NCBI GenBank assembly: GCA_963737655.1
Contig: CAVTTN010000002.1
Coordinates: 5,984,001 to 6,048,000 of the forward strand
DNA length: 64,000 bases
Origin: an uncultured Planctomycetota bacterium
GTDB taxonomy: Bacteria > Planctomycetota > Planctomycetia > Isosphaerales > Isosphaeraceae
Direction: 5' to 3'
Shown here: positions 1 through 64,000 of the stretch, in pieces
How the letters are laid out: the number at the start of each line of letters is the position of its first letter
Position numbering within the stretch: position 1 is the first letter of the stretch
The notes under the pieces: model-generated
The model's database searches: none
Told to the model about the DNA's origin: nothing
The model's input: only the letters and a program-made list of their open reading frames with translations
Position numbers and translations under genes: made by a program

Positions 1-91
1 TCGGCCGCCAGCGGCCCCCGATGAGCCGGGCCGACCCCCGATGGCCCAGTCTGTCCATGCCCACCCCTTTGCGGATCGGAGAGAGCCAGCC

Positions 92-639
92 GTGCCCCAC
101 ATCACACTCCCCGAAGGCGTCCCCGGCATCCTCGGGCCGATGACCGCCTATCCCGAGACCGAGCGCCACCTGAACGGCCTGGCCGAGGCCCTCCTGCGCG
201 GGCCGTCCTCGCTGACTCCGGCCGAGCGCGAGACGATCGCGACGTCGGTGTCGCACGGCAACGAGTGCTACTTCTGCACCCAGTCGCACGCCGCCGTCGC
301 CCGCGAGCACCTCGGCGAGCATCGCCACCTCCTGGACCTCGTCCTCGAAGACCGCGCTCGGCCCCGATCGACGAGAAGCTCAAGGCCTTGCTGGAGATCG
401 CCCACAAGGTCCGCCTGGACGCCCGCACCGTCCGCCCGGAGGACGTCGAGCGGGCCCGCGCCGCCGGCGCCGACGACAAGGCGATCCACGACACCGTCCT
501 GATCGCCGCCGCGTTCTGCATGTATAACCGCTACGTCGACGGCCTCGCGACCTGGGCGCCGCGCGACCCCGAGGTCTATCGCAGGATCGGCGTGAACCTG
601 GCGAGCCGGGGCTATCGGGGGCCGGACGCGGATGCCTGA
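92..639 (+). CDS. AhpD/carboxymuconolactone decarboxylase-family peroxidase-related protein (one frameshift near 355)
   Basis: GGAGAG RBS then GTG at 92; ORF 41..502 gives LTPAERETIAxxVSxxNECYFCxxSH (CxxC); continues in ORF 265..639 with DEKLKALL...IHDTVLIAAAFCMYNRYVDGL. Confidence 0.85.
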
Positions 640-2044
640 CTCGACGCGTCCGGAGATTGCCGCCCCCGACCTGATGCCCCGCCGCCTGGGCCTGGCCTCG
701 GCGTCGGCGCTCGTGGTCGGGCAGGTCATCGGCGTGGGGATCTTCCTCACGCCGTCGGACATGGCCCGCTCGCTCGGCTCGCCGTTCTGGCTCCTGGTCG
801 TCTGGGGCTCGATGGGCGTCATGGCGATCTGCGGCGCCCTGTCGTTCGGGGCGCTGGCGGCCCGCCACCCCGAGGATGGCGGCGGCTACGTCTACCTGCG
901 ACGGGCCTTCGGGCCTCGCGTCGCGTTCCTCTACGGCTGGATGTCGCTGCTGGTCACGGACCCCGGCCTCACCGCCATGCTGGCCGCGGGGCTGGCACGC
1001 TACGCGGGATCGCTGGTCCCGCTCGACGCGTTCGGCCTGCGGGCCGTCGCCGTCGGGGCGATCCTGCTCATGGCGGCGGTGAACGTCGCGGGGCTGGCGA
1101 TCGGCTCGGGGGTGCTGCGCGTGCTCTCGGCGCTGAAGCTCGGCCTGCTCGCGCTGATCGTCGTCGGGGGGTTCGGCTCCGGTCGGGGCTCGTGGGCGCA
1201 CTTCGATCCCTTCGTGAGCCGGCCCTCGGGCGCCGGCCCGCTCGTGCCGGCGCTCATCGGCGGGCTGCTCGCCGCGTTCTTCTCGCTCGCGGGGTTCTGG
1301 GACGTCAGCAAGATTGCGGGCGAGATCCGCGACCCGGCCCGCAACGTGCCTCGCGCGATGACGCTCGGCGTCTCGATCGTGACGCTCGTGTACGTCCTCA
1401 TCAGTGCCGTGTTCTGGTACCTCGTCCCGTGGTCCGCGGTCGACCCGGAGCGGGGCTTCGCCGCGCAGGCCGGAGCGATCCTGTTCGGCTCGGCGGTGGA
1501 GCGGGTGTTCGCCGGGGTCGTGATCGTCTCGGTCCTCGGCAGCCTGGCGGCGTACCTGATGGCGGCGCCCCGCGTGTACTACGCGATGGCCCGCGACGGC
1601 CTGTTCCCGTCGTGGCTCTCGGCGATCAGCCCGAGGCTCGGCACGCCGGCCCGCGCCACGGCGGTCCAGGCGACCCTCGCGTCGATCCTGGCGGCCTCGG
1701 GGTCGTTCGAGCAGATCCTCGCCTACTTCATGGCGGTCACGATCGGGTTCCTCGCTCTGATCGCCGCGACCGTCTTTGTGCTGCCCGCGACGGGCGACGC
1801 GGGGCGGGTGCCGGGGTCTCCGATCACCCCGCTGGGGTTCATCGTCCCGACGACGCTGGTAGTCGTTCTTCAAGTGATGAACGATCCCCTGCGTTCCGGG
1901 GGAGGCCTGGCCATCGTCGCGCTGGGCCTGCCCGCCTACCAGATCGCCATCCATCGCGGCGCCGCGATCGGGGGCCCGCGAGGGCCCGACGTCGGCCCAG
2001 GCCCGGAAGGCTCCGAATCACAGGCGTCGGCAGGCGCCGAGTGA
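632..2044 (+). CDS. APC-family amino acid permease
   Basis: Multiple TM helices; VIGVGIF, GGGYVYLRRAFG, GEIRDPARNVPRA and PRVYYAMARDGLF motifs; overlaps upstream stop. Confidence 0.9.
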   Translation: MPDSTRPEIAAPDLMPRRLGLASASALVVGQVIGVGIFLTPSDMARSLGSPFWLLVVWGSMGVMAICGALSFGALAARHPEDGGGYVYLRRAFGPRVAFLYGWMSLLVTDPGLTAMLAAGLARYAGSLVPLDAFGLRAVAVGAILLMAAVNVAGLAIGSGVLRVLSALKLGLLALIVVGGFGSGRGSWAHFDPFVSRPSGAGPLVPALIGGLLAAFFSLAGFWDVSKIAGEIRDPARNVPRAMTLGVSIVTLVYVLISAVFWYLVPWSAVDPERGFAAQAGAILFGSAVERVFAGVVIVSVLGSLAAYLMAAPRVYYAMARDGLFPSWLSAISPRLGTPARATAVQATLASILAASGSFEQILAYFMAVTIGFLALIAATVFVLPATGDAGRVPGSPITPLGFIVPTTLVVVLQVMNDPLRSGGGLAIVALGLPAYQIAIHRGAAIGGPRGPDVGPGPEGSESQASAGAE

Positions 2045-2095
2045 ATGTCCGTGTGGCCCGTTTGTTCCCATTCCTCGCAACAGGAGAGACGCATC

Positions 2096-2494
2096 ATGGC
2101 CGAGACGAACGACGCGGTGATCGGCAACCAGGAGTCGATCTTGGGCAACCAGGAGAGGATCCTGGCGAACCAGGCGACCATCGAGCGCAATCAGTCGAAG
2201 CTCGACAAGGTCGTCTCGAATCAGGCGGCGATCCTGGCGAACCAGGAGACCATCCAGCAGAACCAGAAGAAGCTGGACAGGATCGCCGCCAATCAGGCGA
2301 CCATCCTGGCGAATCAGGAGACGATCCAGCACAATCAGGAGAAGCTGGACAAGGCCATCGCCAACCAGGCGAGCATCCAGAGCAACCAGGAGCACATCCT
2401 GGCCAATCAGGAGACCATCGCCGCCAACCAGCGAGAGATCCTCGGCAACCAGCGAGAGATCCTCGCCAATCAGAAGAAGATCCTGACGAAGTGA
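2096..2494 (+). CDS. 132-aa heptad-repeat (IxxNQxx x16) coiled-coil protein of unknown function
   Basis: CAGGAGAG RBS, ATG at 2096; sequence parses into 16 NQ-containing heptads with three LDx insertions. Confidence 0.85.
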   Translation: MAETNDAVIGNQESILGNQERILANQATIERNQSKLDKVVSNQAAILANQETIQQNQKKLDRIAANQATILANQETIQHNQEKLDKAIANQASIQSNQEHILANQETIAANQREILGNQREILANQKKILTK

Positions 2495-2507
2495 CGGGTC
2501 CGCCGTC

Positions 2508-2540
2508 GGCGGCGCCGGCCGGTCTTCGGCCGGCGCCGCC
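2508..2540 (+). terminator. Perfect 14-bp GC stem-loop after the heptad gene (terminator or mRNA stabiliser)
   Basis: GGCGGCGCCGGCCG-gtctt-CGGCCGGCGCCGCC; no U-tract. Confidence 0.65.
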
Positions 2541-2558
2541 CCGGATCGCGGCGCGAGA

Positions 2559-2567
2559 TGGTATGAT
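2559..2567 (+). promoter_or_regulatory. Possible extended -10 promoter for the ABC importer
   Basis: TGgTATGAT about 45 nt upstream of ATG 2611. Confidence 0.3.
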
Positions 2568-2610
2568 CGATCGAAAATGGGATTGCTTCCCACCCACCGG
2601 AGGTCAACGG

Positions 2611-3797
2611 ATGGAAACCCCCCGCCCCGCCCCGCCGAAGCGGTCTCGCATCGGATCAGCGCTCGTCCCGCTCGCCCTCGCGGCCCTCGCGACGGGGTGC
2701 GGCGGCTCGTCGGAGGGCCCGAAGTCGGCCAAGGACGGTAGTCCGACGCCGGTGAAGGTCGCCTATTTGGGCCTCACCTGCGAGGCCGCCATGTTCGTCG
2801 CTCAGGAGAAGGGGTTCTTCAAGGACGAGGGGCTCGACGTCGAGTTCGTGAAGACCGACTGGGACGGACTGCGCGACGGCCTCGGCCTCGGCCGTTTCGA
2901 CGCCAATTACACGCTGATCATGTACCTGTTGAAGCCGATCGAGCAGGGCCTGGACGTGAAGATCACCGGCGGGGTCCATTCGGGATGCCTCCGCGTGCAG
3001 GTCGGCGCGAAGTCGGACATCAAGTCCCCCGAGGACCTCAAGGGGAAGAAGATCGGCATCCCCACGATGGGCAGCCCGCCGTTCCTCTTCGCCAGCCGCG
3101 TGCTCGCCGCGAAGGGGCTCGACCCGCGGAAGGACGTCGCCTGGGTCGTCGTCGCGCCCGAGGTCATGGGCCTGGCGCTGGACAAGGGGCAGGTCGACGC
3201 GGTGGCCGATTCCGAACCGCTGGGCTCGATCCTCACGGCCAAATCGGGAGTCCGCACGATCGCCGACCAGGCCGTCGACGCGCCGTACAGGGACGAATAC
3301 TGCTGCGCGACCGTCGTGAGCGGCAAGTTCGCGTCGAGGGACCCGGCCGGCGCCGCGAAGGTGACGCGGGCCTTGCTGAGGGGCGCCCGGTGGGTCGAGG
3401 AGAACCCGACGGCCGCGGCGAAGCTGGCGGTCGAGAAGAAGTACGTCGCCTCCTCGGCCGAACTCAACGCGCAGGCGATCGGCAAACTGCATTACATGCC
3501 GGGCGTCTCGCGCTGCCGAGAGAGCATCGGGCTGGCCGCGAAGGAGATGAAGGCGGCCGGGCTGCTCAACCCCTCGACGGATCCGGCCGAGCTTGCCAAG
3601 CGGGCCTGGATCGACCTGGAAGGCGTCGATGATGACTGGATCAAGGGCCTCCAGGTCGAAAAGGTCGCCGGGGGAGGCCGACCGGTCGAGATGGATCGCG
3701 TGGCGTTGGCCGCGCTCCTGCGCGCGAGAAGGACTCCCATTTCATGTGCTGCGCCGGCTGCGGCGCGGCGAAGGACGGCGAGCTGTGCGGACGATAG
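2611..3797 (+). CDS. NitT/TauT (SsuA-like) ABC substrate-binding lipoprotein with Cys-rich motifs (probable frameshift near 3725)
   Basis: GGAGG RBS; lipobox LATGC; AQEKGFFKDEGLDVEFV, DLKGKKIG and GQVDA motifs; alternative frame ends HFMCCAGCGAAKDGELCGR-TAG at 3797. Confidence 0.85.
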
Positions 3798-4812
3798 GCA
3801 CGACGAACCTCCGCGACGAGGGGCCGGCGGCCTTGCCCCTCGCCGCGGGCCCGGGGGGCGGGACGCGCCCGGCCGCCTGGGCGGTCCGCCTCGCGCCGAC
3901 CGCGGCGGCGGTCTCGGCGCTGGCGGCCCATCGGCTCCTCCCGGACGGGCAATCCTCGCCGCCGTCGCAACTCTATCCGGGCCTGCTCGTCGTCCTCCTG
4001 GTCGCGGGCCTGGGGTTCGCGGCCTTGCCGGGCGCTCGCGGACGCCTCGCCTCGTGGCTGCGACATCGAAGCCCGCTGTTCGCCGGCATCATCGTTTGGC
4101 TCGCGACCTGGGACCTCATGACCCTCAAGCTGGCCTGGTTGCCCCTGCCGTACTTCCCCGACCCCGACCGAGTGCTGATGGCGATGTGGGAGGACCGCGG
4201 CGACCTGGCGTGGAGCGCGTTCCACTCGCTGAAGCTGCTGTTCTCGGGCTATGCGTGCGGCGTGGCGGCGGGGCTGGTGTGCGGCGTCCTGATCGGGTGG
4301 TTCCGGCCGATCCGGTACTGGGGGATGCCGCTGTTGAAGTTCGTCGGTCCGATCCCGGCCACGGCGTATGTGCCGCTGATGATGGCGCTCTTCCCGAGCG
4401 GGTTCCTCTCCGGCTCGGCCCTGATCGCAGTGGCGGTGTGGTTCCCGGTGACGATGCTCACGACCTCGGGCATGGCGAACGTGCCGGTGTCGTACCTGGA
4501 CGTCGCGCGGACCCTGGGCGCGGGCGCGGCTACCTGATCTTCCGCGTCGCCTTGCCGTCGGCGTTGCCGAGCATCTTCCTCGGCCTCTTCATGGGCCTCG
4601 GCTCGGCGTTCCTGACGCTCATCGTGGCCGAGACGATGGGCGTGCCGGCCGGGCTGGGGTGGTATCTCAAGTGGAAGCAGGGCTATCTCGAATATGCCCA
4701 CGTCTACGGGGCGCTGATCGTCATGGCGGCCTTCTTCTCGGGCCTCATGACGCTCCTCTTCGGGGCCCGCGACCGGGTCCTCGGCTGGCAGAAGGGCGTG
4801 ATCCGGTGGTAA
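3785..4812 (+). CDS. NitT/TauT ABC permease (frameshift near 4525)
   Basis: LPYFPDP, GPIPATAYVP and LDVARTLGA, then YLIFRVALPSALPSIFLGL...LIVAETMGVPAGLGW in the next frame. Confidence 0.85.
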
Positions 4813-5638
4813 GCGCGATCGACCTCGACTCGTCGAGCCTGCACGTCCGAGAGGTCTCCCGATCCTTCCGCGCGGAGGACGGCTCGACGGTCCTGGCGCT
4901 CGACCGCCTGTCGCTCTCGGTCGCCCCGGGCGAGATGGTGGCCCTCGTGGGCCCGAGCGGGTGCGGCAAGTCCACCCTCCTGCGGCTGATCGCCGGCCTG
5001 GATCGGCCCTCGTCGGGCGAGCTGCGGATCGGCTCGGAGCCGATCGCCGGCCCGAGCGCCGAGCGCGGGCTGATGTTCCAGGACCCGACGCTCTTCCCCT
5101 GGGCGACGGTCCGGCGTAACGTGGAGGCGGGCCTCGTCGCGCGGGGCGTCCTGCGCCAGGGTCGCGGCGAGGTCGAGGAGTATCTCAGGCTCGTCGGCCT
5201 GGACGCCTTCGCCGACGCCTATCCGCACCAGCTCTCCGGCGGCATGGCGCAGAGGGCGGCCCTGGCCCGGGCGCTCATCAACCACCCGAAGGTCCTGCTG
5301 CTGGACGAGCCCTCGGCGCCCTCGATCAATTTACCCGGATGCGGATGCAGGACGAGGTGATCCGGCTCTGGCAGGCGCGGAAGACGACGATGGTGCTGGT
5401 CACGCACGACATCGACGAGGCGCTCTACATGAGCGACCGCATCGTGATGATGACCCCGCGGCCGGGGCGGATCGACCGGGTCCTCGACGTCCCGCTCGAA
5501 CGGCCGAGGCATCGCAACGACCCCCGGTTCCTCCGCCTCCGCGCCCAGATCCTCGACGACCTCCACTTCTCCGGCGGAAGAGCCGCGGCCCCCATCGACG
5601 CCGGGGCCCACGCCCCGGACGCGGGCGGTGCGTCATGA
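4806..5638 (+). CDS. NitT/TauT ABC ATP-binding protein (frameshift near 5312)
   Basis: Walker A GPSGCGKST, LSGGMAQR, LLLDEP, VTHDIDEA, PRPGRI. Confidence 0.9.
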
Positions 5639-8600
5639 CCCGGGCCCGACGGATGCTGTTCCTCGTCGTCGGGCTGCCCCTGGCGATCCTCGCCGTCGGC
5701 GGGACGGCCCTCCTGATCTGGTGGGCGACTCGTTCGAGGCTGCCCGCTCCGGGCTCGCCACGTTACGAGGAGATGGTCTCGGCCTTCTCCTCGGGCGTCG
5801 CGGCCCTCGACTCGGACGCGAACCCGATCGCTCGCGACGCGCTGGACCGGGCCGTCGGGATCGTGCCCGAGGAGCCGGCGGCCTGGGCGAACCTGGGCCT
5901 GGCGCTGCTCCGCCTCAACGACCTCGAAGCGTCCGCGAAGGCGATGGAAGAGGCCCGCAAGCTCGCCCCCGACAGCGGAGCCGTCGAGCACCTTTCGGCA
6001 CTCCTCGAGGAGCGCCGCGGCGACTTCGACAGGGTCGTGACGCACCTGAAACGGGCGATCGATCTGGACCCGAAAGCCCTCCGGTCCCGCTACGCTCTCG
6101 TCAAGGAATACGAGCGCCAGGGGCAGGCCGAGGCCGAGGCCCTCCGGCTGCTGGCGGAGATCGTGGAGCTGGCCCCGAGCAACCTCGCCGCGCAGATCGA
6201 CCGGGCCCGCCTGGCGGCCAAGTCGGGCGACGCCGAGTCGCTCCGGGCGGCGATCCGGGGCCTGAGCGGCCAGTCGGCCTCCTGGCCCGAGAGGGCCCGC
6301 GAGCAGTTCGCGTCCGTGGAGAAGGCCATCGCCGAGAAGAACCCGAGGCTCGCCACGTCACGCGTGCTGGGCCTCCGCAACCTGCTCGTGACCGTCCCCG
6401 CCTTCCGCCAGGGGAGCGACGCCCTGGAACTCCCGGCCGGCACCGTGGGCGCGCCGATCCCCCGGTTCCTGCGCATGCCGAACCCCTCTCCAACTCCCGC
6501 GCCGCCGGATCGGTCGGTCGCGTTCGCCTTCAGTCCCCCGGGCAAGGACGCGGCGAGGAGGGCGGACGCCGTCTTCCTGCTCATCGACCCCAAGGATGGT
6601 GCGGTGACGCTCCTCGAAGCCGACGGCCGCGAGCTTCGCAGGGCCGGCGGCTCGGGCACCATCGCCCCGTTCCCCGGCGGGGGGGACGCGAAACCGCCGA
6701 CGCCCCACGGCGTCGCCGTGGCCGACTGGAATTCGGACTATCGGCCCGACCTCGTCCTCGCCGGCGCCGGGGGTGTCCGGTTCCTGAAGCAGGAGGAGGA
6801 CGGCTCGTTCACCGACGTGACCGCCGCCACGAAGCTGGGGCCGGAGATCCTCGGGACGAACGCCTCGGGCATCTGGGCCGCGGACATCGAGATGGACGGC
6901 GATCTCGACTTCGTGGTCGGCGTGCGTGACGGGGCGACGCGGGTACTCGTCAATCGGGGCGACGGCACCTTCGCGTCGGACGAGTCCCGATTCAAACAGT
7001 GCAAGGATATGCACAATTTCGCGTGGTCCGACCTGGACGGAGACGGCGACCCCGACGCGGCGATGGTCGAGGGGACCGGCCCCGCCGGCTTCTCGAAGCT
7101 GCGCGTGTTCATGAACGAGCGGGCCGGCCGGTTCGTGGAAAGGGAAGTGCCCCAGGAGATCGAAGGCGTCCGAGACCTCGCCGTGGGCGACGCGGACGGC
7201 GACGGCCTGATGGACCTGCTCCTCCTGACGTGGTCCACGGTCCTGCGACTCTCCGATCGCGAGGGCGGCCGATCCTGGGATTTCGCGGAGCTGTTCCGGA
7301 GGCCGGGCCCGAAGGACGGCGGCGGGGATCGCCTCCTGGTCGCGGATCTGGACAACAATGGCGCGATCGATCTGATCCTCTCGTCACGAGAACTCGCCAC
7401 GGAGGCTCTGGCTCGGCGGGCGGCCGGGCGATCCCTGGGTCCGCGCGGCCGGTGCGATGGAGTCGCTGGCGCCGTTCCAGGTCTTCGGGATCGCCGACGC
7501 GAACCGCGACGGACGTCTCGACGTCGCGGGGACCGTGAGCAACGGCGTCGCGGGCCCGACGGTCTCCCTCGGCACCAACAGCGGGAAGGCGTCGTATGGC
7601 TGGCTCGACGTCCGCCCCCGCGCCGCGAAGAGCGTGGGGGACGGCCGCATCAACTCCTTCGGCCTCGGCGGCGAGATCCAGGTCCGCGCGGGCCTGCTCG
7701 TCCAGAAGCAGGTGATCGCCGGCCCGGTGGTCCACTTCGGCCTCGGCACCCACAACGGGGCCGACGTCGCCCGCGTGGTCTGGCCGAACGGCACGGCGCA
7801 GGCCGAGTTCAACACGAAAGCGAATGTCGCGATCGCCGCCGAGCAGAGGCTCAAGGGCTCGTGCCCCTTCATCTATGCCTTCGACGGGTCGGAGATCCGC
7901 TTCGTCACCGATTTCCTCTGGCGCTCGCCCCTGGGGCTGCGGATCAACGCGCAGGACACGGCGGGAGTCGGCCAGACGGAGGACTGGATCAAGATCCGAG
8001 GCGACCAGCTCGCCCCGCGCGAGGGGAATTACGACCTCCGCATGACCGCCGAGCTGTGGGAGACCCATTTCTGGGACCACGTCTCGCTGATGGTCGTCGA
8101 TCACCCCAGTGGCACCGAAGTGTTCGTCGACGAGCGGTTCGCCCGCAAGCCGCCGACGCTGAAGGTCCACGCCACGGGGCGCGTCCGCCCGGTGAAGAGC
8201 GCTCGCGACGATCGGGGAGACGACGTCCATGACGTCGTCCGCGCGGGACGGCCGCTATCTCGACACCTTCGGCCGGGGCTTCTATCAGGGCGTCACGCGT
8301 GATCACTGGGTCGAGGTCGAGATCGGCGAGGACGTGCCGAGGGACCGGAAGCTCGTCCTCGTCGCCGAGGGCTGGATTCACCCGACCGATAGCTCGATCA
8401 ACGTGGCGCTTGGTCAGGGGACTCATGAGCCGCCGAGGGGGCTAAGCCTGGAGGCCCCGACGGCAGACGGCCAATGGGCCGTGGTTCGCGACCACCTGGG
8501 GTTCCCGGCCGGCAAGAACAAGACCGTTCTCATCGACCTGGACGGCGTGTTCCGGTCCGATGCCCCGCGCAAGCTCCGCCTGAGGACGAATCTGGAGGTC

Positions 8601-9164
8601 TATTGGGACGCACTCTCGGTCGCGACGGCCGAGGACGGGGCACCCCTCAAGATCCGCCGCATAGCCCCGGCGACGGCCGACCTGCGCCATCGCGGCTATT
8701 CGCGGATGACGCAGGCGGATGCCGGCTCGCCGGAAACCCCTCGCTACGATATCCTGGACGGGGGGCGCCAGCGCTGGAATGACCTGATCGGGTTCTACAC
8801 CCGGTTCGGCGACGTCCGCGAGCTTCTGGAGCGGGTCGACGACCGCTACGTGATCGCCAACGCCGGGGACGAGGTCCGGCTCCTCTTCCCCGCCGCGGAC
8901 CCTCCGCCGCCGGGATGGACGCGCGACTTCGTCCTGATCGGCGACGGCTGGAACAAGGATGGCGACTACAATACGGCGTTCTCGAAGACCGTCCTGCCCC
9001 TGCCGTCCCACGCGCGACCGAATTACGACACGCCTCCGGGCGAGCTGGAAGACGACCCCGTCTATCGGGACCATCCGGACGACTGGCAGCAGTATCACAC
9101 CCGTTACGTCACACCGCACGTCTTCCGCGACGGGCTGAAGCCCCGGGCGGTCGCGAAACCATAG
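5635..9164 (+). CDS. Membrane-anchored TPR + FG-GAP + ASPIC/UnbV (CRTAC1-like) protein with C-terminal extension (frameshifts near 7400 and 8230)
   Basis: N-terminal TM; TPR (AAWANLGLALLRL); repeated DxDxDGxxD loops; HFGLG...VVWPNG; KGSCPF motif; joins ORFs 5635, 7457 and 8229. Confidence 0.8.
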
Positions 9165-9184
9165 CAGGATCGGAGTCGGAACGC

Positions 9185-10984
9185 ATGCTCGGGGCCAAGG
9201 CCGGACGGATCGCCGCGATCCTCCTGTTCGTCGGGCTGATCGGCGCGACCCTGGTGCTGAATCGCTCGTCGCCGTCGTCGGGGGGGGCGAAGCCGTCCCC
9301 CTCGGGGTCGAAGTCCGAAGGGCCCTCGCGCTACGGCTTCCGCCTGGAAGAGGTGTCGAAGGCGTCGGGGATCGACTTCGTCCACAAGGCCCCCACGCTC
9401 GACGCCAAGCTCGCGCACATCATGCCGCAGATCGCCTCGATGGGCGCGGGGGTCTCGGCGGTCGACTTCGACCGCGACGGCTGGCAGGACCTCTACGTCA
9501 CCAACAGCGGCGAGGGGAGCTTCAACCGGCTCTATCGCAACAGGAAGGACGGCACGTTCGAGGACGTCGCCGGCCCCCTCGGCGTGGCCGACGTCAACAA
9601 GGAGGGGACCGGCGTCTCGATGGGCTCGGTCTGGGGCGACTACGACAACGACGGCTATGAAGACCTGTTCCTCTACAAGTGGGGCCGCCCCGAACTCTTC
9701 CACAACGACGGCGGCAAGGCGTTCACCCGCCAGACCGAATCCGCCGGCCTCCCCGCGTGGGTCAACGCCGGGTGCGCGACGTGGCTCGACTTCGACCGCG
9801 ACGGCCGGCTCGACCTCTTCCTCGGCGGCTACTGGGCCGACGACCTCGACCTCTGGCACCTCAAGACGACGAAGATGATGCCGGAGAGCTTCGAGTATGC
9901 GAAGAACGGCGGGCGCAAATACCTCTTCCGCAACGTCGGCGACGGCCGATTCGAGGACGCGGCCAAAACGACCGGCCTGGAGAGCCGCGCTGGGCGCTGT
10001 GCGCGGCGGCGGCCGATCTGCGAGGGACCGGCTTCCCCGACCTGGTCGTCGCCAACGACTACGGCGTCTCGGAACTCTTCGCGAATGAGGGCGGGAAGCG
10101 ATTCCGCGAGATCGGCAACGCGACGGGGGTCGGCTTCGCGCCCAAGAGCGGCATGAACGTCAGCTTCGGCGACATCTTCAACCAGGGCCGGTTCTCGATC
10201 TACGTGACGAACATCTCCGAGGAGGGCGTCCTGATCCAGGGGAACAACCTCTGGGTCCCTCGCGAGGGGACGAAGGGGGACGGCCTCAAGTACGACAACC
10301 TGGCGCGCGAGACGGGCGTCGAGCTCGGCGGCTGGAGCTTCGGCGCCCAGTTCGGCGACCTGAACAACGACGGCACGCAGGATCTCGTGCTCACCAATGG
10401 TTATATCTCGGATGCGAAGGATGCCAGCTACTGGTATGACTACTCGGTGATCGCCGGCGGTCACAGCTCGATCATCTCCGACGCCAAGAACTGGCCGGCG
10501 ATGGGGGACAAGAGCCTCTCGGGCTACCAGGCGAAGCGCGTCTGGATGAACGACGGCGCGGGGCATTTCGCCGACGTGGCGCAGGCCGTCGGCTACACCG
10601 ACCGGCACGACGGCCGGGCCGTGATCCTCGTTGACCTCTGGAACCGCGGCGCGCTCGACCTCGTCGTCGCCAACCAGAAGGGGCCGCTGCTCGTCTACAG
10701 GAACACGGTCGATCCCGCGAACAAGTGGATCGGCTTCGACCTCCGCGGCAAGGCGTCCAACCGCAGCGCCATCGGGGCCGAGGTCCGTCTGTTCTGGGAC
10801 GGGCAGGAGCAGCTGCAGCAGGTCACGGGCGGCGCGGGTACTCGGCGCAGAATCCCCGCCCGCTGCACTTCGGCCTGGGCAAGTCGCCGAAGATGGAGAA
10901 GGCCGTCATCCGCTGGCCGTCCGGCAAGGAACAGGTCATCCCGACGCCCGAATCCGGGCGCGTTCATACGGTGGAGGAGCCCTG

Positions 10985-10985
<1 letters not shown>
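9185..10985 (+). CDS. CRTAC1/ASPIC-UnbV FG-GAP repeat protein (frameshifts near 9985 and 10835)
   Basis: N-terminal hydrophobic anchor; DFDRDGWQDLYVTN and DYDNDGYEDLF repeats; SNRSAIGAEV and GYSAQNPRPLHFGLG...IRWPSG. Confidence 0.85.
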
Positions 10986-11875
<890 letters not shown>

Positions 11876-11924
11876 TCGACGCGGATTCATCGCTCCTTCC
11901 TTCCTTTCGGACGAGGCCGGACTC

Positions 11925-13295
11925 ATGTTGCAGGGCGTGGAGAGGCTGGACGACCTGATCGGGCCGCGGGCGTCGGGGCTCACCGGCGCGACCCTGGACG
12001 AGGTCGCATCGGCCGTGCATCGGGCCGACGTCGATCGGCTCGCGGCGACCGGCGGGCACTTCGCCGCCGTGGCGCACGAGGGGCACACCGTCCGCCTGGC
12101 GAGGACGATGGGGGTGCCCCTGCGCTACTTCGTCGCCAAGCGCCATCACGGCCCCTATCTCGTCGTCTCGGACCGCATCGATCGCCTCTATGAGTATTGC
12201 TGCTCGCTCAAGATCGGCTGGCAGTTCGACCCTCTCTACACGCGGATGATCCCGGCGCACTACCTCGTGGAGGTCGATCAGGTCGGATGCCCCGACCCGA
12301 ATCCCCGGTATCGCCGCTTCTTCTCGCCCGAGGTGGCGCAAGGGCCTCGCGACCTCGACGCGCTCGGCGCCGCCTACGTGCGTGCTGCCTACGAGACGGC
12401 CCGCGACTGGATCGCGCGGGTGCCGGATGGTGAGCCGATCGCCGTGCTCTTCTCGGGAGGCGTGGACAGCGGCTCGGTCTTCCTGCTGGCCCGGAAGGCG
12501 CTCGCCGAACTCGGCCGCGACCCGAACCTGTTGCGGGCCTACTCGCTCGACCTCGGCGGCGGCGAAGACGCGGCCCAGGCCGAGCGCTGGGTGCGCGAGC
12601 TCGGCCTCGAATCGCAGTGGGAGCGGATCGCTCCGGAAGGCGCGAAGCCCGATTACGAGGAGGCGATCGCGACGATCGAGGACTATCACCCGCTCGACGT
12701 CGAATGCGCCGCGGCGTCGCTCCTGCTGCTGAGGGCGATCCGAGAGCGGCATCCCTCGGTGCGTCACCTGCTCGACGGCGACGGCGGAGACGAGAACCTC
12801 AAGTCGTACCCGCTGGAGGATTCGGACCTGACGATCTCCAGCATCCTCCGCAACCCGATGCTCTATCAGGAGGGCTGGGGCATCGACGCGGTCAAGCACA
12901 GCCTGACCTACTCGGGCGGGCTGTCACGCTCCTATATCCGAACATATGCCCCGGCGGAGCGGCTCGGCTTCTCCGCGTTCAGCCCTTATACGACGCGCGC
13001 CGCCATGGCCGGCGCCGTGGCGATCCCGTTCGAGGACCTGCTCGCGGGGGACGCCGGGCGGCTCGCGACGCTCAAGGCCGACGTCGTCCGCGCGGGCGTC
13101 GAGGCCGTCACGGGCGTCCGCATGCCGGTCTTCGCCAAGCGACGGTTCCAGGACGGCGCCGGCGGCGCCTATCGTCAGTGGCGCGTGAGCAAGGCGTGGT
13201 GCCGGCAGGTGTTCCTCCGCCAGTGGGAGGAGCGGCTGAAGGTCGCGTGGTCGCCGTTCGCCGAGCGCGTCTCGGGCAACGCGGTGCCGGTCTGA
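11925..13295 (+). CDS. Asparagine-synthetase-like ATP-dependent amide ligase lacking the N-terminal glutaminase Cys
   Basis: PP-loop LFSGGVDS and DGDGGDE; N-terminus MLQGVERL has no Cys at position 2. Confidence 0.8.
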   Translation: MLQGVERLDDLIGPRASGLTGATLDEVASAVHRADVDRLAATGGHFAAVAHEGHTVRLARTMGVPLRYFVAKRHHGPYLVVSDRIDRLYEYCCSLKIGWQFDPLYTRMIPAHYLVEVDQVGCPDPNPRYRRFFSPEVAQGPRDLDALGAAYVRAAYETARDWIARVPDGEPIAVLFSGGVDSGSVFLLARKALAELGRDPNLLRAYSLDLGGGEDAAQAERWVRELGLESQWERIAPEGAKPDYEEAIATIEDYHPLDVECAAASLLLLRAIRERHPSVRHLLDGDGGDENLKSYPLEDSDLTISSILRNPMLYQEGWGIDAVKHSLTYSGGLSRSYIRTYAPAERLGFSAFSPYTTRAAMAGAVAIPFEDLLAGDAGRLATLKADVVRAGVEAVTGVRMPVFAKRRFQDGAGGAYRQWRVSKAWCRQVFLRQWEERLKVAWSPFAERVSGNAVPV

Positions 13296-13312
13296 ATCGG
13301 GGCCAACCCGCC

Positions 13313-14305
13313 ATGACGATCTATCCCGACGACCCCTCCGCCCGGGATCGCTGGATCCTGGAGCGGAGGCCGCCTCGCAACGCGCTCGACCCCCGGCGCC
13401 CCTACGTGGTCCTCGCGGAGGCCGAGCCCGGCCCGGACGGAAGTGCCGTCGACGTCGCGACGGTCTTCCTCACGAATCGCGAATGCCCCTGGCGCTGCCT
13501 GATGTGCGACCTGTGGAAGAACACCCTGGAGGACACGGTCCCCGAAGGGGCGATCGCCGAGCAGGTCCGATTCGCCATCGAGGGCCTGCCGCAGATCGAG
13601 CCGGCGCGTTCGCACCTGAAGCTCTACAACGCCGGCAGCTTCTTCGATCCCCGCGCGATCCCGCCGGCGGAATACGCCGAGGTCGCCCGGCTCGCCGCCC
13701 CGTTCGCCCGCACGATCGTCGAATGCCACCCCGCGCTCGTCGGGCGACGCTGCGTCGAGTTCCGCGACCGGCTCGCGAAGCCTCTGGAGGTCGCCTTGGG
13801 GCTCGAGACGACGCATCCCGAGGTGCTGCCGCGACTCAACAAGCGGATGACGCTCGACCGCTTCCGCGCCGCGGCCGAGTTCCTCAAGGACCACGACATC
13901 GACCTGCGCGTGTTCATCCTGGTCCGACCCCCGTGGCTATCCGAGGCGGAGGGGGTCGAATGGGCGGGGCGATCCCTGGATTTCGCCTTCGACTGCGGCG
14001 CGTCCGTCTGCTCGCTCATCCCGACGAGGGCGGGCAATGGCGCGATGGAGGCCCTCCGAGAGTCCGGCGACTTCGCCCCGCCGTCGCTCGCCTCGCTGGA
14101 GGCGGCCCTGGAATACGGCCTCTCCCTGCGGGCCGGTCGCGTCTTCGCCGACCTGTGGGACATCCAGTCCCTGGCCCTCTGCCCCTCATGCCGAGCCGCC
14201 CGCATCCGCCGGCTGGCCCGCATGAACGCGACGCAGAGCATCCCCGCCCCGATCGCTTGCCCCGATTGCCGGAGCGCCGACGGGTTGCATCGTCCGGATT
14301 CATGA
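13313..14305 (+). CDS. Radical SAM protein, RaSEA/TIGR01210-like
   Basis: TVFLTNRECPWRCLMC (CxxxCxxC), KLYNAGSFFDP, EVALGLET, RLNK; extra C-terminal CxxC pairs (CPSC, CPDC). Confidence 0.8.
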   Translation: MTIYPDDPSARDRWILERRPPRNALDPRRPYVVLAEAEPGPDGSAVDVATVFLTNRECPWRCLMCDLWKNTLEDTVPEGAIAEQVRFAIEGLPQIEPARSHLKLYNAGSFFDPRAIPPAEYAEVARLAAPFARTIVECHPALVGRRCVEFRDRLAKPLEVALGLETTHPEVLPRLNKRMTLDRFRAAAEFLKDHDIDLRVFILVRPPWLSEAEGVEWAGRSLDFAFDCGASVCSLIPTRAGNGAMEALRESGDFAPPSLASLEAALEYGLSLRAGRVFADLWDIQSLALCPSCRAARIRRLARMNATQSIPAPIACPDCRSADGLHRPDS

Positions 14306-14816
14306 TCCCGGATTCCGTGAGCGGTTCCCAGCCGAGTCGAGAATCACACTTCTCTACCTGTGTCAGGTTGCCCTGACTCTCTCCATCTCGCAAAGGCATG
14401 GCAGATGAGGGCATGCTCGACCCGTATTCGAGTCGCAAGCCGGGGCGGGTTGGTCGGCCCGGAGGGTGGAAGGCCAGTGGTTCGAGAACGATACGGAGGG
14501 ATGAGACCATGTCCATCATCACCGTCTCATGATTCGGATTTGCTCGGGGCGGAGGTCCAGACGCCCGCCCCGAAGGGCCGCAGGGGGGGCACGCCGGGTC
14601 CCCGCGGTCCATTTTGCCCCCTACTTCCCTCCCGCCGGAGTATCGCGAATCCTCCGAGCATGTCCTGAGGAGCGAGAAGTTCTGGGGTCTCGAGGAGAAA
14701 CCCGGCTCGTTAACCATGATCGACCGGCCCATCGTGCCGACCCCCGTCGTCGGATCGGCGGTGCCCTCGAACGGGGATGTGGAAGGGTCGGCCGAGGGGG
14801 AGCGGAGCGGACTCCC

Positions 14817-15830
14817 GTGTCTCCAGCGAGCGAGAGGTTTCCGGACCGCCTCAGCAGCTTCGGGGCGTTCGGCAAGACGACCTGGGTCGCCCCCTCCGGC
14901 ATGTGTGAACCCGCCCCCTGGGGCACCGCAGGGTTCGCCGAGAGACTCCAGGGGGAGACCCCCAACGTCTTGGAATGGAGACGGCCGCTCCGATCCTGGC
15001 TCCTGGCCAGGGGGATCGACGTCCTTGGGGGATCGGAGCCCGTCGTCCCGCTCGACGACCTTGAGGCCCTGGCATCGATCGCCTCCTCGCCCTTGCTCCC
15101 GCACAGCGGCACGAACCCACGTCGGCGACGAACGCCCCCTGGACAGGGTCCGCGCCGCCCTGCATTCCGGGGCCGATCGCCCGGTCTCGCGCCTCAGGTC
15201 GAGGCTCGCCTCGGTGCGGGCCGATTTCAAGGAGGAGTACCCGGCCTTCACCAACGGCGGCAATCGCCTCAAGCTGACGCATTGCCGCGATGCGTGGCGG
15301 AAGTTCGTCCGCGAGGGGGACGCCTGCTTCCGGTCGCTCTTCCCGCCGGAGAAGAATGCCGCCGGCCAGCTCGACCCGGCCCGCGTCGCCCGCGAAATAG
15401 GTCGCCTCCGAGATCGTGCCGTGCTCGCCGCCAGGATCACCGAGCGGGTCCGCGAGGCGCTGCTGAAGGAGATCCGCGGGCGTCGGGGCGTGACCTGCGC
15501 CGTGATCGACGACCTGGACCTCTGCCGCCTGGTCAACCCCGGCGGGGACCCGCCCGACCCCCTGATCGGCTTCTTCGAGGTCGTCCTGGAACAGCAACGG
15601 TGGGACGCGTTGTCCCCGATCTCGACGCAGGACGGCCGCCCGGCGGTCAAGGAGACGTTCGTCGGACGCGCCCAGGAGGCCGACGACCTGAGCCGCCTGT
15701 GGTGGCCGACGGGTTCTCCGAAGCCGGAAGGGCATTCCTGCCGGAGTCCGCCGCCGAGGGCCCCGACCGGCCGTCGAGATGGACGAGGGATCGACCGACC
15801 GGGGACGGGGCCCGGCGACGGCCCGGGCGG
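14817..15830 (+). CDS. Hypothetical protein (probably frameshifted near 15110; boundaries uncertain)
   Basis: Protein-like stretch in ORF 14529 frame then ORF 14614 frame (DFKEEYPAFTNGGNRLKLTHCRDAWRKFVREGD...); no recognised family. Confidence 0.35.
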
Positions 15831-15831
15831 C

Positions 15832-18800
15832 TCAGCGGGGCCGGGCGAAGACCTCGGCCGGCAGCTCGGGGAGCGGCCTGGTCCCGACTTCGAGCTCGCG
15901 ACGGAGGATCTGCCATTCGGCGGCCTCCCAGGGCCCCGGGGGCCGGGGGGCCGACTCGAAGCGGTCGCGCCATCGTCGGGCCGAGGGCGCGTCGCCCATG
16001 GCGCGGGCGGCGATCGCCAGGAAGGCCCAGTCCTGGGGCTGGGCGCCCTCCGGGTCGGCCTGGATGCCCTCCAGGAGCCGGTCCGTCGCCTCGCGGTATC
16101 GGCCGTCGCGGACGAGCAGGGCGCCGACGGTGTTGAGGATGCTGTGGCGGCGGCGGCCCTGGTCGCGGGGCGCGGCCCGCAGGGCCCCCTCGGCCAGGGC
16201 GAGCGGCTCGGCGTCATCGGCCCCCGCGCCCGGGGCCAGGGCGCAGGCGAAGGCGGCTTGGTTGGCGTGCATCGTCCCCTCGTGGCCGCGGGCCCCGGCG
16301 AGGATCCGGGCGCAGGCCTCGCGATAGCCCGGGAGGTCGCCGGCCATCAGGGAGGCGACGGCCCGGCGATAGGTGAAGATCGGGGGCGCCGCGGGCCCCG
16401 GCCCTCGACGATCGCCAGGAGCCGCGAGGCGCGGCCCCACCGCCCGGCCGCGACGAGCCGGTCGGCCTGGCGGCCCACCCCGGCGAGGTCCATCCCGAGG
16501 CCGGCGGCCCGCTCCAGGTCGTCGTCGCGGTCGTCGATCCGCCCGGCCTGGCCGCGGACCTCCGCCCTCTCGGCCAGGGCCCTCCAATCGCCCGGATGGC
16601 CGGCCAGGAGGCGGTCGAGATACCAGGTCGCCGACCCCGGACGGCCCGCCCCCGCGCCTCGGCCGCCCGGGTCCGTTCCCAGTCGCTGAGGGCCTCCGAA
16701 GGCGCGATCCGGGCGGCCCGGTCGAGGGCGGCCTCGGCCTCGTCCCGTCTCCCGTCGCGTTCCAGGGCCGTCGCCCGCCGCGCCTCGACGGCCCAGTCGC
16801 CGGGCCGCAGGGGGGCGAGGCGGTCGAGGTGCCAGAGGGCGGCGAAGGTGAGGCCCTCGGCCTCGGCGGAGTCCAGGGCCAGGGCATGGCGCCGGGCGGC
16901 CCGCTCGGGGGATTCCTCGGGGTCCGGGACGGGCGCGAGCCGGTCCCTCTCGGCCCAGGACGAGGCCGCCATCGGGACGACCGATCCGATCGACGGGTCC
17001 AGGGTCGCCCCGGTGGCCAGGGCCAGGGCGTCGGACGTCTCCTCGGGGCCCGGCTCGGGGCCGGGCTCGGGCAGGGGCCAGGACCGGACGATCAGGCCCT
17101 CGCCGGCCCCGAGGATCGACGCGCCGTCCCGGGAGAAGGCCAGCGCCTGGAGGGGGCCCTCGGCGACCAGGGGAGGGCCGACCGGCGCGAACGTGGCCGC
17201 GTCGTGGAGCCGCCCCCGGCCGTCGTCGCCGAGCAGGGCCAACCATCGGGCCGACGGGTCCGCGACCAGGGCGGCGAGTCCCCGGGCCTCGGGGATCACC
17301 AGCCGGAGCGGCTTGCCGGCCCGCACGTCCCACTCCCAGACCCCCCCGGGGCCCTTCGTCAGGAGCCGGTCTCCGGGCAGGAAGGCCACGGCCCCGGGGT
17401 TCTGGGCCGGGATGGCCAGGGGGACGCCCCGGGGCCGCAGCGGGTCCAGGTCCCAGAGCTGATAGCGCCCGAAGTCGGCGCCTTCGAGCGTCCCCATCGA
17501 CCGGACCAGCAAGGTCCGACCGTCCGGGCTGAATCGCGTCCAGGTCGCGAAGCCCTGGACGTCCGCCGAGTCCCGGAGCCGGCCCGACTTCGCCTCGTAG
17601 AGCCGGATCTGGGAGCGATGCGGGTCGCGAGGCTCGTCCTTCAGAGTGCCGACGGCCAGGGTCGAGTCGTCGGGCGAGAAGGAGACCGACATCCCCCGGG
17701 CCCGAGGGCCAGCGGGGCGCCGGCCATCCGGCCGTCGGAGGCGTCGAGCCGGAAGAGGGCGCCGCCGAAGCCGGTGGCCGCCAGGGCCTTGCCGTCGTGA
17801 GAGAAGCCCATCGACAGGATCCAGTTGGGACGGGGCACGCCCGGGCCTACCGCGCGGCCCCGGGCGTCGTGGAGCCGGAGCTCGGCCGAGACGCTCAGGT
17901 CGTCGCGGGAGGCCGTCGCCCAGGTCGGCCCGCTCGGCCCGGCCGCCAGCAGGACGCCGCCGCCGGGCCACCCCAGGGGGATCGGGGCGCCGATCGGCCG
18001 TCCGTCCGCGGAGACGGCCTGGGCGAAGCCCGCGGCCGGGTCGGTGACCAGGGCCCGGTCCGACCCCGGCGCGAAGACCGCCTGGCCCACTCGGCCCGGC
18101 CTCATCGGCGCCGGGATCGGCCGGTCCGGGAGCCTCCAGAGCCGGAACGACCCCTCGATCAGGACGCCCAAATCGCGGCCGTCGGGGCGGAAGGCCAGGT
18201 CGGTGACCGGGCCGGGCTCGGCCAGGAGCTCGGCCCGGGCCGCGCCGTCCCGGACGTCCCGGAAGATCACCCGGCCGTCGTTGGACCCCGTGGCCAGGGT
18301 GGCCCCGTCGGGGTGGAAGGCCAGGGCCGTGACGAACCCGCCCCCGGTCCGGACCGGGCCCCGGGCGGCCCCTCGGCGGCAGTCGTAGAGGCCGACGTCG
18401 CCCGAGTGGTGGACGATCGCCAGGGTCTCGCCGTCGGGGCCGAGGAGGTGGCTGGCGGGGCGGTTCACGAGCCCGGGCAGGCCGGTCAGGGACGCCTTGA
18501 GTCCGCCCGAGGCGTCCCAGAAGTCGAGGACCCAGTCGGTGGTCGGGTCGTCCGGCCGGAGCCGGCCGGGGGACATCGTGGCGACGCCTCCCCGGCCGTC
18601 GAAGACGGCGAAGGCGGCCCCGGCCGGCATCCCGGGGGCGGCGCCCCGAGGCTCCCCCGAGGCCACGTCCCAGAACCGGGCGCCCCCGGGGCCGATCGTC
18701 AGGGCGACCCGCCCGCCCGGCCCGACGGCCACCGCCTTCACGGCTCCGGCCCGGATCGGGGGCCCCAGGGGCCGGCCCGTCCCCCGGTCCCGGACCACGA

Positions 18801-20730
18801 CCGTCCCGTCGGGCTCGGCCCGGGCCAGGGCCTCCCCGTCGGGCGAGGCCGAGAGGTCCCAACGGTGGAGCGACCCGTCCCGACCGGCGACCGGGGCGCC
18901 GGTGGCCAGGTCGAAGGCCCTCGGGCCGTGTTCGGCGGAGTCGATGGTGATCGTCGAGGGGTCGGGGCCGAACTCGAGGTGCCGGGCGGTCCCCAGGTCG
19001 GGGAGGACCCGGAGGAGCCGGGGGGCGGAGGCGGCCCAGGCGGCCAGGTTCAGCCGGGCCAGGCGTCGCGAGTCCGGGGCCATCTCGGGGGTCTCCAGGC
19101 TCCGGGCCAGCCACAGACGGCCCGCCACCGTCTCCCCGCGGTCGAGGAACCCCAGGGCCCGGTCCAGCGTCAGGTCGGCGGCCGTCCGCCTGGCCTCGCG
19201 GCGGGCCTCGACGGCCTCGGCCGTCCGTCGGGTCGCCTCTCGCCACTTCCAGACCGTCAGGCCGAAGCCGACGAGGATCGCCAGGACCACCGAGGCGGCC
19301 AGGCCCGAGACCGTCGGCTCGCGGCGGACCCAGCGCGCGGCCCTCTCGGCCAGCCCCAACCTCCGGGCCCGGATCGGCTCGCCCGCGAGGTAGAGCCTGA
19401 GGTCCTCGGCCATCTCGCCGGCCGAGGCGTACCGGGCCGAGGGGGCCTTGGCCATCGCCTTCAGGGCGACGGTCTCCAGGTCCCGGGGGACCCGGCGGTC
19501 GATCGACCGGGGCCAGGGCGGCTCCTCGCGGAGGACTTTCTCGATCAGGCGGGCCCGGTTGGGCTCGTCGAACAGGGGGCGCGAGGTCAGCAGCTCGTAC
19601 AGGGTCACGCCCAGGGCGTAGACGTCGCCCCGGACGTCGGACCGGCCGTCGAACCGCTCCGGGGCCATGTAGCGGAGGGTGCCGACGATGTCGCCGGTGC
19701 GGGTCAGGGCCTCGCCGTCGCCGTCGAACGACTTGGCCAGGCCGAAGTCGGCCACCCAGGCGTCTCCCCGGTCGTCGATCAGGACGTTCGAGGGCTTCAC
19801 GTCGCGGTGGAGGATGCCCTGGCGGTGGGCGTAGTCCAGGGCCTGGGCGACCTGGAGGGCTACCCTCGCCGCCTCCCGGAACCGATCCCGGCCGGGATCG
19901 GTTCCGGGAGGCGGCGACGGCTCGGGCCCGGGCGGGGCGGGCGCCGGTCCCTCGGCCGGGAGGCCGGGCCCGGGGGGAGCGGCGAGCGTCGCGTCGGCGT
20001 CGAGCTCCAGGGTCGGAGGGCCGTCGGACGGCCCGGGCCCCGGTCCCGCCGAGACCGTCGCGCCGTCGGTCGGCCTCGGCCCCCAGCCACGGCGGGAGAC
20101 GGCGTCCAGCCCTTCGCCTTCGATGAATTGCATGGCGTAGAAGAGGTAGGGCGCGGCCTCCCCCACGCCGAAGACCGGGACGATGTTCGTGTGGTGCAGG
20201 CGGGCCGCGGCCCGGGCCTCGCGCCGGAACCGCTCGGCCTCCGGGGCGTGCGTCCCGGCCGGGGGGGCGATGACCTTCAGGGCGACCCGTCGGTCCAGGG
20301 CGATCTCCTGGGCCTCGTACACGACCCCCATCCCGCCCCGCCCCACCTCTCGGACGATCCGGAATCCCGGGATCGCCGGCCGGGAGCCCGCCGGGAGGGC
20401 CGGGGCCCGACCGTCCCCGGTGGTGGCGTCGGTCGAGTGCGGGGGCGACGAGGAGGTCCGGGGCGGCCCCATCCGCTTCAGGAGGTCGAGATAGGGCGCC
20501 GGCGGGGCCTGGTCGTCGCGACCGGTCGGGACTCCGGCGTCGGCCAGCCCCTCCAGGCCGGCGCGGCAGGCCCGGCAGCCCGCGACGTGGGCCTCGACGG
20601 CCTCGGCCTCGGCCCCCTCCAGCCGGTCGTCCAGGTATCGGGCCAGGTGGGCCGACGGGTAGCAGCCGGGCGCCGAGGGGTCGGACGGCTCCGGGGCCGG
20701 GCGGTCGGGCCCGCCGTGGGTCGGGGTCAT
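15832..20730 (-). CDS. Ser/Thr kinase with N-terminal zf-HC2 anti-sigma finger, TM, WD40 repeats and TPRs (frameshifts near 17700 and 16650)
   Basis: HVAGCRAC; GRGGMGVVY, HRDVKPSN, DFG, YMAPE; TM LAASVVLAILVGFGL; AFHPDG/AFRPDG repeats; TPR-like C-terminus. Confidence 0.9.
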
Positions 20731-20800
20731 GGGTGCATTCCTTCCGACGGGCGGAGAGGTCTCGACTCCCCCCAGGAGCAGTCGCCGGGCCGTCGGGGCG

Positions 20801-21412
20801 TCATCCCGCGTCGGCCTCGGCCCCGCCGGGGCGTTCCAGGTCGCGGACCGCCTCCCGGAGCCTCTTCAGGACGTTGCTCTTGGCCTTGAAGACGGCGGCC
20901 ACGGACAGGCCCAGGCGCCCCGCCGCGTCGTCCGCCGCGACGCCGTCCCGGGCGGTCATCCGATAGGCGTCCCAGGTCGTCGCCGAGACCCGGGCGCGGA
21001 CCCGCCGCTCGGCCTCTTCGAGCAATTCCAGGTCGTATTCTTCCTCCAGGCGGCGGGCGAGGTCCTCGCGGGCCTCGACCCCGGCGAGCCCGTCGAAGAA
21101 CTCGCCCCGGCGCGCGGCCCGGTCGCGATCGGCCAGCCAGTCGCGCCAGGCGTTCTCCGTGAGCGTGCGGAGCCAGCCGCGGAAGCTCCGCCCCGGGTCG
21201 TACCGGAACCGTTCCATCTGCCGGGCGAGCTTCATCAGGACGGCCTGGGTGACGTCCTGGGCGTCGGCCTCCTGGAGCCTCCAGGCGCGGCACCAAGCGT
21301 AGATCTTCGGGGCGTAGCGGTCGACGAAATCGGCCCACGCCTCCTGATCCCTGGCCCCCTGGCAGACTCGCCCGAGGAGGCTCGCGTTGGTCCGGGAGGC
21401 GTCATCCAGCAT
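20801..21412 (-). CDS. ECF sigma-70 factor (kinase-associated)
   Basis: TNASLL..., AWADFVDRY, DAQDVTQ, SFRGWLRT, AVFKAKSNV. Confidence 0.9.
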   Translation of the reverse strand: MLDDASRTNASLLGRVCQGARDQEAWADFVDRYAPKIYAWCRAWRLQEADAQDVTQAVLMKLARQMERFRYDPGRSFRGWLRTLTENAWRDWLADRDRAARRGEFFDGLAGVEAREDLARRLEEEYDLELLEEAERRVRARVSATTWDAYRMTARDGVAADDAAGRLGLSVAAVFKAKSNVLKRLREAVRDLERPGGAEADAG

Positions 21413-21737
21413 GTCGACGAGGCTCCGATCGGGGCCGGATGGCTCAGGAGGTCCGGCCGAGGGAGGCGTTGGGGGTGCGTCGCGAGGAAGGAGCGGAGGG
21501 TCGGGATTTCTTCAAACTAGAATCGATCGGCCCTCGGTCGTCAAGTTTCCCGCCCGACGCCCGAGGGAATCGCCGCCCTCGAATTTTTTCCGGGGGCGAT
21601 TCAGGTCTCGGCCGGTCGGCCGGTATAGATCGGTGTACCCAACGACGCGGCCTCCGACGACGGGGGCCGACGGGCCGAGGGCCGGGCGGGGCAACCGGCC
21701 GGACAGACGATTCCCCCTTTCGCGAGGAGACCGAGCC

Positions 21738-22004
21738 ATGGCGATCCAGAATCTTCGGGGCGGCGATCCGGTCGAGGCGATGGTGGAGCTGACCGACGAC
21801 CAGCTCGCCGGAGTGGCCGGAGGGGCGACCCATCCGACGATGGTGACCACCTCGGCCACGGGGACCACCACGACCACCGGGGGCGCGATCGTGACTAGCA
21901 AGAGCAGCGACACCCTCACCGCGACCCCCACGACCGTCACGACTTCGGGCGCGCCGAAGACCTCGGAGTCGACGCTCACCGGCTCGCCGGGCTCGGTCGG
22001 CTGA
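21738..22004 (+). CDS. Double-glycine-leader precursor peptide (88 aa; 59-aa Thr/Ser-rich core)
   Basis: GAGGAG RBS; leader ...ELTDDQLAGVAGG; directly upstream of HlyD and a C39 exporter. Confidence 0.85.
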   Translation: MAIQNLRGGDPVEAMVELTDDQLAGVAGGATHPTMVTTSATGTTTTTGGAIVTSKSSDTLTATPTTVTTSGAPKTSESTLTGSPGSVG

Positions 22005-22011
22005 CCGGCGC

Positions 22012-22052
22012 CGACCCGGGCGGGGCGATGAGTTCGCCTCGCGCCCGAGTCG
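22012..22052 (+). terminator. Imperfect stem-loop between precursor and secretion genes
   Basis: CGACCCGGGCGGGGCGA-tgagt-TCGCCTCGCGCCCGAGTCG. Confidence 0.5.
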
Positions 22053-22076
22053 ATTCGATCGCGGAAGGAAATCGCC

Positions 22077-23387
22077 GTGCCCCCGAGTGGATCGCCGATC
22101 GCCCTGGTCGCGGAGAGGCCCCCCGAGGCGTTCGAGCAGCTCGACGCCCCGGTTCGGGTCGTCTCCCTGCGCCTGTGGATGTTCCTGGGGGCGTCTCTGC
22201 TGACGCTGGGGTCGGTCGCGGCGTTCGCCACGCTGTACCAGGTCCCGCTGACGGTCCCGGGCCGGGGCATCCTCCTGGCCGGTCCGGGCGGGGGCGGCGA
22301 GAGCCTGCTCCAGGTCACCGCGCCGTCGTCGGGCCGGCTGACGACCGTCCTCACGGCCGTCGGCGCGACGGTCCGCGCCGGGGACACGATCGCCGAGATC
22401 GACCAGAAGGAGATCCGCGACGAGCTGGTGGCCGCCGAGGCCGACCTCGCCCGGCTCCGCGAGGAGGACCGCGAGCTCAGCCGCTTCGACCGGGCGGAGG
22501 AAGAGTCGCGGGCCTCGGCGCTGGCCAAGGTCGAGGAGGCCCTCCGCCGGACCATCGACATCGACCGCAATCGCCTGGCCGACTACCGGAGGATCGCCGC
22601 CGGGGACCGCAGCCTGAACCAGAAACGGCTCCTGAGCGACGCCGAGGCGTTGAGGTCCCGCGCCGAGGCCGACGCCATCGAGAGCGCCATCGGCTCGGGC
22701 GAGGCGAAGATGCAGGAGCTGGTCTTCGACCGCCTGAAGGACCAGACGACCCGCCGCCGCGAGAAGGTCCAGCGCGAGCTGGCCATCCATCGGACCGAGA
22801 TCGAGATCGGGCTGCTCCGGGACCGGCTCGACCGCGAGACCCGCCTGCTCTCGCCCCACGACGGCAAGGTGATCGACCTGCGGATCACCCCGCATGCCCT
22901 GGTGGAGAAGGGCTCGGTGGCGGCCCTGCTCCAGCCCCGGGCCCCGGCGGGCGCCGCGATGGAGGCGATCGTCTTCGTCCCGGCCGGCCGCGGCAAGAAG
23001 ATCCGGGTCGGCGACCCGGTCGAGATCCTGCCCGACACGGCGCTCCGGCAGGAGCAGGGGTTCATCCGGGGGGAGGTCCGCTCGATCTCCGAGATCCCCG
23101 CCACCGACGGCGCGATGCTCGCCGAGCTGAAGCATCCGGCGCTGGTGGCGCACTTCTCCGGCAAGGCCCCCGGCGAGGTCCTCCTGGGCCTCCGCGTGGC
23201 CCTGCCCGAGGCGACCCCGGGCGCGCAGGACTCGGGCCGGAGGAACCGCCTGGTCTGGTCGTCCCGGTCGGGGGCCTCGCACCCGCTGACCGCCGGGACG
23301 CTCTGCGGGGCCGACGTCGTCGTCGAGCATCGCCCTTTGATCGCCCTGGCCATGCCCTGGGTCAAGCACCTCCTCTCGATCGATTAG
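22077..23387 (+). CDS. NHLM-type bacteriocin secretion membrane-fusion protein (HlyD family)
   Basis: PEAFEQLD...V, TM, VPGRGILL, coiled coil, GKKIRVG, GFIRGEV, AGTLC...V. Confidence 0.88.
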   Translation: MPPSGSPIALVAERPPEAFEQLDAPVRVVSLRLWMFLGASLLTLGSVAAFATLYQVPLTVPGRGILLAGPGGGGESLLQVTAPSSGRLTTVLTAVGATVRAGDTIAEIDQKEIRDELVAAEADLARLREEDRELSRFDRAEEESRASALAKVEEALRRTIDIDRNRLADYRRIAAGDRSLNQKRLLSDAEALRSRAEADAIESAIGSGEAKMQELVFDRLKDQTTRRREKVQRELAIHRTEIEIGLLRDRLDRETRLLSPHDGKVIDLRITPHALVEKGSVAALLQPRAPAGAAMEAIVFVPAGRGKKIRVGDPVEILPDTALRQEQGFIRGEVRSISEIPATDGAMLAELKHPALVAHFSGKAPGEVLLGLRVALPEATPGAQDSGRRNRLVWSSRSGASHPLTAGTLCGADVVVEHRPLIALAMPWVKHLLSID

Positions 23388-23410
23388 TTCGAGCCACTTC
23401 CTCCAGGACG

Positions 23411-26400
23411 ATGCCCATGTCCTCCGGGCGGGCCAGACGATTTCGGAGGGTCCGGACCCCGGCCTACCTCCAGATGGAGGCCACGGAGTGCGGCGCCGCG
23501 TCCCTGGGCATCCTCCTGGAGTATTTCGGCCGGTACGTCCCCCTGGAGGAATTGCGGGTCGAGTGCCGGGTCTCCCGGGACGGCAGCAACGCCCTGTTCA
23601 TCAAGAAGACCGGCGAGAAGTACGGCCTGACGGGCAAGGGGATGAAGGCGACGGCCGAGGCCCTCCGCGGCCTGAAGCCCCCGTTCATGGCCTTCTGGGA
23701 GATGAACCACTTCCTCGTCGTCGAGGGGTTCGCCGGCGGTCGCGTGTTCCTGAACGACCCGGCGACCGGCCGGAGGTCGATCGGCGAGGCGGAGTTCCGG
23801 GAGTCGTACTCCGGGATCGCCTTCCGGTTCGAGCCCGGGCCGTCGTTCCGCAAGGGGGGCAAGCGGCCCGGCCTCTTCCGGGCGATCGCCTCCCGGGCGG
23901 CCCCGGTCCGGGCGGCGATCCTCTTCGCGGTCCTCGCCGGGTTGGCGCTGGCCATCGCCGACTTGGTCGCGTCGTCCTTCCCGCTGGTGTTCATCGACGG
24001 GGTGCTGGTGGCCGGGCGATGGCGATGGGTCCGGCCCCTGGTCGCGGCGATCGGCCTGACGGCCGTGTTCCGCCTCCTGGTCCGCGGGTCGCTCCTGAGG
24101 ACGATGAGGGGCGTCCAGGCCGGGCTGGCGTCGGCCCAGTCGGCGAAGTTCCTCTGGCACGTCCTGCGCCTGCCCGTGGCCTTCTTCCAGCACCGCTACG
24201 CCGGGGAGGTCGCCGGGCGGATCGACGGCAACTCGGCGGTCGCCAACCTGATCACCGGCCAGCTCGCCTCGACGCTCCTCGGGTTCCTCATGATCGCCCT
24301 GTTCGCCGCGATCATGGCGGCCATCGACCCGGCCCTGGCCGCCGTGGGGGTGGTCAGCGGGTCCTGAACCTGGTCGGCATCGGCCTGTCCCGGAGATACC
24401 TGACCGACGACGCCCTGAAGGCCGAGCGGTTCCGGGGCCGCCTCTTCGGGGCGATGACCCGGTCGATCCAGATCATCGAGACGATCAAGGCCGGGGGGAC
24501 CGAGCAGGACGCGTTCGTCCGCCTGACGGGCAACCAGGCGAGGATCACCAACGCCTCGCAGAGGATCGGGGCCGTGGGGGCGGCCCTCGGCGTCCTCCCG
24601 CCGTTCCTGTCGCTCCTGACCACGGCGTCCCTGCTCTGGATCGGCGGCGGCCGGGTCGTCGAGGGCGTGATGAGCGTCGGCGTGATGGTCGCCTTCCAGG
24701 CGATCGTGGCCCAGTACCTCGGCCCGTTCGCCGGGATCGTCCAGCTCGGGTCGAGCGTCCAGGCGCTCCGGGCGGAGCTCGACCGGATCGACGACGTCCG
24801 CCGCCACCCGATCGACCCGGTCTTCACCCCGACCGCGTCGGGAGGGCCTTCGGAGGAGCCGGGCGGGCCGCCCCCTCGCCGGCTCTCGGGGCACCTGGAA
24901 TTCCGGGACGTCACCTTCGGCTTCAACCGGACGGTGGACGAGCCGTTGATCGATCGCCTGTCGCTGGAGGTCCGACCCGGGAGCCGGGTGGCGCTGGTCG
25001 GGACCTCCGGCAGCGGCAAGTCGACGATCGGGAGGCTGGCCGCCGGGCTCGATCAGCCCTGGAGCGGCGAGGTCCTCCTCGACGGCCGCCCGCTCCGCGA
25101 GATCCCCCGAGACGTGCTGACCGACGGGGTCGCGATGATCGACGACCAGTCCTTCCTGTTCCGGGGGACGGTCCGCGACAACCTGACGCTCTGGGACGAC
25201 ACGATCCCCGACCGCGACCTGACCCGCGCGGCGATGGACGCCCGGATCCACGCCGACCTCATGGCCCGCCCGGGCGGGTATCACTCCGGGCTCCAGGAGG
25301 GGGCGAGGAACCTCTCGGGCGGGCAGAGGCAGAGGGTCGAGATCGCCCGGGCCCTGGTCCGCCATCCCGCCCTGCTGATCCTCGACGAGGCGACCAGCGC
25401 CCTGGACCCGGTGACCGAGGCGTTCGTGGACGACAACCTCCGCCGCCGGGGCTGCGCCTGCCTGATCATCGCCCACCGCCTGAGCACGATCCGCGACTGC
25501 GACGAGATCCTCGTCCTCCGCCAGGGGCGGGTGATCCAGAGGGGGACCCACGACGCCCTGATGGCCGACGTCGACGGCTTCTATCACGAGCTCCAGACGC
25601 TCCAGGACGCCGACGGGTCGGCCGAGGAACCCGGCCTCGGGCCCGCCGGGAGGGGGCGTCCCGCCGCGCCTCCGGCGCTCAACGGCACCCACTCCGCGGC
25701 CCGGGGCCATTCGGACGGCCACCCCGCCGCGGCCCTCGCCCTGGAAGCTTCGGCCTCGGCCTCGGCCACGGCGGTGGCGGACGACCCGGAGGCCGAGGCC
25801 GGTAGTCTGATGGAGTCGCTGGCCGAGGGGGCCCGGATCGTCGAGACGTCCGGCAACCGGCCGCTGCCCCTGGACGAGCCCGGGGCGGTCTGGGTGGTGG
25901 TCTCGGGCCGGGTGGACGTCTTCTCCCTCCACCCGGACGCCCGCGGGGGGCCGCCGGGCCGCCGCCATTTCTGCCGGGTCGAGGAGGGCGGGGCGATCTT
26001 CGGGCTCGAAGGCGTCCGGGGGGAGGGCCACGGGGGGCTCCTGGCCGTCGGCGTCGGCCCGGCGAGGCTCCGCCGGTTCGCCGGCGCGGAGCTGATCCGA
26101 TCGAGCTTCGAGCCGGCCTGGCGGTCGGACGTGGCGGCCCTGCTCGACGACTGGATCGACCGGGTCAGCCGGGCGACCGCCTCGGGCGACCCGCCGTCGT
26201 CCTCGACCCGCCTCGAACCCGACGACCTCGCCGCCGTCGAGGCCGGACGGCCCGTGACGCCGAGGAGCCGGGTCCTCTGGGTCCGGCAGGGGGACGCGGA
26301 CCTGGCCTTCCTCGGGTCAATCCACGTGGCGCCATGCGACCACGGGTCCCGGTTCCCCCTGTCCCCGCACGCCTGGGCGAGCGCGGAGGGGCCGGCGGCC

Positions 26401-28707
26401 CTCCGGCCCTGCGACACCGAGTCCCTGATCGAGAACGGCGACCCCTGGCTCGGGCTCCGGCGATTCCACCGGGCGGTCCTCGACGCCCTGGCCGCCTCCC
26501 GGGACGAGGCGGAGGCGTCCGCCCTGGCCCGCCGGGCCCTGGCGGCCCGGCGCGACGAGGCGAGGATGGCCGAGTCGGTCGCCCTCCTGGCCCGGCCCTC
26601 GGGGCCGTCCCCCCGGTCCCGGCGACGGACGCCCGGCGATGAGGCCCCGAGGGTCGCGGCCTGTCGCGCGGTGGCCGAGTCCCTCGGGTGCGACGCGGCG
26701 GCCCCGGTCCCGGACGGCGCCCCCCTGCCCCAGGTCGCCCGGTCCCTGGGCCTCCTGACGAGGAGGGTCCGCCTGCCCCTGGGCTGGTGGCGGGCCGAGG
26801 GCGGCCCCCTCCTCGCGGCCCGGGGCGACGAGGCCCGGCCGGTCGCCCTCCTGCCCGGCCCCGGCGGCCGATACACGATCGTCGACCCCTCGGACGGGAC
26901 CGAGGGGCCTTTGACCGAGGCGTCGGCCCGCTCGATCGGGGCGTCGGCCGTGGCGTTCTATCGCACCTTGCGGATCGAGCGGCCCTCGCTCGGCGAGCTC
27001 TTCCGCTTCGCCCTGCCGACCTTCCGCAAGGAGCTGAGGATCGTCCTGGTGCTGGGCCTCGTCGCCGGCCTCCTGGGCCTGGTGCTGCCCTATGCGTCGG
27101 CTGTGGCCATCGACGACGCCATCCCCAGGGCCGACCGTCGGCGGCTGGGCGTCCTGTGCGGGTTCCTGGTGGCCATCGGGACGGCCGTGGCCCTGTTCCA
27201 GGCGATCCAGGGCCTGGCGATGGCCCGGGTCCGCGCCCGCCTGGAATCGGACCTCCTGCCGGCGGTCTGGGACCGGCTCCTGAACCTCCCGGCGCGGTTC
27301 TTCTCGGGCTACGAGTCGGGCGACCTGGCCCTCCGGGCGATGGGTCTGGCGAACGCCGTGGGGGTGATGGCCACCACGCCTTTGGTCTCGATGCTCGTGG
27401 GCGCCTTCTCGCTCCTGAACCTCGCGGCACTCTTCGCGATCGACGGGAGGATGGCCCTGGTGGCCGTCGCCCTGATCGCGCTGTCCCCGGTCGCGACCCT
27501 CCTGGCGATGAGGCCGCTGGGCCGGCTCCGTCACGAGATCGCCCGGTCCCAGGGGGAGATCGCGGGCCTCCTGGTCCCCATGCTCGGCGGGATCGCCCGG
27601 CTGAGGGTCGCCGGGGCCGAGGGCCGGGCCTTCGCCCGCTGGGCCGAGAAGTACCGGCGGCAGCTCGGCCTGATGCTGGAATTCCAGGGGCTGGCCGACC
27701 GCCTCGCCCTGTTCCAGGACGCCTGGCCCCTGGTCCTCCTGATGGCCGTGCTCGCCTCCGCGAGCCTCCTGGGCGAGGGCACCCTGTCCGTCGGGCAGTT
27801 CCTGGCGTTCAACCTGGCGCTGGGCCAGGGCGTGGGCGCGGTCCTCGGGCTGGGCCGATCGGCCTCGGCCCTCCTCGACGCCCGGGAGCAGTACCGACGA
27901 TTCGCGCCGATCCTGGAGGCCGCCCCGGAAGGGATTGAGGGACCTTCGGAGGCCGTCGTCCTCGGCGGGTCGATCCGCCTGGGGGACGTCTCCTTCCGGT
28001 ATTCGGAGGACGGCCCCCTGGTGCTCGACAAGGTGGACATCCAGGCCCGGCCCGGCGAGTTCGTGGCGATCGTGGGGCCGTCGGGTTCGGGCAAGAGCAC
28101 CCTGCTCCGCCTCCTCCTGGGGTTCGAAGCCCCGAGCGAAGGGGTGGTCGCCTACGACGGCCGGGAGCTCGCCACCCTGGACGCCCGGGACGTCCGCCGC
28201 CAGGTCGGCACGGTCCTCCAGGACGCGCAGCTGACCCCGGGCGACCTGCTCACGAACATCGTGGGCCTGTCCTCCGGCCTGGGCCACGCCGAGGCGATGG
28301 AGGCGGCCCGCCTGGCCGGCCTGGCCGACGATATCGAGCAGATGCCGATGGGCCTCCATACGCTCGTGGGCGAATCCGGGGGCGGCCTCTCCAGCGGCCA
28401 GCGCCAGCGCCTCCTGATCGCCCGGGCGGTCGTCGGCCGGCCGAGGGTCCTCCTCTTCGACGAGGCGACCAGCGCCCTGGACAACCGCACCCAGCAGCAC
28501 GTCGCTCGGGGCCTCCGCGACGGGCTCCGGGGGACGACTCGCGTCGTGATCGCCCACCGCCTGAGCACGATCGTCGAGGCCGATCGGATCTACGTCCTCG
28601 CCGGGGGCAAGGTCGTCCAGGCCGGGACGTATTCGCAGATGATCCGGGTCCCCGGGGCCTTCCGCGACCTGGCGAGGCGCCAGCAGCTCATCCCCGAGAG
28701 CCTTTGA
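23411..28707 (+). CDS. NHLM-type C39 peptidase/ABC exporter apparently fused to the second NHLM ABC transporter (about 1765 aa; frameshift near 24360)
   Basis: QMEATECGAASL, NHFLVV, NDPA; two Walker A motifs (GTSGSGKS, GPSGSGKS) and two signatures (LSGGQ, LSSGQ); no stop from 24361 to 28707. Confidence 0.85.
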
Positions 28708-29282
28708 CGAGGGGGACGGACCCCGGAAGGCCCGCCGCCCTCCGGCCCTGGCCTCGACCCCCGGCGGGCCGTTCGTGCGGGGCCGGCCCGGTCGAGACGG
28801 GTCGCGGACCCGGTCGTCGGCTTCCCTGCCGCGGCCGGAGACGGTCGATTGGTGAGGTGGGTGCCGAATCGGCATCCGGGGAGCGAGCGGCCCGGATCGT
28901 CGGCCTCGGCGGGCGAGGGAAGCGACAAGCGGTCGGTGGCCATGACGCCCACGCACCGGAAGGCCGACCTCGACCTCACGGGCGGCCTCGCCGTCCTGGC
29001 GATCGCCCAGATCCCCTCAGACGAGCGGAAGGAGGGCAGGCTTTCCGGGCCGATATCGACGCCTTGCTGAACGGGACTGAGTGGTGGGGGATCGACGGCT
29101 CCCCCAGGGCGGATGGATGGCCGCCACCGGGCGTGGCGCGGAGCCTCCGGGATGGCCACTCCGATCGAGGGAGGGATCGGCGAATTTCCCGCCCTGCGTG
29201 GAGTGCCCAGGTGGCGGACGATCGGCGGCCGGGGCGGCTCGATCGCAGCGGGCGACGTCCGCGACGTCCGCCCGCCCGGCGG

Positions 29283-32200
29283 TTATCGCGTCGTGGCGGC
29301 CCGCTGGATGAGGGATTCCAGGTCGCGCCAGAAATCCTGCCAGGCGCGACGCTCGGCGGCGGGGAGCCGGGCGAGGGCGTGCTCGTCGCGGACGAGGTAG
29401 AGGTCGGCCTCGGACAGCCAGGGGGTCAACCGCTCCCGCGCGACTCGACGGGCCTCCGCGTCGCCGCCGATCACCCGGCTGGCCCACGAATCGAGGTCGG
29501 TGCGGAGCCATCGCAGCGCCTGATCCCGCCGGCGTCGGCGTTCGGCCTCGGTCAGGCCGGCGGCGTCGGCGCCCCCGCCGCAGCCGGCGAGTGCGGCCAG
29601 CCGGGCGGACGGGTAGTGCCCTCCGCCGTCGATGTCCGCGAACGATTTCGGATCGGCCTCGACCGCCTCGGCCTGGAGGCGAGACGCGGCGACGACGAGG
29701 TTCCTCGCCAGGCACGACCCGATCAGGGCCCGTCGCTCCTCCGGGCCTCGCGGTCGGAGGTCCCCCGCCAGGAGCGCCGGCAGGTCGGGCAGGATCAGGG
29801 CCTCGGCCTCGCGGCGGAGGGCGTGGAAGATCCAGGCCTCGCGGTCGCGCGCCTGGGTCGGTCGCCAGTCGAACGCGGAGGTGGTCGCCGCCAGGGTCGC
29901 GAGGGCCCGGTCCTCTTGGCCGAGGCGATCCTGGGCCATCGCCAGCAGGAGCTGCGGGCCCGGGACCAGCACCTCGGAGGTCGGGCCGTTCAGGATGGCG
30001 GTCGCCTCGTCGAAATGGCCCGCCCGATACTCGGCCAGGGCCTTGACGAACAGGAAATACGGGTGGGTCCATTCCTGACGCCCCCGGCCCGATTCGACGG
30101 CGAAATCCGCGAGCGCGGTCGCCCGTCTCGCCTCCTCGGCGGAGCCGGGCAGGAGCAGGCAGGTCCGGCCGACGTGCTCGGCGTCGCGGGGCTGCCCGCC
30201 GGGCTTGACGTGATCGAGGAGGACGCCCCGGGCCCGGCGATACTCGTCCCGATCCCCGAGGAAGAGGCAGAACTCGGCGTAGCCGTCCCAGGCGTCGAGG
30301 GCGAAGGGCCCGCCGTCGAGTTCTTTGCGCCATCCGCGCCGGATCTCTTCCCCCGTCCCGAAGCGATGCCGAGGCGCCGCCACCAACCCGCGGCCGCCGG
30401 CGCGGCGTCGGGCATCGCCATCGCCTTCTGAAAAAGGAGGAACGCCTCTTCGGTCCGGCCCGTCTGGGCGAGGGCGTAGCCGAGGAACGGGTAAGCGCGA
30501 TCATCCTCGGGGGCGAGCCGGATCGCCTCGCGGTAGGACGCGATCGCCTCGTCGAACCGCCCCAGGCTCAACAGGGAGGTGCCGAGATTCTGGTGGACCC
30601 AGTGGACGCCCGGGCGGAGGGCGATGGCCGCCTGGTAGTAGCGGAGCGCCTCCGACGAATTGCCGACTTCTTCCAGGGTGCGGGCGAGGAACGTGTTGAT
30701 CAGCAGGTCGTCCGGATGCTGCCGCACGGCCCTCTCCATCAGCGCGATCCAGGCCCCGGTCTCCTGCGGATGCGGTCGCCGAGGGCCAGCACCAGCGACA
30801 CCGACAGCCGGGCGAGGTCGGCCTCGTCGGACAGCGTCTTCATCGCCGGGAGATCCCACCAGATCCTCGGGTCGCGGAACCGGTCGCGCCAGCCGGTCGG
30901 GTCGGGGTCGGCCTGGCGGGCGACCTCCAGCAGCCAGGCGAGGCGTCCCCTGTCGGGCCGATAGGCGGCGAAGTTCGCCCAGTCGTCCAGGCCGTCCACG
31001 AGCGCCTGGCGGATCTCGGACGCCCGGATCCGGGCCGCGGCGAGGCCCGGATCGCCGCCGACCTCGCCGAGCACGCTCCCCCGGAAGGCCGCTTCATAGG
31101 GGGCTTCCAGATCGGCGCCGTCCTTCCGGAGACGGATCGCGTCCTTGATCCGGGCGTCCTCCAGGGCCAGGGCCGTCCTCTGGTCTCGTTCGGCCCGGTC
31201 CAGCAGGGCGGCGACCTCGGCATCGACGCCATTGCCCAGGCGGATCTTCGCCCTCTGGAGGGCCGCGCCCGACTCGGCCCAGGACGATCGGCGCTGGTGG
31301 CGGACGGTCTCGCGCAGGTCGTCCCTCACGGCCCGCAGGGTCGCCTCCCGCTCCAGGAAGAGCCTGGCCCCGCCGCCGCCCAGGATCATGGCGAGCACGA
31401 GGCTCGCGCCGAGCAGCGAGGCCAGCGCGGGCCGGCGTCGCACCCACTTGCCGGCGCGTTCCAGGGGGCCGACCGGCCTGGCCAGGATCGGCTCGCCCCG
31501 GCCGAAGCGGAGCAGGTCCCTCCGGAGTTCCTCGGCCGAGTGGTAGCGCCGCGACGGGTTCTTGTGGAGGCACTTCAGGCAGATCGTCTCCAGGTCGCGC
31601 GGCACCTTCGAGTTGAGGCGCGAGGGCGGTACGGGCTCGTCGGCGACGACCTGCCGCTCGGTCTCGGCGGCCGTGACGCCCCGGAAGGGCGGCCGGCCGG
31701 TCAGGGCCTCGAAGAGCAGGGCGCCCAGCGCGTAGACGTCGACGGCCGGCCTCAGCGCCGCGGCCGTCCCGAGGGCCTGCTCGGGGGCCATGTAGCTCGG
31801 GGTCCCGACCCGGGCCCCGCTGATCGTGATCGCCGGCCCGGCCTCCAGCCGCCGGGCCAGGCCGAAGTCGCCGACCTTGGCGGTGCCGTCGGCCTGGAGC
31901 AGGATGTTCGCCGGCTTGAGGTCGCGGTGGACGATCCCCCGCTGGTGGGCGTGCTCGACGGCGCCCGCCAGCGTGGCCACCAGCTCGGCCGACCGCCGGG
32001 CGGTCCAGGGCGCGCCCTGCAACTGCTGGGCGAGGCTCCCCCCCTCGACGAATTCCATCGTGAAGTAGGGCAGGCCGGCGCAGTCGCCCACGTCGAAGAC
32101 CTGCACGATGTTCGGGTGCCGGAGGCTCGCCACCGCCTCGGCCTCGCGGGCGAACCGCGCACGCTCCGCCGCCCCGGGATGGTCGCCGGAGCGCATCATC

Positions 32201-32526
32201 TTGATGGCCACCGTGCGATTGAGCGTCTCGTGACGGGCCCGGTACACCACGCCCATCCCGCCGGCGCCGAGGACCGCCTCCACCGCGTAGCCGGCGATCC
32301 TCGGGAGGTCGTCGCCCCGCCACGGCCGGTCGGCGCCGAGGTGATCCTGCGTCGAGTCGTGCCGGGGGAAGATGTCGTCCAGCGCGGCCTCGACCTGGTG
32401 GAACCGCTCCCAGCGCTCGCGGACGAGGGGCAGGAGCTCCGGGTCATCGATGCATACGGCCTCGGGCGGGAGCCCCGACTCCAGGGCGTCCTCGACCAGC
32501 TCCCTGATGCGAACGTCATCGGGCAT
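29283..32526 (-). CDS. Ser/Thr kinase with TM and TPR repeats (frameshifts near 30770 and 30390)
   Basis: GAGGMGVVY, HRDLKPAN, DFG, GTPSYMAPE; TPR (EAIASYREAIRLAP); terminal W..FW motif. Confidence 0.9.
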
Positions 32527-32552
32527 CGCTCCGCCTCCCGCCCCGGGGCCGT

Positions 32553-33179
32553 TCAATCTCCCCGCGATTCGTCGGCCGGGACGGCCTCGGGCCGGAGGTC
32601 GGCCAGGGCCTCCCCCAGCGAGAGCACCCCCGCGTTCAAACGGCGCTGCACCGTCTTCGCGGAGACGCCGAGCAGGCCGGCCACCTCGACCTGCGACAGC
32701 CCCTGGACCCGGACCAGGTCGAACACCTCGCGGACCTCCTCGGGGAGCGCCTCGATGGCCGCCAGGATGCGGAGGGCGTCCGGGCCGAGGGCCGAGCCGC
32801 TGCTCTGGGCCGCGGTCACCAGCCCCTCGCGCATCTCGACGGCCCCCGGCTCCTCATCTAGGCGTCGGGCCAGGTCATTCAGCTCCCAGCGCATGTGCCG
32901 GTTGGCCAGCGCGAAGAACTGCCGGACGGTCGCGGGCCGGACGTCGCGCATGGCCTTCAGCAGCCGTTCCACCACGGCGTCGAGCAGGTCGTCCGCCTCC
33001 AGGTTCATCGGCGGCCGGGCCAGTCGCGGATAGCTGCGGAGCAGGAGGCTGGCGCAAAGGATCCGGAGGCGGCCCACGGCGCGGTCCAGCAGCGCCCGGA
33101 TGACGGGGTCGGCCGGCCCGCCGTCGGCCAGCGCGACCAGGTAGCGGCCGACGGCGGCGGTCGTGTGATCCTCGCTCAT
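32553..33179 (-). CDS. ECF sigma-70 factor (kinase-associated)
   Basis: HTTAAVGRYL, RQFFALANRHMRWELNDLARR, LPEEVREVFDL...GLSQVEVAGLLGVSAKTVQRRL. Confidence 0.9.
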   Translation of the reverse strand: MSEDHTTAAVGRYLVALADGGPADPVIRALLDRAVGRLRILCASLLLRSYPRLARPPMNLEADDLLDAVVERLLKAMRDVRPATVRQFFALANRHMRWELNDLARRLDEEPGAVEMREGLVTAAQSSGSALGPDALRILAAIEALPEEVREVFDLVRVQGLSQVEVAGLLGVSAKTVQRRLNAGVLSLGEALADLRPEAVPADESRGD

Positions 33180-33377
33180 GACGGCCTTCCTGCGGGTGCA
33201 TGCGCGATCTCCCGCCCCGATGCTATCCGGTCCCCTGTCCACCCGCCACGCTCAAACAGGGCGGCGAGGCGAGAGGGGCGGCGATCGCGGTGGTCGGCCC
33301 CGCCCGCCGCCTGTGCCCGGGTGGCGCGTGACCGTGAACGCCCGCCGCGCCGGCCCAGACGGAGGGAGGGACGTCCG

Positions 33378-34079
33378 ATGGTCAGGATCGACGGCCTGTT
33401 CGAGACGGCGGCGCGGCTGGACCGCGCGGGAATCCTCGCGACGCGCGCCGGGCTCGTCGTCGTGCTGGTCTGGATCGGCGGCCTGAAGGCCTACCGCTAC
33501 GAGGACGAGGGGATCGTCCCCTACGTCGCCAACAGCCCCTGGATGAGCTTCTTCTACCGGCGGCCCGCCCCGGAGTATCGCCGGCACATGAACCGGGAGG
33601 GGGAACTGGTCCCCGCCAACCGCGAGTGGCACGAGCGGAACGGGACGTATCCGTTCGCCCGAGGGCTCGGCGCGGTGATCGTGGCCCTCGGGCTGATGAT
33701 CGCGGTGCATCCCCGGCTGCCGAGGGTCGCGGCCGTCGGCAGCTTCCTGGTCGCCGGGATGCCGCTCGTGACCCTGTCGTTCCTCGTCACCACGCCCGAG
33801 TGCTGGGTGCCGCCGCCGGGCAGCCCGGGGCACGGCTTCCCGAGGCTCTCCGGGTCCGGCCGACTGATCATCAAGGACGCCATCATGATGGGCGCGGCGA
33901 TCGTGACGATGGCCGACTCGGCGAGGGCCGCCCTGCGCGAGGCGGCCAGGGGTTCGCGAGCCACCGCCCGCGGGAGCGAGTCGCGGAAAATCCCCGTCGA
34001 TGAGAACGTCGTCCCGTCCGCATCCGCCGCTCTCACCGCACACCCCTCCGAACCGAACCGGAGGGGCGCATCCCGATGA
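33378..34079 (+). CDS. rclC: DUF417/YkgB (RclC-like) inner membrane protein
   Basis: VWIGGLK..YEDEGIVPYVANSPWMSF, TLSFLVTTPE, LSGSGRLIIKD. Confidence 0.8.
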   Translation: MVRIDGLFETAARLDRAGILATRAGLVVVLVWIGGLKAYRYEDEGIVPYVANSPWMSFFYRRPAPEYRRHMNREGELVPANREWHERNGTYPFARGLGAVIVALGLMIAVHPRLPRVAAVGSFLVAGMPLVTLSFLVTTPECWVPPPGSPGHGFPRLSGSGRLIIKDAIMMGAAIVTMADSARAALREAARGSRATARGSESRKIPVDENVVPSASAALTAHPSEPNRRGASR

Positions 34080-34238
34080 CAACGACCCCGGGACCGGCCC
34101 TCCGCCCGTCGGCGTCGTGCCCGACTCGCCGTTCGGGATCGGTGCCGGCCGCCTGGCCGCGACCCGCTCCGCGCATCGGGCGTCGTGGTCAACTTCCATG
34201 AGTCGCGAAGTCAATGCTAAATTAGAGGAGTATTCAAA

Positions 34239-34886
34239 ATGAATTTATCCAAACATGACACTGCCCTGGTCGTCATCGACCCGCAGAACGACGTCCTGAG
34301 CGAACGCGGCGTCTCCTGGGGCGCCGTCGGCGCCAGCGTGGAGGAGAATGACACCGTCGCCAACATCGAGCGGCTCTTCCGGGCCGCGAAGGGCCGGGGC
34401 TTCGGGGTCTTCATCTCGCCGCACTACCTCTATCCCCCGGATCACGCCTGGCGGTTCGGCGGGGCGGCCGAGACGATGATGCTCCGCAGCCAGGAGTTCC
34501 ACCGCCCCGGCCCGCTCCTCGTCGACAATCTCCTCGGCTCCGGGGCCGACTGGCTCGAGCGATACAAGCCCTTCATCGAGGACGGCGAGACCGTCGTCGT
34601 GAGCCCACATAAGGTGTGGGGCCCTCAGACCAACGACCTCGCCCTGCAACTCCGCAAGCGTCGCGTCGACAAGGTCATCCTGGCCGGGATGCTGGCGAAC
34701 CTCTGCGTCGAGAGCCACCTGCGCGAATTGCTGGAACGGGGCTTCGAGGTCGCCGTGGTGAAGGACGCCACCGCCGGCCCGCGTCATCCCCAACTCGGCG
34801 ACGGCTACAAGGCGGCGATCGTCAATTTCGGCTACCTGGCGAACGCCGTCCTGACGACGGGCGAGGCCGAGAGCGCCATGGGCTAG
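34239..34886 (+). CDS. Isochorismatase-family cysteine hydrolase
   Basis: TALVVIDPQND, PHK, AGMLANLCVESH; strong GAGGAG RBS. Confidence 0.9.
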   Translation: MNLSKHDTALVVIDPQNDVLSERGVSWGAVGASVEENDTVANIERLFRAAKGRGFGVFISPHYLYPPDHAWRFGGAAETMMLRSQEFHRPGPLLVDNLLGSGADWLERYKPFIEDGETVVVSPHKVWGPQTNDLALQLRKRRVDKVILAGMLANLCVESHLRELLERGFEVAVVKDATAGPRHPQLGDGYKAAIVNFGYLANAVLTTGEAESAMG

Positions 34887-34964
34887 ACGAGACGGGGAGG
34901 ATCCCGTCGCGGGTCGGCGTCTGTCGAATTGTCACGAACTCAAGATCATGACTGGAGAACGTCC

Positions 34965-35960
34965 ATGACCGGGGCATTCCGCAGGAGGGACATGCTGAAG
35001 GCGATCGCGACGGCCACGATGCTCGGCCGCGCCGCGAGGGCCGACGAGCCCCACGACCTGCCCGAGCAGATCGTGGACGCGATGAACGCGATCTCCGGCA
35101 AGCATCCGGGCTTCCGATCGGCCCATGCCAAGGGCGTCGTCTGCGAGGGGAGGTTCGTGCCCTCGGCGTCGGCGCGAGGCCTGTCGAAGGCCCCCCACTT
35201 CCAGGACGAAGCGGTGGAGGTCACGGTCCGCTTCTCGGACAGCACCGGCCTCCCCGACGTGCCGGACGGTGCCGCCGGGGCCAGCCCTCACGGGATGGCC
35301 GCCCGCTTCCACCTGCCGGGCGGCGGCAGCACCGACATCGTCTCCAACGCCTTCAACGGCTTCGCGGTCGGCAGCGGGGACGACTTCCTGGCCCTCCTCC
35401 GGGCCGTCGCCGAGAGCGGCAAGGACGCGCCGAAGCCGACCGCGCTCGACCGATTCCTGACCGCCCATCCCGGGGCCAAGCGGGTCATCACGGCCCCGAA
35501 GCCGACGCCGGCCAGCTTCGCGACCGAGCCGTATTTCGGCGTGAACGCCTTCCTGTTCACCAACGCCGAGGGGAAGGCGCGGTATGGCCGCTACCAGTTC
35601 CGCCCGGACGCGGGCTCGAAGTTCCTGACCGCCGCCGAGGCCGCCGCGAAGCCGGCGAACTTCCTGATCGACGAGCTGGCCGACCGTCTCGCCAGGGGGC
35701 CGGTGAGGTTTCGCCTGGTCGTCCAGATGGCGGCCGAGGGCGATCCCGTCGACGACGCGACCGCCGTCTGGCCCGACGATCGGCCCGTCGTGGAGCTGGG
35801 CGACCTGTCCGTCACCGGCAAGGTGGCCGACAGCGACGCGGCCCAGCGTGCCCTGGGCTTCGACCCGCTCCGGCTCGCCGACGGCATCGAGGCCTCCGAC
35901 GACCCGCTCCTCGAACTCAGGCGCTCGGTCTATGCTGTGTCCCGGAGGCGCCGGAAATGA
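34965..35960 (+). CDS. Catalase-related heme peroxidase (SrpA-like) with Tat-like signal
   Basis: FRRRDMLK...ARA signal; [15 protein letters not shown], proximal R..VYA.S. Confidence 0.85.
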
Positions 35961-36028
35961 CGATCGCCCCGCCGCCTTTCGCGAGACGCCGCCCCGATCC
36001 TCGACCCATCACCCACGGAGAAACGATC

Positions 36029-36997
36029 ATGATCCGCACGACACCGTCCCCGTCGCTCCTGACCCTGATCGCGGCCGGCACGTTGGCCCTCGGTCCGGCC
36101 GGCGGGGCCTCGGCCCAGCACCCGGCGGACGTGCATCACAAGACCGTCAAGGTCGGCGACCTCGACATCTTCTATCGCGAGGCCGGCCCGAAGGACGCCC
36201 CGACGATCCTCCTGCTGCACGGCTTCCCGACCAGCTCGCAGATGTTCCGCAAGCTCATCCCGGCGCTCGCGGACAGGTATCACGTGGTCGCCCCGGATTA
36301 TCCCGGCTACGGCCACAGCTCGATGCCGTCGCGGGAGGAGTTCGCCTACACGTTCGACAACCTCGCGAAGGTCGTCGATGAGTTCACCGAGAAGCTCGGG
36401 CTGACGAAGTTCGCGATTTACGTGCAAGACTACGGCGCGCCGGTCGGATACCGCCTCGCCTCGGCGCACCCGGAGCGGATCTCGGCGATCATCGTGCAGA
36501 ACGGCAACGCCTACGACGAGGGGCTGGACAACGACTTCTGGAAGCCCTTCAAGGCCTACTGGAAGGACCCCAGCAGCAAGGAGAAGCGCAACGCCTTGCG
36601 CCCGCTCCTCACCTACGACGCGACTCGATGGCAATACACGCACGGTGTCAAGGACGTCGAGCTCGTCAGCCCGGACGGCGCCGCCCACGATCAGTTCCTG
36701 ATGGACCGCAAGGGGAACGACGAGATCCAGCTCGACCTCTTTCTCAGCTACGGCAGCAACCCGCCGCTCTACCCGAAATGGCAGGCCTACTTCCGCGAGC
36801 ACCAGCCGCCGATGCTGATCGTCTGGGGGAAGAACGACAAGATCTTCCCGGCCGACGGGGCCGAGCCGTACCGGCGCGACCTGAAGACTCTGGAGTTCCA
36901 CCTGATCGACGCCGGCCACTTCGCCCTGGAGACGAACGGCGACGAGATCGCCGGATTCATCCGGGCCTTCCTCGGCGAGCATGTCGCCCGGCCATAG
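36029..36997 (+). CDS. Alpha/beta hydrolase (epoxide hydrolase/dehalogenase-like) with signal peptide
   Basis: [21 protein letters not shown] nucleophile elbow, AGHFALE. Confidence 0.9.
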
Positions 36998-37957
36998 CCT
37001 GGGAGTGGCGATCTCGCGAGCGACCCTTCGCCGTCGTCCCCCTGCCCTTCTTCGATGGGTCCGACGAGGGTTGCCCCGCCGTGCCGTCCTCGTTCACGCC
37101 TCGCTCCCTTGAGCCGGAGTCGATCGTGGCGACGAGCCCGGACCGGCCGCGCCGTCGCCCCCTCGGGGCCCCGGCTGACCCCCGGGCCGCCCCCGCCACC
37201 TTGGCCGGGTCGTGGGCTACCCTCCTACCCTACCCGACCCACCGCCCGAACCCACGCTCGCCCCGGTACCGACATTGCTTCAGCCCGTAGTCCCTCTTCA
37301 GCGCGTGGATCCGACCCTCGATCCCCGCCGTTGCGGATCGTGACGGAGTCGAACGTCATCGAATCGCAGCGGCTGAGGTGCACGTCGCCCCGCACGTGGG
37401 CCCGGAAGGCCATGTGGTCGCCGATGGCGGCGGGGATCACGTCGGGCCCGTAGGCGTGATCCCAGAAAAATCCGAACACGCCGGGCCGCAGCCGCTCGGC
37501 CCGGCGATGGTCGTCCCCGTAGAGCGAGACCGCGCCGGCCTTCACCCGCCGCGCATGCGGCTCGAAGAGATATCCGAACACCTTGGTGGGGAAGGCCTCG
37601 GGGTCGTCGAGGTTCGCCGGGTATCCGCGGTCGATCTCGACGTCATCGCTCGTGAGATCCGCCGCCAAGGCGACGATCCGCCCCTGGGTGAAGGCCGGCA
37701 CGGGCCTCGTGATCGTCAGGTTCTTGACGGTCACGTTGCGGCACTCGGTGAACTCGATCCCCTGGCGACGGCCATCCTCGAGGACGTGCGTCGCACCCGA
37801 GCCGTCGATCGTGAAATCGTGCATCGCGGCGAAGCGGAGGTGATACTCGCCCGCGGCGACGGGCACCCGATGGATGCCGGGAGGGATCGTGACGGATCGC
37901 CTGCCCGATTCGTAGGCGCGCCGGAGCTAAATAACTCCCCGCAAAGGGGAAAGTGAG

Positions 37958-38160
37958 TTACGCGGCGATCCGGTAGACCGAGGCACCCTCAACCCTGAAC
38001 GGGATGCGGCCCTTCAGCCGGGCGAACGTCAGGTCGAGCAACTCCTGCATCGACTGACAGCGATGGTTGCGTGTCACTCGGTCGTGCAGGTGCCACCGCA
38101 CCCGCTCGATCGGGTTGCAGTCCGGGCTGTACGCGGGCAGGAAGTGCAGGTCGATCCTCT
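37958..38160 (-). pseudogene. IS630 transposase C-terminal remnant
   Basis: RIDLHFLPAYSPDCNPIERVRWHLHDRVTRNHRCQSMQELLD...AA-stop. Confidence 0.85.
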
Positions 38161-38215
38161 GTGTCCTTCCGGAGGGCGTGCAAAAATGGGCCGCTCGATG
38201 TGTCGGTCCGCCGCG

Positions 38216-38751
38216 TCACTTGATCCGGCACCACCAGAGCGACCGGCGGAGCGTCTTCCGGCCGGCGGGCGAGATCCGGGTGTCCTGGACGTCCAACTCA
38301 CGCAGGCCCCTCATCTGGACGAGGTGCGCGACGCCGGCGTCGGTGATGGGCGTGCCGCTGAGGTCGAGCGAGCGCAGCCGTCTCATCGCCTTGAGGTGGG
38401 CGAGCCCGGCGTCGGTGATCCGCGTCTTCGCGAGGCTCAGCACCTTCACGCCGTCCAGGCCCTCCAGGTGGGCGAGCCCGGCGTCGGAGAGCGTCGCGAC
38501 TTCGAGGGTCAGGACGGTGAGCGCCGGCAGGTGGTGAAGCTCCTTCAGATCGTCGTCGGTCGTCTTGTCCCCCGCTGTGACGACCATGCCCGCGGGGATG
38601 AGCCCCACGCCCGGCGTGGCGTAGCCGCCTCGGTTCATGATCACCGCGATGGCCCGTGTCTCGTCCGGGCTCGGCTCGCCGCCGCGCGCGCGGGCGCCAG
38701 GAGTGCGCCGAGGGCCACCAACGCCGACACGCCGATCGTGACACGCTTCAT
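38216..38751 (-). CDS. Small secreted leucine-rich-repeat protein (frameshift near 38690)
   Basis: AAGGAGG RBS; signal MKRVTIGVSALVALGALLAPARA; repeats L.L..T.ITDAGLAHL. Confidence 0.8.
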
Positions 38752-38859
38752 CGCATGGGCCTCCTTGCCGGTGACGGTACGCGACGAGAACCTATCCCAC
38801 CGCGAACGAGGTGTCTATCCCAAGGTCGTGCCGGGCGGCGCGCCCCGCAGGACCAGCGG

Positions 38860-38951
38860 CTGCGGAAGCGGACCTCCGGCTCGGGGTCCTTCCGATAGCG
38901 GTCGAGCAGGGCCGCCCGCTGCTCGCGGCTCAGGCTGATGCTGCGTGCCAT
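38860..38951 (-). pseudogene. IS630 transposase N-terminal remnant
   Basis: MARSISLSREQRAALLDRYRKDPEPEVRFR about 80 nt inside the right inverted repeat. Confidence 0.7.
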
Positions 38952-39139
38952 GAAAGTACCGGGGGTGGCGTTCAGGTGGATCATCCACCCCGTTCTACGT
39001 AGACGGCGCTTTCCGGTTTGCTGGGAGCTATTTAGCCGCCAAGATCGGCGTCGTTCGGGGGGACGGCGACGACGAGAGACAGCATGAGGAGCGAGGTCAT
39101 CGGTGAAAGTCCTGTCAGCGAAATCGACCACCACGGGCT

Positions 39140-40595
39140 TCACGCGAGGATCGGGTGCAGCACGTCGCCCTCGACGTCGGTCAGGCGGAATCGGCGGCCG
39201 TTGTGCAGGTAGGTGAGGCGCTTGTGGTCGAGGCCGAGGAGGTGGAGGATCGTCGCGTGGAGGTCGTGGACGGAGACGGGGGAGTCGGCGGCCTTCCAGC
39301 CGATCTCGTCGGTGGATCCATGACTCACGCCGCCCTTGATCCCGCCGCCGGCCATCCAGGTGAGGAACCCGTGAGGGTTGTGGTCGCGGCCGTTCCCCTT
39401 CTCGGAGATCGGCATCCGGCCGAACTCGCCGCCCCAGACCACGAGCGTCGAGTCGAGCAGGCCGCGCCGCTTCAGGTCGGTCAGGAGTCCGGCGGCGGGC
39501 CCGTCCGTCTCTCGGCAGCGGCGACGATGGTTCTCGGCGAGGTCGTTGTGCGCGTCCCACTCGTCGTTGCAATAGACCTGAACGAACCGAACGCCTCGCT
39601 CGACGAGCCGGCGGGCGAGCAGGCACTTCTCGCCGTAAGGGCGCGTGACGTCGTCATCGAGGCCGTAGAGGGCCCGCGTGGCGGCCGATTCGGACCTGAT
39701 GTCGACCGCCTCGGTCGCTTCCGACTGCATCCGGTAGGCGAGATCGTAGTTGTGGATGCGGGCGAGGAGGTCCGCCTCGCCGGGATGGAGCTCGGCGTGG
39801 GCTCGGTTCGAGCCCCGCGTTCAGGTCGAGCATCCTCCGCTGCCGACGGGGCGTGACGTCGCCGGGCGGGGCCAGGTCCAGGATGGGCGAGCCCTGCGAG
39901 CGGAAGCCGGTCGCCTGATACGCGGTGGGGAGGAAGCCCGCGCCCGAGTTCCCCGCGCCTCCCTTGCTCCCGCGGCTGTTCTGGAGGACGACGAAGCCCG
40001 GCAGGTCGTGATTCTCGCTCCCCAGGCCGTACGTCACCCAGGACCCGACGCTCGGGAACCCCGCGCGCGTCATCCCCGTGTTCATCTGGTACATCGCCGG
40101 CCCGTGGGCGGGCGATTCTGCGTAACATGACTTGATGAAGGCGATGTCGTCGACGTGCCGGGCGAGCCCCGGAAGCTGGTCGCAGACCCACGCGCCGCTC
40201 TCGCCGTGCCGGGAGAACCCGAACGGCGACTTCATCAGCGGGCCGGGACTCCCGAAGAAGACATCAATCGGCAGATTCGGCCGCCGCCCGTCGCTGCGGG
40301 TCAGCTCGGGCTTCGGGTCGAACGTGTCCATGGCGCTCGGCCCGCCCTCCATGAACAGCCAGATGACCGAGAGGGCCTTCGCCGGGTGATGGGTCGCCCC
40401 GGCCGCATGGGGTCGCGGCGACTCGTCGCTGGCGAGCAGGCGGTCGCGGCCGAGCAGGTCGGCCAGCGCGAGCATCCCGAACCCGGCGCCGACGCCGCGG
40501 AGGAACTCCCGACGATTGGTGATCCCCGTCCTCACCCGGCCGCAACGGCAGCCCGTCCCCGGGGCGTCCGACGCCGATTTGCGATCAATCCACAT
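39140..40595 (-). CDS. DUF1501 domain protein (frameshift near 39810)
   Basis: RREFL..GAGFGMLAL, VIWLFMEGGPS..DTFDPKP, WDAH, GEFGRMP, GRDHNP, VHDLHATILHLLG. Confidence 0.9.
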
Positions 40596-43170
40596 AGATG
40601 AACTCGTTCAGGGTGAGGAGGACGTGGCAGAAGTCCGTCAGCAATTCGGACGCGTCGGCGTCTGTGTCGGCGAGGAACGCCATCGCGGCGTCGCGCTCCG
40701 CGACGTGCGGCGGACGCCCCAGCGTGAGGGCGTAGGCGCGAGCGATCCGGTCTCCGCGCTCGGGCCCGGCCTCTCGGATGACGCGTTTGGCGAGGTCCCG
40801 GGCGCAGCCGCGCACGAAGTCGCCGTTGAGCAGGGCCAGGCTCTGAGTCGGCACGGCCGTCGCGTTCCGCCGGCCGCAGGTCGATGTGGAGTCGGGCGCG
40901 TCGAAGACCTCGGCGAGAGGATTCGGGACGGACCGCTTGATGAACGCATAGACGGATCGCCGCCAGGCCGGGGGTCCTTCCTTCACGTCGGCCGGGTACG
41001 CATCCTTGCTCCGGGTGGCGATCGCCTCGGCGGGGATCCGGGGCCGGAAGGGCGGGCCGTACATCGCGAGGTCCAGTCGGCCGCTGACCGCCAGCATCGC
41101 GTCGCGCAGAGGCTCGGCCTCCAGTCGTTGCGGCCGGCGATGCCAGAGCAGGCGATTCTCCGGGTCGACGGCCGCGCCGGCGGGCGCGCCCGTCGTACCC
41201 TGCCGGTACGCGGCGCTCGTGACGATCCGCCGATGGATCGGCTTGAGCCGCCAGCCCCCGCGGACCAGCTCGTTCGCCAGCCAGTCGAGCAGCTCCGGAT
41301 GATCGGGCGGTTCCCCCTTCGTCCCGAAATCGTCCGGCGTGCGAACGATCCCCTCGCCGAAATGATGCTGCCAGAGCCGGTTCACCGCCACCCTCGCCAG
41401 CAGGCCGCCGGCGCCGTTTTCCGGGTCGGTCAGCCATTCCGCCAGCGCCCGTCGCTGATACGTCGTGGCCAGCGGAGAATCGTCCTCGACTGCGTCCTTC
41501 GGTCTCCCAACATCCGATCTCGTTCTCGCGAGGTAATCTTCGGGTGCGAAGGCGCGAGTCAGGACCTGCAAACCGCCGAAGGTCACGCGATCCTTGCGGC
41601 TCGTGACGCTGCCGCGAGCGAGGATGTACGCCGGTTCGGGCCGCCCGCCGCGATCGAGGAGGGCGAGCGCGGTCGCCTTCGGATCGACGCCGGCCGCCTC
41701 CGCGGCGCGGGCCGCATCATCGAGCCGATCGAGCGTGGAACGCCCCTCGTCGCCCAGCCAGGCGCGGAGCTGGTCGGGGCTGGGATCGAGCGCCTTGCCG
41801 TGCTTCTTGTAGAGCTCGATCTGAACCGGGACGAAGAAATGCTCCGGCTGCCGCAGCCAGAACTTCTCCTCGTCGGAGAGCCCGAGCGCCTTCATCCTGT
41901 CCTCGCGATAGAGCCGGCGCCGCTCCGCAAGCCAGCGATCGCGGTCGCGGTGCGAGCGGGAAAGCCGCACCTCCTGCCGATCGGACGTCTGGAAGGCCGC
42001 GACCATCCGGTAGTAGTCGCGCGTGGGGATCGGGTCGAACTTGTGGTCGTGGCATCGGGCGCAGCCGATCGTCAGCCCGAGCAGGCCCGATCCGACCGTC
42101 GAGACCATGTTGTCGAGCTCGTCGTAGCGGATCTTGAGCTTGTTCTCCTCGGTGTCGGCGGGCGTCGTCTCCTGGCTCGGCGCGGCGGTGCAGAAGCCGG
42201 TCGCCGCGACGGCCGAGGGATTCTCGGGCTCGTACTCGTCGCCGGCGATCTGCCAGCGCACGAATTGGTCGAACGGCAGGTCGTCGTTCAGCGCGCGGAT
42301 CACGAAGTCGCGATAGCGATAGGCCGTCTTCCGATCGAGGTCGCCCTCATAGCCGTCGCTGTCCGCATAGCGCGCCAGGTCGAGCCAGTGCCTCCCCCAG
42401 CGCTCGCCGTAACGCGGCGACGCCAGGAGCCGATCCACGAGGCGTTCGTAGGCGTCGGCCGACCCGTCCTTCACGAATGCCTCGATCTCGTCGACCGTGG
42501 GCGGCAGGCCCGTGAGGTCGAAGGTCAGCCGGCGGATCAGCACGCGACGATCGGCCTCTTCTGCAAAGGTCAGCCCCTTCGGCTCCAGCTTCGCGAGTAG
42601 GGATCGGTCCAGGGTCGTGCGGGCCTTCTCGTTGCGCAGCGCGGGGGCTCGACCGCCCGAAGGGGGCGGAAGGCCCAGTGCTCCCGGTCCGCGTCGGTGA
42701 CCCGCATCTCGGGCCGGGCGCCGGCGGTCGGGCCCTTCGCGTCGGTCTCGGGCCAGGGCGCGCCCGCGGCGATCCAGCGCCTGAGCAGCGCGATTTCGCC
42801 CGTCGAGAGCGGCTTTCCGGCGGGAGGCATGCGCAATGCCATATCCGCGGTCGTCACCCGCTCCAGCAGGGGGCTGGCGTCGATTTTTCCCGGCGTGACG
42901 GCCGGCTCGCCGGAATCTCCCCCCGCGATCACCGACGCGCGTTCGTCGAGCCTCAGCCCGCCGCGCTGCTTTTCCGGCCCGTGGCACTTCAGGCAGGCGC
43001 GGGCGAGGATCGGTCGAACATCGCGCGCGTAATCGACCGCCGCGCCGCCGTCCCCGGGGTCGTCGGCGGCCGTCGCAGGAGAGGCCATCGCGAGCGCCGC
43101 GACCCACACGAGGAGAAACGCCGCTGCATACGGCCCGCGCGAGTTTGCATCAAATAGTGTATTTGTATTC
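40585..43170 (-). CDS. Planctomycete cytochrome c (PSCyt1) + DUF1549 + DUF1553 (PSD1) protein (frameshift near 42640; start uncertain)
   Basis: CLKCHG, HWAF.P, YGERWGRHWLD.ARYADS.G, CARCHDHKFDP, VNRLWQHHFG.G. Confidence 0.9.
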
Positions 43171-43400
43171 AAATCTCTCGGCGCCGCGGATCGGCATCGG
43201 GAACGATTGCCAAAGGCCCGGATCACGGATGCTTCTCCTCGGTGATCGCCCGGACGGGCCGCGTCGGAGGCCCTGCAAGCGGTCCGACTCGGCCTCGGGA
43301 CGACCTTGCGACGCCGACTCCACTTCACGTAAGGTTAGCCCGGTAGCCGCCCGGCGGATATGCGGTTTTGCGGAAATCCCTTCCCCGTTCGCGACAGCCG

Positions 43401-43676
43401 ATGGAATACACGCGGGTCGGCCCGGTCATCGGGAGGGACGGCGAATCTGCCCGCCGCGTCCTGCGTGGGATCGGCCGCTACGCGCGCGAGGCCGGCCGGC
43501 ACTGGCTGTTCTATGTGACCTCGCATGAGAGGCACGACCTCGATCCCCTGATCGGCAAGGACCTCGCGGGGATCATCGCTTACGTGTTGACGAGCCACCA
43601 GGCCCTGGGCCTGATCTCCCTGGGGAAGTCCATGTTGGACCGCCTCCGCGTGGAGTTCGGCGACCTGGTCCAGTGA
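43401..43676 (+). pseudogene. Truncated XylR-like regulator (N-terminal fragment only)
   Basis: RRVLRGIGRYAR...W.....GIIA resembles the XylR N-terminus; ends after 91 aa with no AraC HTH. Confidence 0.5.
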
Positions 43677-43752
43677 CCGGATCCCGGCCGGGACGAGCGG
43701 CGACCGGCCCCCGGCCGAGATTCCGACGGGCCGGCCGGATTCTCATCCCGGC

Positions 43753-46700
43753 TCAGGTCCCGGGCAGGATCAGGACCTGGTCGAGGGGTTTGCGCGTCAG
43801 GATGACGTCGGTGGCGCTGGCGAAGATCCAGGACTGGCTGAGGCCGGGGACGGAGTTGGAGGTGATCGTGTCGGCCTTGCCGTTGTTGCTGACGGTCGAG
43901 AGCGTCAGGACGTTCGAGCCGTTCAGCCCTCCGCCCGAGGTCAGGTGGGCCGCCCTCGCGGCGAAGCCCAGGTCGGTCCGGTCCCACTCGGTGAGGATCG
44001 CCTCGAGCGCGGCATCCTGGAGGCCGTAGAGGGTCGATCCGGCGATCATGAGGCTGTCGCCGGCCCCGCCGACGAGCTGCGACGCGCCCGCGCCGCCGAT
44101 CAGGAGGCTCCGGCCCGACCCGGTCAGCGCGTTGTTGCCCGAGCCGCCGACGACCCCCTGGATGCCCGAGATCGAGCCGCCGACGCCGCTGGCCTTGCCG
44201 GTGGCGAGGTTCACCGCGACGGGGGTCGAGACGCGCACGTAGTTCAGGAGGTCGTTGCCGCCCTGCCCGTTGAGGTTCCCGGAGATCGAGCCGGAGGGGC
44301 CGAAGTCGAAGCTGTCGGACAGCCCGCCGCCGGACAGGTTGGCGAATCCGGCGAAGGTGACCCAGCCGTCGAGCGAGCCGGCATTCGCGGCGGTCAGGCT
44401 CCAGGAGTTGGCGGCGCCGGGGCCGGTCAGGCCGTTGACCCCGGCCCCGCCGTCGATCGTCACCGGGCCCGCGCCGCTCGCGCCGGAGATGCCTACGGGC
44501 GTGCCGTTGTTGTCGGTGTCGAACGTCACGCCGCCCCGGATGTTCGCATAATTGACCGTGCGGGTCGACCACCCGTGGATCAGGCCGTAGAAGTTCGTCG
44601 TCCGGGAGATGGCCTGGTTTGTCACCGTATAATTGTAGATATAAGAGGAATACCGGCCGGTCGTCGTCACGTTGGGGTTGAGCGCGTCGTCGACGAGCAG
44701 GCTGTCGGCCCCCGCGCCGCCGACGACCGTGAGGTCGGCCCCGAGGAGGTTGAGGTCCTGGCCCGACGTCGTGACCGAGATGGCGGTCGCCCCCGAGCCG
44801 ACGACCACGGTCGTCGGCGCGGAGGTGCCCTCGACGTCGAGCGGGGTGCCGTTGTTGTCGGTGTCGACCGTGACGCCGCCGAGGATGTTCGCGTAGTTGA
44901 TCGATCGCGCGAGCCTGCTGACGAAGAGGCCGTGATAGAGCCTGGTCCGCGAGATGGCCTGGCCGGTCACGGCGTAGCTGTAGCTCGTCGTCGTGGTGCC
45001 GGACCTCGTGTAGGCCAGCGGGTTCAGCGAGTCGTTGACGGCCAGGCTGTCGGTCCCCGATCCGCCGGTGACGGTCAGGTCGTTCGCCAGCAGGCCGAGG
45101 TCCTTGCCCGAGGACTCGACCGAGACCGCCGTGTTCCCCGAGCCGAGGTTCACGGCCGTCGGCGCCGAGGTGCCCTCGACGTCGACCGAGCTGCCGTTGT
45201 TGTCGGCGTTCAGGGTCACGCCCGCGGAGATGCCGGAATAATTGATGGTCGCGGTCAGGAAATTGGGGTCGGAGCCGCCGAGGTTCACGCGGGTGACGGC
45301 CGAGGCGGTGACGGTGTACGCCCCGCCGGGCGTCCAGGGATCCTGCTGGTCGTCCACGGCGAGGGAGTCGGAGCCCGGGCCGCCGTTGATCGTCAGCGGC
45401 ATCGGGGAGGACGGGACGCGAGCGAACGGGGAGAGCGACTGCCCGAGGCCGGCGACGGTCACCGCCGTGTTGCCGGAACCGAGGTCCACCGTCGTCGGCG
45501 AGTTGATCCCCTCGACATCGACGGCGGAGCCGTTGTTGTCGGTATTCAGGGTCACGGCCCCGAAGCCCTTGAAGGAGACGGTGGTCGAGTAAGGGGGGCC
45601 GGTGTAGGTCCGATAGATCGACGAGTACGTGCCGGAGAAGACGAGGTAGCCCGCGGTCCAGGGGTCCTTCTGGTCGTTGACGATCAGCGAATCGGCGCCG
45701 GGGCCGCCGTTGAGCGTGACCGGGCCGAGGAACCCGGCCAGCGATTGGTACTGCGGGGCGAGCGTCACGGGGGTGCTGCCCGTGCCGACGTTCACCGTCA
45801 CCGGGCCGACCCCGGAATTCTCGACGTCGACGGGCGTGCCGACGTTGTCCGAGTCCAGCGTCACGCCGCCCGTCAGGCTCGTGAACGTGATCAGGCGGGA
45901 CTGGTTGACCAGCCCCACGCCCACGACGTTCGTCGCGAAATACCTCCCGACCGAGGCGCTATTGAGGATGTACCCGGAGTTGTATTCGCCGAGCCCCAGG
46001 TGGGCCGAGTCGTTGACGGTCAGCGAGTCCTTCCCGGGACCGCCGAAGATGCGGATGCTCGGGACCAGGGCGTCCAGGTTCTTCGAGCTGCCCGCGGCGG
46101 TGATGGCGACGTTCTCGCTGCCGGCGTAGTAGTTGATCGCGGGCGAGCCCGAGAACGAGACGTACGACGCGTTGGACTGGCTGAAGAATCCGGCGTCGAG
46201 GCTCACGGTCGCGGCCGTGGTGTCGGCGTCGGTGTAGTCGAGGAAGTTCAGCGTGCTGACGATGCCGACGATGCTGACCGGCTGCTGGATGGCCCGGAGG
46301 CTCTGGCCCTGCGAGGCGAACGAGACGTTCGAGCCCGGGCCGCCCAGGGTGAGGATGATCGGGCTGGGGGCGGCCTCGACGTCCACGGGGCCGGAGGCCG
46401 GGCCCGTGCTCAGGGTGACCTGCCCGGGCCTACCCGACGGGTATTCCACGATGGGCACGCCGCCCAGGCTGAACGTCGTGCCGTCGAGCATCCAGTTCTG
46501 GGCAGAGGGGTCGTGCTGGTCGTCCAGGTTCAATCGGGTGACGCGATGGGGGTCGTTGATGAGCAGCGACGATTTCAGGAAATTGTCCTCGTTCCCGGCG
46601 TCCGAGCTGACGTTGATCGTGACCGGCGAGGTGGTCGCGGCGTTGATCGTCACGCCCGTGCCGTAGCCCCAGACGCCGGTCAGGTTGACCGTCGTCGCGG

Positions 46701-47856
46701 ACGCGACCGCGTTGACGACGACGTTGCTGACCGCGTTGGCGTCGAAGTGGACGAGCTGGCCGTCGAGGATCGCCGTGACCTCGCCGTCGGCGAGGCGATT
46801 GACGGTGATGGTGTCGCTCGTCGCGCCGTTCTGCCCCCCGGTGACGTTGAGCGTCTGATACGAGCCTTCGGTGAACTGGCCCTGGCTGGTGGACGGATTC
46901 GTGGTCACGAGGAATTTGGCCGAATAGCCGTCGGGGATGATGTAGCCGGTGTCGGCTCGCGACCAGTAGGACTGGACCATCACCCCGTTGACCCGGTAGT
47001 TGAACGACCTGGCGTTGCCATCCCCGAGCTGTTGAGCCTGGCCCCCGGGCTGTGACGGCCCGATCGAGATGCCCGGGCCGCCGAACGGGTCGGTCATGGT
47101 CTCGAGGGTCTCGTGCCCCAGGGTCACGGAGAACGGATCGCCCACGGCCAGGCGCGGGTCGTTCGTGGCGACCCCCTGGGCCCAGATCACGTGGGCGTCG
47201 CCGAACCCCAGGGTCCCGGGGTAGACCACCGCGGGATCGTCCTTGTTGAAACCGGAGGCGGTGCCCGCCGGCTGGCCGTTCGCGGCCGGAAACGAGTCGT
47301 AGACCCCCGGCGGGGTGACCACGACGTAGATCGGGGTCGAGCCGCCGAACGACGTCGGCGAGGGGAGCGAACTGGCCGTGATGGCGGAGCCGACGATCCC
47401 GAAGACGTTGCTGGTGAGGGTCGATTCCGCGATCGCCCCGGACCCGATTGCGGGGGCGGGGAGCGAGCAGATGTAGGACGTGGGATTGACGCTGACGTGC
47501 GGCGTGCCCCCCACGTACTGCTGGAGGCCGCCGAAGTAGGGGCTGCTCGCCAGGGCCCGGGCGTCGCCGATCTCGCCGTTGGCGTCGGCGTTGAAGACGC
47601 CCGGGGACGAGGTCCACGCCGAGGTCCCCCAGAAGACCAGCACGAGCGTCACGTTCGGGAGCTTCGCGCTCCCGCCGTCGGTCACCGTCTCCGACCCGTA
47701 CGACGTCGCCGGGAAGACGATGGTGGGGACGGCCCGGTCCTCGAGCCATTCCAGGCCGAGGCCGAGCCCGCGGCCGAACTCGACGCGGGCCCGTCGCGAG
47801 GGCCTCCGGTTCGTCCTCGGGCCGGGTCGGGTCGGGGAGGGGTTCGGGTGCGACAT
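43753..47856 (-). CDS. Large secreted repeat protein (about 1367 aa) with planctomycete LExLExR motif, Phi-1/EXORDIUM-like domain and RTX-like C-terminus
   Basis: LEWLEDRAVP; HETLETMTDP; about 110-aa repeats; GGAG/GQGGNDLL and LLIGGAG near the C-terminus. Confidence 0.8.
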   Translation of the reverse strand: MSHPNPSPTRPGPRTNRRPSRRARVEFGRGLGLGLEWLEDRAVPTIVFPATSYGSETVTDGGSAKLPNVTLVLVFWGTSAWTSSPGVFNADANGEIGDARALASSPYFGGLQQYVGGTPHVSVNPTSYICSLPAPAIGSGAIAESTLTSNVFGIVGSAITASSLPSPTSFGGSTPIYVVVTPPGVYDSFPAANGQPAGTASGFNKDDPAVVYPGTLGFGDAHVIWAQGVATNDPRLAVGDPFSVTLGHETLETMTDPFGGPGISIGPSQPGGQAQQLGDGNARSFNYRVNGVMVQSYWSRADTGYIIPDGYSAKFLVTTNPSTSQGQFTEGSYQTLNVTGGQNGATSDTITVNRLADGEVTAILDGQLVHFDANAVSNVVVNAVASATTVNLTGVWGYGTGVTINAATTSPVTINVSSDAGNEDNFLKSSLLINDPHRVTRLNLDDQHDPSAQNWMLDGTTFSLGGVPIVEYPSGRPGQVTLSTGPASGPVDVEAAPSPIILTLGGPGSNVSFASQGQSLRAIQQPVSIVGIVSTLNFLDYTDADTTAATVSLDAGFFSQSNASYVSFSGSPAINYYAGSENVAITAAGSSKNLDALVPSIRIFGGPGKDSLTVNDSAHLGLGEYNSGYILNSASVGRYFATNVVGVGLVNQSRLITFTSLTGGVTLDSDNVGTPVDVENSGVGPVTVNVGTGSTPVTLAPQYQSLAGFLGPVTLNGGPGADSLIVNDQKDPWTAGYLVFSGTYSSIYRTYTGPPYSTTVSFKGFGAVTLNTDNNGSAVDVEGINSPTTVDLGSGNTAVTVAGLGQSLSPFARVPSSPMPLTINGGPGSDSLAVDDQQDPWTPGGAYTVTASAVTRVNLGGSDPNFLTATINYSGISAGVTLNADNNGSSVDVEGTSAPTAVNLGSGNTAVSVESSGKDLGLLANDLTVTGGSGTDSLAVNDSLNPLAYTRSGTTTTSYSYAVTGQAISRTRLYHGLFVSRLARSINYANILGGVTVDTDNNGTPLDVEGTSAPTTVVVGSGATAISVTTSGQDLNLLGADLTVVGGAGADSLLVDDALNPNVTTTGRYSSYIYNYTVTNQAISRTTNFYGLIHGWSTRTVNYANIRGGVTFDTDNNGTPVGISGASGAGPVTIDGGAGVNGLTGPGAANSWSLTAANAGSLDGWVTFAGFANLSGGGLSDSFDFGPSGSISGNLNGQGGNDLLNYVRVSTPVAVNLATGKASGVGGSISGIQGVVGGSGNNALTGSGRSLLIGGAGASQLVGGAGDSLMIAGSTLYGLQDAALEAILTEWDRTDLGFAARAAHLTSGGGLNGSNVLTLSTVSNNGKADTITSNSVPGLSQSWIFASATDVILTRKPLDQVLILPGT
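44500..45870 (-). repeat. Four full plus one partial 105-115-aa tandem protein repeats
   Basis: Recurrent VT.xxDNxGxxVDVEG...PTTV..GSG.T...L...L.V.GG.G.DSL.V.D. Confidence 0.8.
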
Positions 47857-47951
47857 CGCGCTGGGTCCTTTCGAGGCGGCTTCGTCGGGGGTCCTCTGAG
47901 TGAAGGACTGCGCGAGGAGCCTCGTCCGGGACCGCGATTCCCGAGGCCGCG

Positions 47952-50900
47952 TCATCGGGCGCGAGCGGGCCCGGCGAGGACGGCCTGGGCCTCGGCGATC
48001 AGGGCGTCCACGTCGCGGGCCTGGCGGGGCGTCAGCCGGGCGCCCGAGGCCCGCCACGCCCGGGCCTCGTCCAGCGATCGCCGGGCGAGCTCGGCCCGGC
48101 CGGTCCGGTGGTAGGACGGCGACAGCACGAGCCGCCCGACCGGCGAGAGGGTCGCCCCCGGGGCGGTCGTCGCCTCGGCTTCGGCATCGCGGCCGAGCCG
48201 GGCGAGGGCCAGGGCCCGGGTCATGCGGTAACTCGCGTTCGCCGGGTCGGCCCGGAGCAGCCGGTCGGCCCTCTCGAGCGCCTCCGAGGGGTCGCGGTGG
48301 GCCTCGTCGGTGAGCAGCAGAGCCCAGGCGAGCGCGGCGTCGGTCTGGGCGTCCGCCGGCTTCAGCTCCAGGGCCCTCCTCATCGCGGCCAGGGCCTTGG
48401 CGTCCTCGCCGACCTGGTAGGCATCCCGGGCCACCGTCGCGACCCAGTGCGCGTCGTCCTTGCGGCCCTCGCAGGCCCGCTCGGCGTCGGCGAGGGCCGC
48501 GCGCCACTGGCCGAGGGATTCCCACCGGTGGCTCCGCTCGTGGTAATCCTCGGCACGGTCCAGGCGTCGGGAGAAGAGCCGCCTGAGCGGCTGGAACTGG
48601 AGCCAGGCCGCGTGCCTCGCCTGCATCCGGGCCAGGTCGTCCGAGCCGCCGCCCCGCACCTCGACGCGGAGCGGCGGCGGAGGCCCCGCGGGGGGGATCT
48701 CGGCGAGATCGGCCGTCTCGCCGCCCGGGCCGCCCCAATCCAGGCCCATCGTCGCCAGCTCGGAGCGGATCAGGGCCAGGTCCCAGATCAGGATGGCATG
48801 GCTGAGGTCAGCGGTCATGGCCAGTTGGCGACCGTCGGGGGAGAACGCGGGATGATTCTCCGTGCCCTGCCCGGGCGTCTCGAACGTCGCGAGCCGCCGG
48901 CCCGTGGCGGGGTCGTAGAGGCGGACCCGGTCCTTGGCGCAGCTCGCCAGGAGCGTCCCGTCCGGGCTGAACGAAATCAGGCGGCTCTCGGGGTCGAACT
49001 CGCGGAGCAGCGTCCAGGTCCCGACCTCCCAGAGCCGGCAGCCTTGCATGCTCGTCGCCAACCACCGGCCGTCGGGGCTGAACCGCAGGTGCGAGCGGAG
49101 CGGGGCATCCAGGACCGCCTCGCGCCGGCCGGTCGCGACGTCCCAGATGAAGACGCCCGCATCGGTCCCTTCGTGGCTGACGGTCGCCGCCCAGCGGCCG
49201 TCGGGGCTGACGGCGGCCGAACGGACGTCCGCTTGGGGCCTCAGGGGGCGGGGTCGCGCCGTCGGGCCTCCCGAGATCGCGAGCGGGGCCTGCCCGGGGC
49301 TGGCAACGACCAGGACCTGGCCGTCCAGGCTCGTGGCGACATTCCCGCCGTTGTCGCTGCGGTCGGCGCGGACGACCCGGGGCGGCCCCACGATCCGCCC
49401 GGAGGGCCCGCGACGCACCGGCCAGCGCAGCAGCCCGTTCGGGCCGAAGGTCAGGAGCGTGCCGTCGGCCTCGAACTGGACGTTGGACCAGGCCAGCGCG
49501 TCGATGTCGGCGAGCCACTCGGCGCCGGCCGAATCCCAGAACTGGACCCCGCGACGCGTGCGAGTGACGAGGAGGCGCCCGTCGATGTCGAACGACAGGC
49601 CCTGCGGGAGGCGGTCCAGCGCCTCGTCCCCCGGCAGGGCCCGGAGCTCGCGCCCGGCCTCCACCTCGAAGGCGTGGAGCGCCCGGCCGGTCTGGCCGAT
49701 CCCGACGAAGCGATCGTCGGCGCTGAACCGGGGGAAGGCATCGGTCTGCACGCTCAGCAATGGCTGCCCGGTGCGCGGGTCCCAGAGTCGCAGGACGCCC
49801 TCCCAGCCCTGGCTGGCCAGCAGGTCGCCGCGATGGTTGAAGGCGAGGAACACGCCCGCGTTCGTCAGGCCGGCGAGGACCAGCGGCGTCGCCCCGGGGC
49901 GCCCGGGCTCCCAGACGGTGATCCGGGAGTCGTCGCGCGCCACCGCCACGCGGCGGCCGTCGGGCGACCAGGCGACGTAGCTGATCGAGGCCGGCAGGTC
50001 GAGCGACGCGGTGGGGGTCGGGTCGTCCAGCCCCCGGACCCTGGCGGACCATCGGCCGGCGTCCTCGACGATCTCCACCAGGCTCCGGCCGTCGGGGTGG
50101 AAGGCCGCGAGGTGGAGCGTCCCCTCGCCCCGGGGCAGGGACCGCTTCCGCCCCGATCGCAGGTCCTGGACCCGGACCTCGCCGCCGAACGTCGCGTACT
50201 GGATCTCGGTCCCGTCGCCCCGGAAGCACAGGGACCGGGACGACGCCGAGCCCCGGGCTCGTCGGCCACGAGCTCGGGCCGGTCGCCATCGACCCGCCAG
50301 AGACGGAGCCGGCCGTCGCGGTAGCCGATCGCGAGCGTCCGGCCGTCGGGCCCGAACAAGGGCCAGCATGGGCCGGGCTCGCCGAGGTTCGGGAAGCGGG
50401 CGAGCTCGACGCGATCCGCCGAGCGATACAGGGTGCAGTTGCCGCCGTGCTCGAGGGCGAGGTGGCGCGAGTACGACGGGTCGGCCACGAAGACCCCGGT
50501 GCTGCCCGGGGGGGCCGGCCCCATCGAGCCGCCGGCGCGGATGTCGGGCAGGGCCAGCGCGGCGATGGCCAGGTCCCTCAGCACGTCGCGACGCGTCGCC
50601 ACGTCGTGGCGGGCCTCCTCGGTGCCTTCCGACGCCCAGGAGGCGAGCAGGCGGCCGGCGTCGCCGATGGCCTTCAGGCTGGAGAACCGCTGGCCCGGCC
50701 GTCGGCTGTACCTCCCGGCGTCCGCCTGGGCGATGTAGGCGTCGACGGCCCTTCGCCTCGCGTCGCGCGACGCCTCCACGGTGCGATTCCTCTCCCGCTT
50801 GAGCGCCGAGACCTGGTCGCGGAAGACGTAGGCCGCGGTGGTCATCCCCACCACGAGGACCACCGTCAGGGCCGCCGCGGCCACGCTCGCCCCGGCGAGC

Positions 50901-52274
50901 CACGGGTCGCGCTTGCACCACCGCCAGAACCGCTCGGGGACCGACACGGGGCGGGACCGGATCGGGTGCCCGGCCAGGAACCGCCGCAGCTCCTCGGCCA
51001 TCTCCCGGGCCGACCCGAACCGATCCTTGGGGTCCTTGGCGAGCGCCCTCAGGACGATGGTCTCCAGGTCGCGCGGCACCCGGCCGTCGACCTGGCGAGG
51101 CGGCGTGGGCCGCTCGTGGACGATGCGATCGATCAGGCGGAGCTGGTCGGCCCCGTCGAACGCGGGCTGGAGGGTCAGCAGCTCGTAGAGGGTCGCCCCC
51201 AGGGCGTACGTGTCGCCCCGGCGGTCCGACGCCCCCCGGAATCGTTCGGGCGGCATGTAGCGCAGGGTGCCGACCAGCTCCTGGGACTGGGAGACCTCCT
51301 CGACCGCCTCCAGCTTGGCCAGCCCGAAGTCGGTGACCCAGACGTTGCCCAGGGCGTCCAGGAGCAAGTTGGGCGGCTTGATGTCGCGATGGAGGACCCC
51401 CCGGCGGTGGGCGTAGTCCAGGGCGTCGGCGACCTGGGCGCCGATCCTCGCGACCTCGCGGTAATAGCGCCCCTCGGCCCCCCCGAGCGATCCCGAGCTG
51501 AGCCCGAACGAGCGCCGAGGGCCCTCCGCGGGGCCGTCCTCCCCGGGCGGATCGCCGTCCGGGCCCGGGTCGAACGGCTCGGTGGGATCGGTCGCGAGGC
51601 CCGGGGAGGCCGAGGGGACGAACTGGCCCGTGACGAGGCCCTCGGCGACGGGGCGCGCGCCCGTCGCCGCGTCCGCCCCGGGCGGGCGCCGGACGCCCGA
51701 TCCGGCGGTCGCCGACCCCTCCGAGCGGAGCCGGCGGAGGTCGGCGAGGACGTCGTCGAGCGGCTGGCCCGGGATGAACTGCATGGCGTAATAGCACACG
51801 CCGTCCTGCTCGCCGTAATCGAACACGCTGACGATGTTCGTGTGGTGCAGCCCCGCGGCCGAACGGGCCTCGACGTGGAACCGCTTCAGGTACTTGCCGT
51901 CGGCGCGGAACCGCGGGTGCATGACCTTCAGCGCGACCCGGCTCTTGAGCGACTCATGCTCGGCCTCGTAGACAACGCCCATCCCGCCCCGGCCGATCCT
52001 CCGGAGGATTCGATAGTCGCCCAGCCTCTCGGGCCGGGCCCGTCGGGCTCCGATCGGTCGGAGGCCGCGTCCCGGCCGGGGAAGGAGCCCGTGCCGGCGC
52101 CGAGCGCTCCAGCTCCACCAGCGCCGGGATCAGCTCGCGAAGCTCGTCGGCCAGGGCCGGATGCCGGCCCGCCAGCTCCGAGAGCGCGGGCCGCTCGCCC
52201 CGGCGGAATCGATCGAGGAACGACTCGACGATCGGGCCCAGGGCGTCGTCCGGCGGCGCCTGCGGATCGCTCAT
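47952..52274 (-). CDS. Ser/Thr kinase with TM, WD40 and TPR repeats (frameshifts near 52030 and 50250)
   Basis: MGVVYEA, HRDIKPPN, DFG, GTLRYM; FSPDGR repeats; TPR-like tail. Confidence 0.9.
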
Positions 52275-52930
52275 GGCCACATCCCCTGCCCGCCCCCCGG
52301 GAGCGCCGAAAGGATCTGCTTCAGGCGTTGCAACGCCCGGATGTAACGCTTCGTCGCCGCCGATTCCCCCAGCCCGAGCACCCGGGCGCACTCGCGGTTG
52401 GAGAGCTGCTCGAGGTGCCTCAGGGCGAGGACCTCGCGGTCGATCGGCTCCATGCGGTCGAGCGCCTCCAAGAGCCGGGTCCTCCGCTCCGCGCGGATCG
52501 CGACCTCGCTGGCCCTCGTGTCTCGGCCGAGGAGCTGCTCGGCGATCGCGGCCGAGGAGGCGGCCGGCGACGCCGGGGCGTGGATCGAGATGTCTCGACC
52601 CGCGTCGCGGGCCCAGGCCCCCAGGTGGCGGCGGTGGGCGATCTGCAGGCACTGGAGCGTCAGGAATCGCAGCCACAGGAACGGCGGCATCGGGTCCGGC
52701 CCGCGCGCGTACTCCGGCCGCCGCTCGGTCGCCTCCAGGTAGGCCTCCTGGATCACGTCCGACGGGTCGAGGCGGCCTCGCACGCGATCATCCATCCGCA
52801 GGGCGACCATCCGCCTCAGACGGCCGCGATGGGCGGCGAGGAACTCGCCCCAGGCCGAGGGATCGGCCCCCAGCTCCGGGGCGGGGCCCGGCCCGTCTTC
52901 TCTCTTCATCGGCCCTTGCTCGTGGTCCAT
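52271..52930 (-). CDS. ECF sigma-70 factor, planctomycete-type
   Basis: RLRRMVALRMD.R.RGRLDPSDVIQEAYLEA, FLWLR, DREVLALRHLEQLSN.E.A.VLG...KRYIRAL; overlaps kinase start. Confidence 0.9.
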   Translation of the reverse strand: MDHEQGPMKREDGPGPAPELGADPSAWGEFLAAHRGRLRRMVALRMDDRVRGRLDPSDVIQEAYLEATERRPEYARGPDPMPPFLWLRFLTLQCLQIAHRRHLGAWARDAGRDISIHAPASPAASSAAIAEQLLGRDTRASEVAIRAERRTRLLEALDRMEPIDREVLALRHLEQLSNRECARVLGLGESAATKRYIRALQRLKQILSALPGGGQGMWP

Positions 52931-53260
52931 ATAGGGATGAGACTGCGCGCGAGGCCCGCCCCGGGACAAGGATAATCCCGGAAAAAAGGCACGCGATTCC
53001 CGGCCGGTCCCGCGGCGCCGGCATCTCGCCAGGGCCGCCGGCGTCGCCTCGGTCCTCAGGTCCGGCGATTCACTCGGATCTGACGGCCGCGTCGGTCCCC
53101 GAGGTCCGGCCCAAAATGGGGAGCGAGTCCCTCGCCTCGGCCCCATCCGGCGGCCCGACGTCGGGGTCGACGCCCAGGGTCGGGCGGATGTCGCGATGCC
53201 TCAGGATCGCTGGGCAACCCGGGGCGCCCCCGTCCGGCGAGGTCTCGCCCGGGTCGGGCC

Positions 53261-56200
53261 TTACTTCCCCGTTTCCTTCCCTCGGTCCCGGGCGGCATCG
53301 AGGTGTCCCGGGGCGGGCCCGGGGCGTCCGTGGATCGTCGGGCGGAGCCTCACCAGCGTCTTTTTCGTGATCGTCGTCGAGAAATCGGTCCCGGGCGCCC
53401 CGGAGCCGGCCAGGGGCAGGCCCGAGGGGCCGGCGATCCCCCCGGGCGGCGTGCCGACGACCGTCAGCCGGTAGGTTTTGTAGACGTTCAGGGGCCGCCT
53501 GGTCGTCAGGAGCACGGTCTTGCCGTCCGAGGCGAGCTTGACCGACGCGAGGCCGACGGGCCGGCCTCCCGGCCCGATGATCCGGTAGTTCGCCGGGTCG
53601 GTGGCCCGGCCCGGATCGACCGCCGTGCCGAAGGTGACGACCAGAGTCGTCGGCTCGGCGTGGAAGCCGTAGCGCGCCACGCCCGCCACCGTCGGCGCCT
53701 CGGGGGCCGGTGGCGGCGAGGGGGCCACGACGACCAGCGTGACCGGGGCCGATGCAGAGGCCCTCAGCGAGGCATCCCCTCCGTAGATCGCGCTCAGGGC
53801 GTGCGAACCCGGGGCCAGGGACGAGACGACGACCTCGGCCCGGCCGCCGGGGGTCAGCGGGGCCGTCGCGATCGGCGCGAGGCCGTCGTAGAACGTGACC
53901 GTCCCCGAGGGCGACACGACCCCGGAGACCGTGGCCGACAGAGTGACCAACCCCCCGGCCATCGCCGGGTTCGGCGAGGCCGAGAACGCCGTCGAGGCCG
54001 CCGACCGGCCCACGTCGAACGTGACCGAGGAGGAGCTCGGCGCCGAGGTCGGATCTCCCCCGTAGGTGGCCGTGATCGTGTGAGCACCCGCCGGGAGGGC
54101 CGAGGTGAACGAGGCGGTCGCCGACGATCCGCCCGGCGTCTCGACGACCGGCACCGTCGCCACGGCCGCCCCGTCGACGGAGAAAGTCACCCCCCCGACC
54201 GGGGAGGACGAACCGGCGACCGTGGCCGTGAAGGTGATGGCCTGGCCGACGGCCGGCGAGGCGGGCGAGACGACTAGAGACGTCACCGTCGGGGCCGGGG
54301 CCACGTCCTGAGTGATCGCCGTCGAGGTGCTGGGGGCGAAATGGGCATCGCCGCCGTAGGAGGCGGTGACCTGATGGCTGCCGGCGCCGAGCCCGAGATC
54401 GCGAACGAAGCCGAGGCCGAGAGCCCGTCGGCCGAGGCCACGACCGGCACGGTCGCCACCTCCCGGCCATCGACCGAGAAGACCACGGAGCCGCCGGGGA
54501 CGCCCGTCGGGGAGGTCCCGGAAACCGTCGCGGTGAACGTGACGGCCTGCCCCAGGGCCGAGGGATTCGGGCGGGCCGAGAGGGTGGTGGTCGTCGAGGC
54601 CCGGCCGACAGTCGTGATGATCGTGGCCGCATCGTTCACCGAGTTGGGGTCGGCGATCGCCGAGGTCGCCGAGACCGTCACGGCGAACGACCCGGCCGCC
54701 GCCGCGGTGCCCGAGACCGTCACGGCGAACGACCCGCCGGGCGGCAAGAACGGGACCGACACGGTGAACCCGCCGGCCGAAGTCGTCACGTCCCCCTCCG
54801 AGGCCGTGACGGTCGCCCCGCTCAGGGACCCGGGCAGGGTGCCGGTGGCCACCAGGTCGAATGCGGGATCGGGACCGTCGTCCGTGATCGTGAACACGTC
54901 GTTCACGCCCTGGCCGATCGTGACCATCGAGGTCGCGCCGGAAGTGGGCGAGACGGCGAGGTCCGCGTCCCCGGCCGAGCCCGCCGCGAGATCACGGGCG
55001 AACTCGGAGGTATCCCCGGGCGAATCGGTGGCCGTGGCGGTCAGGGCATCCCCGGTGAGCGGCCCGGGCGCGACGAAGGTGAACGAGGCGTCGCCGTCGG
55101 AGTCGGTGGCGACGTCGGTGAGCTGGCCCAGGTACGTCTCCCCTTCACCGTAGCCCAAGGGGTCGGCCGCCCCGTTGGCGAAGAACTGGACCGTGAACGT
55201 CCCGTTCGGTGTGCTATTGAGCGTGCCGTAGATCGTCGTGGACGACCCGGAGGCGACGGCCGCGACCAGGACGGGATAATTCTGGAGCCGGTTGGAACCC
55301 TCGGGGAACGCTCCCGGGGTGTTCGGCGTGACGCCGTCCCCGCCCAGATCGATCCCGAGCCCGGCGTTGTCGTGGATCGAGTTGGAGAGGATCGGGTCGG
55401 CGAAGGCCGTGGGGCCCAGGAGCACCACCCCGTCCCCGCCGTTGTAAGCGACCACGTTGGCCGACGCGACGTCTCCGCCGATCGTGCTGCCGGCGTTGGA
55501 GACCGTGACCCCGCCCGAGGAATTGCCGAGGTGGAGGGTGCCGGTGGGATCGGTCCCGAGGAAATTGCCCGCGATGAGGTCGCCGCCGCCCCCGTAGGCA
55601 TACGCCAGGTCGATCCCGACCCCCGCGTTGCCGGAGATCACGTTGCCGGCCCCGTCGGCCGGGCCCCCGATGGTCTCCTGGCCGACGGTCCCGACGTCCA
55701 CCCCGTCCCGGCCATTGCCCAGCGGTGCGGTCTCCTCGGCGTTGGTCCCGATGACGTCCCCCTCCACCAGGTCCCCCAGGCTGCCCAGCGAGACCCCGGC
55801 CCGAGGTTGCCCGAGAGCAGGTTGCGGGCGCCCGCGGAGGTCCCTCCGATCGTGTCGCCCGGGGCGCCCTCGACCTCGATCCCGTCGCCTCCGTTGGCCA
55901 GGGCCGTCCTCCCGGTCCGGTCGGTGCCGATCGCGTTGCCCAGGATGGCGTTCAGGCCGGCACTAGTGAAGGAGACGTAGATCCCCTGCCGCGTGTTGCC
56001 CGAGATCACGTTCCCCTGCCCGGTCGCGTCCCCCCCGATCGTGTCGGAGCCGGCGGACAGGAGGACGCCCGCCACGCCGTTCGGGAGGGCCTTCGTGCCG
56101 GTGATGTCCGTGCCGATCTCGCTGCCCTGGACCAGGACATCGGCGCCCTCCACCACCAGGCCATTGCCCCGGTTGCCCGAGATCACGTCGTCGAGCACTT

Positions 56201-59200
56201 GCGACCCGCTCGCGACTATCGCCCCGGCGCCGTTGCCGAGGGCGACCGTGCCGGTGACGTCCACCCCGATGGAGTCGCCTTCGACGAGCGCCCCCGCGTC
56301 GGTGGAGAGTCCCGCCCCAGTATCGCCGCTGGCCCCGACCATATTGCCACTGGCCACGATCACGTCCCGATCGCCGGCCGCCGGGCCCCCGACCGTGGCC
56401 CCCGGAGAGCCGGTGAGCCGGATGCCGAACTGGGATTCGCCCCGGGTCGCCGCCCCCGATCGGTCGGTCCGGAAGTAGCTGCCCCGGAACAGATCGCCGG
56501 CCGAGCCGCTCACGCTGGCGCCGGCCCCGCTCGGAGAATATTCGCCCTGGCCGTTGGCCGAGATCAGGTCCCGAGCCGACGCGGCCGACCCGCCGATCGT
56601 CTCGCCCGGGGCGCCGACGATCACCAGGCCGGCCAGGGCGTTGCCGTCGACCGTCTCGCCGTCGGGGTCCAGGCCGAGGAAATCGCCTTCGATCGAGTCG
56701 CCGCCCGGACCTGAGAAGTGGATGCCCTCGTTGAAGCCGGTGATCGCCAGCCCGAGGACCGAGCTCGACCCGCCCGAGAGCGCCAGGCCGATCGTGCCGT
56801 CCGGGCGAGGGGGCGTCGTGGTTCGTGCGCCGTCGAGGCGGATCTGGATCGTCGCGTCGTCCCCCACGGCCAAGGTGTTGGGGGACGCCCCGGGCTGCGA
56901 GTACCCGTCGAGGATGACCGGCCGGGTGAGGTCCGGCAGCGGGGTGGCCGGCGCGATCGTGAACGGGCCGGCGCCGGGGATGTCGAACAGGATCGTGTCG
57001 GGCGACCCGCTGCTCGCCGCATCGACGTCGAGGATCGCCTGCCGGAGCGAGCCGGCGCCCGAGTCGTTCGTGTTCGTGACGACGAAGGTCCTCGGGAAGA
57101 CGGTGATCGTGACCGTAGCCACGTTCGAGGTCGCCGGCCCCTGGGTGTCCCGATAGGTGAATGAATCGGCGCCCGTGAATCCCGGACCGGGCGTGTAGGA
57201 GAACGAGCCGTCGCCCTCCAGCGAGACGCCCCCGTGGGCGGGCCCGGCGACCAGCTCGGGCACGAGGGGGGCCGCGCCGCCGGTCAGGTCGAAGTCGTTC
57301 GCCAGGACGCCCGGGGCGGAGACGTCCCGGGCCTCGTCGATCGAGGCCCCGTACGAGTCGTCGCCCGCATAGAGGGTGGTCGACGTGGACCCGATCGCCA
57401 CGTCGTTGGAGAATTCCGAGGTGTTGCCCGAGGCGTCGGCGGCCGTGGCGCTGGCGACGACGCCGCCCGGGTCGGGCTCGGTGGCGAGGAAGCTCGCGTC
57501 CCCCCGGGAATCGGTCGTCACCGCGACCTGGCCGAGGTAGGTCGCCCCCTGGCCGTAGCCCGAGGGGTCGAATCCGGGGTTGGAGAAGAACTGGATCGTG
57601 AAGGTGGCGTCCGGCGTGCTGTTGAAGGTCCCCTTGATGACGACCTGGCCATCGAGGGCCGCGGCGGCGATGAGGACCGGGGCATTCTGCGAGTCGTTCG
57701 GCCCGGAGTGCGGCCCTCCGGGGGCGTTGGGCGTCACGCCGTCGTCGCCCAGGTCGATGCCGAGGCCGGCGTTGTCGTGGATCGAGTCGAACAGGACGAG
57801 GTCGCCGGTGCCGAGGATCGCCACGCCCGGCCCGCCATTGTCGGCGATCACGACGGCCCCGGCGGCGGTGCCGCCGAGGGTCGTGCCCTGGGCACTCGCG
57901 GTCACGCCGCCGCCTGAGTTGCCGAGCCCCGGGTCCCCCTGGGGATCGGTGCCGATGAAGTCGCCCTGGAGCAGGTCGTCGTTGTCACTCGCGACGAGCC
58001 CGAAGCCCCGATTGCCCGAGATCACGTTGCCGGCCCCGGCGGTCGTCCCGCCCACCGTGTTGAAGCCGTCGATCAGGTCGACCCCGTCGCGGCCGTTGCC
58101 CAGGACGAGCCGGCCGCTTGGGTCCGTCCCGATGAAGTTGCCCTGGACGAGGTTATAGCTGGCGTAGGCAGAAGTCAGGACGATCCCGGCGCCCAGGTTG
58201 CCCGAGATCACGTTGCCGGCGCCCAGGGCCGTCCCGCCGATGGTGTTGGATCGCTCGTCGATGTCGTCGATCCCGTCGCCGCTGTTGGGCAGGGCCCGGG
58301 TCCCGGTGAGGTCGGTGCCGATCCGGTTGCCCTGGATCAGGTTCGACCCCTCCTGCTGAGAGGTCAGCGTGATGCCGTCCCAGCCGCTGGCCGAGATCAC
58401 GTTGCCCTGCCCGGCGCGGCGCCCCCGATCGTGTTCCGGCCCGCCGAGGAGTAGATCCCCGACGAGCCGTTTCCCAGCGCCTTCGTGCCCGTGACATCGG
58501 TGCCGATCAGGTTCCCCTGCACGAGGATGCCGTCGGCCGCCAGGTCAATCCCCGTGCCCGATCCCCCCGAGATCAAATTGTCGAGCACCTGGCTGTTCGG
58601 GCCCACGACCACGCCCGAGCCGTTGCCCAGCGCCTTCGTGCCGGTCACGTCGGTGCCGATCCGGTTCCCCTGGATCAGGGCATCCCCATCGGCGGAGACC
58701 CCGTGGCCATCGAGGTTCGTCCCCGTCAGGACGTTCGCGTCGGCCGGGGCCGGCCCCCCGACCGTGGCGCCCGGGGACGACCGGAGCCGGACCGCGCCGT
58801 TGGAGGCGCCCACGACCACCGTCCCCGTGCGGTCGGTCCCGAAGTAGCTGCCGAGGATTACGTCCCCGGCCGAGTCGCTCGCCAGGACGCCCTCGCCGAA
58901 GTCGTCGAAGGTCAATCCCTCCCGGCTGCTGGCCGCGATCAGGTCCCGGTCTCCGGGCGCCGTCCCGCCGATCGTCACCGCCGGGGTCCCGTCGAGGAAC
59001 ACGCCGAAGTCCGCGTTCTCGTCCAGGGTGGTCCCGTCCGCGTCGAGGCCCACGAAGTCGCCCGCGATCAGGTCGACCCCCGGGCCTTCCAGGTGGATCC
59101 CGTTGTTGAAGTCCGTGATCGACAGCCCCCGGACCAGGCTGCTCCCGCCCGAGATCGCCAGGCCATCGACCGAGGCCCCGGCCTTCGCGCCGTCGAGGCG

Positions 59201-59572
59201 GATCGCGATCGCGGCATTATCGCCCTGCGCCAGCGTATTTTGGCTCGAACCGGGCTGCGAATCTCCGTCGATGACGACGGCCCCGGTGATCGTGGGCAGG
59301 GCCGAGGCCGGCGAGATGCTCCACGTCCCGGTGGCGGCGTTGAAACCGGGGTCGGTGGCCGGGATCGCGAAGGCGATGACGTCGGGATCGGTTGGGGCGT
59401 CGGTCGCGTCGGCGTTGACCTGGCCGATCGCCCAGCGGAGCGAGCCGGGGGCGGCGTCGTCGAGGGTGTCCAGGACCGTGAAGGTCGTGCTCAGGAGCCT
59501 CCGGAGCTCGAGCACCTCGACCGGCGCGCAGCCCCCCGGCCGTCGGCCGACGTTGCTTCCTGCGCTCGCCAC
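53261..59572 (-). CDS. Giant secreted surface protein: GNxIGTD beta-helix repeats, cadherin/Ig-like, DUF11-like and Big_3-type Ig domains (frameshifts near 58405, 55800 and 54340-54390)
   Basis: VEVLELRRLLS; two GSLRxAI modules; many GNxIGTD/NVISGN repeats; GVLAND...GSFSYTP; ADLAV; GQAVTFTATV repeats. Confidence 0.8.
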
Positions 59573-59691
59573 CCCGCCTCGCCCGCGAGGCCCCGAAGAT
59601 CGGCAGGTCCATCGGCCCCGTCCCCCTCCCGTCGTCCCGACGTCGGCGATCCTTGCAGGGAGTGCCCCGGCCGGCTCCGATAGAGATTCCT

Positions 59692-59720
59692 ATTCTAACA
59701 TGTAAACTGGGTTCGTGCAA
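59692..59720 (-). promoter_or_regulatory. Sigma-70 promoter of the giant surface protein gene
   Basis: TTGCAC-17 nt-TAGAAT with TG extension on the minus strand, about 120 nt upstream of start 59572. Confidence 0.65.
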
Positions 59721-60855
59721 GCAATCCGATACGCGCGTACAGATTTCGCGGACGGAGCCGCCGACCGGGGCCGATGCCGGGCCGGGGGTGACTCGGGCCT
59801 CCCGGCCCGGGCTCAGCGCGGAGGAAGGAGGTCGAACCTCGGCCCTGGGCCGGTCCTTTCGGCCGGGCGTCGCGCTCCCAGGCCCGGGCCAGGCGGTCGA
59901 GGCCGACCCGGGCGCAGAGGTCGGCCAGGTCGAGCCGGGCGGCCGGCTCGTCGAGCCGGGCGAGGGCCTCGTCGAGCCGCCGGCCCAGGGGGATCGGGTC
60001 GAGGGCCTCGCGGAGCCTCTCGGCCGAGTCGGCGGCCTGGCGGGCCTCGGCGTCCCGTCCGGCGGCCTTCAGGGCCCGGGCCAGGCGAGACCGGGTCCGC
60101 CAGTCCTGCGGGAGCGATTGCAGGGCCCGGCCGAGCTCCTCGGCGGCGAGCTCGGGTTTGTGGTCGAATTCGAGGTCCCAGCGGCCCCGGAGGCGATCAA
60201 AACGGGCGTCGCGGACCGCGTCCGGCCAGGTTTCGAGGACGGTCCGGCCCCGGTCGGGCTGGCCGGCGTCGATCAGGGCCAGGGCGAGGGCCTCTCGGGC
60301 GGGCGCATCGGTGGGCCGAGCGTGGACGATCGCATCGAGCTCGGCGATCCGAGCCGGCCGGTCGGGGTCTCCGGGGTGAGGGGCGGCGGCGATCCGTCGG
60401 AGCAAGGCGACCCGGGCGTCGAGATCGTTCGGGTCGCTCCGCGACCACCGGGCCAGGGCCGAGCGGGCGATCGAGTCGGGAGGCTCGGCCAGGAGGGCGA
60501 GGGTCATCGCCTTGAGGATGTTCCGCCGGGCCCGCTCCGGGACCGCCTCATACGCTTTCCAGCCCTCAGCTTGCGCCTCCAATGGCCGATCCTCCACCCG
60601 GAGCACTTCCAGCCGGAGGAGCCACGGGTCGGGATCGCTCGGCTCGGCGGCGATGGCCCGAGCCAGGGCCTTCTCCGCCTCGGCCGCCTTGCCCTCGGCA
60701 AGCAGGGCGCGGGCCTCCGCCAGAGGGGCAGGCCGGGAAGGCCCGGATTGCGAGCGAACGGCCCAGACCGCCGCGACGCCGAGGGCCAGGATCACTACCC
60801 CCGCCACGGCTGGGATCACTTTCGCACGCTTTTGTGTGGAAGAAGGCTTGCTCAT
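59695..60855 (-). CDS. Membrane-anchored TPR protein (true 3' end probably earlier, near 59810-59860)
   Basis: N-terminal TM; Ala/Arg/Leu helical repeats; computed tail overlaps the downstream promoter. Confidence 0.7.
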   Translation of the reverse strand: MSKPSSTQKRAKVIPAVAGVVILALGVAAVWAVRSQSGPSRPAPLAEARALLAEGKAAEAEKALARAIAAEPSDPDPWLLRLEVLRVEDRPLEAQAEGWKAYEAVPERARRNILKAMTLALLAEPPDSIARSALARWSRSDPNDLDARVALLRRIAAAPHPGDPDRPARIAELDAIVHARPTDAPAREALALALIDAGQPDRGRTVLETWPDAVRDARFDRLRGRWDLEFDHKPELAAEELGRALQSLPQDWRTRSRLARALKAAGRDAEARQAADSAERLREALDPIPLGRRLDEALARLDEPAARLDLADLCARVGLDRLARAWERDARPKGPAQGRGSTSFLRAEPGPGGPSHPRPGIGPGRRLRPRNLYARIGLLARTQFTC

Positions 60856-60919
60856 CGGTTAGGGTGCATGAAATGCACCAATCCTGCGCGGGCCAAGCCC
60901 GCCCTTCCCCGTCCTCAGG

Positions 60920-62209
60920 TTATGTGTCCAGGCCGAATAGGTGCTTTACGGCGTTGAGGATGGGGTGGGGCTTTCCCTCGTCCGGAGGGTTTGCGGCGGC
61001 CGTTCTCAGGGCCGATCTCGGATGGTGGAGGAACTGGTTCTGGAGCCGGTGGACCAGGTGAGCGACCTTCTCCTTCTGCCCTTCGGTCAGCTCGGGGCAC
61101 GCGCCGAAGAAGCGGTCGAGCTCGCGGAGGCTCACCGCGTCGGCGTAGTCGCCGAGCTGCCGGAGCAGGGCCCCAGCGTGCTTTTTATGTCTTAAATTGG
61201 CCAAGCAAAGCGCGGTTTCCCGTTCGAGGATCGCGCGGGCCGGCTCGATCCCTTTCTTGCGGCCCTGGAGGTTCCTCTCGACCTGGGCGCGGAGGTCGTC
61301 CACGTTGTAAAGCATGACCTGGTCGGAGATTTCGCCGATCTCAGGCTCGAAGTCCCGGGGCACGGCGATGTCCAGGATCAGGGCCAGGCGATTGCGGCGT
61401 GCCCTCTGGACCCGGCCATACATGGCCTTGGTGACGATCGGCTGCTCGGCCGCCGTGGTGCTCACGACGACGTCGGCCTCGATCAGGGCTTGGCCGAGCC
61501 TGTCAAATTCGGCGACTTCGCCGTTCCACTTCGCGGCCAGGATCTGGGCCCGTTCGGGGTTGCGGTTGACGACGACGATCCGGCCGGGCTTCAGGGTCGC
61601 CAGGTGCTGGAGGGTCAGCTCGGCCATCTTGCCGGCGCCGATCACCAGGACGGTCTTGTCCCGGAAGCTGTCGAACACCTCCCGGGCCACGTCCACGGCC
61701 ACGCTCGCCACCGAGAGCTTGCCTTGATCTAAACCCGTGTCGGATCGCACTTTCTTGCCGACGCGAAGCGCGTCCTGGAACACCGAGTGGAGGATCGGCC
61801 CGACCGATTTCGCCGCCACGGCGGCCTGGTAGGCGTCACGGACCTGCCCGAGGATCTGCCCCTCGCCGAGGACGAGGCTTTCGAGGCTCGACGCCACCCG
61901 GAACAGGTGGGCGACGACCGCGTCATCATGATGGGCCACCAGATGAGGGGCGAACCCGGACGGCTCCAACGTGTGAAACTGGGCCATCCAGGCGGTCAGG
62001 GTGTCCACGGCGGGGATGGCAAGCTCGTCGTCGCTGGCGGAGTAGACCTCGACGCGGTTGCAGGTGGAAAGGAGGACGAACTCGTTGTTGGGAAAGGTGT
62101 TGTGGAGATCCTGAAGGGCACGATCATGGCCCGAGGCGTCGAAGGCGAGGGCCTCCCGGACCGCCGTGGGGGCCGATCGGTGGTCCACCCCGAGGGCCAG
62201 GAGCTTCAC
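60920..62209 (-). CDS. hemA: Glutamyl-tRNA reductase
   Basis: H..AP..VRE, LSTCNRVE, HLFRVASSLES.V.GE.QILGQV, IGAGKMA, DIAVPRD. Confidence 0.97.
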   Translation of the reverse strand: MKLLALGVDHRSAPTAVREALAFDASGHDRALQDLHNTFPNNEFVLLSTCNRVEVYSASDDELAIPAVDTLTAWMAQFHTLEPSGFAPHLVAHHDDAVVAHLFRVASSLESLVLGEGQILGQVRDAYQAAVAAKSVGPILHSVFQDALRVGKKVRSDTGLDQGKLSVASVAVDVAREVFDSFRDKTVLVIGAGKMAELTLQHLATLKPGRIVVVNRNPERAQILAAKWNGEVAEFDRLGQALIEADVVVSTTAAEQPIVTKAMYGRVQRARRNRLALILDIAVPRDFEPEIGEISDQVMLYNVDDLRAQVERNLQGRKKGIEPARAILERETALCLANLRHKKHAGALLRQLGDYADAVSLRELDRFFGACPELTEGQKEKVAHLVHRLQNQFLHHPRSALRTAAANPPDEGKPHPILNAVKHLFGLDT

Positions 62210-63069
62210 GGCCGGACCTCCGGGGCCGTCGCGACCCTCCTGCCGCCGTGGGCCGTGGGCAGGAGCAACCCCACGCCGACCATCGCGAAGGCCAGGAATG
62301 CGAACGCGACCACGGTCAGGACCATCACCCGCTTCCCCCGCCACTCCGACCGATACCTCGCGTTCAGGAGGCCCGTGAAGACGATCCATAAAGCCAGGGT
62401 GCTCAGGACTTTCGGATCGGTCCACCCCAGCACTTCCCCGCCCGCCCTCTTGGTCGCGACGATCAGGCCCAGGCCGATCAGGAGGCCCGCCGTCAGCAGG
62501 GGGAACGCCCCGGTGATCGCCCCCCGGTTCCATCGCTCGGATTGCTCCAGGCTGGGGAGGATGAACCCGATCCGGGGCGGCCGTTTGTGCTTAAGCCGAC
62601 TGGCCTGAACCAGATACATCAATCCCGCCGCGAACGCCACGCACGTGCAGACCGCCCCGGCCAGGAGCAAGAGCCCGTGGACGGCCCCCCAGAACGTCAT
62701 CCACCCGCCGCCCCAGCCGGTCCACTCGGCCCGAGGGGCCCGGCCGGCGACGACCAAAATGGCCAGGACCACCGGCAAGAGGAAGACCCCCACCGCCACC
62801 GGCCGAGGGGACCGGATCTCCAGGTACAGGTCGATCGCAACCAGAATCCACGCCAGGGCTAACAGCGATTCGAACACCGTGGTGACCGGCAGCTCGCCGA
62901 CGGTCCACGCCCGGTTGGCAAGATACGCGGTATGGACAATCCAGCCAAGCCCGGTGAGCGCCAACGTGGCATACCAGCGCCCTCGCCCCCGGACGACGAA
63001 CCGGACGAGGTCGCCGGCCAGGGCCAGGGCATAGGTGCCCCCGAAGCAAAGGACGCTCAAGCGATCCAT
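62206..63069 (-). CDS. ccsA: Cytochrome c assembly protein CcsA/HemX family
   Basis: TM helices, VHG, MYL.Q...LK, LPSLE, WTDPKV; directly upstream of hemA. Confidence 0.85.
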   Translation of the reverse strand: MDRLSVLCFGGTYALALAGDLVRFVVRGRGRWYATLALTGLGWIVHTAYLANRAWTVGELPVTTVFESLLALAWILVAIDLYLEIRSPRPVAVGVFLLPVVLAILVVAGRAPRAEWTGWGGGWMTFWGAVHGLLLLAGAVCTCVAFAAGLMYLVQASRLKHKRPPRIGFILPSLEQSERWNRGAITGAFPLLTAGLLIGLGLIVATKRAGGEVLGWTDPKVLSTLALWIVFTGLLNARYRSEWRGKRVMVLTVVAFAFLAFAMVGVGLLLPTAHGGRRVATAPEVRP

Positions 63070-63272
63070 TCCGAACAACGCCCTCCGAACCCTCGCCCGA
63101 TCGACCCCGAGGACGCATCCCGGCCATTGTAGCGAGCGGAGGGGCCAGCTCCCAGGGGCGGGCGTGGCCAATCGAGGGTCAGCCGTCATCGCTCTCGATC
63201 CGGGAGTTCCCGGGTGGCCGGACCGGGCCGATCCGAGATGGACCCGGAATCGAGAGCAACACCCGAAGGCCC

Positions 63273-63684
63273 TCAGGGCGGGAAGAGGTCGAACATCCCT
63301 TCGGCTTCACGAATCTTCAGGCGCCTGGGATGGTTGAGCTCCAGGGTCTCGACCGTGGCCCTCCCGCAAGGCGTCCGTCCATAGAGGAACGGTCCATCCC
63401 ATCGGAAATGCTCTGCCCAGAGCCTCGTTTCGGGGATGGAAAAGAGGTACGAAGGCGGCGTTTTCCGGGTCGGGGGCGTCGATGCGATCCGATTTTCGGA
63501 GATTGCACCCCGGGCAGGACCAGGCCAGGTTGTGGAGGTCTGAAGTCCCTCCCCGCGAGCGGGGACGGATGTGCTCGACGTGAAACGTTGCCCCCTGGAG
63601 GGCCTGATGCATCCGGCAATACTCGCAACGATCCCCGGCCCGATCGCGGACGAACCGGATCGTCTCGGCCGAGGGGCCGCTCAT
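63273..63684 (-). CDS. HNH endonuclease (frameshift near 63425)
   Basis: RAGDRCEYC, VEHIRPRSRGG, NLAWSCPGCNLRK, LFHPR, then WAEHF.W...G.TPCGRAT...L. Confidence 0.85.
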
Positions 63685-63911
63685 CCGGGAGACTGCCCCA
63701 GGAGCCGAATCGCCTGGGCCCGGACCAGCGCCAGCGATTCGCTCCACTCGACGAGGGTTCGCAGCTCCTCGACTTCTTCGGAAGTCAAATCCCCTTCGGT
63801 ATTTCGGTCCATGAGGTCTTGCAGCCGACGATCGGCCCGAGGAGGCAGCCGGAGGGCCGCGACGTCCTGGATCATCTCCCGAGGGGCAGGGAGCGTGGGG
63901 GAAGTATTCAT
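63681..63911 (-). CDS. Small helical protein coupled to the HNH gene (antitoxin-like)
   Basis: 76 aa RLQDLMDRNTEGDLTSEEVEEL; ATGA overlap with HNH. Confidence 0.7.
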   Translation of the reverse strand: MNTSPTLPAPREMIQDVAALRLPPRADRRLQDLMDRNTEGDLTSEEVEELRTLVEWSESLALVRAQAIRLLGQSPG

Positions 63912-64000
63912 GGTCTCCAGAGTACCACAAGGACTCTGCTCAAACCAGTTCTCCGAACGTTCTCAGGTGGGGCGGGATTTCGAGTCATCCACCCATTCCT

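Follow-up and report, generated by a model that had tools for sequence, protein, structure and literature searches.

Several described systems resemble parts of the locus studied here. The enediyne PKS cassette, known for example from C-1027, includes the E3, E4 and E5 proteins, which we take to be UnbL, UnbV and UnbU, and iodinated products of this cassette were reportedly described by Gui et al. in 2024. In archaeosine synthesis, the radical SAM enzyme RaSEA forms a complex with a lysine transferase and turns preQ0-Lys into archaeosine (excerpt of PMC11298593). The AS-like enzymes have a conserved Glu363-Tyr368 dyad (excerpt of PMC13060819), the flavin halogenase PltM adds chlorine, bromine and iodine to phenols (excerpt of PMC6424973), and coiled-coil layers with Asn in position d (N@d) normally hold a central anion (excerpt of PMC13580157). 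We found no published description of the cluster reported below in the literature searched, which consisted mostly of papers outside subscription, read without supplements.

Layout and conservation of the cluster

All coordinates refer to the window, that is, the whole stretch of 64,000 nucleotides from an uncultured Isosphaeraceae bacterium that was analysed, and position 1 is its first letter. The original prediction named eleven same-strand genes between 92 and 14305, and we find these genes with the families given there; they are listed here after the end of an upstream gene:

1..24, + strand: final codons of a 291-aa gene lying upstream, AhpD/deiodinase-like (start 854 nt left of the window; stop 22-24)
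92..639, + strand: AhpD/CMD-like peroxidase-related protein (CYFC), frameshift near 356
632..2044, + strand: APC-family amino-acid permease, 470 aa, intact (PF13520, E 1e-51)
2096..2494, + strand: NQ protein, 132 aa, intact, without signal peptide; heptads of [I/V]xxNQxx, with steps of 10 residues
2611..3797, + strand: lipoprotein substrate-binding protein, NMT1/SsuA-like, frameshift near 3723
3790..4812, + strand: ABC permease, start approximate, frameshift near 4521
4806..5638, + strand: ABC ATPase, start approximate, frameshift near 5312
5635..9164, + strand: membrane-anchored TPR + FG-GAP + ASPIC/UnbV protein (TPR-UnbV), frameshifts at about 7380-7580 and about 8243
9185..10985, + strand: membrane-anchored FG-GAP/UnbV (CRTAC1-like) protein (UnbV), frameshifts near 9987 and 10836
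10985..11875, + strand: UnbU / RnfD-NqrB-like membrane protein, 296 aa, intact (PF03116, weak)
11925..13295, + strand: AsnB/beta-lactam-synthetase-fold ligase, predicted to be ATP-dependent, 456 aa, intact (Asn_synthase in Pfam, conserved motifs)
13313..14305, + strand: radical SAM enzyme, RaSEA-like, 330 aa, intact (CxxxCxxC; TIGR01210 below cut-off)

The Pfam families are CMD, AA_permease_2, NMT1_2, BPD_transp_1, ABC_tran, TPR+FG-GAP_3+UnbV_ASPIC, FG-GAP_3, NQR2_RnfD, Asn_synthase and Radical_SAM. The overlapping junctions are present in the sequence (ATG632/TGA637-639, ATGA 5635-5638 and TGATG 10983-10987) and, as had been stated, PKS, NRPS, YcaO and Lan families are lacking among the 16 ORFs scanned with Pfam. 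A scan for promoters and terminators stayed at chance level. Compared with intact relatives, there are eight frame changes in six genes, namely AhpD, the binding protein, the ABC permease, the ATPase, TPR-UnbV (two) and UnbV (two), and the copy of module B (defined below) in this strain may be decaying. Intact gene copies are present in relatives, among them Aquisphaera insulae JC669 and Singulisphaera sp. PoT, which makes the system testable.

The cluster joins two modules. In module A, an AsnB-like ligase that has no glutaminase is followed by the RaSEA-like radical SAM enzyme; module B comprises TPR-UnbV, UnbV, UnbU, the ABC importer, AhpD and the NQ protein, to which the APC permease may be added. 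The order binding protein, permease, ATPase, TPR-UnbV, UnbV, UnbU, ligase, radical SAM enzyme recurs in seven further loci (L011, L014, L037, L038, L039, L043 and L045). AhpD and the APC permease are variable members; orthologues of the latter lie beside module B in L012, L110, L112 and L170. A dedicated pathway without a known match had been proposed. Synteny is indeed kept and a characterised pathway was not found, but the genes form two separable modules and not one fixed unit.

Each module is also found alone: 26 of 50 genomes with module A have no UnbU, and five Acidobacteriota with module B have neither ligase nor radical SAM enzyme. We compared genomes with and without the radical SAM gene, bearing in mind that the counts include kin genomes, so that they are not independent and Fisher P values overstate the association: UnbU occurs in 21/22 positive versus 4/99 negative genomes of Armatimonadota (mostly on other contigs or far off), and in 7/18 versus 5/183 of Acidobacteriota. 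The modules co-occur in several phyla even when unlinked. In Planctomycetota, where UnbU occurs in 4/18 versus 20/283 (close orthologues 3 versus 0), module B is again seen without module A. One could argue that they are two unrelated systems of a shared niche that are mere neighbours in Isosphaeraceae and some Acidobacteriota, since each is found alone and shared ancestry could give the overlap in Armatimonadota. We regard this as rather improbable: the modules are adjacent, with tight junctions, in at least four gene orders from three phyla (the window; L041; L055/L058; L081-L089; L091), and the unlinked co-occurrence also speaks against it.

The ligase, the radical SAM enzyme and the halogenase

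The model of the ligase (pLDDT 85) has ASNS, beta-lactam synthetase (beta-LS), AsnB and CarA as its top Foldseek matches, and SGGxDS, E289, Y294, K404 and GCPDP are invariant (in our own numbering). Judged by model and motifs, the ligase has the AS-B/beta-LS/CarA fold, with two domains, the PP-loop SGGxDS and the Glu, Tyr and Lys of AS-like enzymes; E289 and Y294 are spaced as the Glu363-Tyr368 dyad is, and are matched to it by spacing only. Its N-terminus (MLQGVER) has no N-terminal Cys and it scores 46.5 against 267 bits for TIGR01536, which places it outside the glutamine-hydrolysing AsnB enzymes. Beta-LS and CarA likewise lack the glutaminase Cys. While the two-domain fold, the PP-loop, the Glu-Tyr pair and the Lys are shared with beta-LS, CarA and the AS-like amide and nitrile synthetases (PesC, TsrC), structural alignments give only 13-19% identity, the N-domain of our ligase is shortened, GCPDP is an invariant of its own, and it has no clavam, carbapenem or precursor-peptide genes beside it.

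The radical SAM gene directly follows the ligase gene in 62 of the 69 loci with room to see it. The cysteine triad is present (C63, C67 and C70, own numbering, invariant in 42 sequences). We found no solved structure close to the enzyme, the only clear PDB match being queuine lyase 6P78 (E 7e-7); RaSEA and queuine lyase are its nearest families. The family is large: clustering at 90% leaves at least 7,948 proteins, clustering at 50% gives 599 clusters (E<=1e-30), and it was found in 6-18% of the sampled Planctomycetota, Acidobacteriota and Armatimonadota genomes. One protein that joins the radical SAM enzyme to a UnbV-like protein (P0247) was rejected as fusion evidence, because a signal-like stretch in its middle makes a gene-calling fusion likely.

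Many family members carry the database label "archaeosine synthase beta-subunit", which the gene context contradicts. The pair does resemble ArcS-RaSEA in that both have an enzyme of the same wider radical SAM family paired with an upstream enzyme able to attach an amine (excerpt of PMC11298593), and this resemblance suggests a ligate-then-cleave logic. On the other hand, the window enzyme reaches 92 bits against TIGR01210 (the RaSEA family of NCBIfam), below the cut-off of 212.15, its partner is an AsnB-fold ligase and not ArcS, and the pair is bacterial, with a halogenase and envelope proteins as neighbours. Within the 80 loci, none of the ArcS, ArcTGT, TGT or Que genes recurs. The deazaguanine substrates of the nearest radical SAM families would fit a role like that of archaeosine, namely the modification of a tRNA or nucleobase in bacteria; as these genes do not recur in the loci, and the partners are a phenol halogenase and exported proteins, we find it extremely improbable. 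The system offers a test in bacteria of whether the ArcS-RaSEA logic is employed again in small-molecule chemistry.

The usual third enzyme of module A is a flavin halogenase. An orthologue of this PltM-type phenol halogenase is present in 43/50 radical SAM-positive versus 0/30 negative genomes, and in 37 of 62 loci it is no more than 3 kb away. It groups with the phenolic halogenases PltM (profile match E 1e-82) and CtcP (E 2e-77); K88 is invariant and aligned to the Lys of CGIKLG in PltM, and the enzymes of the relatives have the Rossmann GxGxxG, the catalytic Lys and a WxWxIP-like motif (GWxWxLRF). The gene was not found in the window genome or in four relatives, all Isosphaeraceae, so halogenation is not obligatory. 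An assignment of this flavoprotein as a QhpG/GoxB maturase was rejected, as those matches are weaker than the one to PltM. The idea that the APC permease replaces the halogenase was dropped as well, because the genome of L170 has both. A vanadium haloperoxidase was seen at only one locus, and the loci have no recurrent gene for an aromatic acid.

The envelope proteins and the NQ protein

By sequence comparison, UnbV and UnbU are distant homologues of the enediyne E4 and E5 proteins, at only 27-28% identity. An intact UnbV orthologue (L014) shares 28% identity over 548 aa with the CRTAC1-family protein of C-1027 (E 4e-50), and UnbU is 27% identical to its C-1027 counterpart (E 1e-14). As in the enediyne cassette, UnbV and UnbU are adjacent, and DUF1702 (E3) adjoins the NQ gene in L118. 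However, PKSE, thioesterase and DUF1702 are absent from 92-14305 and none recurs in the 80 loci, and the cluster adds the TPR-UnbV protein with its unclassified domain. It is thus a PKS-free setting for the poorly understood E4/E5 proteins. UnbU matches RnfD (8ahx) at E 0.003, and is not an RnfD/NqrB protein by its family score (29 versus 207 bits for the L014 orthologue); the cluster has no other rnf gene.

The C-terminal domain of TPR-UnbV (about 430 aa) is conserved and of no known family; the Atlas cluster into which it falls has 3,032 members and no name. One Cys (in KGSCP) and six Trp are invariant in it. A sequence search of the PDB gave no match, and its model (pLDDT 68) yields a jelly-roll subdomain only, with common binding-type matches (best Z 8.9). 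Potentially, module A makes or installs the cofactor of a periplasmic redox enzyme formed by TPR-UnbV and the UnbV propeller, with UnbU passing electrons to the membrane, comparable to quinoprotein amine dehydrogenases. The invariant Cys and Trp would fit, as would a NapH/MauN-like gene in locus L134, the weak matches of the flavoprotein to QhpG and GoxB, and the distribution of the domain, which is found at E<1e-85 in 48/50 radical SAM-positive versus 2/30 negative genomes, a threshold chosen post hoc (at 1e-20 it is 49/50 versus 17/30). Nevertheless, we hold this explanation to be unlikely: PltM/CtcP match the flavoprotein much better, its gene was not found in five genomes in which the other genes are retained, the domain matches are binding-type jelly rolls only (Z<9), and module B also occurs without module A.

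NMT1/SsuA-type binding proteins bind many ligands. In those of the cluster, LTCEAA, HxGC and EYCC are conserved, and these Cys/His sets would suit a metal. The AhpD-position proteins are often CxxU in relatives, where an in-frame TGA at the CxxC position is followed by a downstream hairpin in seven loci; AhpD is therefore a predicted selenoprotein there, and the window protein has Cys. An intact orthologue (L110) passes TIGR01926. Another possibility is that the product chelates a metal or metalloid and is taken up again through the Cys/His-rich binding protein, with halogenation as no more than a tailoring step. This would agree with the conservation of LTCEAA/HxGC/EYCC and of TCxLTCP in two types of binding protein, with weak SaoX matches and with the predicted selenocysteine of AhpD. 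It seems quite doubtful to us all the same, as neither a TonB receptor nor a metal regulator recurs across the 80 loci, most of which lack the ABC genes.

The small repetitive protein singled out in the original prediction is repetitive far above chance: it has 15 [ILVM]xxNQ motifs, compared with a maximum of 5 in 20,000 shuffles, and 16 of its 17 Asn lie on a 7/10 grid. With hydrophobic residues in position a, Asn in d and consecutive heptads, it is predicted to be an Asn-at-d trimeric coiled coil that binds anions, and such binding can be purely structural. The long hydrophobic-x-x-Asn heptad runs recall the N@d trimeric coiled coils of autotransporter adhesins (excerpt of PMC13580157). In contrast to these, NQ is a stand-alone cytoplasmic mini-protein in which Gln comes after Asn; it is linked to an importer and in one case (L144) fused to a sigma-54 activator, and it would be a natural protein built almost wholly of predicted anion-binding layers. 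It has no hydrophobic segment, and NQ genes have ribosome-binding sites. With a strict pattern, no sigma-54 motif was detected in front of 18 NQ genes. Of 38 distinct NQ copies, 24 have a cluster gene within 3 kb and 18 an ABC gene.

It had been suggested that the pathway is biosynthetic or modifies a protein. A RiPP-like scheme, in which ligase and radical SAM enzyme act on the many Asn/Gln or the C-terminal Lys of NQ, could appeal to the Lys that ends 29 of the 38 copies and to AS-like enzymes that modify peptide C-termini (excerpt of PMC13060819). Yet NQ is present in only 16 of the 50 module-A genomes, and two genomes have NQ and UnbU but no ligase. Since NQ goes with module B and 34/50 module-A genomes lack it, it is an unlikely substrate, and modification of NQ is the part of the suggestion that is disfavoured. 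Furthermore, the NQ genes encode 43-132 aa with no leader/core division, and the sigma-54 activator fusion does not fit either. Overall, we consider the RiPP-like scheme very unlikely.

Proposed pathway and the upstream neighbour

The reading that we prefer, with a probability of roughly one in three, is a ligate-then-radical-cleave pathway to a usually halogenated small amide that is handled at the envelope. From the observed gene content, gene order, co-occurrence, folds and motifs we infer its individual steps as follows. The ABC importer would take in an anion or a precursor, and the NQ trimer might serve as a store or a sensor by keeping halide-like anions in its Asn layers. In most hosts, the PltM-type flavin enzyme would halogenate a free phenol; in Isosphaeraceae, with no halogenase, the plain compound may be made or halogenation may proceed in another way. 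The ligase would adenylate a carboxylate and, because it lacks a glutaminase, would couple it with an organic amine, for instance lysine. The radical SAM enzyme could then cut the C-N bond of the amine so that the product keeps the nitrogen, in the way RaSEA acts after ArcS. Finally, the two exported UnbV propellers and the membrane protein UnbU may bind the product outside the cytoplasm or oxidise it there, while AhpD would clear peroxide by-products. Several of the observations given above weigh against this reading: each module is found alone, the halogenase was not found in five Isosphaeraceae genomes, an aromatic-acid gene does not recur, the Cys/His sets of the binding proteins would suit a metal, anion binding by N@d layers can be structural, and identity to E4/E5 is low.

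A bolder version, to which we give little credence, is a widespread, so far undescribed pathway of soil and freshwater bacteria for the handling of halide. Here, the importer and an NQ "halide wire" of up to 16 anion layers, which would also be the sensor of the sigma-54 activator, would feed halide to the phenol halogenase or to an enediyne-type, PKS-free UnbV/UnbU pair, and the ligase and the RaSEA-like enzyme, with lysine as nitrogen donor, would lead to a new halogenated metabolite or cofactor. If so, the halogenase-free form of Isosphaeraceae would isolate the UnbV/UnbU activity.

It had also been suggested that the cluster may extend to the left. The same-strand run does go on left of the window, but the gene there is not part of the core. 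Its product has a signal-like N-terminus, an AhpD-like piece and then an iodothyronine-deiodinase-like domain (PF00837, E 5.4e-24 at C2:5983512-5983967, one of three matches in the genome), and the gene looks internally shortened. The distribution of deiodinase-like genes does not follow that of the cluster: such a gene is present in 12 of 14 family members regardless, on which ground an iodine theme via this gene was downgraded, and relatives that lack the cluster commonly have members of the deiodinase-like family. Such a gene adjoins the cluster in the window, L012, L045 and L159, and lies megabases away in G335; together with its presence regardless of the cluster, this marks it as a loose neighbour.

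Association of the enzyme and envelope genes

In the original prediction, the cluster at window positions 92-14305 comprised eleven genes of named families with three overlapping junctions, and all of this is borne out in the window sequence. The window spans G000:C2:5984001-6048000 of the source genome. We treat these genes as two modules: module A, with the glutaminase-less AsnB-like ligase, the RaSEA-like radical SAM enzyme (rSAM) and, in most other hosts, a PltM-type flavoprotein halogenase, and module B, with TPR-UnbV, UnbV, UnbU, the ABC importer, AhpD and a small heptad-repeat protein (NQ). A literature search found no published description of the cluster. What is new is that the two modules are joined and co-occur even when unlinked, that a halogenase-free form exists in Isosphaeraceae, and that there is evidence against NQ as a substrate.

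A ligase scan of species genomes gave 330 relatives, and the analysis continued with the best 80; the nearest titled ones are Planctomycetales/Paludisphaera records (83-85%). Among the 69 loci that extend 600 bases or more past the ligase, 62 have the rSAM gene directly after it; the flavoprotein lies at most 3 kb downstream in 37 of the 62 loci having room. In the phylum samples, centre genome counted, rSAM is present in 18/301 Planctomycetota, 18/201 Acidobacteriota (one of the 18 being an unpublished genome) and 22/121 Armatimonadota.

In a panel of hand-picked genomes (50 rSAM-positive, 30 rSAM-negative), the flavoprotein occurs in 43/50 positive versus 0/30 negative genomes. Five of the seven positive genomes in which it was not found are Isosphaeraceae, and it was detected in no Isosphaeraceae on the positive side of the panel, the source genome and a complete Singulisphaera chromosome included; a profile search agrees. 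UnbU (E<1e-45) is found in 24/50 versus 0/30 panel genomes. The unselected samples give 21/22 rSAM-positive versus 4/99 negative genomes for Armatimonadota, 7/18 versus 5/183 for Acidobacteriota and 4/18 versus 20/283 for Planctomycetota. In Planctomycetota, the UnbU proteins of all 20 negative genomes that have one and of one of the four positive genomes belong to a weaker-scoring group, leaving close orthologues in three positive and no negative genomes. The five Acidobacteriota that carry UnbU without rSAM lack the ligase too. Given these counts, modules A and B are strongly associated yet separable, with co-occurrence statistics inflated by kinship; that they stand together by mere chance of neighbourhood seems improbable. 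One subfamily of the C-terminal domain of TPR-UnbV tracks module A more closely than UnbU does (48/50 versus 2/30 panel genomes, at a threshold picked afterwards).

UnbV and UnbU share 28% and 27% identity with the pair of genes that separates DUF1702 from the PKS in the C-1027 enediyne cassette. Two Isosphaeraceae loci, L183 and L184 (genomes G022 and G334), carry separate DUF1702-UnbV-UnbU sets distinct from the cluster orthologues. A nitrilase/amidase-family gene adjoins TPR-UnbV in module-B-only genomes (L165:18444-19640 and L168:5668-6783). P0247, an 896-aa record joining rSAM to a UnbV-like protein, is probably a gene-calling fusion of neighbouring genes.

In seven loci, the AhpD gene at the cluster position encodes CxxU with an in-frame TGA, and a hairpin comes after it; the window AhpD is the Cys form. 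The DNA hairpin CACGCAGAGTTTCTGCG, just 3' of the TGA and common to the genes of L012, L041, L108, L113 and L170, is likely a selenocysteine insertion element.

The heptad-repeat protein

NQ is a real gene family (43-132 residues, with ribosome-binding sites) whose C-terminal end is conserved, EILANQKKILxK-like. The window copy places 16 of its 17 Asn on a 7/10 grid, the Asn-at-d (N@d) pattern of a predicted coiled coil. According to PMC13580157, such layers in trimeric coiled coils normally enclose an anion.

A metagenome scan using NQ alone gave 17 loci. Among 38 distinct NQ genes, a set that includes loci chosen through the ligase, a cluster gene or DUF1702 lies within 3 kb of 24 and an ABC gene within 3 kb of 18. 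NQ occurs in 16/50 rSAM-positive versus 0/30 negative panel genomes, 15 of the 16 with UnbU, and also in 2/5 ligase-free UnbU genomes. We therefore assign NQ to module B and consider it unlikely as an enzyme substrate; its modification by the ligase or rSAM, the neighbouring enzymes, would be very surprising.

In L118:174-1023, a 1-kb contig, NQ precedes a DUF1702 (UnbL/E3-type) gene. In L144:4123-9890 (G337), a sigma-54 activator begins with an NQ segment and lies beside a free NQ gene; about 2 kb past the activator lies a vanadium haloperoxidase gene (E 1e-101 to 1QHB, twin-arginine-like leader), with Sec-AhpD and TPR-UnbV further downstream. In L159:9310-16252 (G338), Sec-AhpD is followed by NQ, and on the opposite strand lie three AhpD genes in tandem and a deiodinase-like gene that contains FGSYT-TGA-PPF.

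A tentative pathway

The ligase was modelled with a pLDDT of 85, and its predicted fold resembles those of asparagine synthetase, beta-lactam synthetase and CarA. The ligase has no N-terminal Cys, retains SGGxDS, E289, Y294 and K404, and carries the family-specific motif GCPDP. The flavoprotein belongs to the same group as PltM and CtcP, and its Lys lines up in the alignment. The rSAM has the CxxxCxxC triad and scores 92 bits versus a cut-off of 212 on TIGR01210; its sole clear PDB match is queuine lyase, which breaks a C-N bond. Modification of tRNA by the cluster enzymes strikes us as extremely improbable. A distant rSAM relative (31%) on Streptomyces plasmid pFRL5 (L217:8857-15515) sits in a different biosynthetic set, with a P450, a serine hydroxymethyltransferase and a carbamoyltransferase.

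Among the families for which membership could be tested decisively, the cluster fits only the broad ones, namely the AS-like fold and the N@d pattern; relatives additionally fit the phenolic halogenase and AhpD selenoprotein families.

By analogy, and in the reading we favour, the cluster may encode a ligate-then-cleave pathway to a small, usually halogenated amide (probability roughly 0.35), for which the envelope module would provide anion supply and product handling. The halide theme draws on three things: the halogenase, the N@d protein, and homology to E4/E5, the UnbV and UnbU of the enediyne cassette, which an enediyne study reportedly links to iodination. What weakens this theme is that the source genome lacks the halogenase and that deiodinase-like genes do not track the cluster. 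The ligase would adenylate its substrate, as AS-like enzymes do (PMC13060819); the rSAM might use lysine as nitrogen donor, for which ArcS-RaSEA is the precedent (PMC11298593); and the halogenase would act on a phenol like PltM (PMC6424973). Alternatively, module A could mature a cofactor for a periplasmic redox enzyme, with QhpG as the comparison enzyme (PMC7876137), which we hold to be a rather doubtful possibility. A metal chelator as the cluster product appears unlikely.

Condition and surroundings of the cluster

Relative to intact orthologues, eight frame changes, mostly 1-2-base deletions within GC-rich runs, are spread over six cluster genes (AhpD, three ABC genes, TPR-UnbV and UnbV); the permease, NQ, UnbU, ligase and rSAM genes are intact. 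The control consisted of 72 unrelated genes out of 182 queries, the remainder having no close orthologue, and showed 6 breaks in 28,777 residues, short end pieces being missed. Therefore, about one break is expected over an assumed ~4,850 residues of the cluster, and the observed number exceeds this (P about 1e-5, the control being blind to short end pieces). Either the consensus is poor at this place or the envelope genes have decayed recently.

The cluster is flanked by the following features:

G000:C2:5983146-5984024 (source genome), ending at window 24: fusion gene with AhpD-like and deiodinase-like parts, immediately upstream of the cluster
Window 14850-20730: repeat-containing serine/threonine kinase-like gene and the ORF adjacent to it, right of the cluster

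The upstream gene appears internally deleted compared with L012; it is preceded by a small lipoprotein gene and a fragment which we take to be DUF1559-like. The kinase-like gene and its ORF are seemingly frameshifted and lack conservation in related loci. Between ~4,400 and 20,000 bases left of the window, G000:C2 carries two convergent cas-like gene sets (cas3, cas5, cas8, cas7, cas4, cas1 and cas2, named by eye), of which cas3 is frameshifted, with an adjoining transposase.

Follow-up and report, generated by a model that had tools for sequence, protein, structure and literature searches.

Polar core layers in coiled coils have a chemistry that is already known. In the accessible part of PMC12933892, both the [I/V]xxN and the Qxx[I/V] heptad are named as halide sites in trimeric coiled coils, and amide layers are described as lowering trimer stability and making trimers chloride- or bromide-dependent in model systems. 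Long runs of Asn at position d also serve as plain structural stalks, with 37 consecutive layers in one adhesin (accessible part of PMC13580157), and stammers strain coiled coils (PMC4786415, as far as its accessible text goes). In the metastable trimer of L1ORF1p, ion-coordinating layers and a stammer make a deliberately unstable bundle (PMC5940361, accessible part).

The enediyne warhead cassette is a second described system, with the proteins E3, E4 and E5 also called UnbL, UnbV and UnbU. E3 to E5 reportedly act in iodination. According to the accessible part of PMC11069151, enediynes cannot be produced without iodide, and the roles of E3, E4 and E5 are uncertain.

The window analysed here is a stretch of 64,000 nucleotides from an uncultured member of the Isosphaeraceae. 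Its repeat protein shares the [I/V]xxN and Qxx[I/V] heptads with trimeric polar-layer coils (autotransporter stalks with Asn at d, GCN4 variants and MoMuLV TM; also Gln at a), together with long consecutive runs and adjacent stammers (accessible parts of PMC12933892, PMC13580157 and PMC4786415). It differs from them in that it belongs to a family of stand-alone proteins of 43–138 aa without head, anchor or signal peptide, in which Asn is followed by Gln instead of Thr, both motifs are overlaid in each heptad and the repeat is also used as the input domain of a regulator. Compared to a trimeric autotransporter adhesin, the signal peptide, head and beta-barrel anchor are absent. L1ORF1p is unrelated in sequence and role and serves as an analogy only.

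The neighbouring genes include adjacent homologues of E4 and E5 in the same order as in the C-1027 cluster, whereas identity to the enediyne proteins is 27%, neither a polyketide synthase nor DUF1702 was seen beside them, and genes for a TPR-UnbV protein, AsnS-like and RaSEA-like enzymes, an ABC importer and a halogenase or deiodinase-like protein are additional. Activators armed with the repeat share GAFTGA, AAA+ and HTH elements, a -24/-12 promoter and upstream palindromes with other bacterial enhancer-binding proteins. Their input differs, being a putative four-unit amide-core coil or, in two genomes, a PltM-like halogenase; such activators are absent from the window's genome. A literature search that covered few subscription papers, with sources accessible in part, yielded no description of the repeat family, of a stand-alone cytoplasmic polar-layer coil, of its use as activator input or of the E4/E5-like cassette.

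The repeat gene and its neighbourhood

The features of the locus are listed in Table 1. The encoded protein contains 16 Asn-Gln dipeptides, spaced by seven residues twelve times and by ten residues three times; each ten-residue spacing carries Leu-Asp, which yields a 24-residue super-repeat. The heptad ILANQET occurs three times, His twice, and Cys, Phe, Trp and Tyr are missing. The repeat architecture, the lack of Cys and aromatic residues and the ribosome-binding site are thus as described in an earlier sequence-only reading of this DNA.

Table 1 Features of the repeat locus (positions within the window)
Position	Strand	Feature	Basis or remark
1..24	+	3' end of upstream region that includes a deiodinase-like gene	gene at G000:C2:5983512-5983967, just before the window
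41..639	+	AhpD/CMD-like peroxidase-related gene	in two frames
632..2044	+	APC-family amino-acid permease	
2082..2087	+	ribosome-binding site AGGAGA	sequence
2096..2494	+	repeat protein of 132 aa with 16 I-x-x-N-Q units and three 3-residue inserts	sequence
2508..2540	+	perfect 14-bp G+C hairpin, 5-nt loop, no U-tract	sequence
2611..3741	+	NMT1-like ABC binding protein	conserved C57, H123, C126, C231, C232
3785..5638	+	ABC permease and ATPase	frameshifted in assembly
5635..9164	+	TPR + FG-GAP + ASPIC/UnbV protein	three frames in the window
9185..10985	+	CRTAC1/UnbV protein, enediyne E4 homologue	frameshifted in the window
10985..11875	+	RnfD-like membrane protein, enediyne E5/UnbU homologue	27% over 194, E 1e-14
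11925..13295	+	asparagine-synthase-like ATP pyrophosphatase	no N-terminal Cys
13313..14305	+	radical SAM enzyme, relative of archaeosine lyase RaSEA	TIGR01210 below cut-off

Comparison with relatives indicates that the ORF is a real gene, because orthologues with 65–76% identity occur in six Isosphaeraceae-type genomes and the changes relative to the L002 orthologue include 20 synonymous codons and are biased to the third codon position (25/20/39 mismatches by position). Its GC3 is 0.92. The gene is intact and single-copy, and no other repeat locus was found in the window's genome, while many neighbouring genes of the window are frameshifted in the assembly. The hairpin behind the gene is likely an mRNA-stabilising stem and not an intrinsic terminator; no terminator was called there. 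The earlier reading had taken it as a sign of high expression. The perfect stem is present, but high expression does not follow, since the U-tract is absent and, among family members, strong downstream hairpins (z ≤ -2) are limited to 31 of 113 genes (median z -0.6).

A -24/-12-like string upstream of the gene was rejected as a sigma-54 promoter because the -12 G is missing. The protein gave no Pfam or NCBIfam match over the cut-off, and Pfam matches to DUF7262, DUF3695 and FlbT were rejected as below it. A search of the ESM Atlas returned only unnamed clusters of low recognition value.

Just upstream, the deiodinase-like gene is a match to PF00837. Relatives of the TPR-UnbV protein are encoded by one ORF of about 1150–1200 aa. 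The intact L002 orthologue of the E4 homologue is 27% identical to the C-1027 cluster protein over 579 columns (E 2e-51), so that homologues of both E4 and E5 stand side by side in the window. The gene list for positions 1–30000 contains no polyketide synthase ORF. DUF1702 (E3) was found in none of the loci L117–L156 except the C-1027 locus, and a search of the window's genome, run without a positive control, found none either. The radical SAM protein scores 90 bits against TIGR01210 (cut-off 212), suggesting a relative of RaSEA and not a member. The AsnS-like and RaSEA-like genes stay paired across Planctomycetota and Acidobacteriota; by analogy with ArcS/RaSEA, as described in partly accessible sources, the pair might add lysine to a small molecule, cleave it and leave the nitrogen behind.

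The repeat family and its predicted core

Profile and word searches indicate that the repeat proteins form a real family without a Pfam or NCBIfam name. The full profile search gave 809 representatives at E ≤ 0.001, a set whose tail includes some unrelated repeats, and 379 at 1e-10; a word search gave 131 relatives. Among 105 distinct proteins derived from loci, the length is 43–138 aa with 4–16 units, spaced by seven residues (687 times) or ten (185 times, with Leu-Asp in 148). The ten-residue spacing is a stammer. The residue three positions before Asn is Ile in 78% and Val in 14%; Cys is absent and His rare.

An AlphaFold2 monomer model of the window's protein is a single helix from residue 2 to 131 (pLDDT 95). 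A sequence search of the PDB found no relative of the protein, and comparison of the model with PDB folds found no match.

The repeat unit fits both halide heptads named in the accessible part of PMC12933892. By sequence, a beta-branched residue and an amide fall in core positions, as in halide coiled coils with Asn at d or Gln at a. Across 1013 layers tested in the loci, both amides are kept in 941, only Gln in 29 and only Asn in 2; database proteins show Gln without Asn 35 times and Asn without Gln 10 times, and the activator arms have the same bias. A hydrophobic residue, typically Leu, follows Ile in 70% of layers, and the charged, variable residues are those at the next two positions behind Gln. 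As Gln is better conserved than Asn, the register may be Gln at a and Ile at d, with Leu at e and Asn at g, which may fit at least as well as Asn at d. The earlier assignment of Asn to position d is therefore insecure. Neither classic trimer register fully explains the Leu beside Ile, and the bundle may comprise more than three helices. Whichever register applies, the core would carry an amide layer in every heptad.

A subfamily of about 155–170 aa (P0009, P0010, P0020, P0021, P0032, P0033, P0078, P0001, P0003, P0135) has degenerate repeats and keeps Gln more than Asn. Two repeat-gene copies per locus occur in L033 and L202. Some database proteins seem to join the repeat to a deiodinase, E5, halogenase, ABC or ECF-sigma gene, but these were interpreted as frameshift read-throughs and left out of the fusion count.

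Linkage to the cassette across genomes

Gene neighbourhoods tie the repeat family to a cassette of E4/E5 homologues, a Cys-rich ABC importer and AsnS-like and RaSEA-like enzymes, as judged by homology. A further element differs by group, being a deiodinase-like gene in planctomycetes or a PltM-like halogenase gene in acidobacteria. Distinct repeat genes on loci no shorter than 12 kb number 56; at a strict threshold, a cassette gene lies within 10 kb of 37 and of none of the other 19, an E4, E5 or TPR-UnbV gene was counted in 28 and a binding-protein gene in 25. The linkage to the cluster in other genomes, which the sequence-only reading had set as a test, is thereby borne out. The position of the repeat gene inside the cassette varies.

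Close E5 homologues occur in 10 of 18 Isosphaeraceae repeat carriers (eight lack one) compared to 1 of 82 other genomes, in 5 of 6 acidobacterial carriers compared to 12 of 294, and in 2 of 2 carriers across Planctomycetota compared to 7 of 178. The centres were excluded from these tables and, since kin are not independent, P-values overstate the co-occurrence. G493 was counted as a carrier from a partial match beside the cassette; without it, the first comparison becomes 9/17 versus 2/83. Weak matches (G411, G452, G461 and G471, of which three loci were examined and lacked a repeat ORF), unrelated DNA repeats (G544, G602, G687) and G098, G375, G295, L013 and L014 were left out of the counts, and the unpublished G528 enters only the denominator of 301. 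Where the repeat gene is isolated, each of the 5 genomes tested has E5 elsewhere; G790 carries the repeat but lacks E5. Conversely, 12 of 18 acidobacterial genomes with a close E5 lack the repeat gene, which is thus dispensable and accessory to the cassette.

Deiodinase-like genes are present in 84 of 101 family genomes, so only adjacency counts; read from gene places, one lies within 15 kb of the repeat gene in 9 of 18 Isosphaeraceae carriers. The nearest structure to the acidobacterial cassette halogenase is PltM (E 5e-46), with Lys87 aligned. The flavin-binding GxGxxG and the catalytic Lys are present, predicting a flavin-dependent phenolic halogenase; PltM itself uses Cl, Br and I (PMC6424973, accessible part). 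No PltM-like halogenase was found in five planctomycete genomes, the window's included. The halogen links of the cassette are based on homology, at 27% identity for E4/E5, and are to be taken as putative.

HMA and DUF169 genes recur among the neighbours. In L079–L084, the repeat gene stands with the ABC importer and genes for an HMA protein, a NifU-like protein and a small DsrE-like protein. L004:8698-9849 and its relatives encode secreted proteins that combine EF-hand and deiodinase-like parts and have Cys at the active-site position, often fused to or beside multi-domain AhpD-like proteins; in other copies within the family, an in-frame TGA possibly encodes selenocysteine.

Sigma-54 activator fusions and promoters

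In nine genomes of a single class of Acidobacteriota, which to judge by the name of P0133 is likely Blastocatellia, the repeat forms the sole N-terminal domain (first ~68 residues, four units) of sigma-54 activators with GAFTGA, AAA+ and HTH domains. Searching that class matched 24 of 171 genomes. Each of these activator genes is followed by a free repeat copy, which is the first gene behind a -24/-12 promoter. The site is present in 9 of 10 upstream regions of activator-linked free genes compared to 0.6 expected, the tenth region belonging to a second tandem copy. Aligned, repeated palindromes lie upstream and, where the contig reaches, genes for a TonB-dependent receptor, an MFS protein, an AhpD-like protein and the cassette follow downstream. 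Outside the activator-linked loci, the sigma-54 scan gave only a small surplus, with 18 of 95 compared to 12.4 expected, several of the 18 being activator-linked duplicates.

G847 and G922 have activators of the same clade (98/96 support) in which an in-frame halogenase-like domain replaces the repeat arm, and these still face a free repeat gene. The fusions (L225:6873-9515, minus strand; L218:10573-13218, plus strand) join a PltM-like halogenase to a sigma-54 activator in 881 aa. The two genomes are close kin and count as one event; the fusion could be due to chance, given that in L203 the activator gene lies directly behind that of the halogenase.

Proposed function and alternatives

We tentatively propose a halide-binding coiled coil, acting as a sensor when fused and as a buffer or carrier when free, a prediction that we hold with slightly less than even confidence. 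The small all-helical protein would self-assemble into a coiled coil of parallel, probably three, helices, with Asn/Gln layers holding halide ions in its core. Amide layers and 3-residue stammers would leave the bundle marginally stable, so that halide binding would switch folding on. On the sigma-54 activator, the arm would oligomerise with halide and so assemble the AAA+ ring, so that the fused form would switch the operon by halide-gated oligomerisation. The free form, as in the window, occurs much more widely than the fusion and hence needs a role of its own, for which buffering scarce halide or delivering it to E4/E5-like and deiodinase-like enzymes would be the simplest. The ligand may be chloride or iodide; by arithmetic, 16 ions per 44-kDa trimer are costly for millimolar chloride and cheap for micromolar iodide. 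This reading gains independent context from the halogenase, deiodinase-like and E4/E5 neighbours and from the sensor position in the activator.

A wider proposal is more doubtful, namely that the family provides a minimal iodide or chloride sensor (in activators) and store (when free) for a widespread, so far undescribed halogenation pathway built on E4/E5 homologues without an enediyne synthase, hosted by soil Planctomycetota, Acidobacteriota and Armatimonadota. If correct, the repeat would represent a novel type of transcriptional input domain, and E4/E5 would be general iodide-handling proteins. Ions in coiled-coil cores are usually seen as structural, and a repeat-only protein on an activator would make them a signal. 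A halide sensor or binder of 60–130 residues would be of use in engineering, and the cassette would offer a simpler setting for probing enediyne E4/E5 function. It also hints that abundant soil bacteria make halogenated metabolites not yet known and carry out a bacterial version of the RaSEA reaction.

Unlikely, though a serious alternative, is that the repeat is a ligand-independent scaffold, its amides setting register or stability, or that it binds something other than halide in its Asn/Gln grooves, such as a metal, the cassette product or a partner chain. The structural stalks with long Asn-at-d runs are a precedent, conservation at four positions (I, L, N, Q) may reflect a broader interface, and the Cys/His of the binding protein together with HMA, NifU-like and DUF169 neighbours point to metal traffic. 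However, metal binding by the repeat itself is improbable given its lack of Cys and few His residues, and this alternative leaves unexplained both the repeat in activator input position and its swap for a halogenase domain.

PspA feeds back on PspF, and the free protein might similarly act on the sigma-54 activator by assembling with its repeat arm, as an anti-activator or co-activator. The nine genomes in which the free gene adjoins a repeat-bearing activator are in line with such feedback. We nevertheless consider it rather improbable, as none of 12 activators in the window's genome, with its one repeat locus, covers the arm (control G859 positive), the free gene persists next to activators whose arm has been lost, and most carriers have no such activator, any activator match lying within 10 kb in only 11 of 56 loci.

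Storage of nitrate or another oxyanion, imported by the adjacent NitT/TauT-type importer, is a remoter reading. Asn layers are said to bind nitrate, a binding-protein gene lies near the repeat gene in the 25 loci above, and TauE exporters adjoin it in some. Against this, the binding protein matches NrtA/CmpA at E 1e-6 to 1e-5 only, with all NCBIfam matches below cut-off, no nitrate-reduction genes recur among the neighbours, and the ion load per trimer calculated above is poor for a bulk nutrient. Both binding-protein types have conserved Cys/His and look thiol- or metal-oriented; together with the weak NrtA likeness, this leaves any import of nitrate or halide hypothetical.

The earlier reading's alternative, in which the repeats are a multi-core precursor peptide made on the ribosome and modified by the AsnS-like ligase and the RaSEA-like enzyme, is very improbable. 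Both enzymes share the operon in the window and close relatives. However, all 5 repeat-bearing genomes tested lack the two, among them one that is 96% complete in 2 contigs (the RaSEA control was positive for G434 and G749), and both occur in genomes without the repeat. The first unit begins at residue 5–8 in 84 of 105 proteins, leaving no room for a leader, and activators use the module as a domain.

Other observations

Upstream of the window, two opposed type I-C-like cas gene sets and a transposase precede the cassette (G000:C2:5961000-5979000, read from ORF starts). Within the window, positions 17641-28704 hold a Ser/Thr kinase-WD40 gene with an ECF sigma factor. Positions 21738-22001 encode what we take to be a short Nif11-like leader peptide, followed by HlyD and peptidase-ABC transporter genes, possibly a RiPP export cluster.

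Follow-up and report, generated by a model that had tools for sequence, protein, structure and literature searches.

A planctomycete gene pair coupling a glutaminase-less AsnB-fold ligase with a RaSEA-like radical SAM enzyme: a candidate small-molecule pathway

Introduction

Why should a bacterium keep an asparagine synthetase-like ligase next to a relative of RaSEA, the radical SAM enzyme of archaeosine synthesis? The question is raised by two genes in a 64-kb stretch of DNA from an uncultured member of the Isosphaeraceae (Planctomycetota), here called the window. The first-pass annotation of the window had proposed a possible bacterial analogue of the ArcS/RaSEA logic, in which an amino acid serves as nitrogen donor. 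The pair at 11925-14305 is real, and both of its genes are intact. The ligase (456 aa) lies at 11925..13295 on the + strand, and the radical SAM enzyme (330 aa; 13313..14305, +) starts 17 nt past its stop codon. In the window the pair forms the end of an operon, behind a Cys-rich ABC importer, a giant secreted propeller protein and enediyne E4/E5-like genes.

An AsnB-fold ligase without its glutaminase half

The SGGVDS and GDGGDE motifs reported earlier are both present, at residues 177-182 (12453-12470) and 285-290 (12777-12794). With its SGGxDS PP-loop, its G[DE]GxDE motif and its two-domain fold, the protein belongs to the AsnB/beta-lactam synthetase superfamily, and PF00733 is matched with 62.8 bits (cut-off 21). 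Other motifs of the family, besides the PP-loop, are DGDGGDE, K405-R-R-F-Q, an invariant CPDP (122-125) and a family-specific insert, EGWG..KHS..GG.SR. From motifs and modelled fold we infer that the ligase would form amides in an ATP-dependent manner through an acyl-adenylate, and the invariant insert, together with the CPDP motif, hints at a second substrate of larger size.

The N-terminal Cys for glutamine hydrolysis is lacking, as had been noted, and the truncation is larger still. Residue 1 of the ligase aligns to AsnB residue 77; the glutaminase domain lacks its first ~76 residues, and the loss therefore exceeds one Cys. Neither the N-terminal Cys nor the NGE motif occurs in any of 71 ligase family members, and NGE is present in 8 of 9 canonical AsnB proteins. 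Since the glutaminase site is absent from all 71, the nitrogen must come from another donor. The Cys nucleophile and NG oxyanion motif of glutamine-dependent asparagine synthetase B are thus missing, and the score against TIGR01536 is 46.5 bits, under the cut-off of about 267. Three canonical full-length AsnB genes are found elsewhere in the same genome.

Structural comparison gave Z values of 22.3 for ASNS, 22.2 for AsnB and 21.9 for beta-lactam synthetase, which are tied, and 19.0 for CarA. The superpositions on the first three have an rmsd of 3.6-4.1 over 362-380 residues and begin at residues 37-44 of these proteins. The best Foldseek match was beta-lactam synthetase (E 4.8e-12), and the lasso/macrolactam cyclase model NF033561 gave a score of 19.2 bits (cut-off 300). 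Beta-lactam synthetase and CarA also do without the glutaminase Cys, and both form intramolecular amides. Together with AsnB and TsnB9 they share the two-domain AsnB fold and PP-loop with the ligase (Z 18-22); the ligase differs from them in its low identity (12-20%), its truncated N-terminal domain, its unique inserts and its near-constant radical SAM partner.

A separate clade of RaSEA-like radical SAM enzymes

The radical SAM motif CxxxCxxC is formed by C58, C62 and C65 (13484-13507). Two C-terminal CxxC pairs, 290/293 and 316/319 (Cys4, 14180-14269), are present as annotated. They are not the extra feature they were taken for and do not distinguish this enzyme, because they align with Cys conserved at 100, 100, 100 and 90% in 22 archaeal RaSEA sequences. 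K103, E137, E165 and K177 are also common to RaSEA. Conserved pocket positions are changed relative to RaSEA (N106/T, H139/R, R199/K, R239/N, G241/Q), CDLW replaces the CGY of RaSEA, and both GAHN and YRPPWLW are lacking.

By profile comparison (hhalign), RaSEA is the nearest characterised relative: the match to archaeal RaSEA runs over the full length (E 3e-43, 298 columns, 24% identity), against 8e-10 for MnmL, 1.5e-5 for Elp3 and 9e-17 for B12-type outgroups. The enzyme accordingly does not cluster with unrelated families. The description as TIGR01210-like holds as a statement of homology and fails as one of membership, since the protein scores 92.2 bits, under the cut-off of 212.15, and lies outside the archaeal RaSEA clade. 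Four other members of its clade score 52-105 and one 117.5, whereas six RaSEA-type metagenome proteins reach 284-455. Full-length homology, the shared Cys4 and a closer relation to RaSEA than to MnmL or Elp3 place it in a broad RaSEA-like group.

In the tree, the clade is separate (support 100) and long-branched, and stands outside both the archaeal and the other bacterial RaSEA-like enzymes (95); the latter, some of which are found inside natural-product clusters, are nearer to RaSEA. The best constrained tree joins the enzyme to RaSEA-like enzymes (p-AU 0.93, bp-RELL 0.82; SH-aLRT 97 in a separate tree). Alternative topologies were not rejected (p-AU 0.14 for a grouping with MnmL/Elp3, and 0.17); against a quick tree, the MnmL/Elp3 grouping received 0.73. 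The value of 0.029 (5000 replicates) for the clade with archaea only is soft, because the constrained search was incomplete. The deep placement with RaSEA is unproven. No RaSEA-like structure was returned by a PDB sequence search, a fold search with the model gave generic radical SAM barrels only, and an ESM Atlas search gave unnamed clusters only.

Linkage and distribution of the pair

The radical SAM clade is encoded in no fewer than 584 stretches of GTDB species genomes, the best 80 of which belong to Acidobacteriota, Planctomycetota, Verrucomicrobiota, Armatimonadota and Bacteroidota, among others. The ligase is directly upstream of the radical SAM gene at 72 of 78 loci, in several phyla, and two genomes that carry the genes on separate contigs have retained both. 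The pair behaves as a single unit. Its occurrence is patchy (9/81 genomes of the window's family, 10/301 genomes of the phylum).

A domain profile search detected no RNA-binding domain in either protein, and the two families are acidic, with median pI values of 5.75 and 5.94. Across 97 loci, 2130 small ORFs yielded no conserved precursor peptide; those that recur are shadow frames, gene fragments or a metal-binding HMA protein. A deazaguanine link was discarded, as QueC is a neighbour at only 1 of 97 loci (L114, directly past the radical SAM gene).

In relatives, a flavin halogenase of the PltM/CtcP type lies directly downstream of the radical SAM gene at 70 of 78 loci. It resembles PltM/CtcP in profile (E 1e-78), in an invariant Lys92 of catalytic type and in W253-x-W255. 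Unlike in most lineages with the pair, this gene was not found in the sampled genomes of the window's family (0 of 81, with the positive control detected). Halogenation therefore does not apply to the window's locus, and the halogenase was rejected as an obligatory third gene in this lineage.

Upstream partners

The genes described here upstream of the pair are all on the + strand. An APC amino-acid permease (632..2044) lies 10 kb upstream of the pair in the same co-oriented run, and it had been proposed to import the amino acid. Such a gene is near the cassette at only 2 of 97 loci in one survey and 0 of 80 in another, so the permease was dropped as donor importer and as part of the system. 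A small heptad-repeat protein (I-L-A-N-Q-E-x repeats; 2096..2494) stands ahead of the ABC genes at several loci of the family and occurs at 5 of 97 loci overall. The NitT/TauT-type importer, with binding protein, permease and ATPase (2611..5638), is a lineage-specific partner whose binding protein has the conserved Cys motifs TCEA, GCL and YCC.

A giant membrane-anchored protein with TPR, FG-GAP and ASPIC/UnbV regions follows (5635..9164). It carries two frameshifts here and is intact in relatives (~1170 aa); its C-terminal domain starts with GSCP and matched only unnamed clusters in the ESM Atlas. The giant is found in 9/9 ligase-positive family genomes and 9/9 radical-SAM-positive f2 genomes. 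In the family sample, the nine best giant matches are exactly the nine ligase-positive genomes, and 20 cassette-linked giants form one clade (support 100). Homologues of the giant occur in 105/301 genomes of the phylum and 70/81 of the family, in most cases where there is no pair. In genomes G042 and G274 an f2-type giant is retained and no radical SAM match was detected. The rule that the pair implies the giant held in the 18 genomes checked; it is a weak test, given how often the giant is present where the pair is not.

Next come a secreted FG-GAP/CRTAC1-like (E4/UnbV-like) propeller protein (9185..10985), split into three reading frames here and intact in relatives, and an E5/UnbU-like membrane protein of the NqrB/RnfD clan (10985..11875). 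The latter shares about 30% identity with proteins whose annotation reads 'enediyne biosynthesis protein'. An E5-like gene is present at 38 of 80 loci, with a close orthologue in 8 of 9 ligase-positive family genomes; it was not found in 5/5 ligase-positive f2 genomes in a search run without its own positive control. It was accordingly set aside as an obligatory partner. The order of an ASPIC/UnbV propeller gene and then an RnfD-clan membrane gene is that of enediyne E4/E5 (UnbV/UnbU); the difference is that the E4/E5-like pair, though frequent, is optional for the ligase and radical SAM enzyme. No polyketide synthase was detected in the window run, and PKSE/thioesterase genes do not recur within 10 kb on either side of the cassette. 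Three accessory enediyne cassette genes have been described as 'of unknown function' (PMC9992847). The first-pass annotation had passed over the conserved partners, namely the halogenase, the propeller and the E4/E5-like proteins.

Comparison with attach-and-trim systems

RaSEA converts preQ0-Lys to G+, and ArcS, an ArcTGT-related enzyme, transfers lysine to preQ0 in a buffer with no ATP listed (PMC11298593). The present pair resembles the euryarchaeal ArcS-RaSEA system in having a full-length RaSEA homologue, including Cys4, beside an enzyme of amine-transferring type. It differs in its partner, an AsnB-fold ATP enzyme in place of an ArcTGT-related ArcS, and in a radical SAM enzyme that scores under the cut-off of the family, forms its own clade and has an altered pocket. 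The ligase is hence no analogue of ArcS in chemistry. The wider analogy to an amino-acid nitrogen donor survives in part: RaSEA is the closest characterised kin and the genes form one unit, but the reading is weakened by the permease that is not conserved, by the chemistry unlike that of ArcS and by the other bacterial RaSEA-like enzymes, which are nearer to RaSEA than this clade.

A bacterial precedent, which the earlier annotation had not mentioned, is provided by MnmEG and MnmL (YtqA/YhcC, TIGR01212). Glycine is attached, and the radical SAM enzyme then leaves an aminomethyl group, turning cmnm5U into nm5U (bioRxiv 10.64898/2026.05.18.725915). The attach-then-trim logic is alike, whereas MnmL is distant (E 8e-10), the substrate is tRNA and the attaching enzyme is another one. 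No TIGR01212 member was found in genome G000 at E 1e-30.

Interpretation

Our preferred reading, held tentatively and at less than even confidence, is an undescribed small-molecule pathway of ATP-dependent amide ligation followed by radical C-N cleavage that leaves the nitrogen behind. It starts from what is observed: adenylation fold and motifs, glutaminase loss, full-length RaSEA homology, and tight linkage with co-retention. The ligase would activate a small carboxylic acid, probably aromatic, as an acyl-adenylate and couple this to the amino group of a donor, an amino acid or the like. Next, the radical SAM enzyme would abstract a hydrogen adjacent to the amide nitrogen and cut the donor C-N bond, so that the nitrogen stays on the substrate. 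In most lineages the PltM/CtcP-type enzyme would halogenate this substrate, and, judged by linkage only, the secreted propeller protein, the E4/E5-like proteins and the ABC importer may act on the product, or move it, outside the cytoplasm. Because RaSEA and MnmL both trim an amino-acid adduct, they are counted in favour of trimming. Against it stand the changed pocket, the TIGR01210 score of 92 compared with 284-455, the unproven deep placement in the tree, the permease that is not conserved and, for this locus, the halogenase not found in the window's family.

Within the same pathway, the radical SAM enzyme could instead remodel the ligase product by cyclisation, desaturation or rearrangement, and the ligase may close a lactam. 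This is only slightly less probable. It is favoured by the structural likeness of the ligase to the Cys-less beta-lactam synthetase and CarA, by the pocket unlike that of RaSEA and by the natural-product setting of other bacterial RaSEA-like genes. Trimming to a plain primary amide would, besides, duplicate ordinary AsnB, which can make one, and seems a superfluous detour if nothing else is produced. However, the characterised relatives RaSEA and MnmL both remove the amino-acid skeleton, and the tied Z values mean that AsnB and beta-lactam synthetase are not separable by the ligase fold. PP-loop enzymes without a glutaminase can take ammonia, and the ligase might use free ammonia to make an amide, or a QueC-like nitrile, on a specialised acid while the radical SAM enzyme serves a separate step. 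QueC at L114 fits this, but its presence at a single locus and the larger second substrate suggested by the insert and CPDP make it improbable.

Protein modification by the pair, or cofactor assembly for the giant secreted propeller or its E4-like neighbour, seems similarly improbable to us. The giant's presence in all 18 pair-bearing genomes checked and its single linked clade point that way; these counts come from kin and are not independent, most giants occur without the pair, G042 and G274 have one without a radical SAM match, and the missing precursor peptide and the PltM/CtcP type of the halogenase weigh against it. Modification of tRNA or another nucleic acid in an archaeosine-like system is very unlikely. 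RaSEA, MnmL and Elp3 are all tRNA enzymes by family description, yet the proteins are acidic without a detected RNA-binding domain, the distribution is patchy and the neighbours are secreted and transport proteins. Moreover, PF17884, presumably the ArcS-type domain, occurs in 0/5 cassette genomes (G000 being 88% complete) and in all 3 archaeal controls. Finally, an ordinary ammonia-dependent asparagine synthetase in an incidental neighbourhood is scarcely credible. The PF00733 score, the alignment of E290 and Y295 with AsnB residues and the database label of the homologues, 'asparagine synthase (glutamine-hydrolysing)', would suit it, but not the 46.5 bits against 267, the three full-length AsnB genes or the radical SAM neighbour at 72/78 loci in several phyla.

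Significance

A literature search returned no paper describing the ligase/radical SAM cassette, and for the combination of enzymes it gave ammosamide only. Both database annotations, that of the ligase and 'archaeosine synthase beta-subunit' on the radical SAM homologues, are mislabelled, and their correction is useful whatever the product. The soluble two-enzyme bacterial core is directly testable in E. coli and could supply a small-molecule model for RaSEA-type C-N cleavage. More speculatively, and on balance unlikely, this would be RaSEA-type chemistry employed outside RNA for the first time, with an amino acid loaded, trimmed, halogenated in most lineages, and the product used or recovered by an E4/E5-like surface module and a Cys-rich importer. 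If true, it would offer a handle on the role of E4/E5-type proteins and mean a new signal, chelator or cofactor common to hundreds of soil and aquatic bacteria. The pair could reveal a widespread metabolite of poorly cultured soil phyla.

Genomic setting of the cassette

The window is GC-rich planctomycete DNA whose best named homologues belong to Isosphaeraceae, and the assembly is 88% complete. The ligase (11925-13295, 456 aa) and the radical SAM protein (13313-14305, 330 aa) are encoded by intact ORFs on the + strand, separated by 17 nt, and are the last genes of a co-oriented run. This run consists of an AhpD/CMD protein, an APC permease, a heptad-repeat protein, a NitT/TauT ABC importer and, before the ligase, a giant TPR-propeller protein, a CRTAC1/UnbV-like protein and an RnfD-clan membrane protein. 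At least 7 frameshifts are found in the upstream genes (41-10985: AhpD, binding protein, permease, ATPase, giant protein twice, UnbV-like protein twice), sparing the ligase and radical SAM. Several of the broken genes are intact in relatives, and the frameshifts are probably assembly indels.

Several other features surround the operon. The heptad protein (2096-2494, +; 132 aa, I-L-A-N-Q-E-x repeats) has no family model and resembles coiled coils that bind ions through Asn at position d; it is present in 5 of the 97 pooled cassette loci, and in the 4 from the window's family it lies directly 5' of the ABC binding-protein gene. Downstream of the cassette (17641-21412, -), an ECF sigma factor gene is followed by one for a Ser/Thr kinase that carries WD40/TPR repeats, a module common in planctomycetes. 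Type I-C-like CRISPR-Cas genes (cas3, cas5, cas8, two cas7, cas4, two cas1, cas2) were recognised by eye 5-20 kb upstream of the window (L002:1-15479), where there is also a transposase-like ORF and what is probably a repeat array. A deiodinase-family gene (NF038285) lies just upstream of the operon (L002:19147-19990) and near three other cassette loci (L116:15215-16315, L117 and L041), with further paralogues elsewhere in the genome.

Distribution and conserved neighbours

GTDB holds at least 584 relatives of the radical SAM, and neighbours were counted for the best 80, which are not independent because they are rich in Acidobacteriaceae. The ligase accompanies the radical SAM in 77 of these 80; of the 78 loci whose flank is long enough, 72 have it immediately upstream. 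A halogenase-like gene, grouping with PltM and CtcP (E 1e-78), is present in 72/80 and immediately follows the radical SAM in 70/78. The giant protein occurs in 44-45 of the best 80, the UnbV-like protein in 38-41 (at 100 bits or more) and the membrane protein in 38. Across the phylum sample, strong radical SAM matches were found in 10/301 genomes and weak ones in 7 more. Among nine radical-SAM-positive genomes of a group labelled f2, the ligase adjoins the radical SAM in seven and is on another contig in two; a halogenase orthologue was found in all 6 searched, and no membrane-protein match in 5.

The family to which the window belongs yielded the ligase in 9/81 genomes and the halogenase in 0/81, with a working positive control for the latter. 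The window's gene order is repeated in 7/8 other ligase-positive family loci as far as contigs extend; one of them duplicates one among the best 80. Close orthologues of the membrane protein are present in 8/9 ligase-positive and 0/72 ligase-negative family genomes, with distant homologues in 21 further family genomes. Its similarity is to proteins that carry the annotation "enediyne biosynthesis protein" (30%, E 1e-8), and E4/E5/UnbU are the names used for neighbours of this kind. The giant-protein family is common (105/301 phylum and 70/81 family genomes); its 9 best family matches are the 9 ligase-positive genomes, and two f2 genomes retain it without the radical SAM. Therefore, the constant core is the ligase plus the radical SAM, while the halogenase, E4/E5-like genes and importer vary by lineage.

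The APC permease, proposed in the first-pass annotation to supply the ligase's amino acid, was present in 0/80 best relatives and 2/97 pooled loci, which rules it out as part of the cassette. AhpD/CMD occurs in 3 pooled loci and QueC in 1, a locus of the window's family with QueC directly 3' of the radical SAM (L114:104-790, -). The cassette is accompanied by two NitT/TauT binding-protein subfamilies (window:2611-3750; L080:12872-13927) with separate invariant Cys motifs (TCEA/GCL/YCC and TCxLTCP/SC), and 9 loci have as a neighbour a small CxxC protein of the HMA type whose leader is twin-arginine-like. These features suggest uptake of a metal or metal chelate.

The ligase

The ligase matched PF00733 (62.8 bits) and reached only 46.5 bits against TIGR01536 (cut-off 267). 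In its AlphaFold model (pLDDT 79.8; low at residues 287-333), ASNS (Z 22.3), AsnB (22.2) and beta-lactam synthetase (21.9) are equal matches, followed by CarA (19.0) and TsnB9 (18.0); beta-lactam synthetase (Bls) is the top Foldseek match. Bls and CarA form intramolecular amides. Residue 1 of the ligase aligns with AsnB residue 77 in a weak profile alignment (probability 79%, E 2e-6; unreliable past residue ~300). An N-terminal Cys or NGE is present in 0/71 family members, upholding the lack of the N-terminal Cys first read from the window, and NGE in 8/9 canonical AsnB. The PP-loop, GGDEN, CPDP, EGWG, KHS, K405-R-R-F-Q, R335 and R339 are among the invariant positions, and the genome carries three canonical AsnB, each above cut-off. 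These motifs, the absent Cys/NGE and the three AsnB mark the ligase, as judged from sequence, as a dedicated adenylating enzyme without an internal ammonia source.

Kinship of the radical SAM to RaSEA

The TIGR01210 likeness first noted for the radical SAM was confirmed at 92.2 bits, but the cut-off of 212 for membership was not reached. RaSEA-type comparison proteins were gathered from metagenomes by a short motif; since the six scanned all exceeded the TIGR01210 cut-off (284-455 bits), we infer that these proteins are archaeal in origin. The tree comprised 22 of them, 28 members of the radical SAM's clade (3 close homologues and 25 random), 11 of a second bacterial group, 3 plasmid-borne homologues, 7 MnmL, 2 Elp3 and 4 B12-type outgroups. 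In a quick tree the clade (support 100) was sister to RaSEA plus other bacterial RaSEA-like enzymes (95; all together 97). This tree was not optimal, because placing the clade with MnmL/Elp3 by constraint improved the score by 15 log units (p-AU 0.73). With equal search effort on a 41-row set, grouping with RaSEA led by 13 units (bp-RELL 0.82), while neither the MnmL/Elp3 (p-AU 0.14) nor the outgroup alternative (p-AU 0.17) was rejected.

Profile comparison shows the kinship more clearly: E 3e-43 over 298 columns for RaSEA, 8e-10 for MnmL, 1.5e-5 for Elp3, and 9e-17 for the outgroups, which were chosen as weak query matches. The two C-terminal CxxC pairs had been considered extra; instead, C290, C293, C316 and C319 align with RaSEA's own four C-terminal Cys (100, 100, 100 and 90% across the archaeal sequences). 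Within the clade their conservation is at least 90% in the 71-row alignment and 64-75% among divergent members. Several pocket positions are unlike RaSEA. By these comparisons the radical SAM is RaSEA-like, yet not RaSEA.

Other RaSEA-like genes were also observed. The second bacterial group (486 homologues) is nearer to RaSEA (E 7e-68) than the radical SAM's clade is, and scores 177-222 bits against TIGR01210, some above cut-off; one member (L012:1028-2287, -) adjoins a dimethylargininase/amidinotransferase-like gene. Of the plasmid-borne genes (L121:9971-20996; L122:1-19258; L120:7863-9014), one sits in a Streptomyces cluster with P450, SHMT, GT9, carbamoyltransferase and heptose genes. Another belongs to an acyl-carrier/ketosynthase cluster of Bacillus that also encodes a glutamine-dependent AsnB, and the third is carried by the solvent plasmid of Clostridium acetobutylicum. 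In a single case, possibly a read-through, an 896-aa protein (P0373) fuses a radical SAM of this clade to a CRTAC1/UnbV-like propeller.

Proposed mechanism and alternatives

The fold and motifs, the missing glutaminase half, the homology to RaSEA and the linkage of the two genes are established for the pair. Tentatively, and at well below even confidence, we propose that the two enzymes attach and then trim an amino acid. The ligase would form an acyl-adenylate, to be captured by the amine of an amino acid; the radical SAM would then abstract a hydrogen next to the nitrogen and cleave the C-N bond. The trimming is proposed because RaSEA (preQ0-Lys to G+; PMC11298593) and MnmL (cmnm5 to nm5; bioRxiv 10.64898/2026.05.18.725915) do such conversions. 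Ammosamide biosynthesis likewise uses amino acids (Gly and Leu) as nitrogen donors, but its trimming is non-radical (PMC12715798). Against trimming stand the changed pocket and the lack of a conserved amino-acid transporter near the cassette; a plain amide would also duplicate what AsnB already provides.

Alternatively, the radical SAM might remodel the ligase product, or a lactam might be formed, as the likeness to beta-lactam synthetase would allow; this is possible but doubtful. Use of ammonia by the ligase is unlikely, and a protein or cofactor as the substrate is similarly improbable. A nucleic acid substrate, which the RaSEA kinship brings to mind, is very improbable: a tRNA role is disfavoured because no RNA-binding domains were detected in the pair and no ArcS-type domain (PF17884) in the 5 cassette genomes searched, the pair's pI is acidic, and its distribution is patchy. 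That the ligase is an ordinary Asn synthetase is hardly credible, in spite of the PF00733 match, beside the TIGR01536 score.

Significance

A literature search that covered few subscription journals found no published account of this cassette. New here are the corrected reading of the C-terminal Cys4, the placement of the radical SAM by tree and profile within its limits, a lineage with the cassette but without the halogenase, the exclusion of the APC permease and MnmL as a precedent for the trimming logic. The ligase and radical SAM are a real, widespread and undescribed two-enzyme module, a variant of a known logic.
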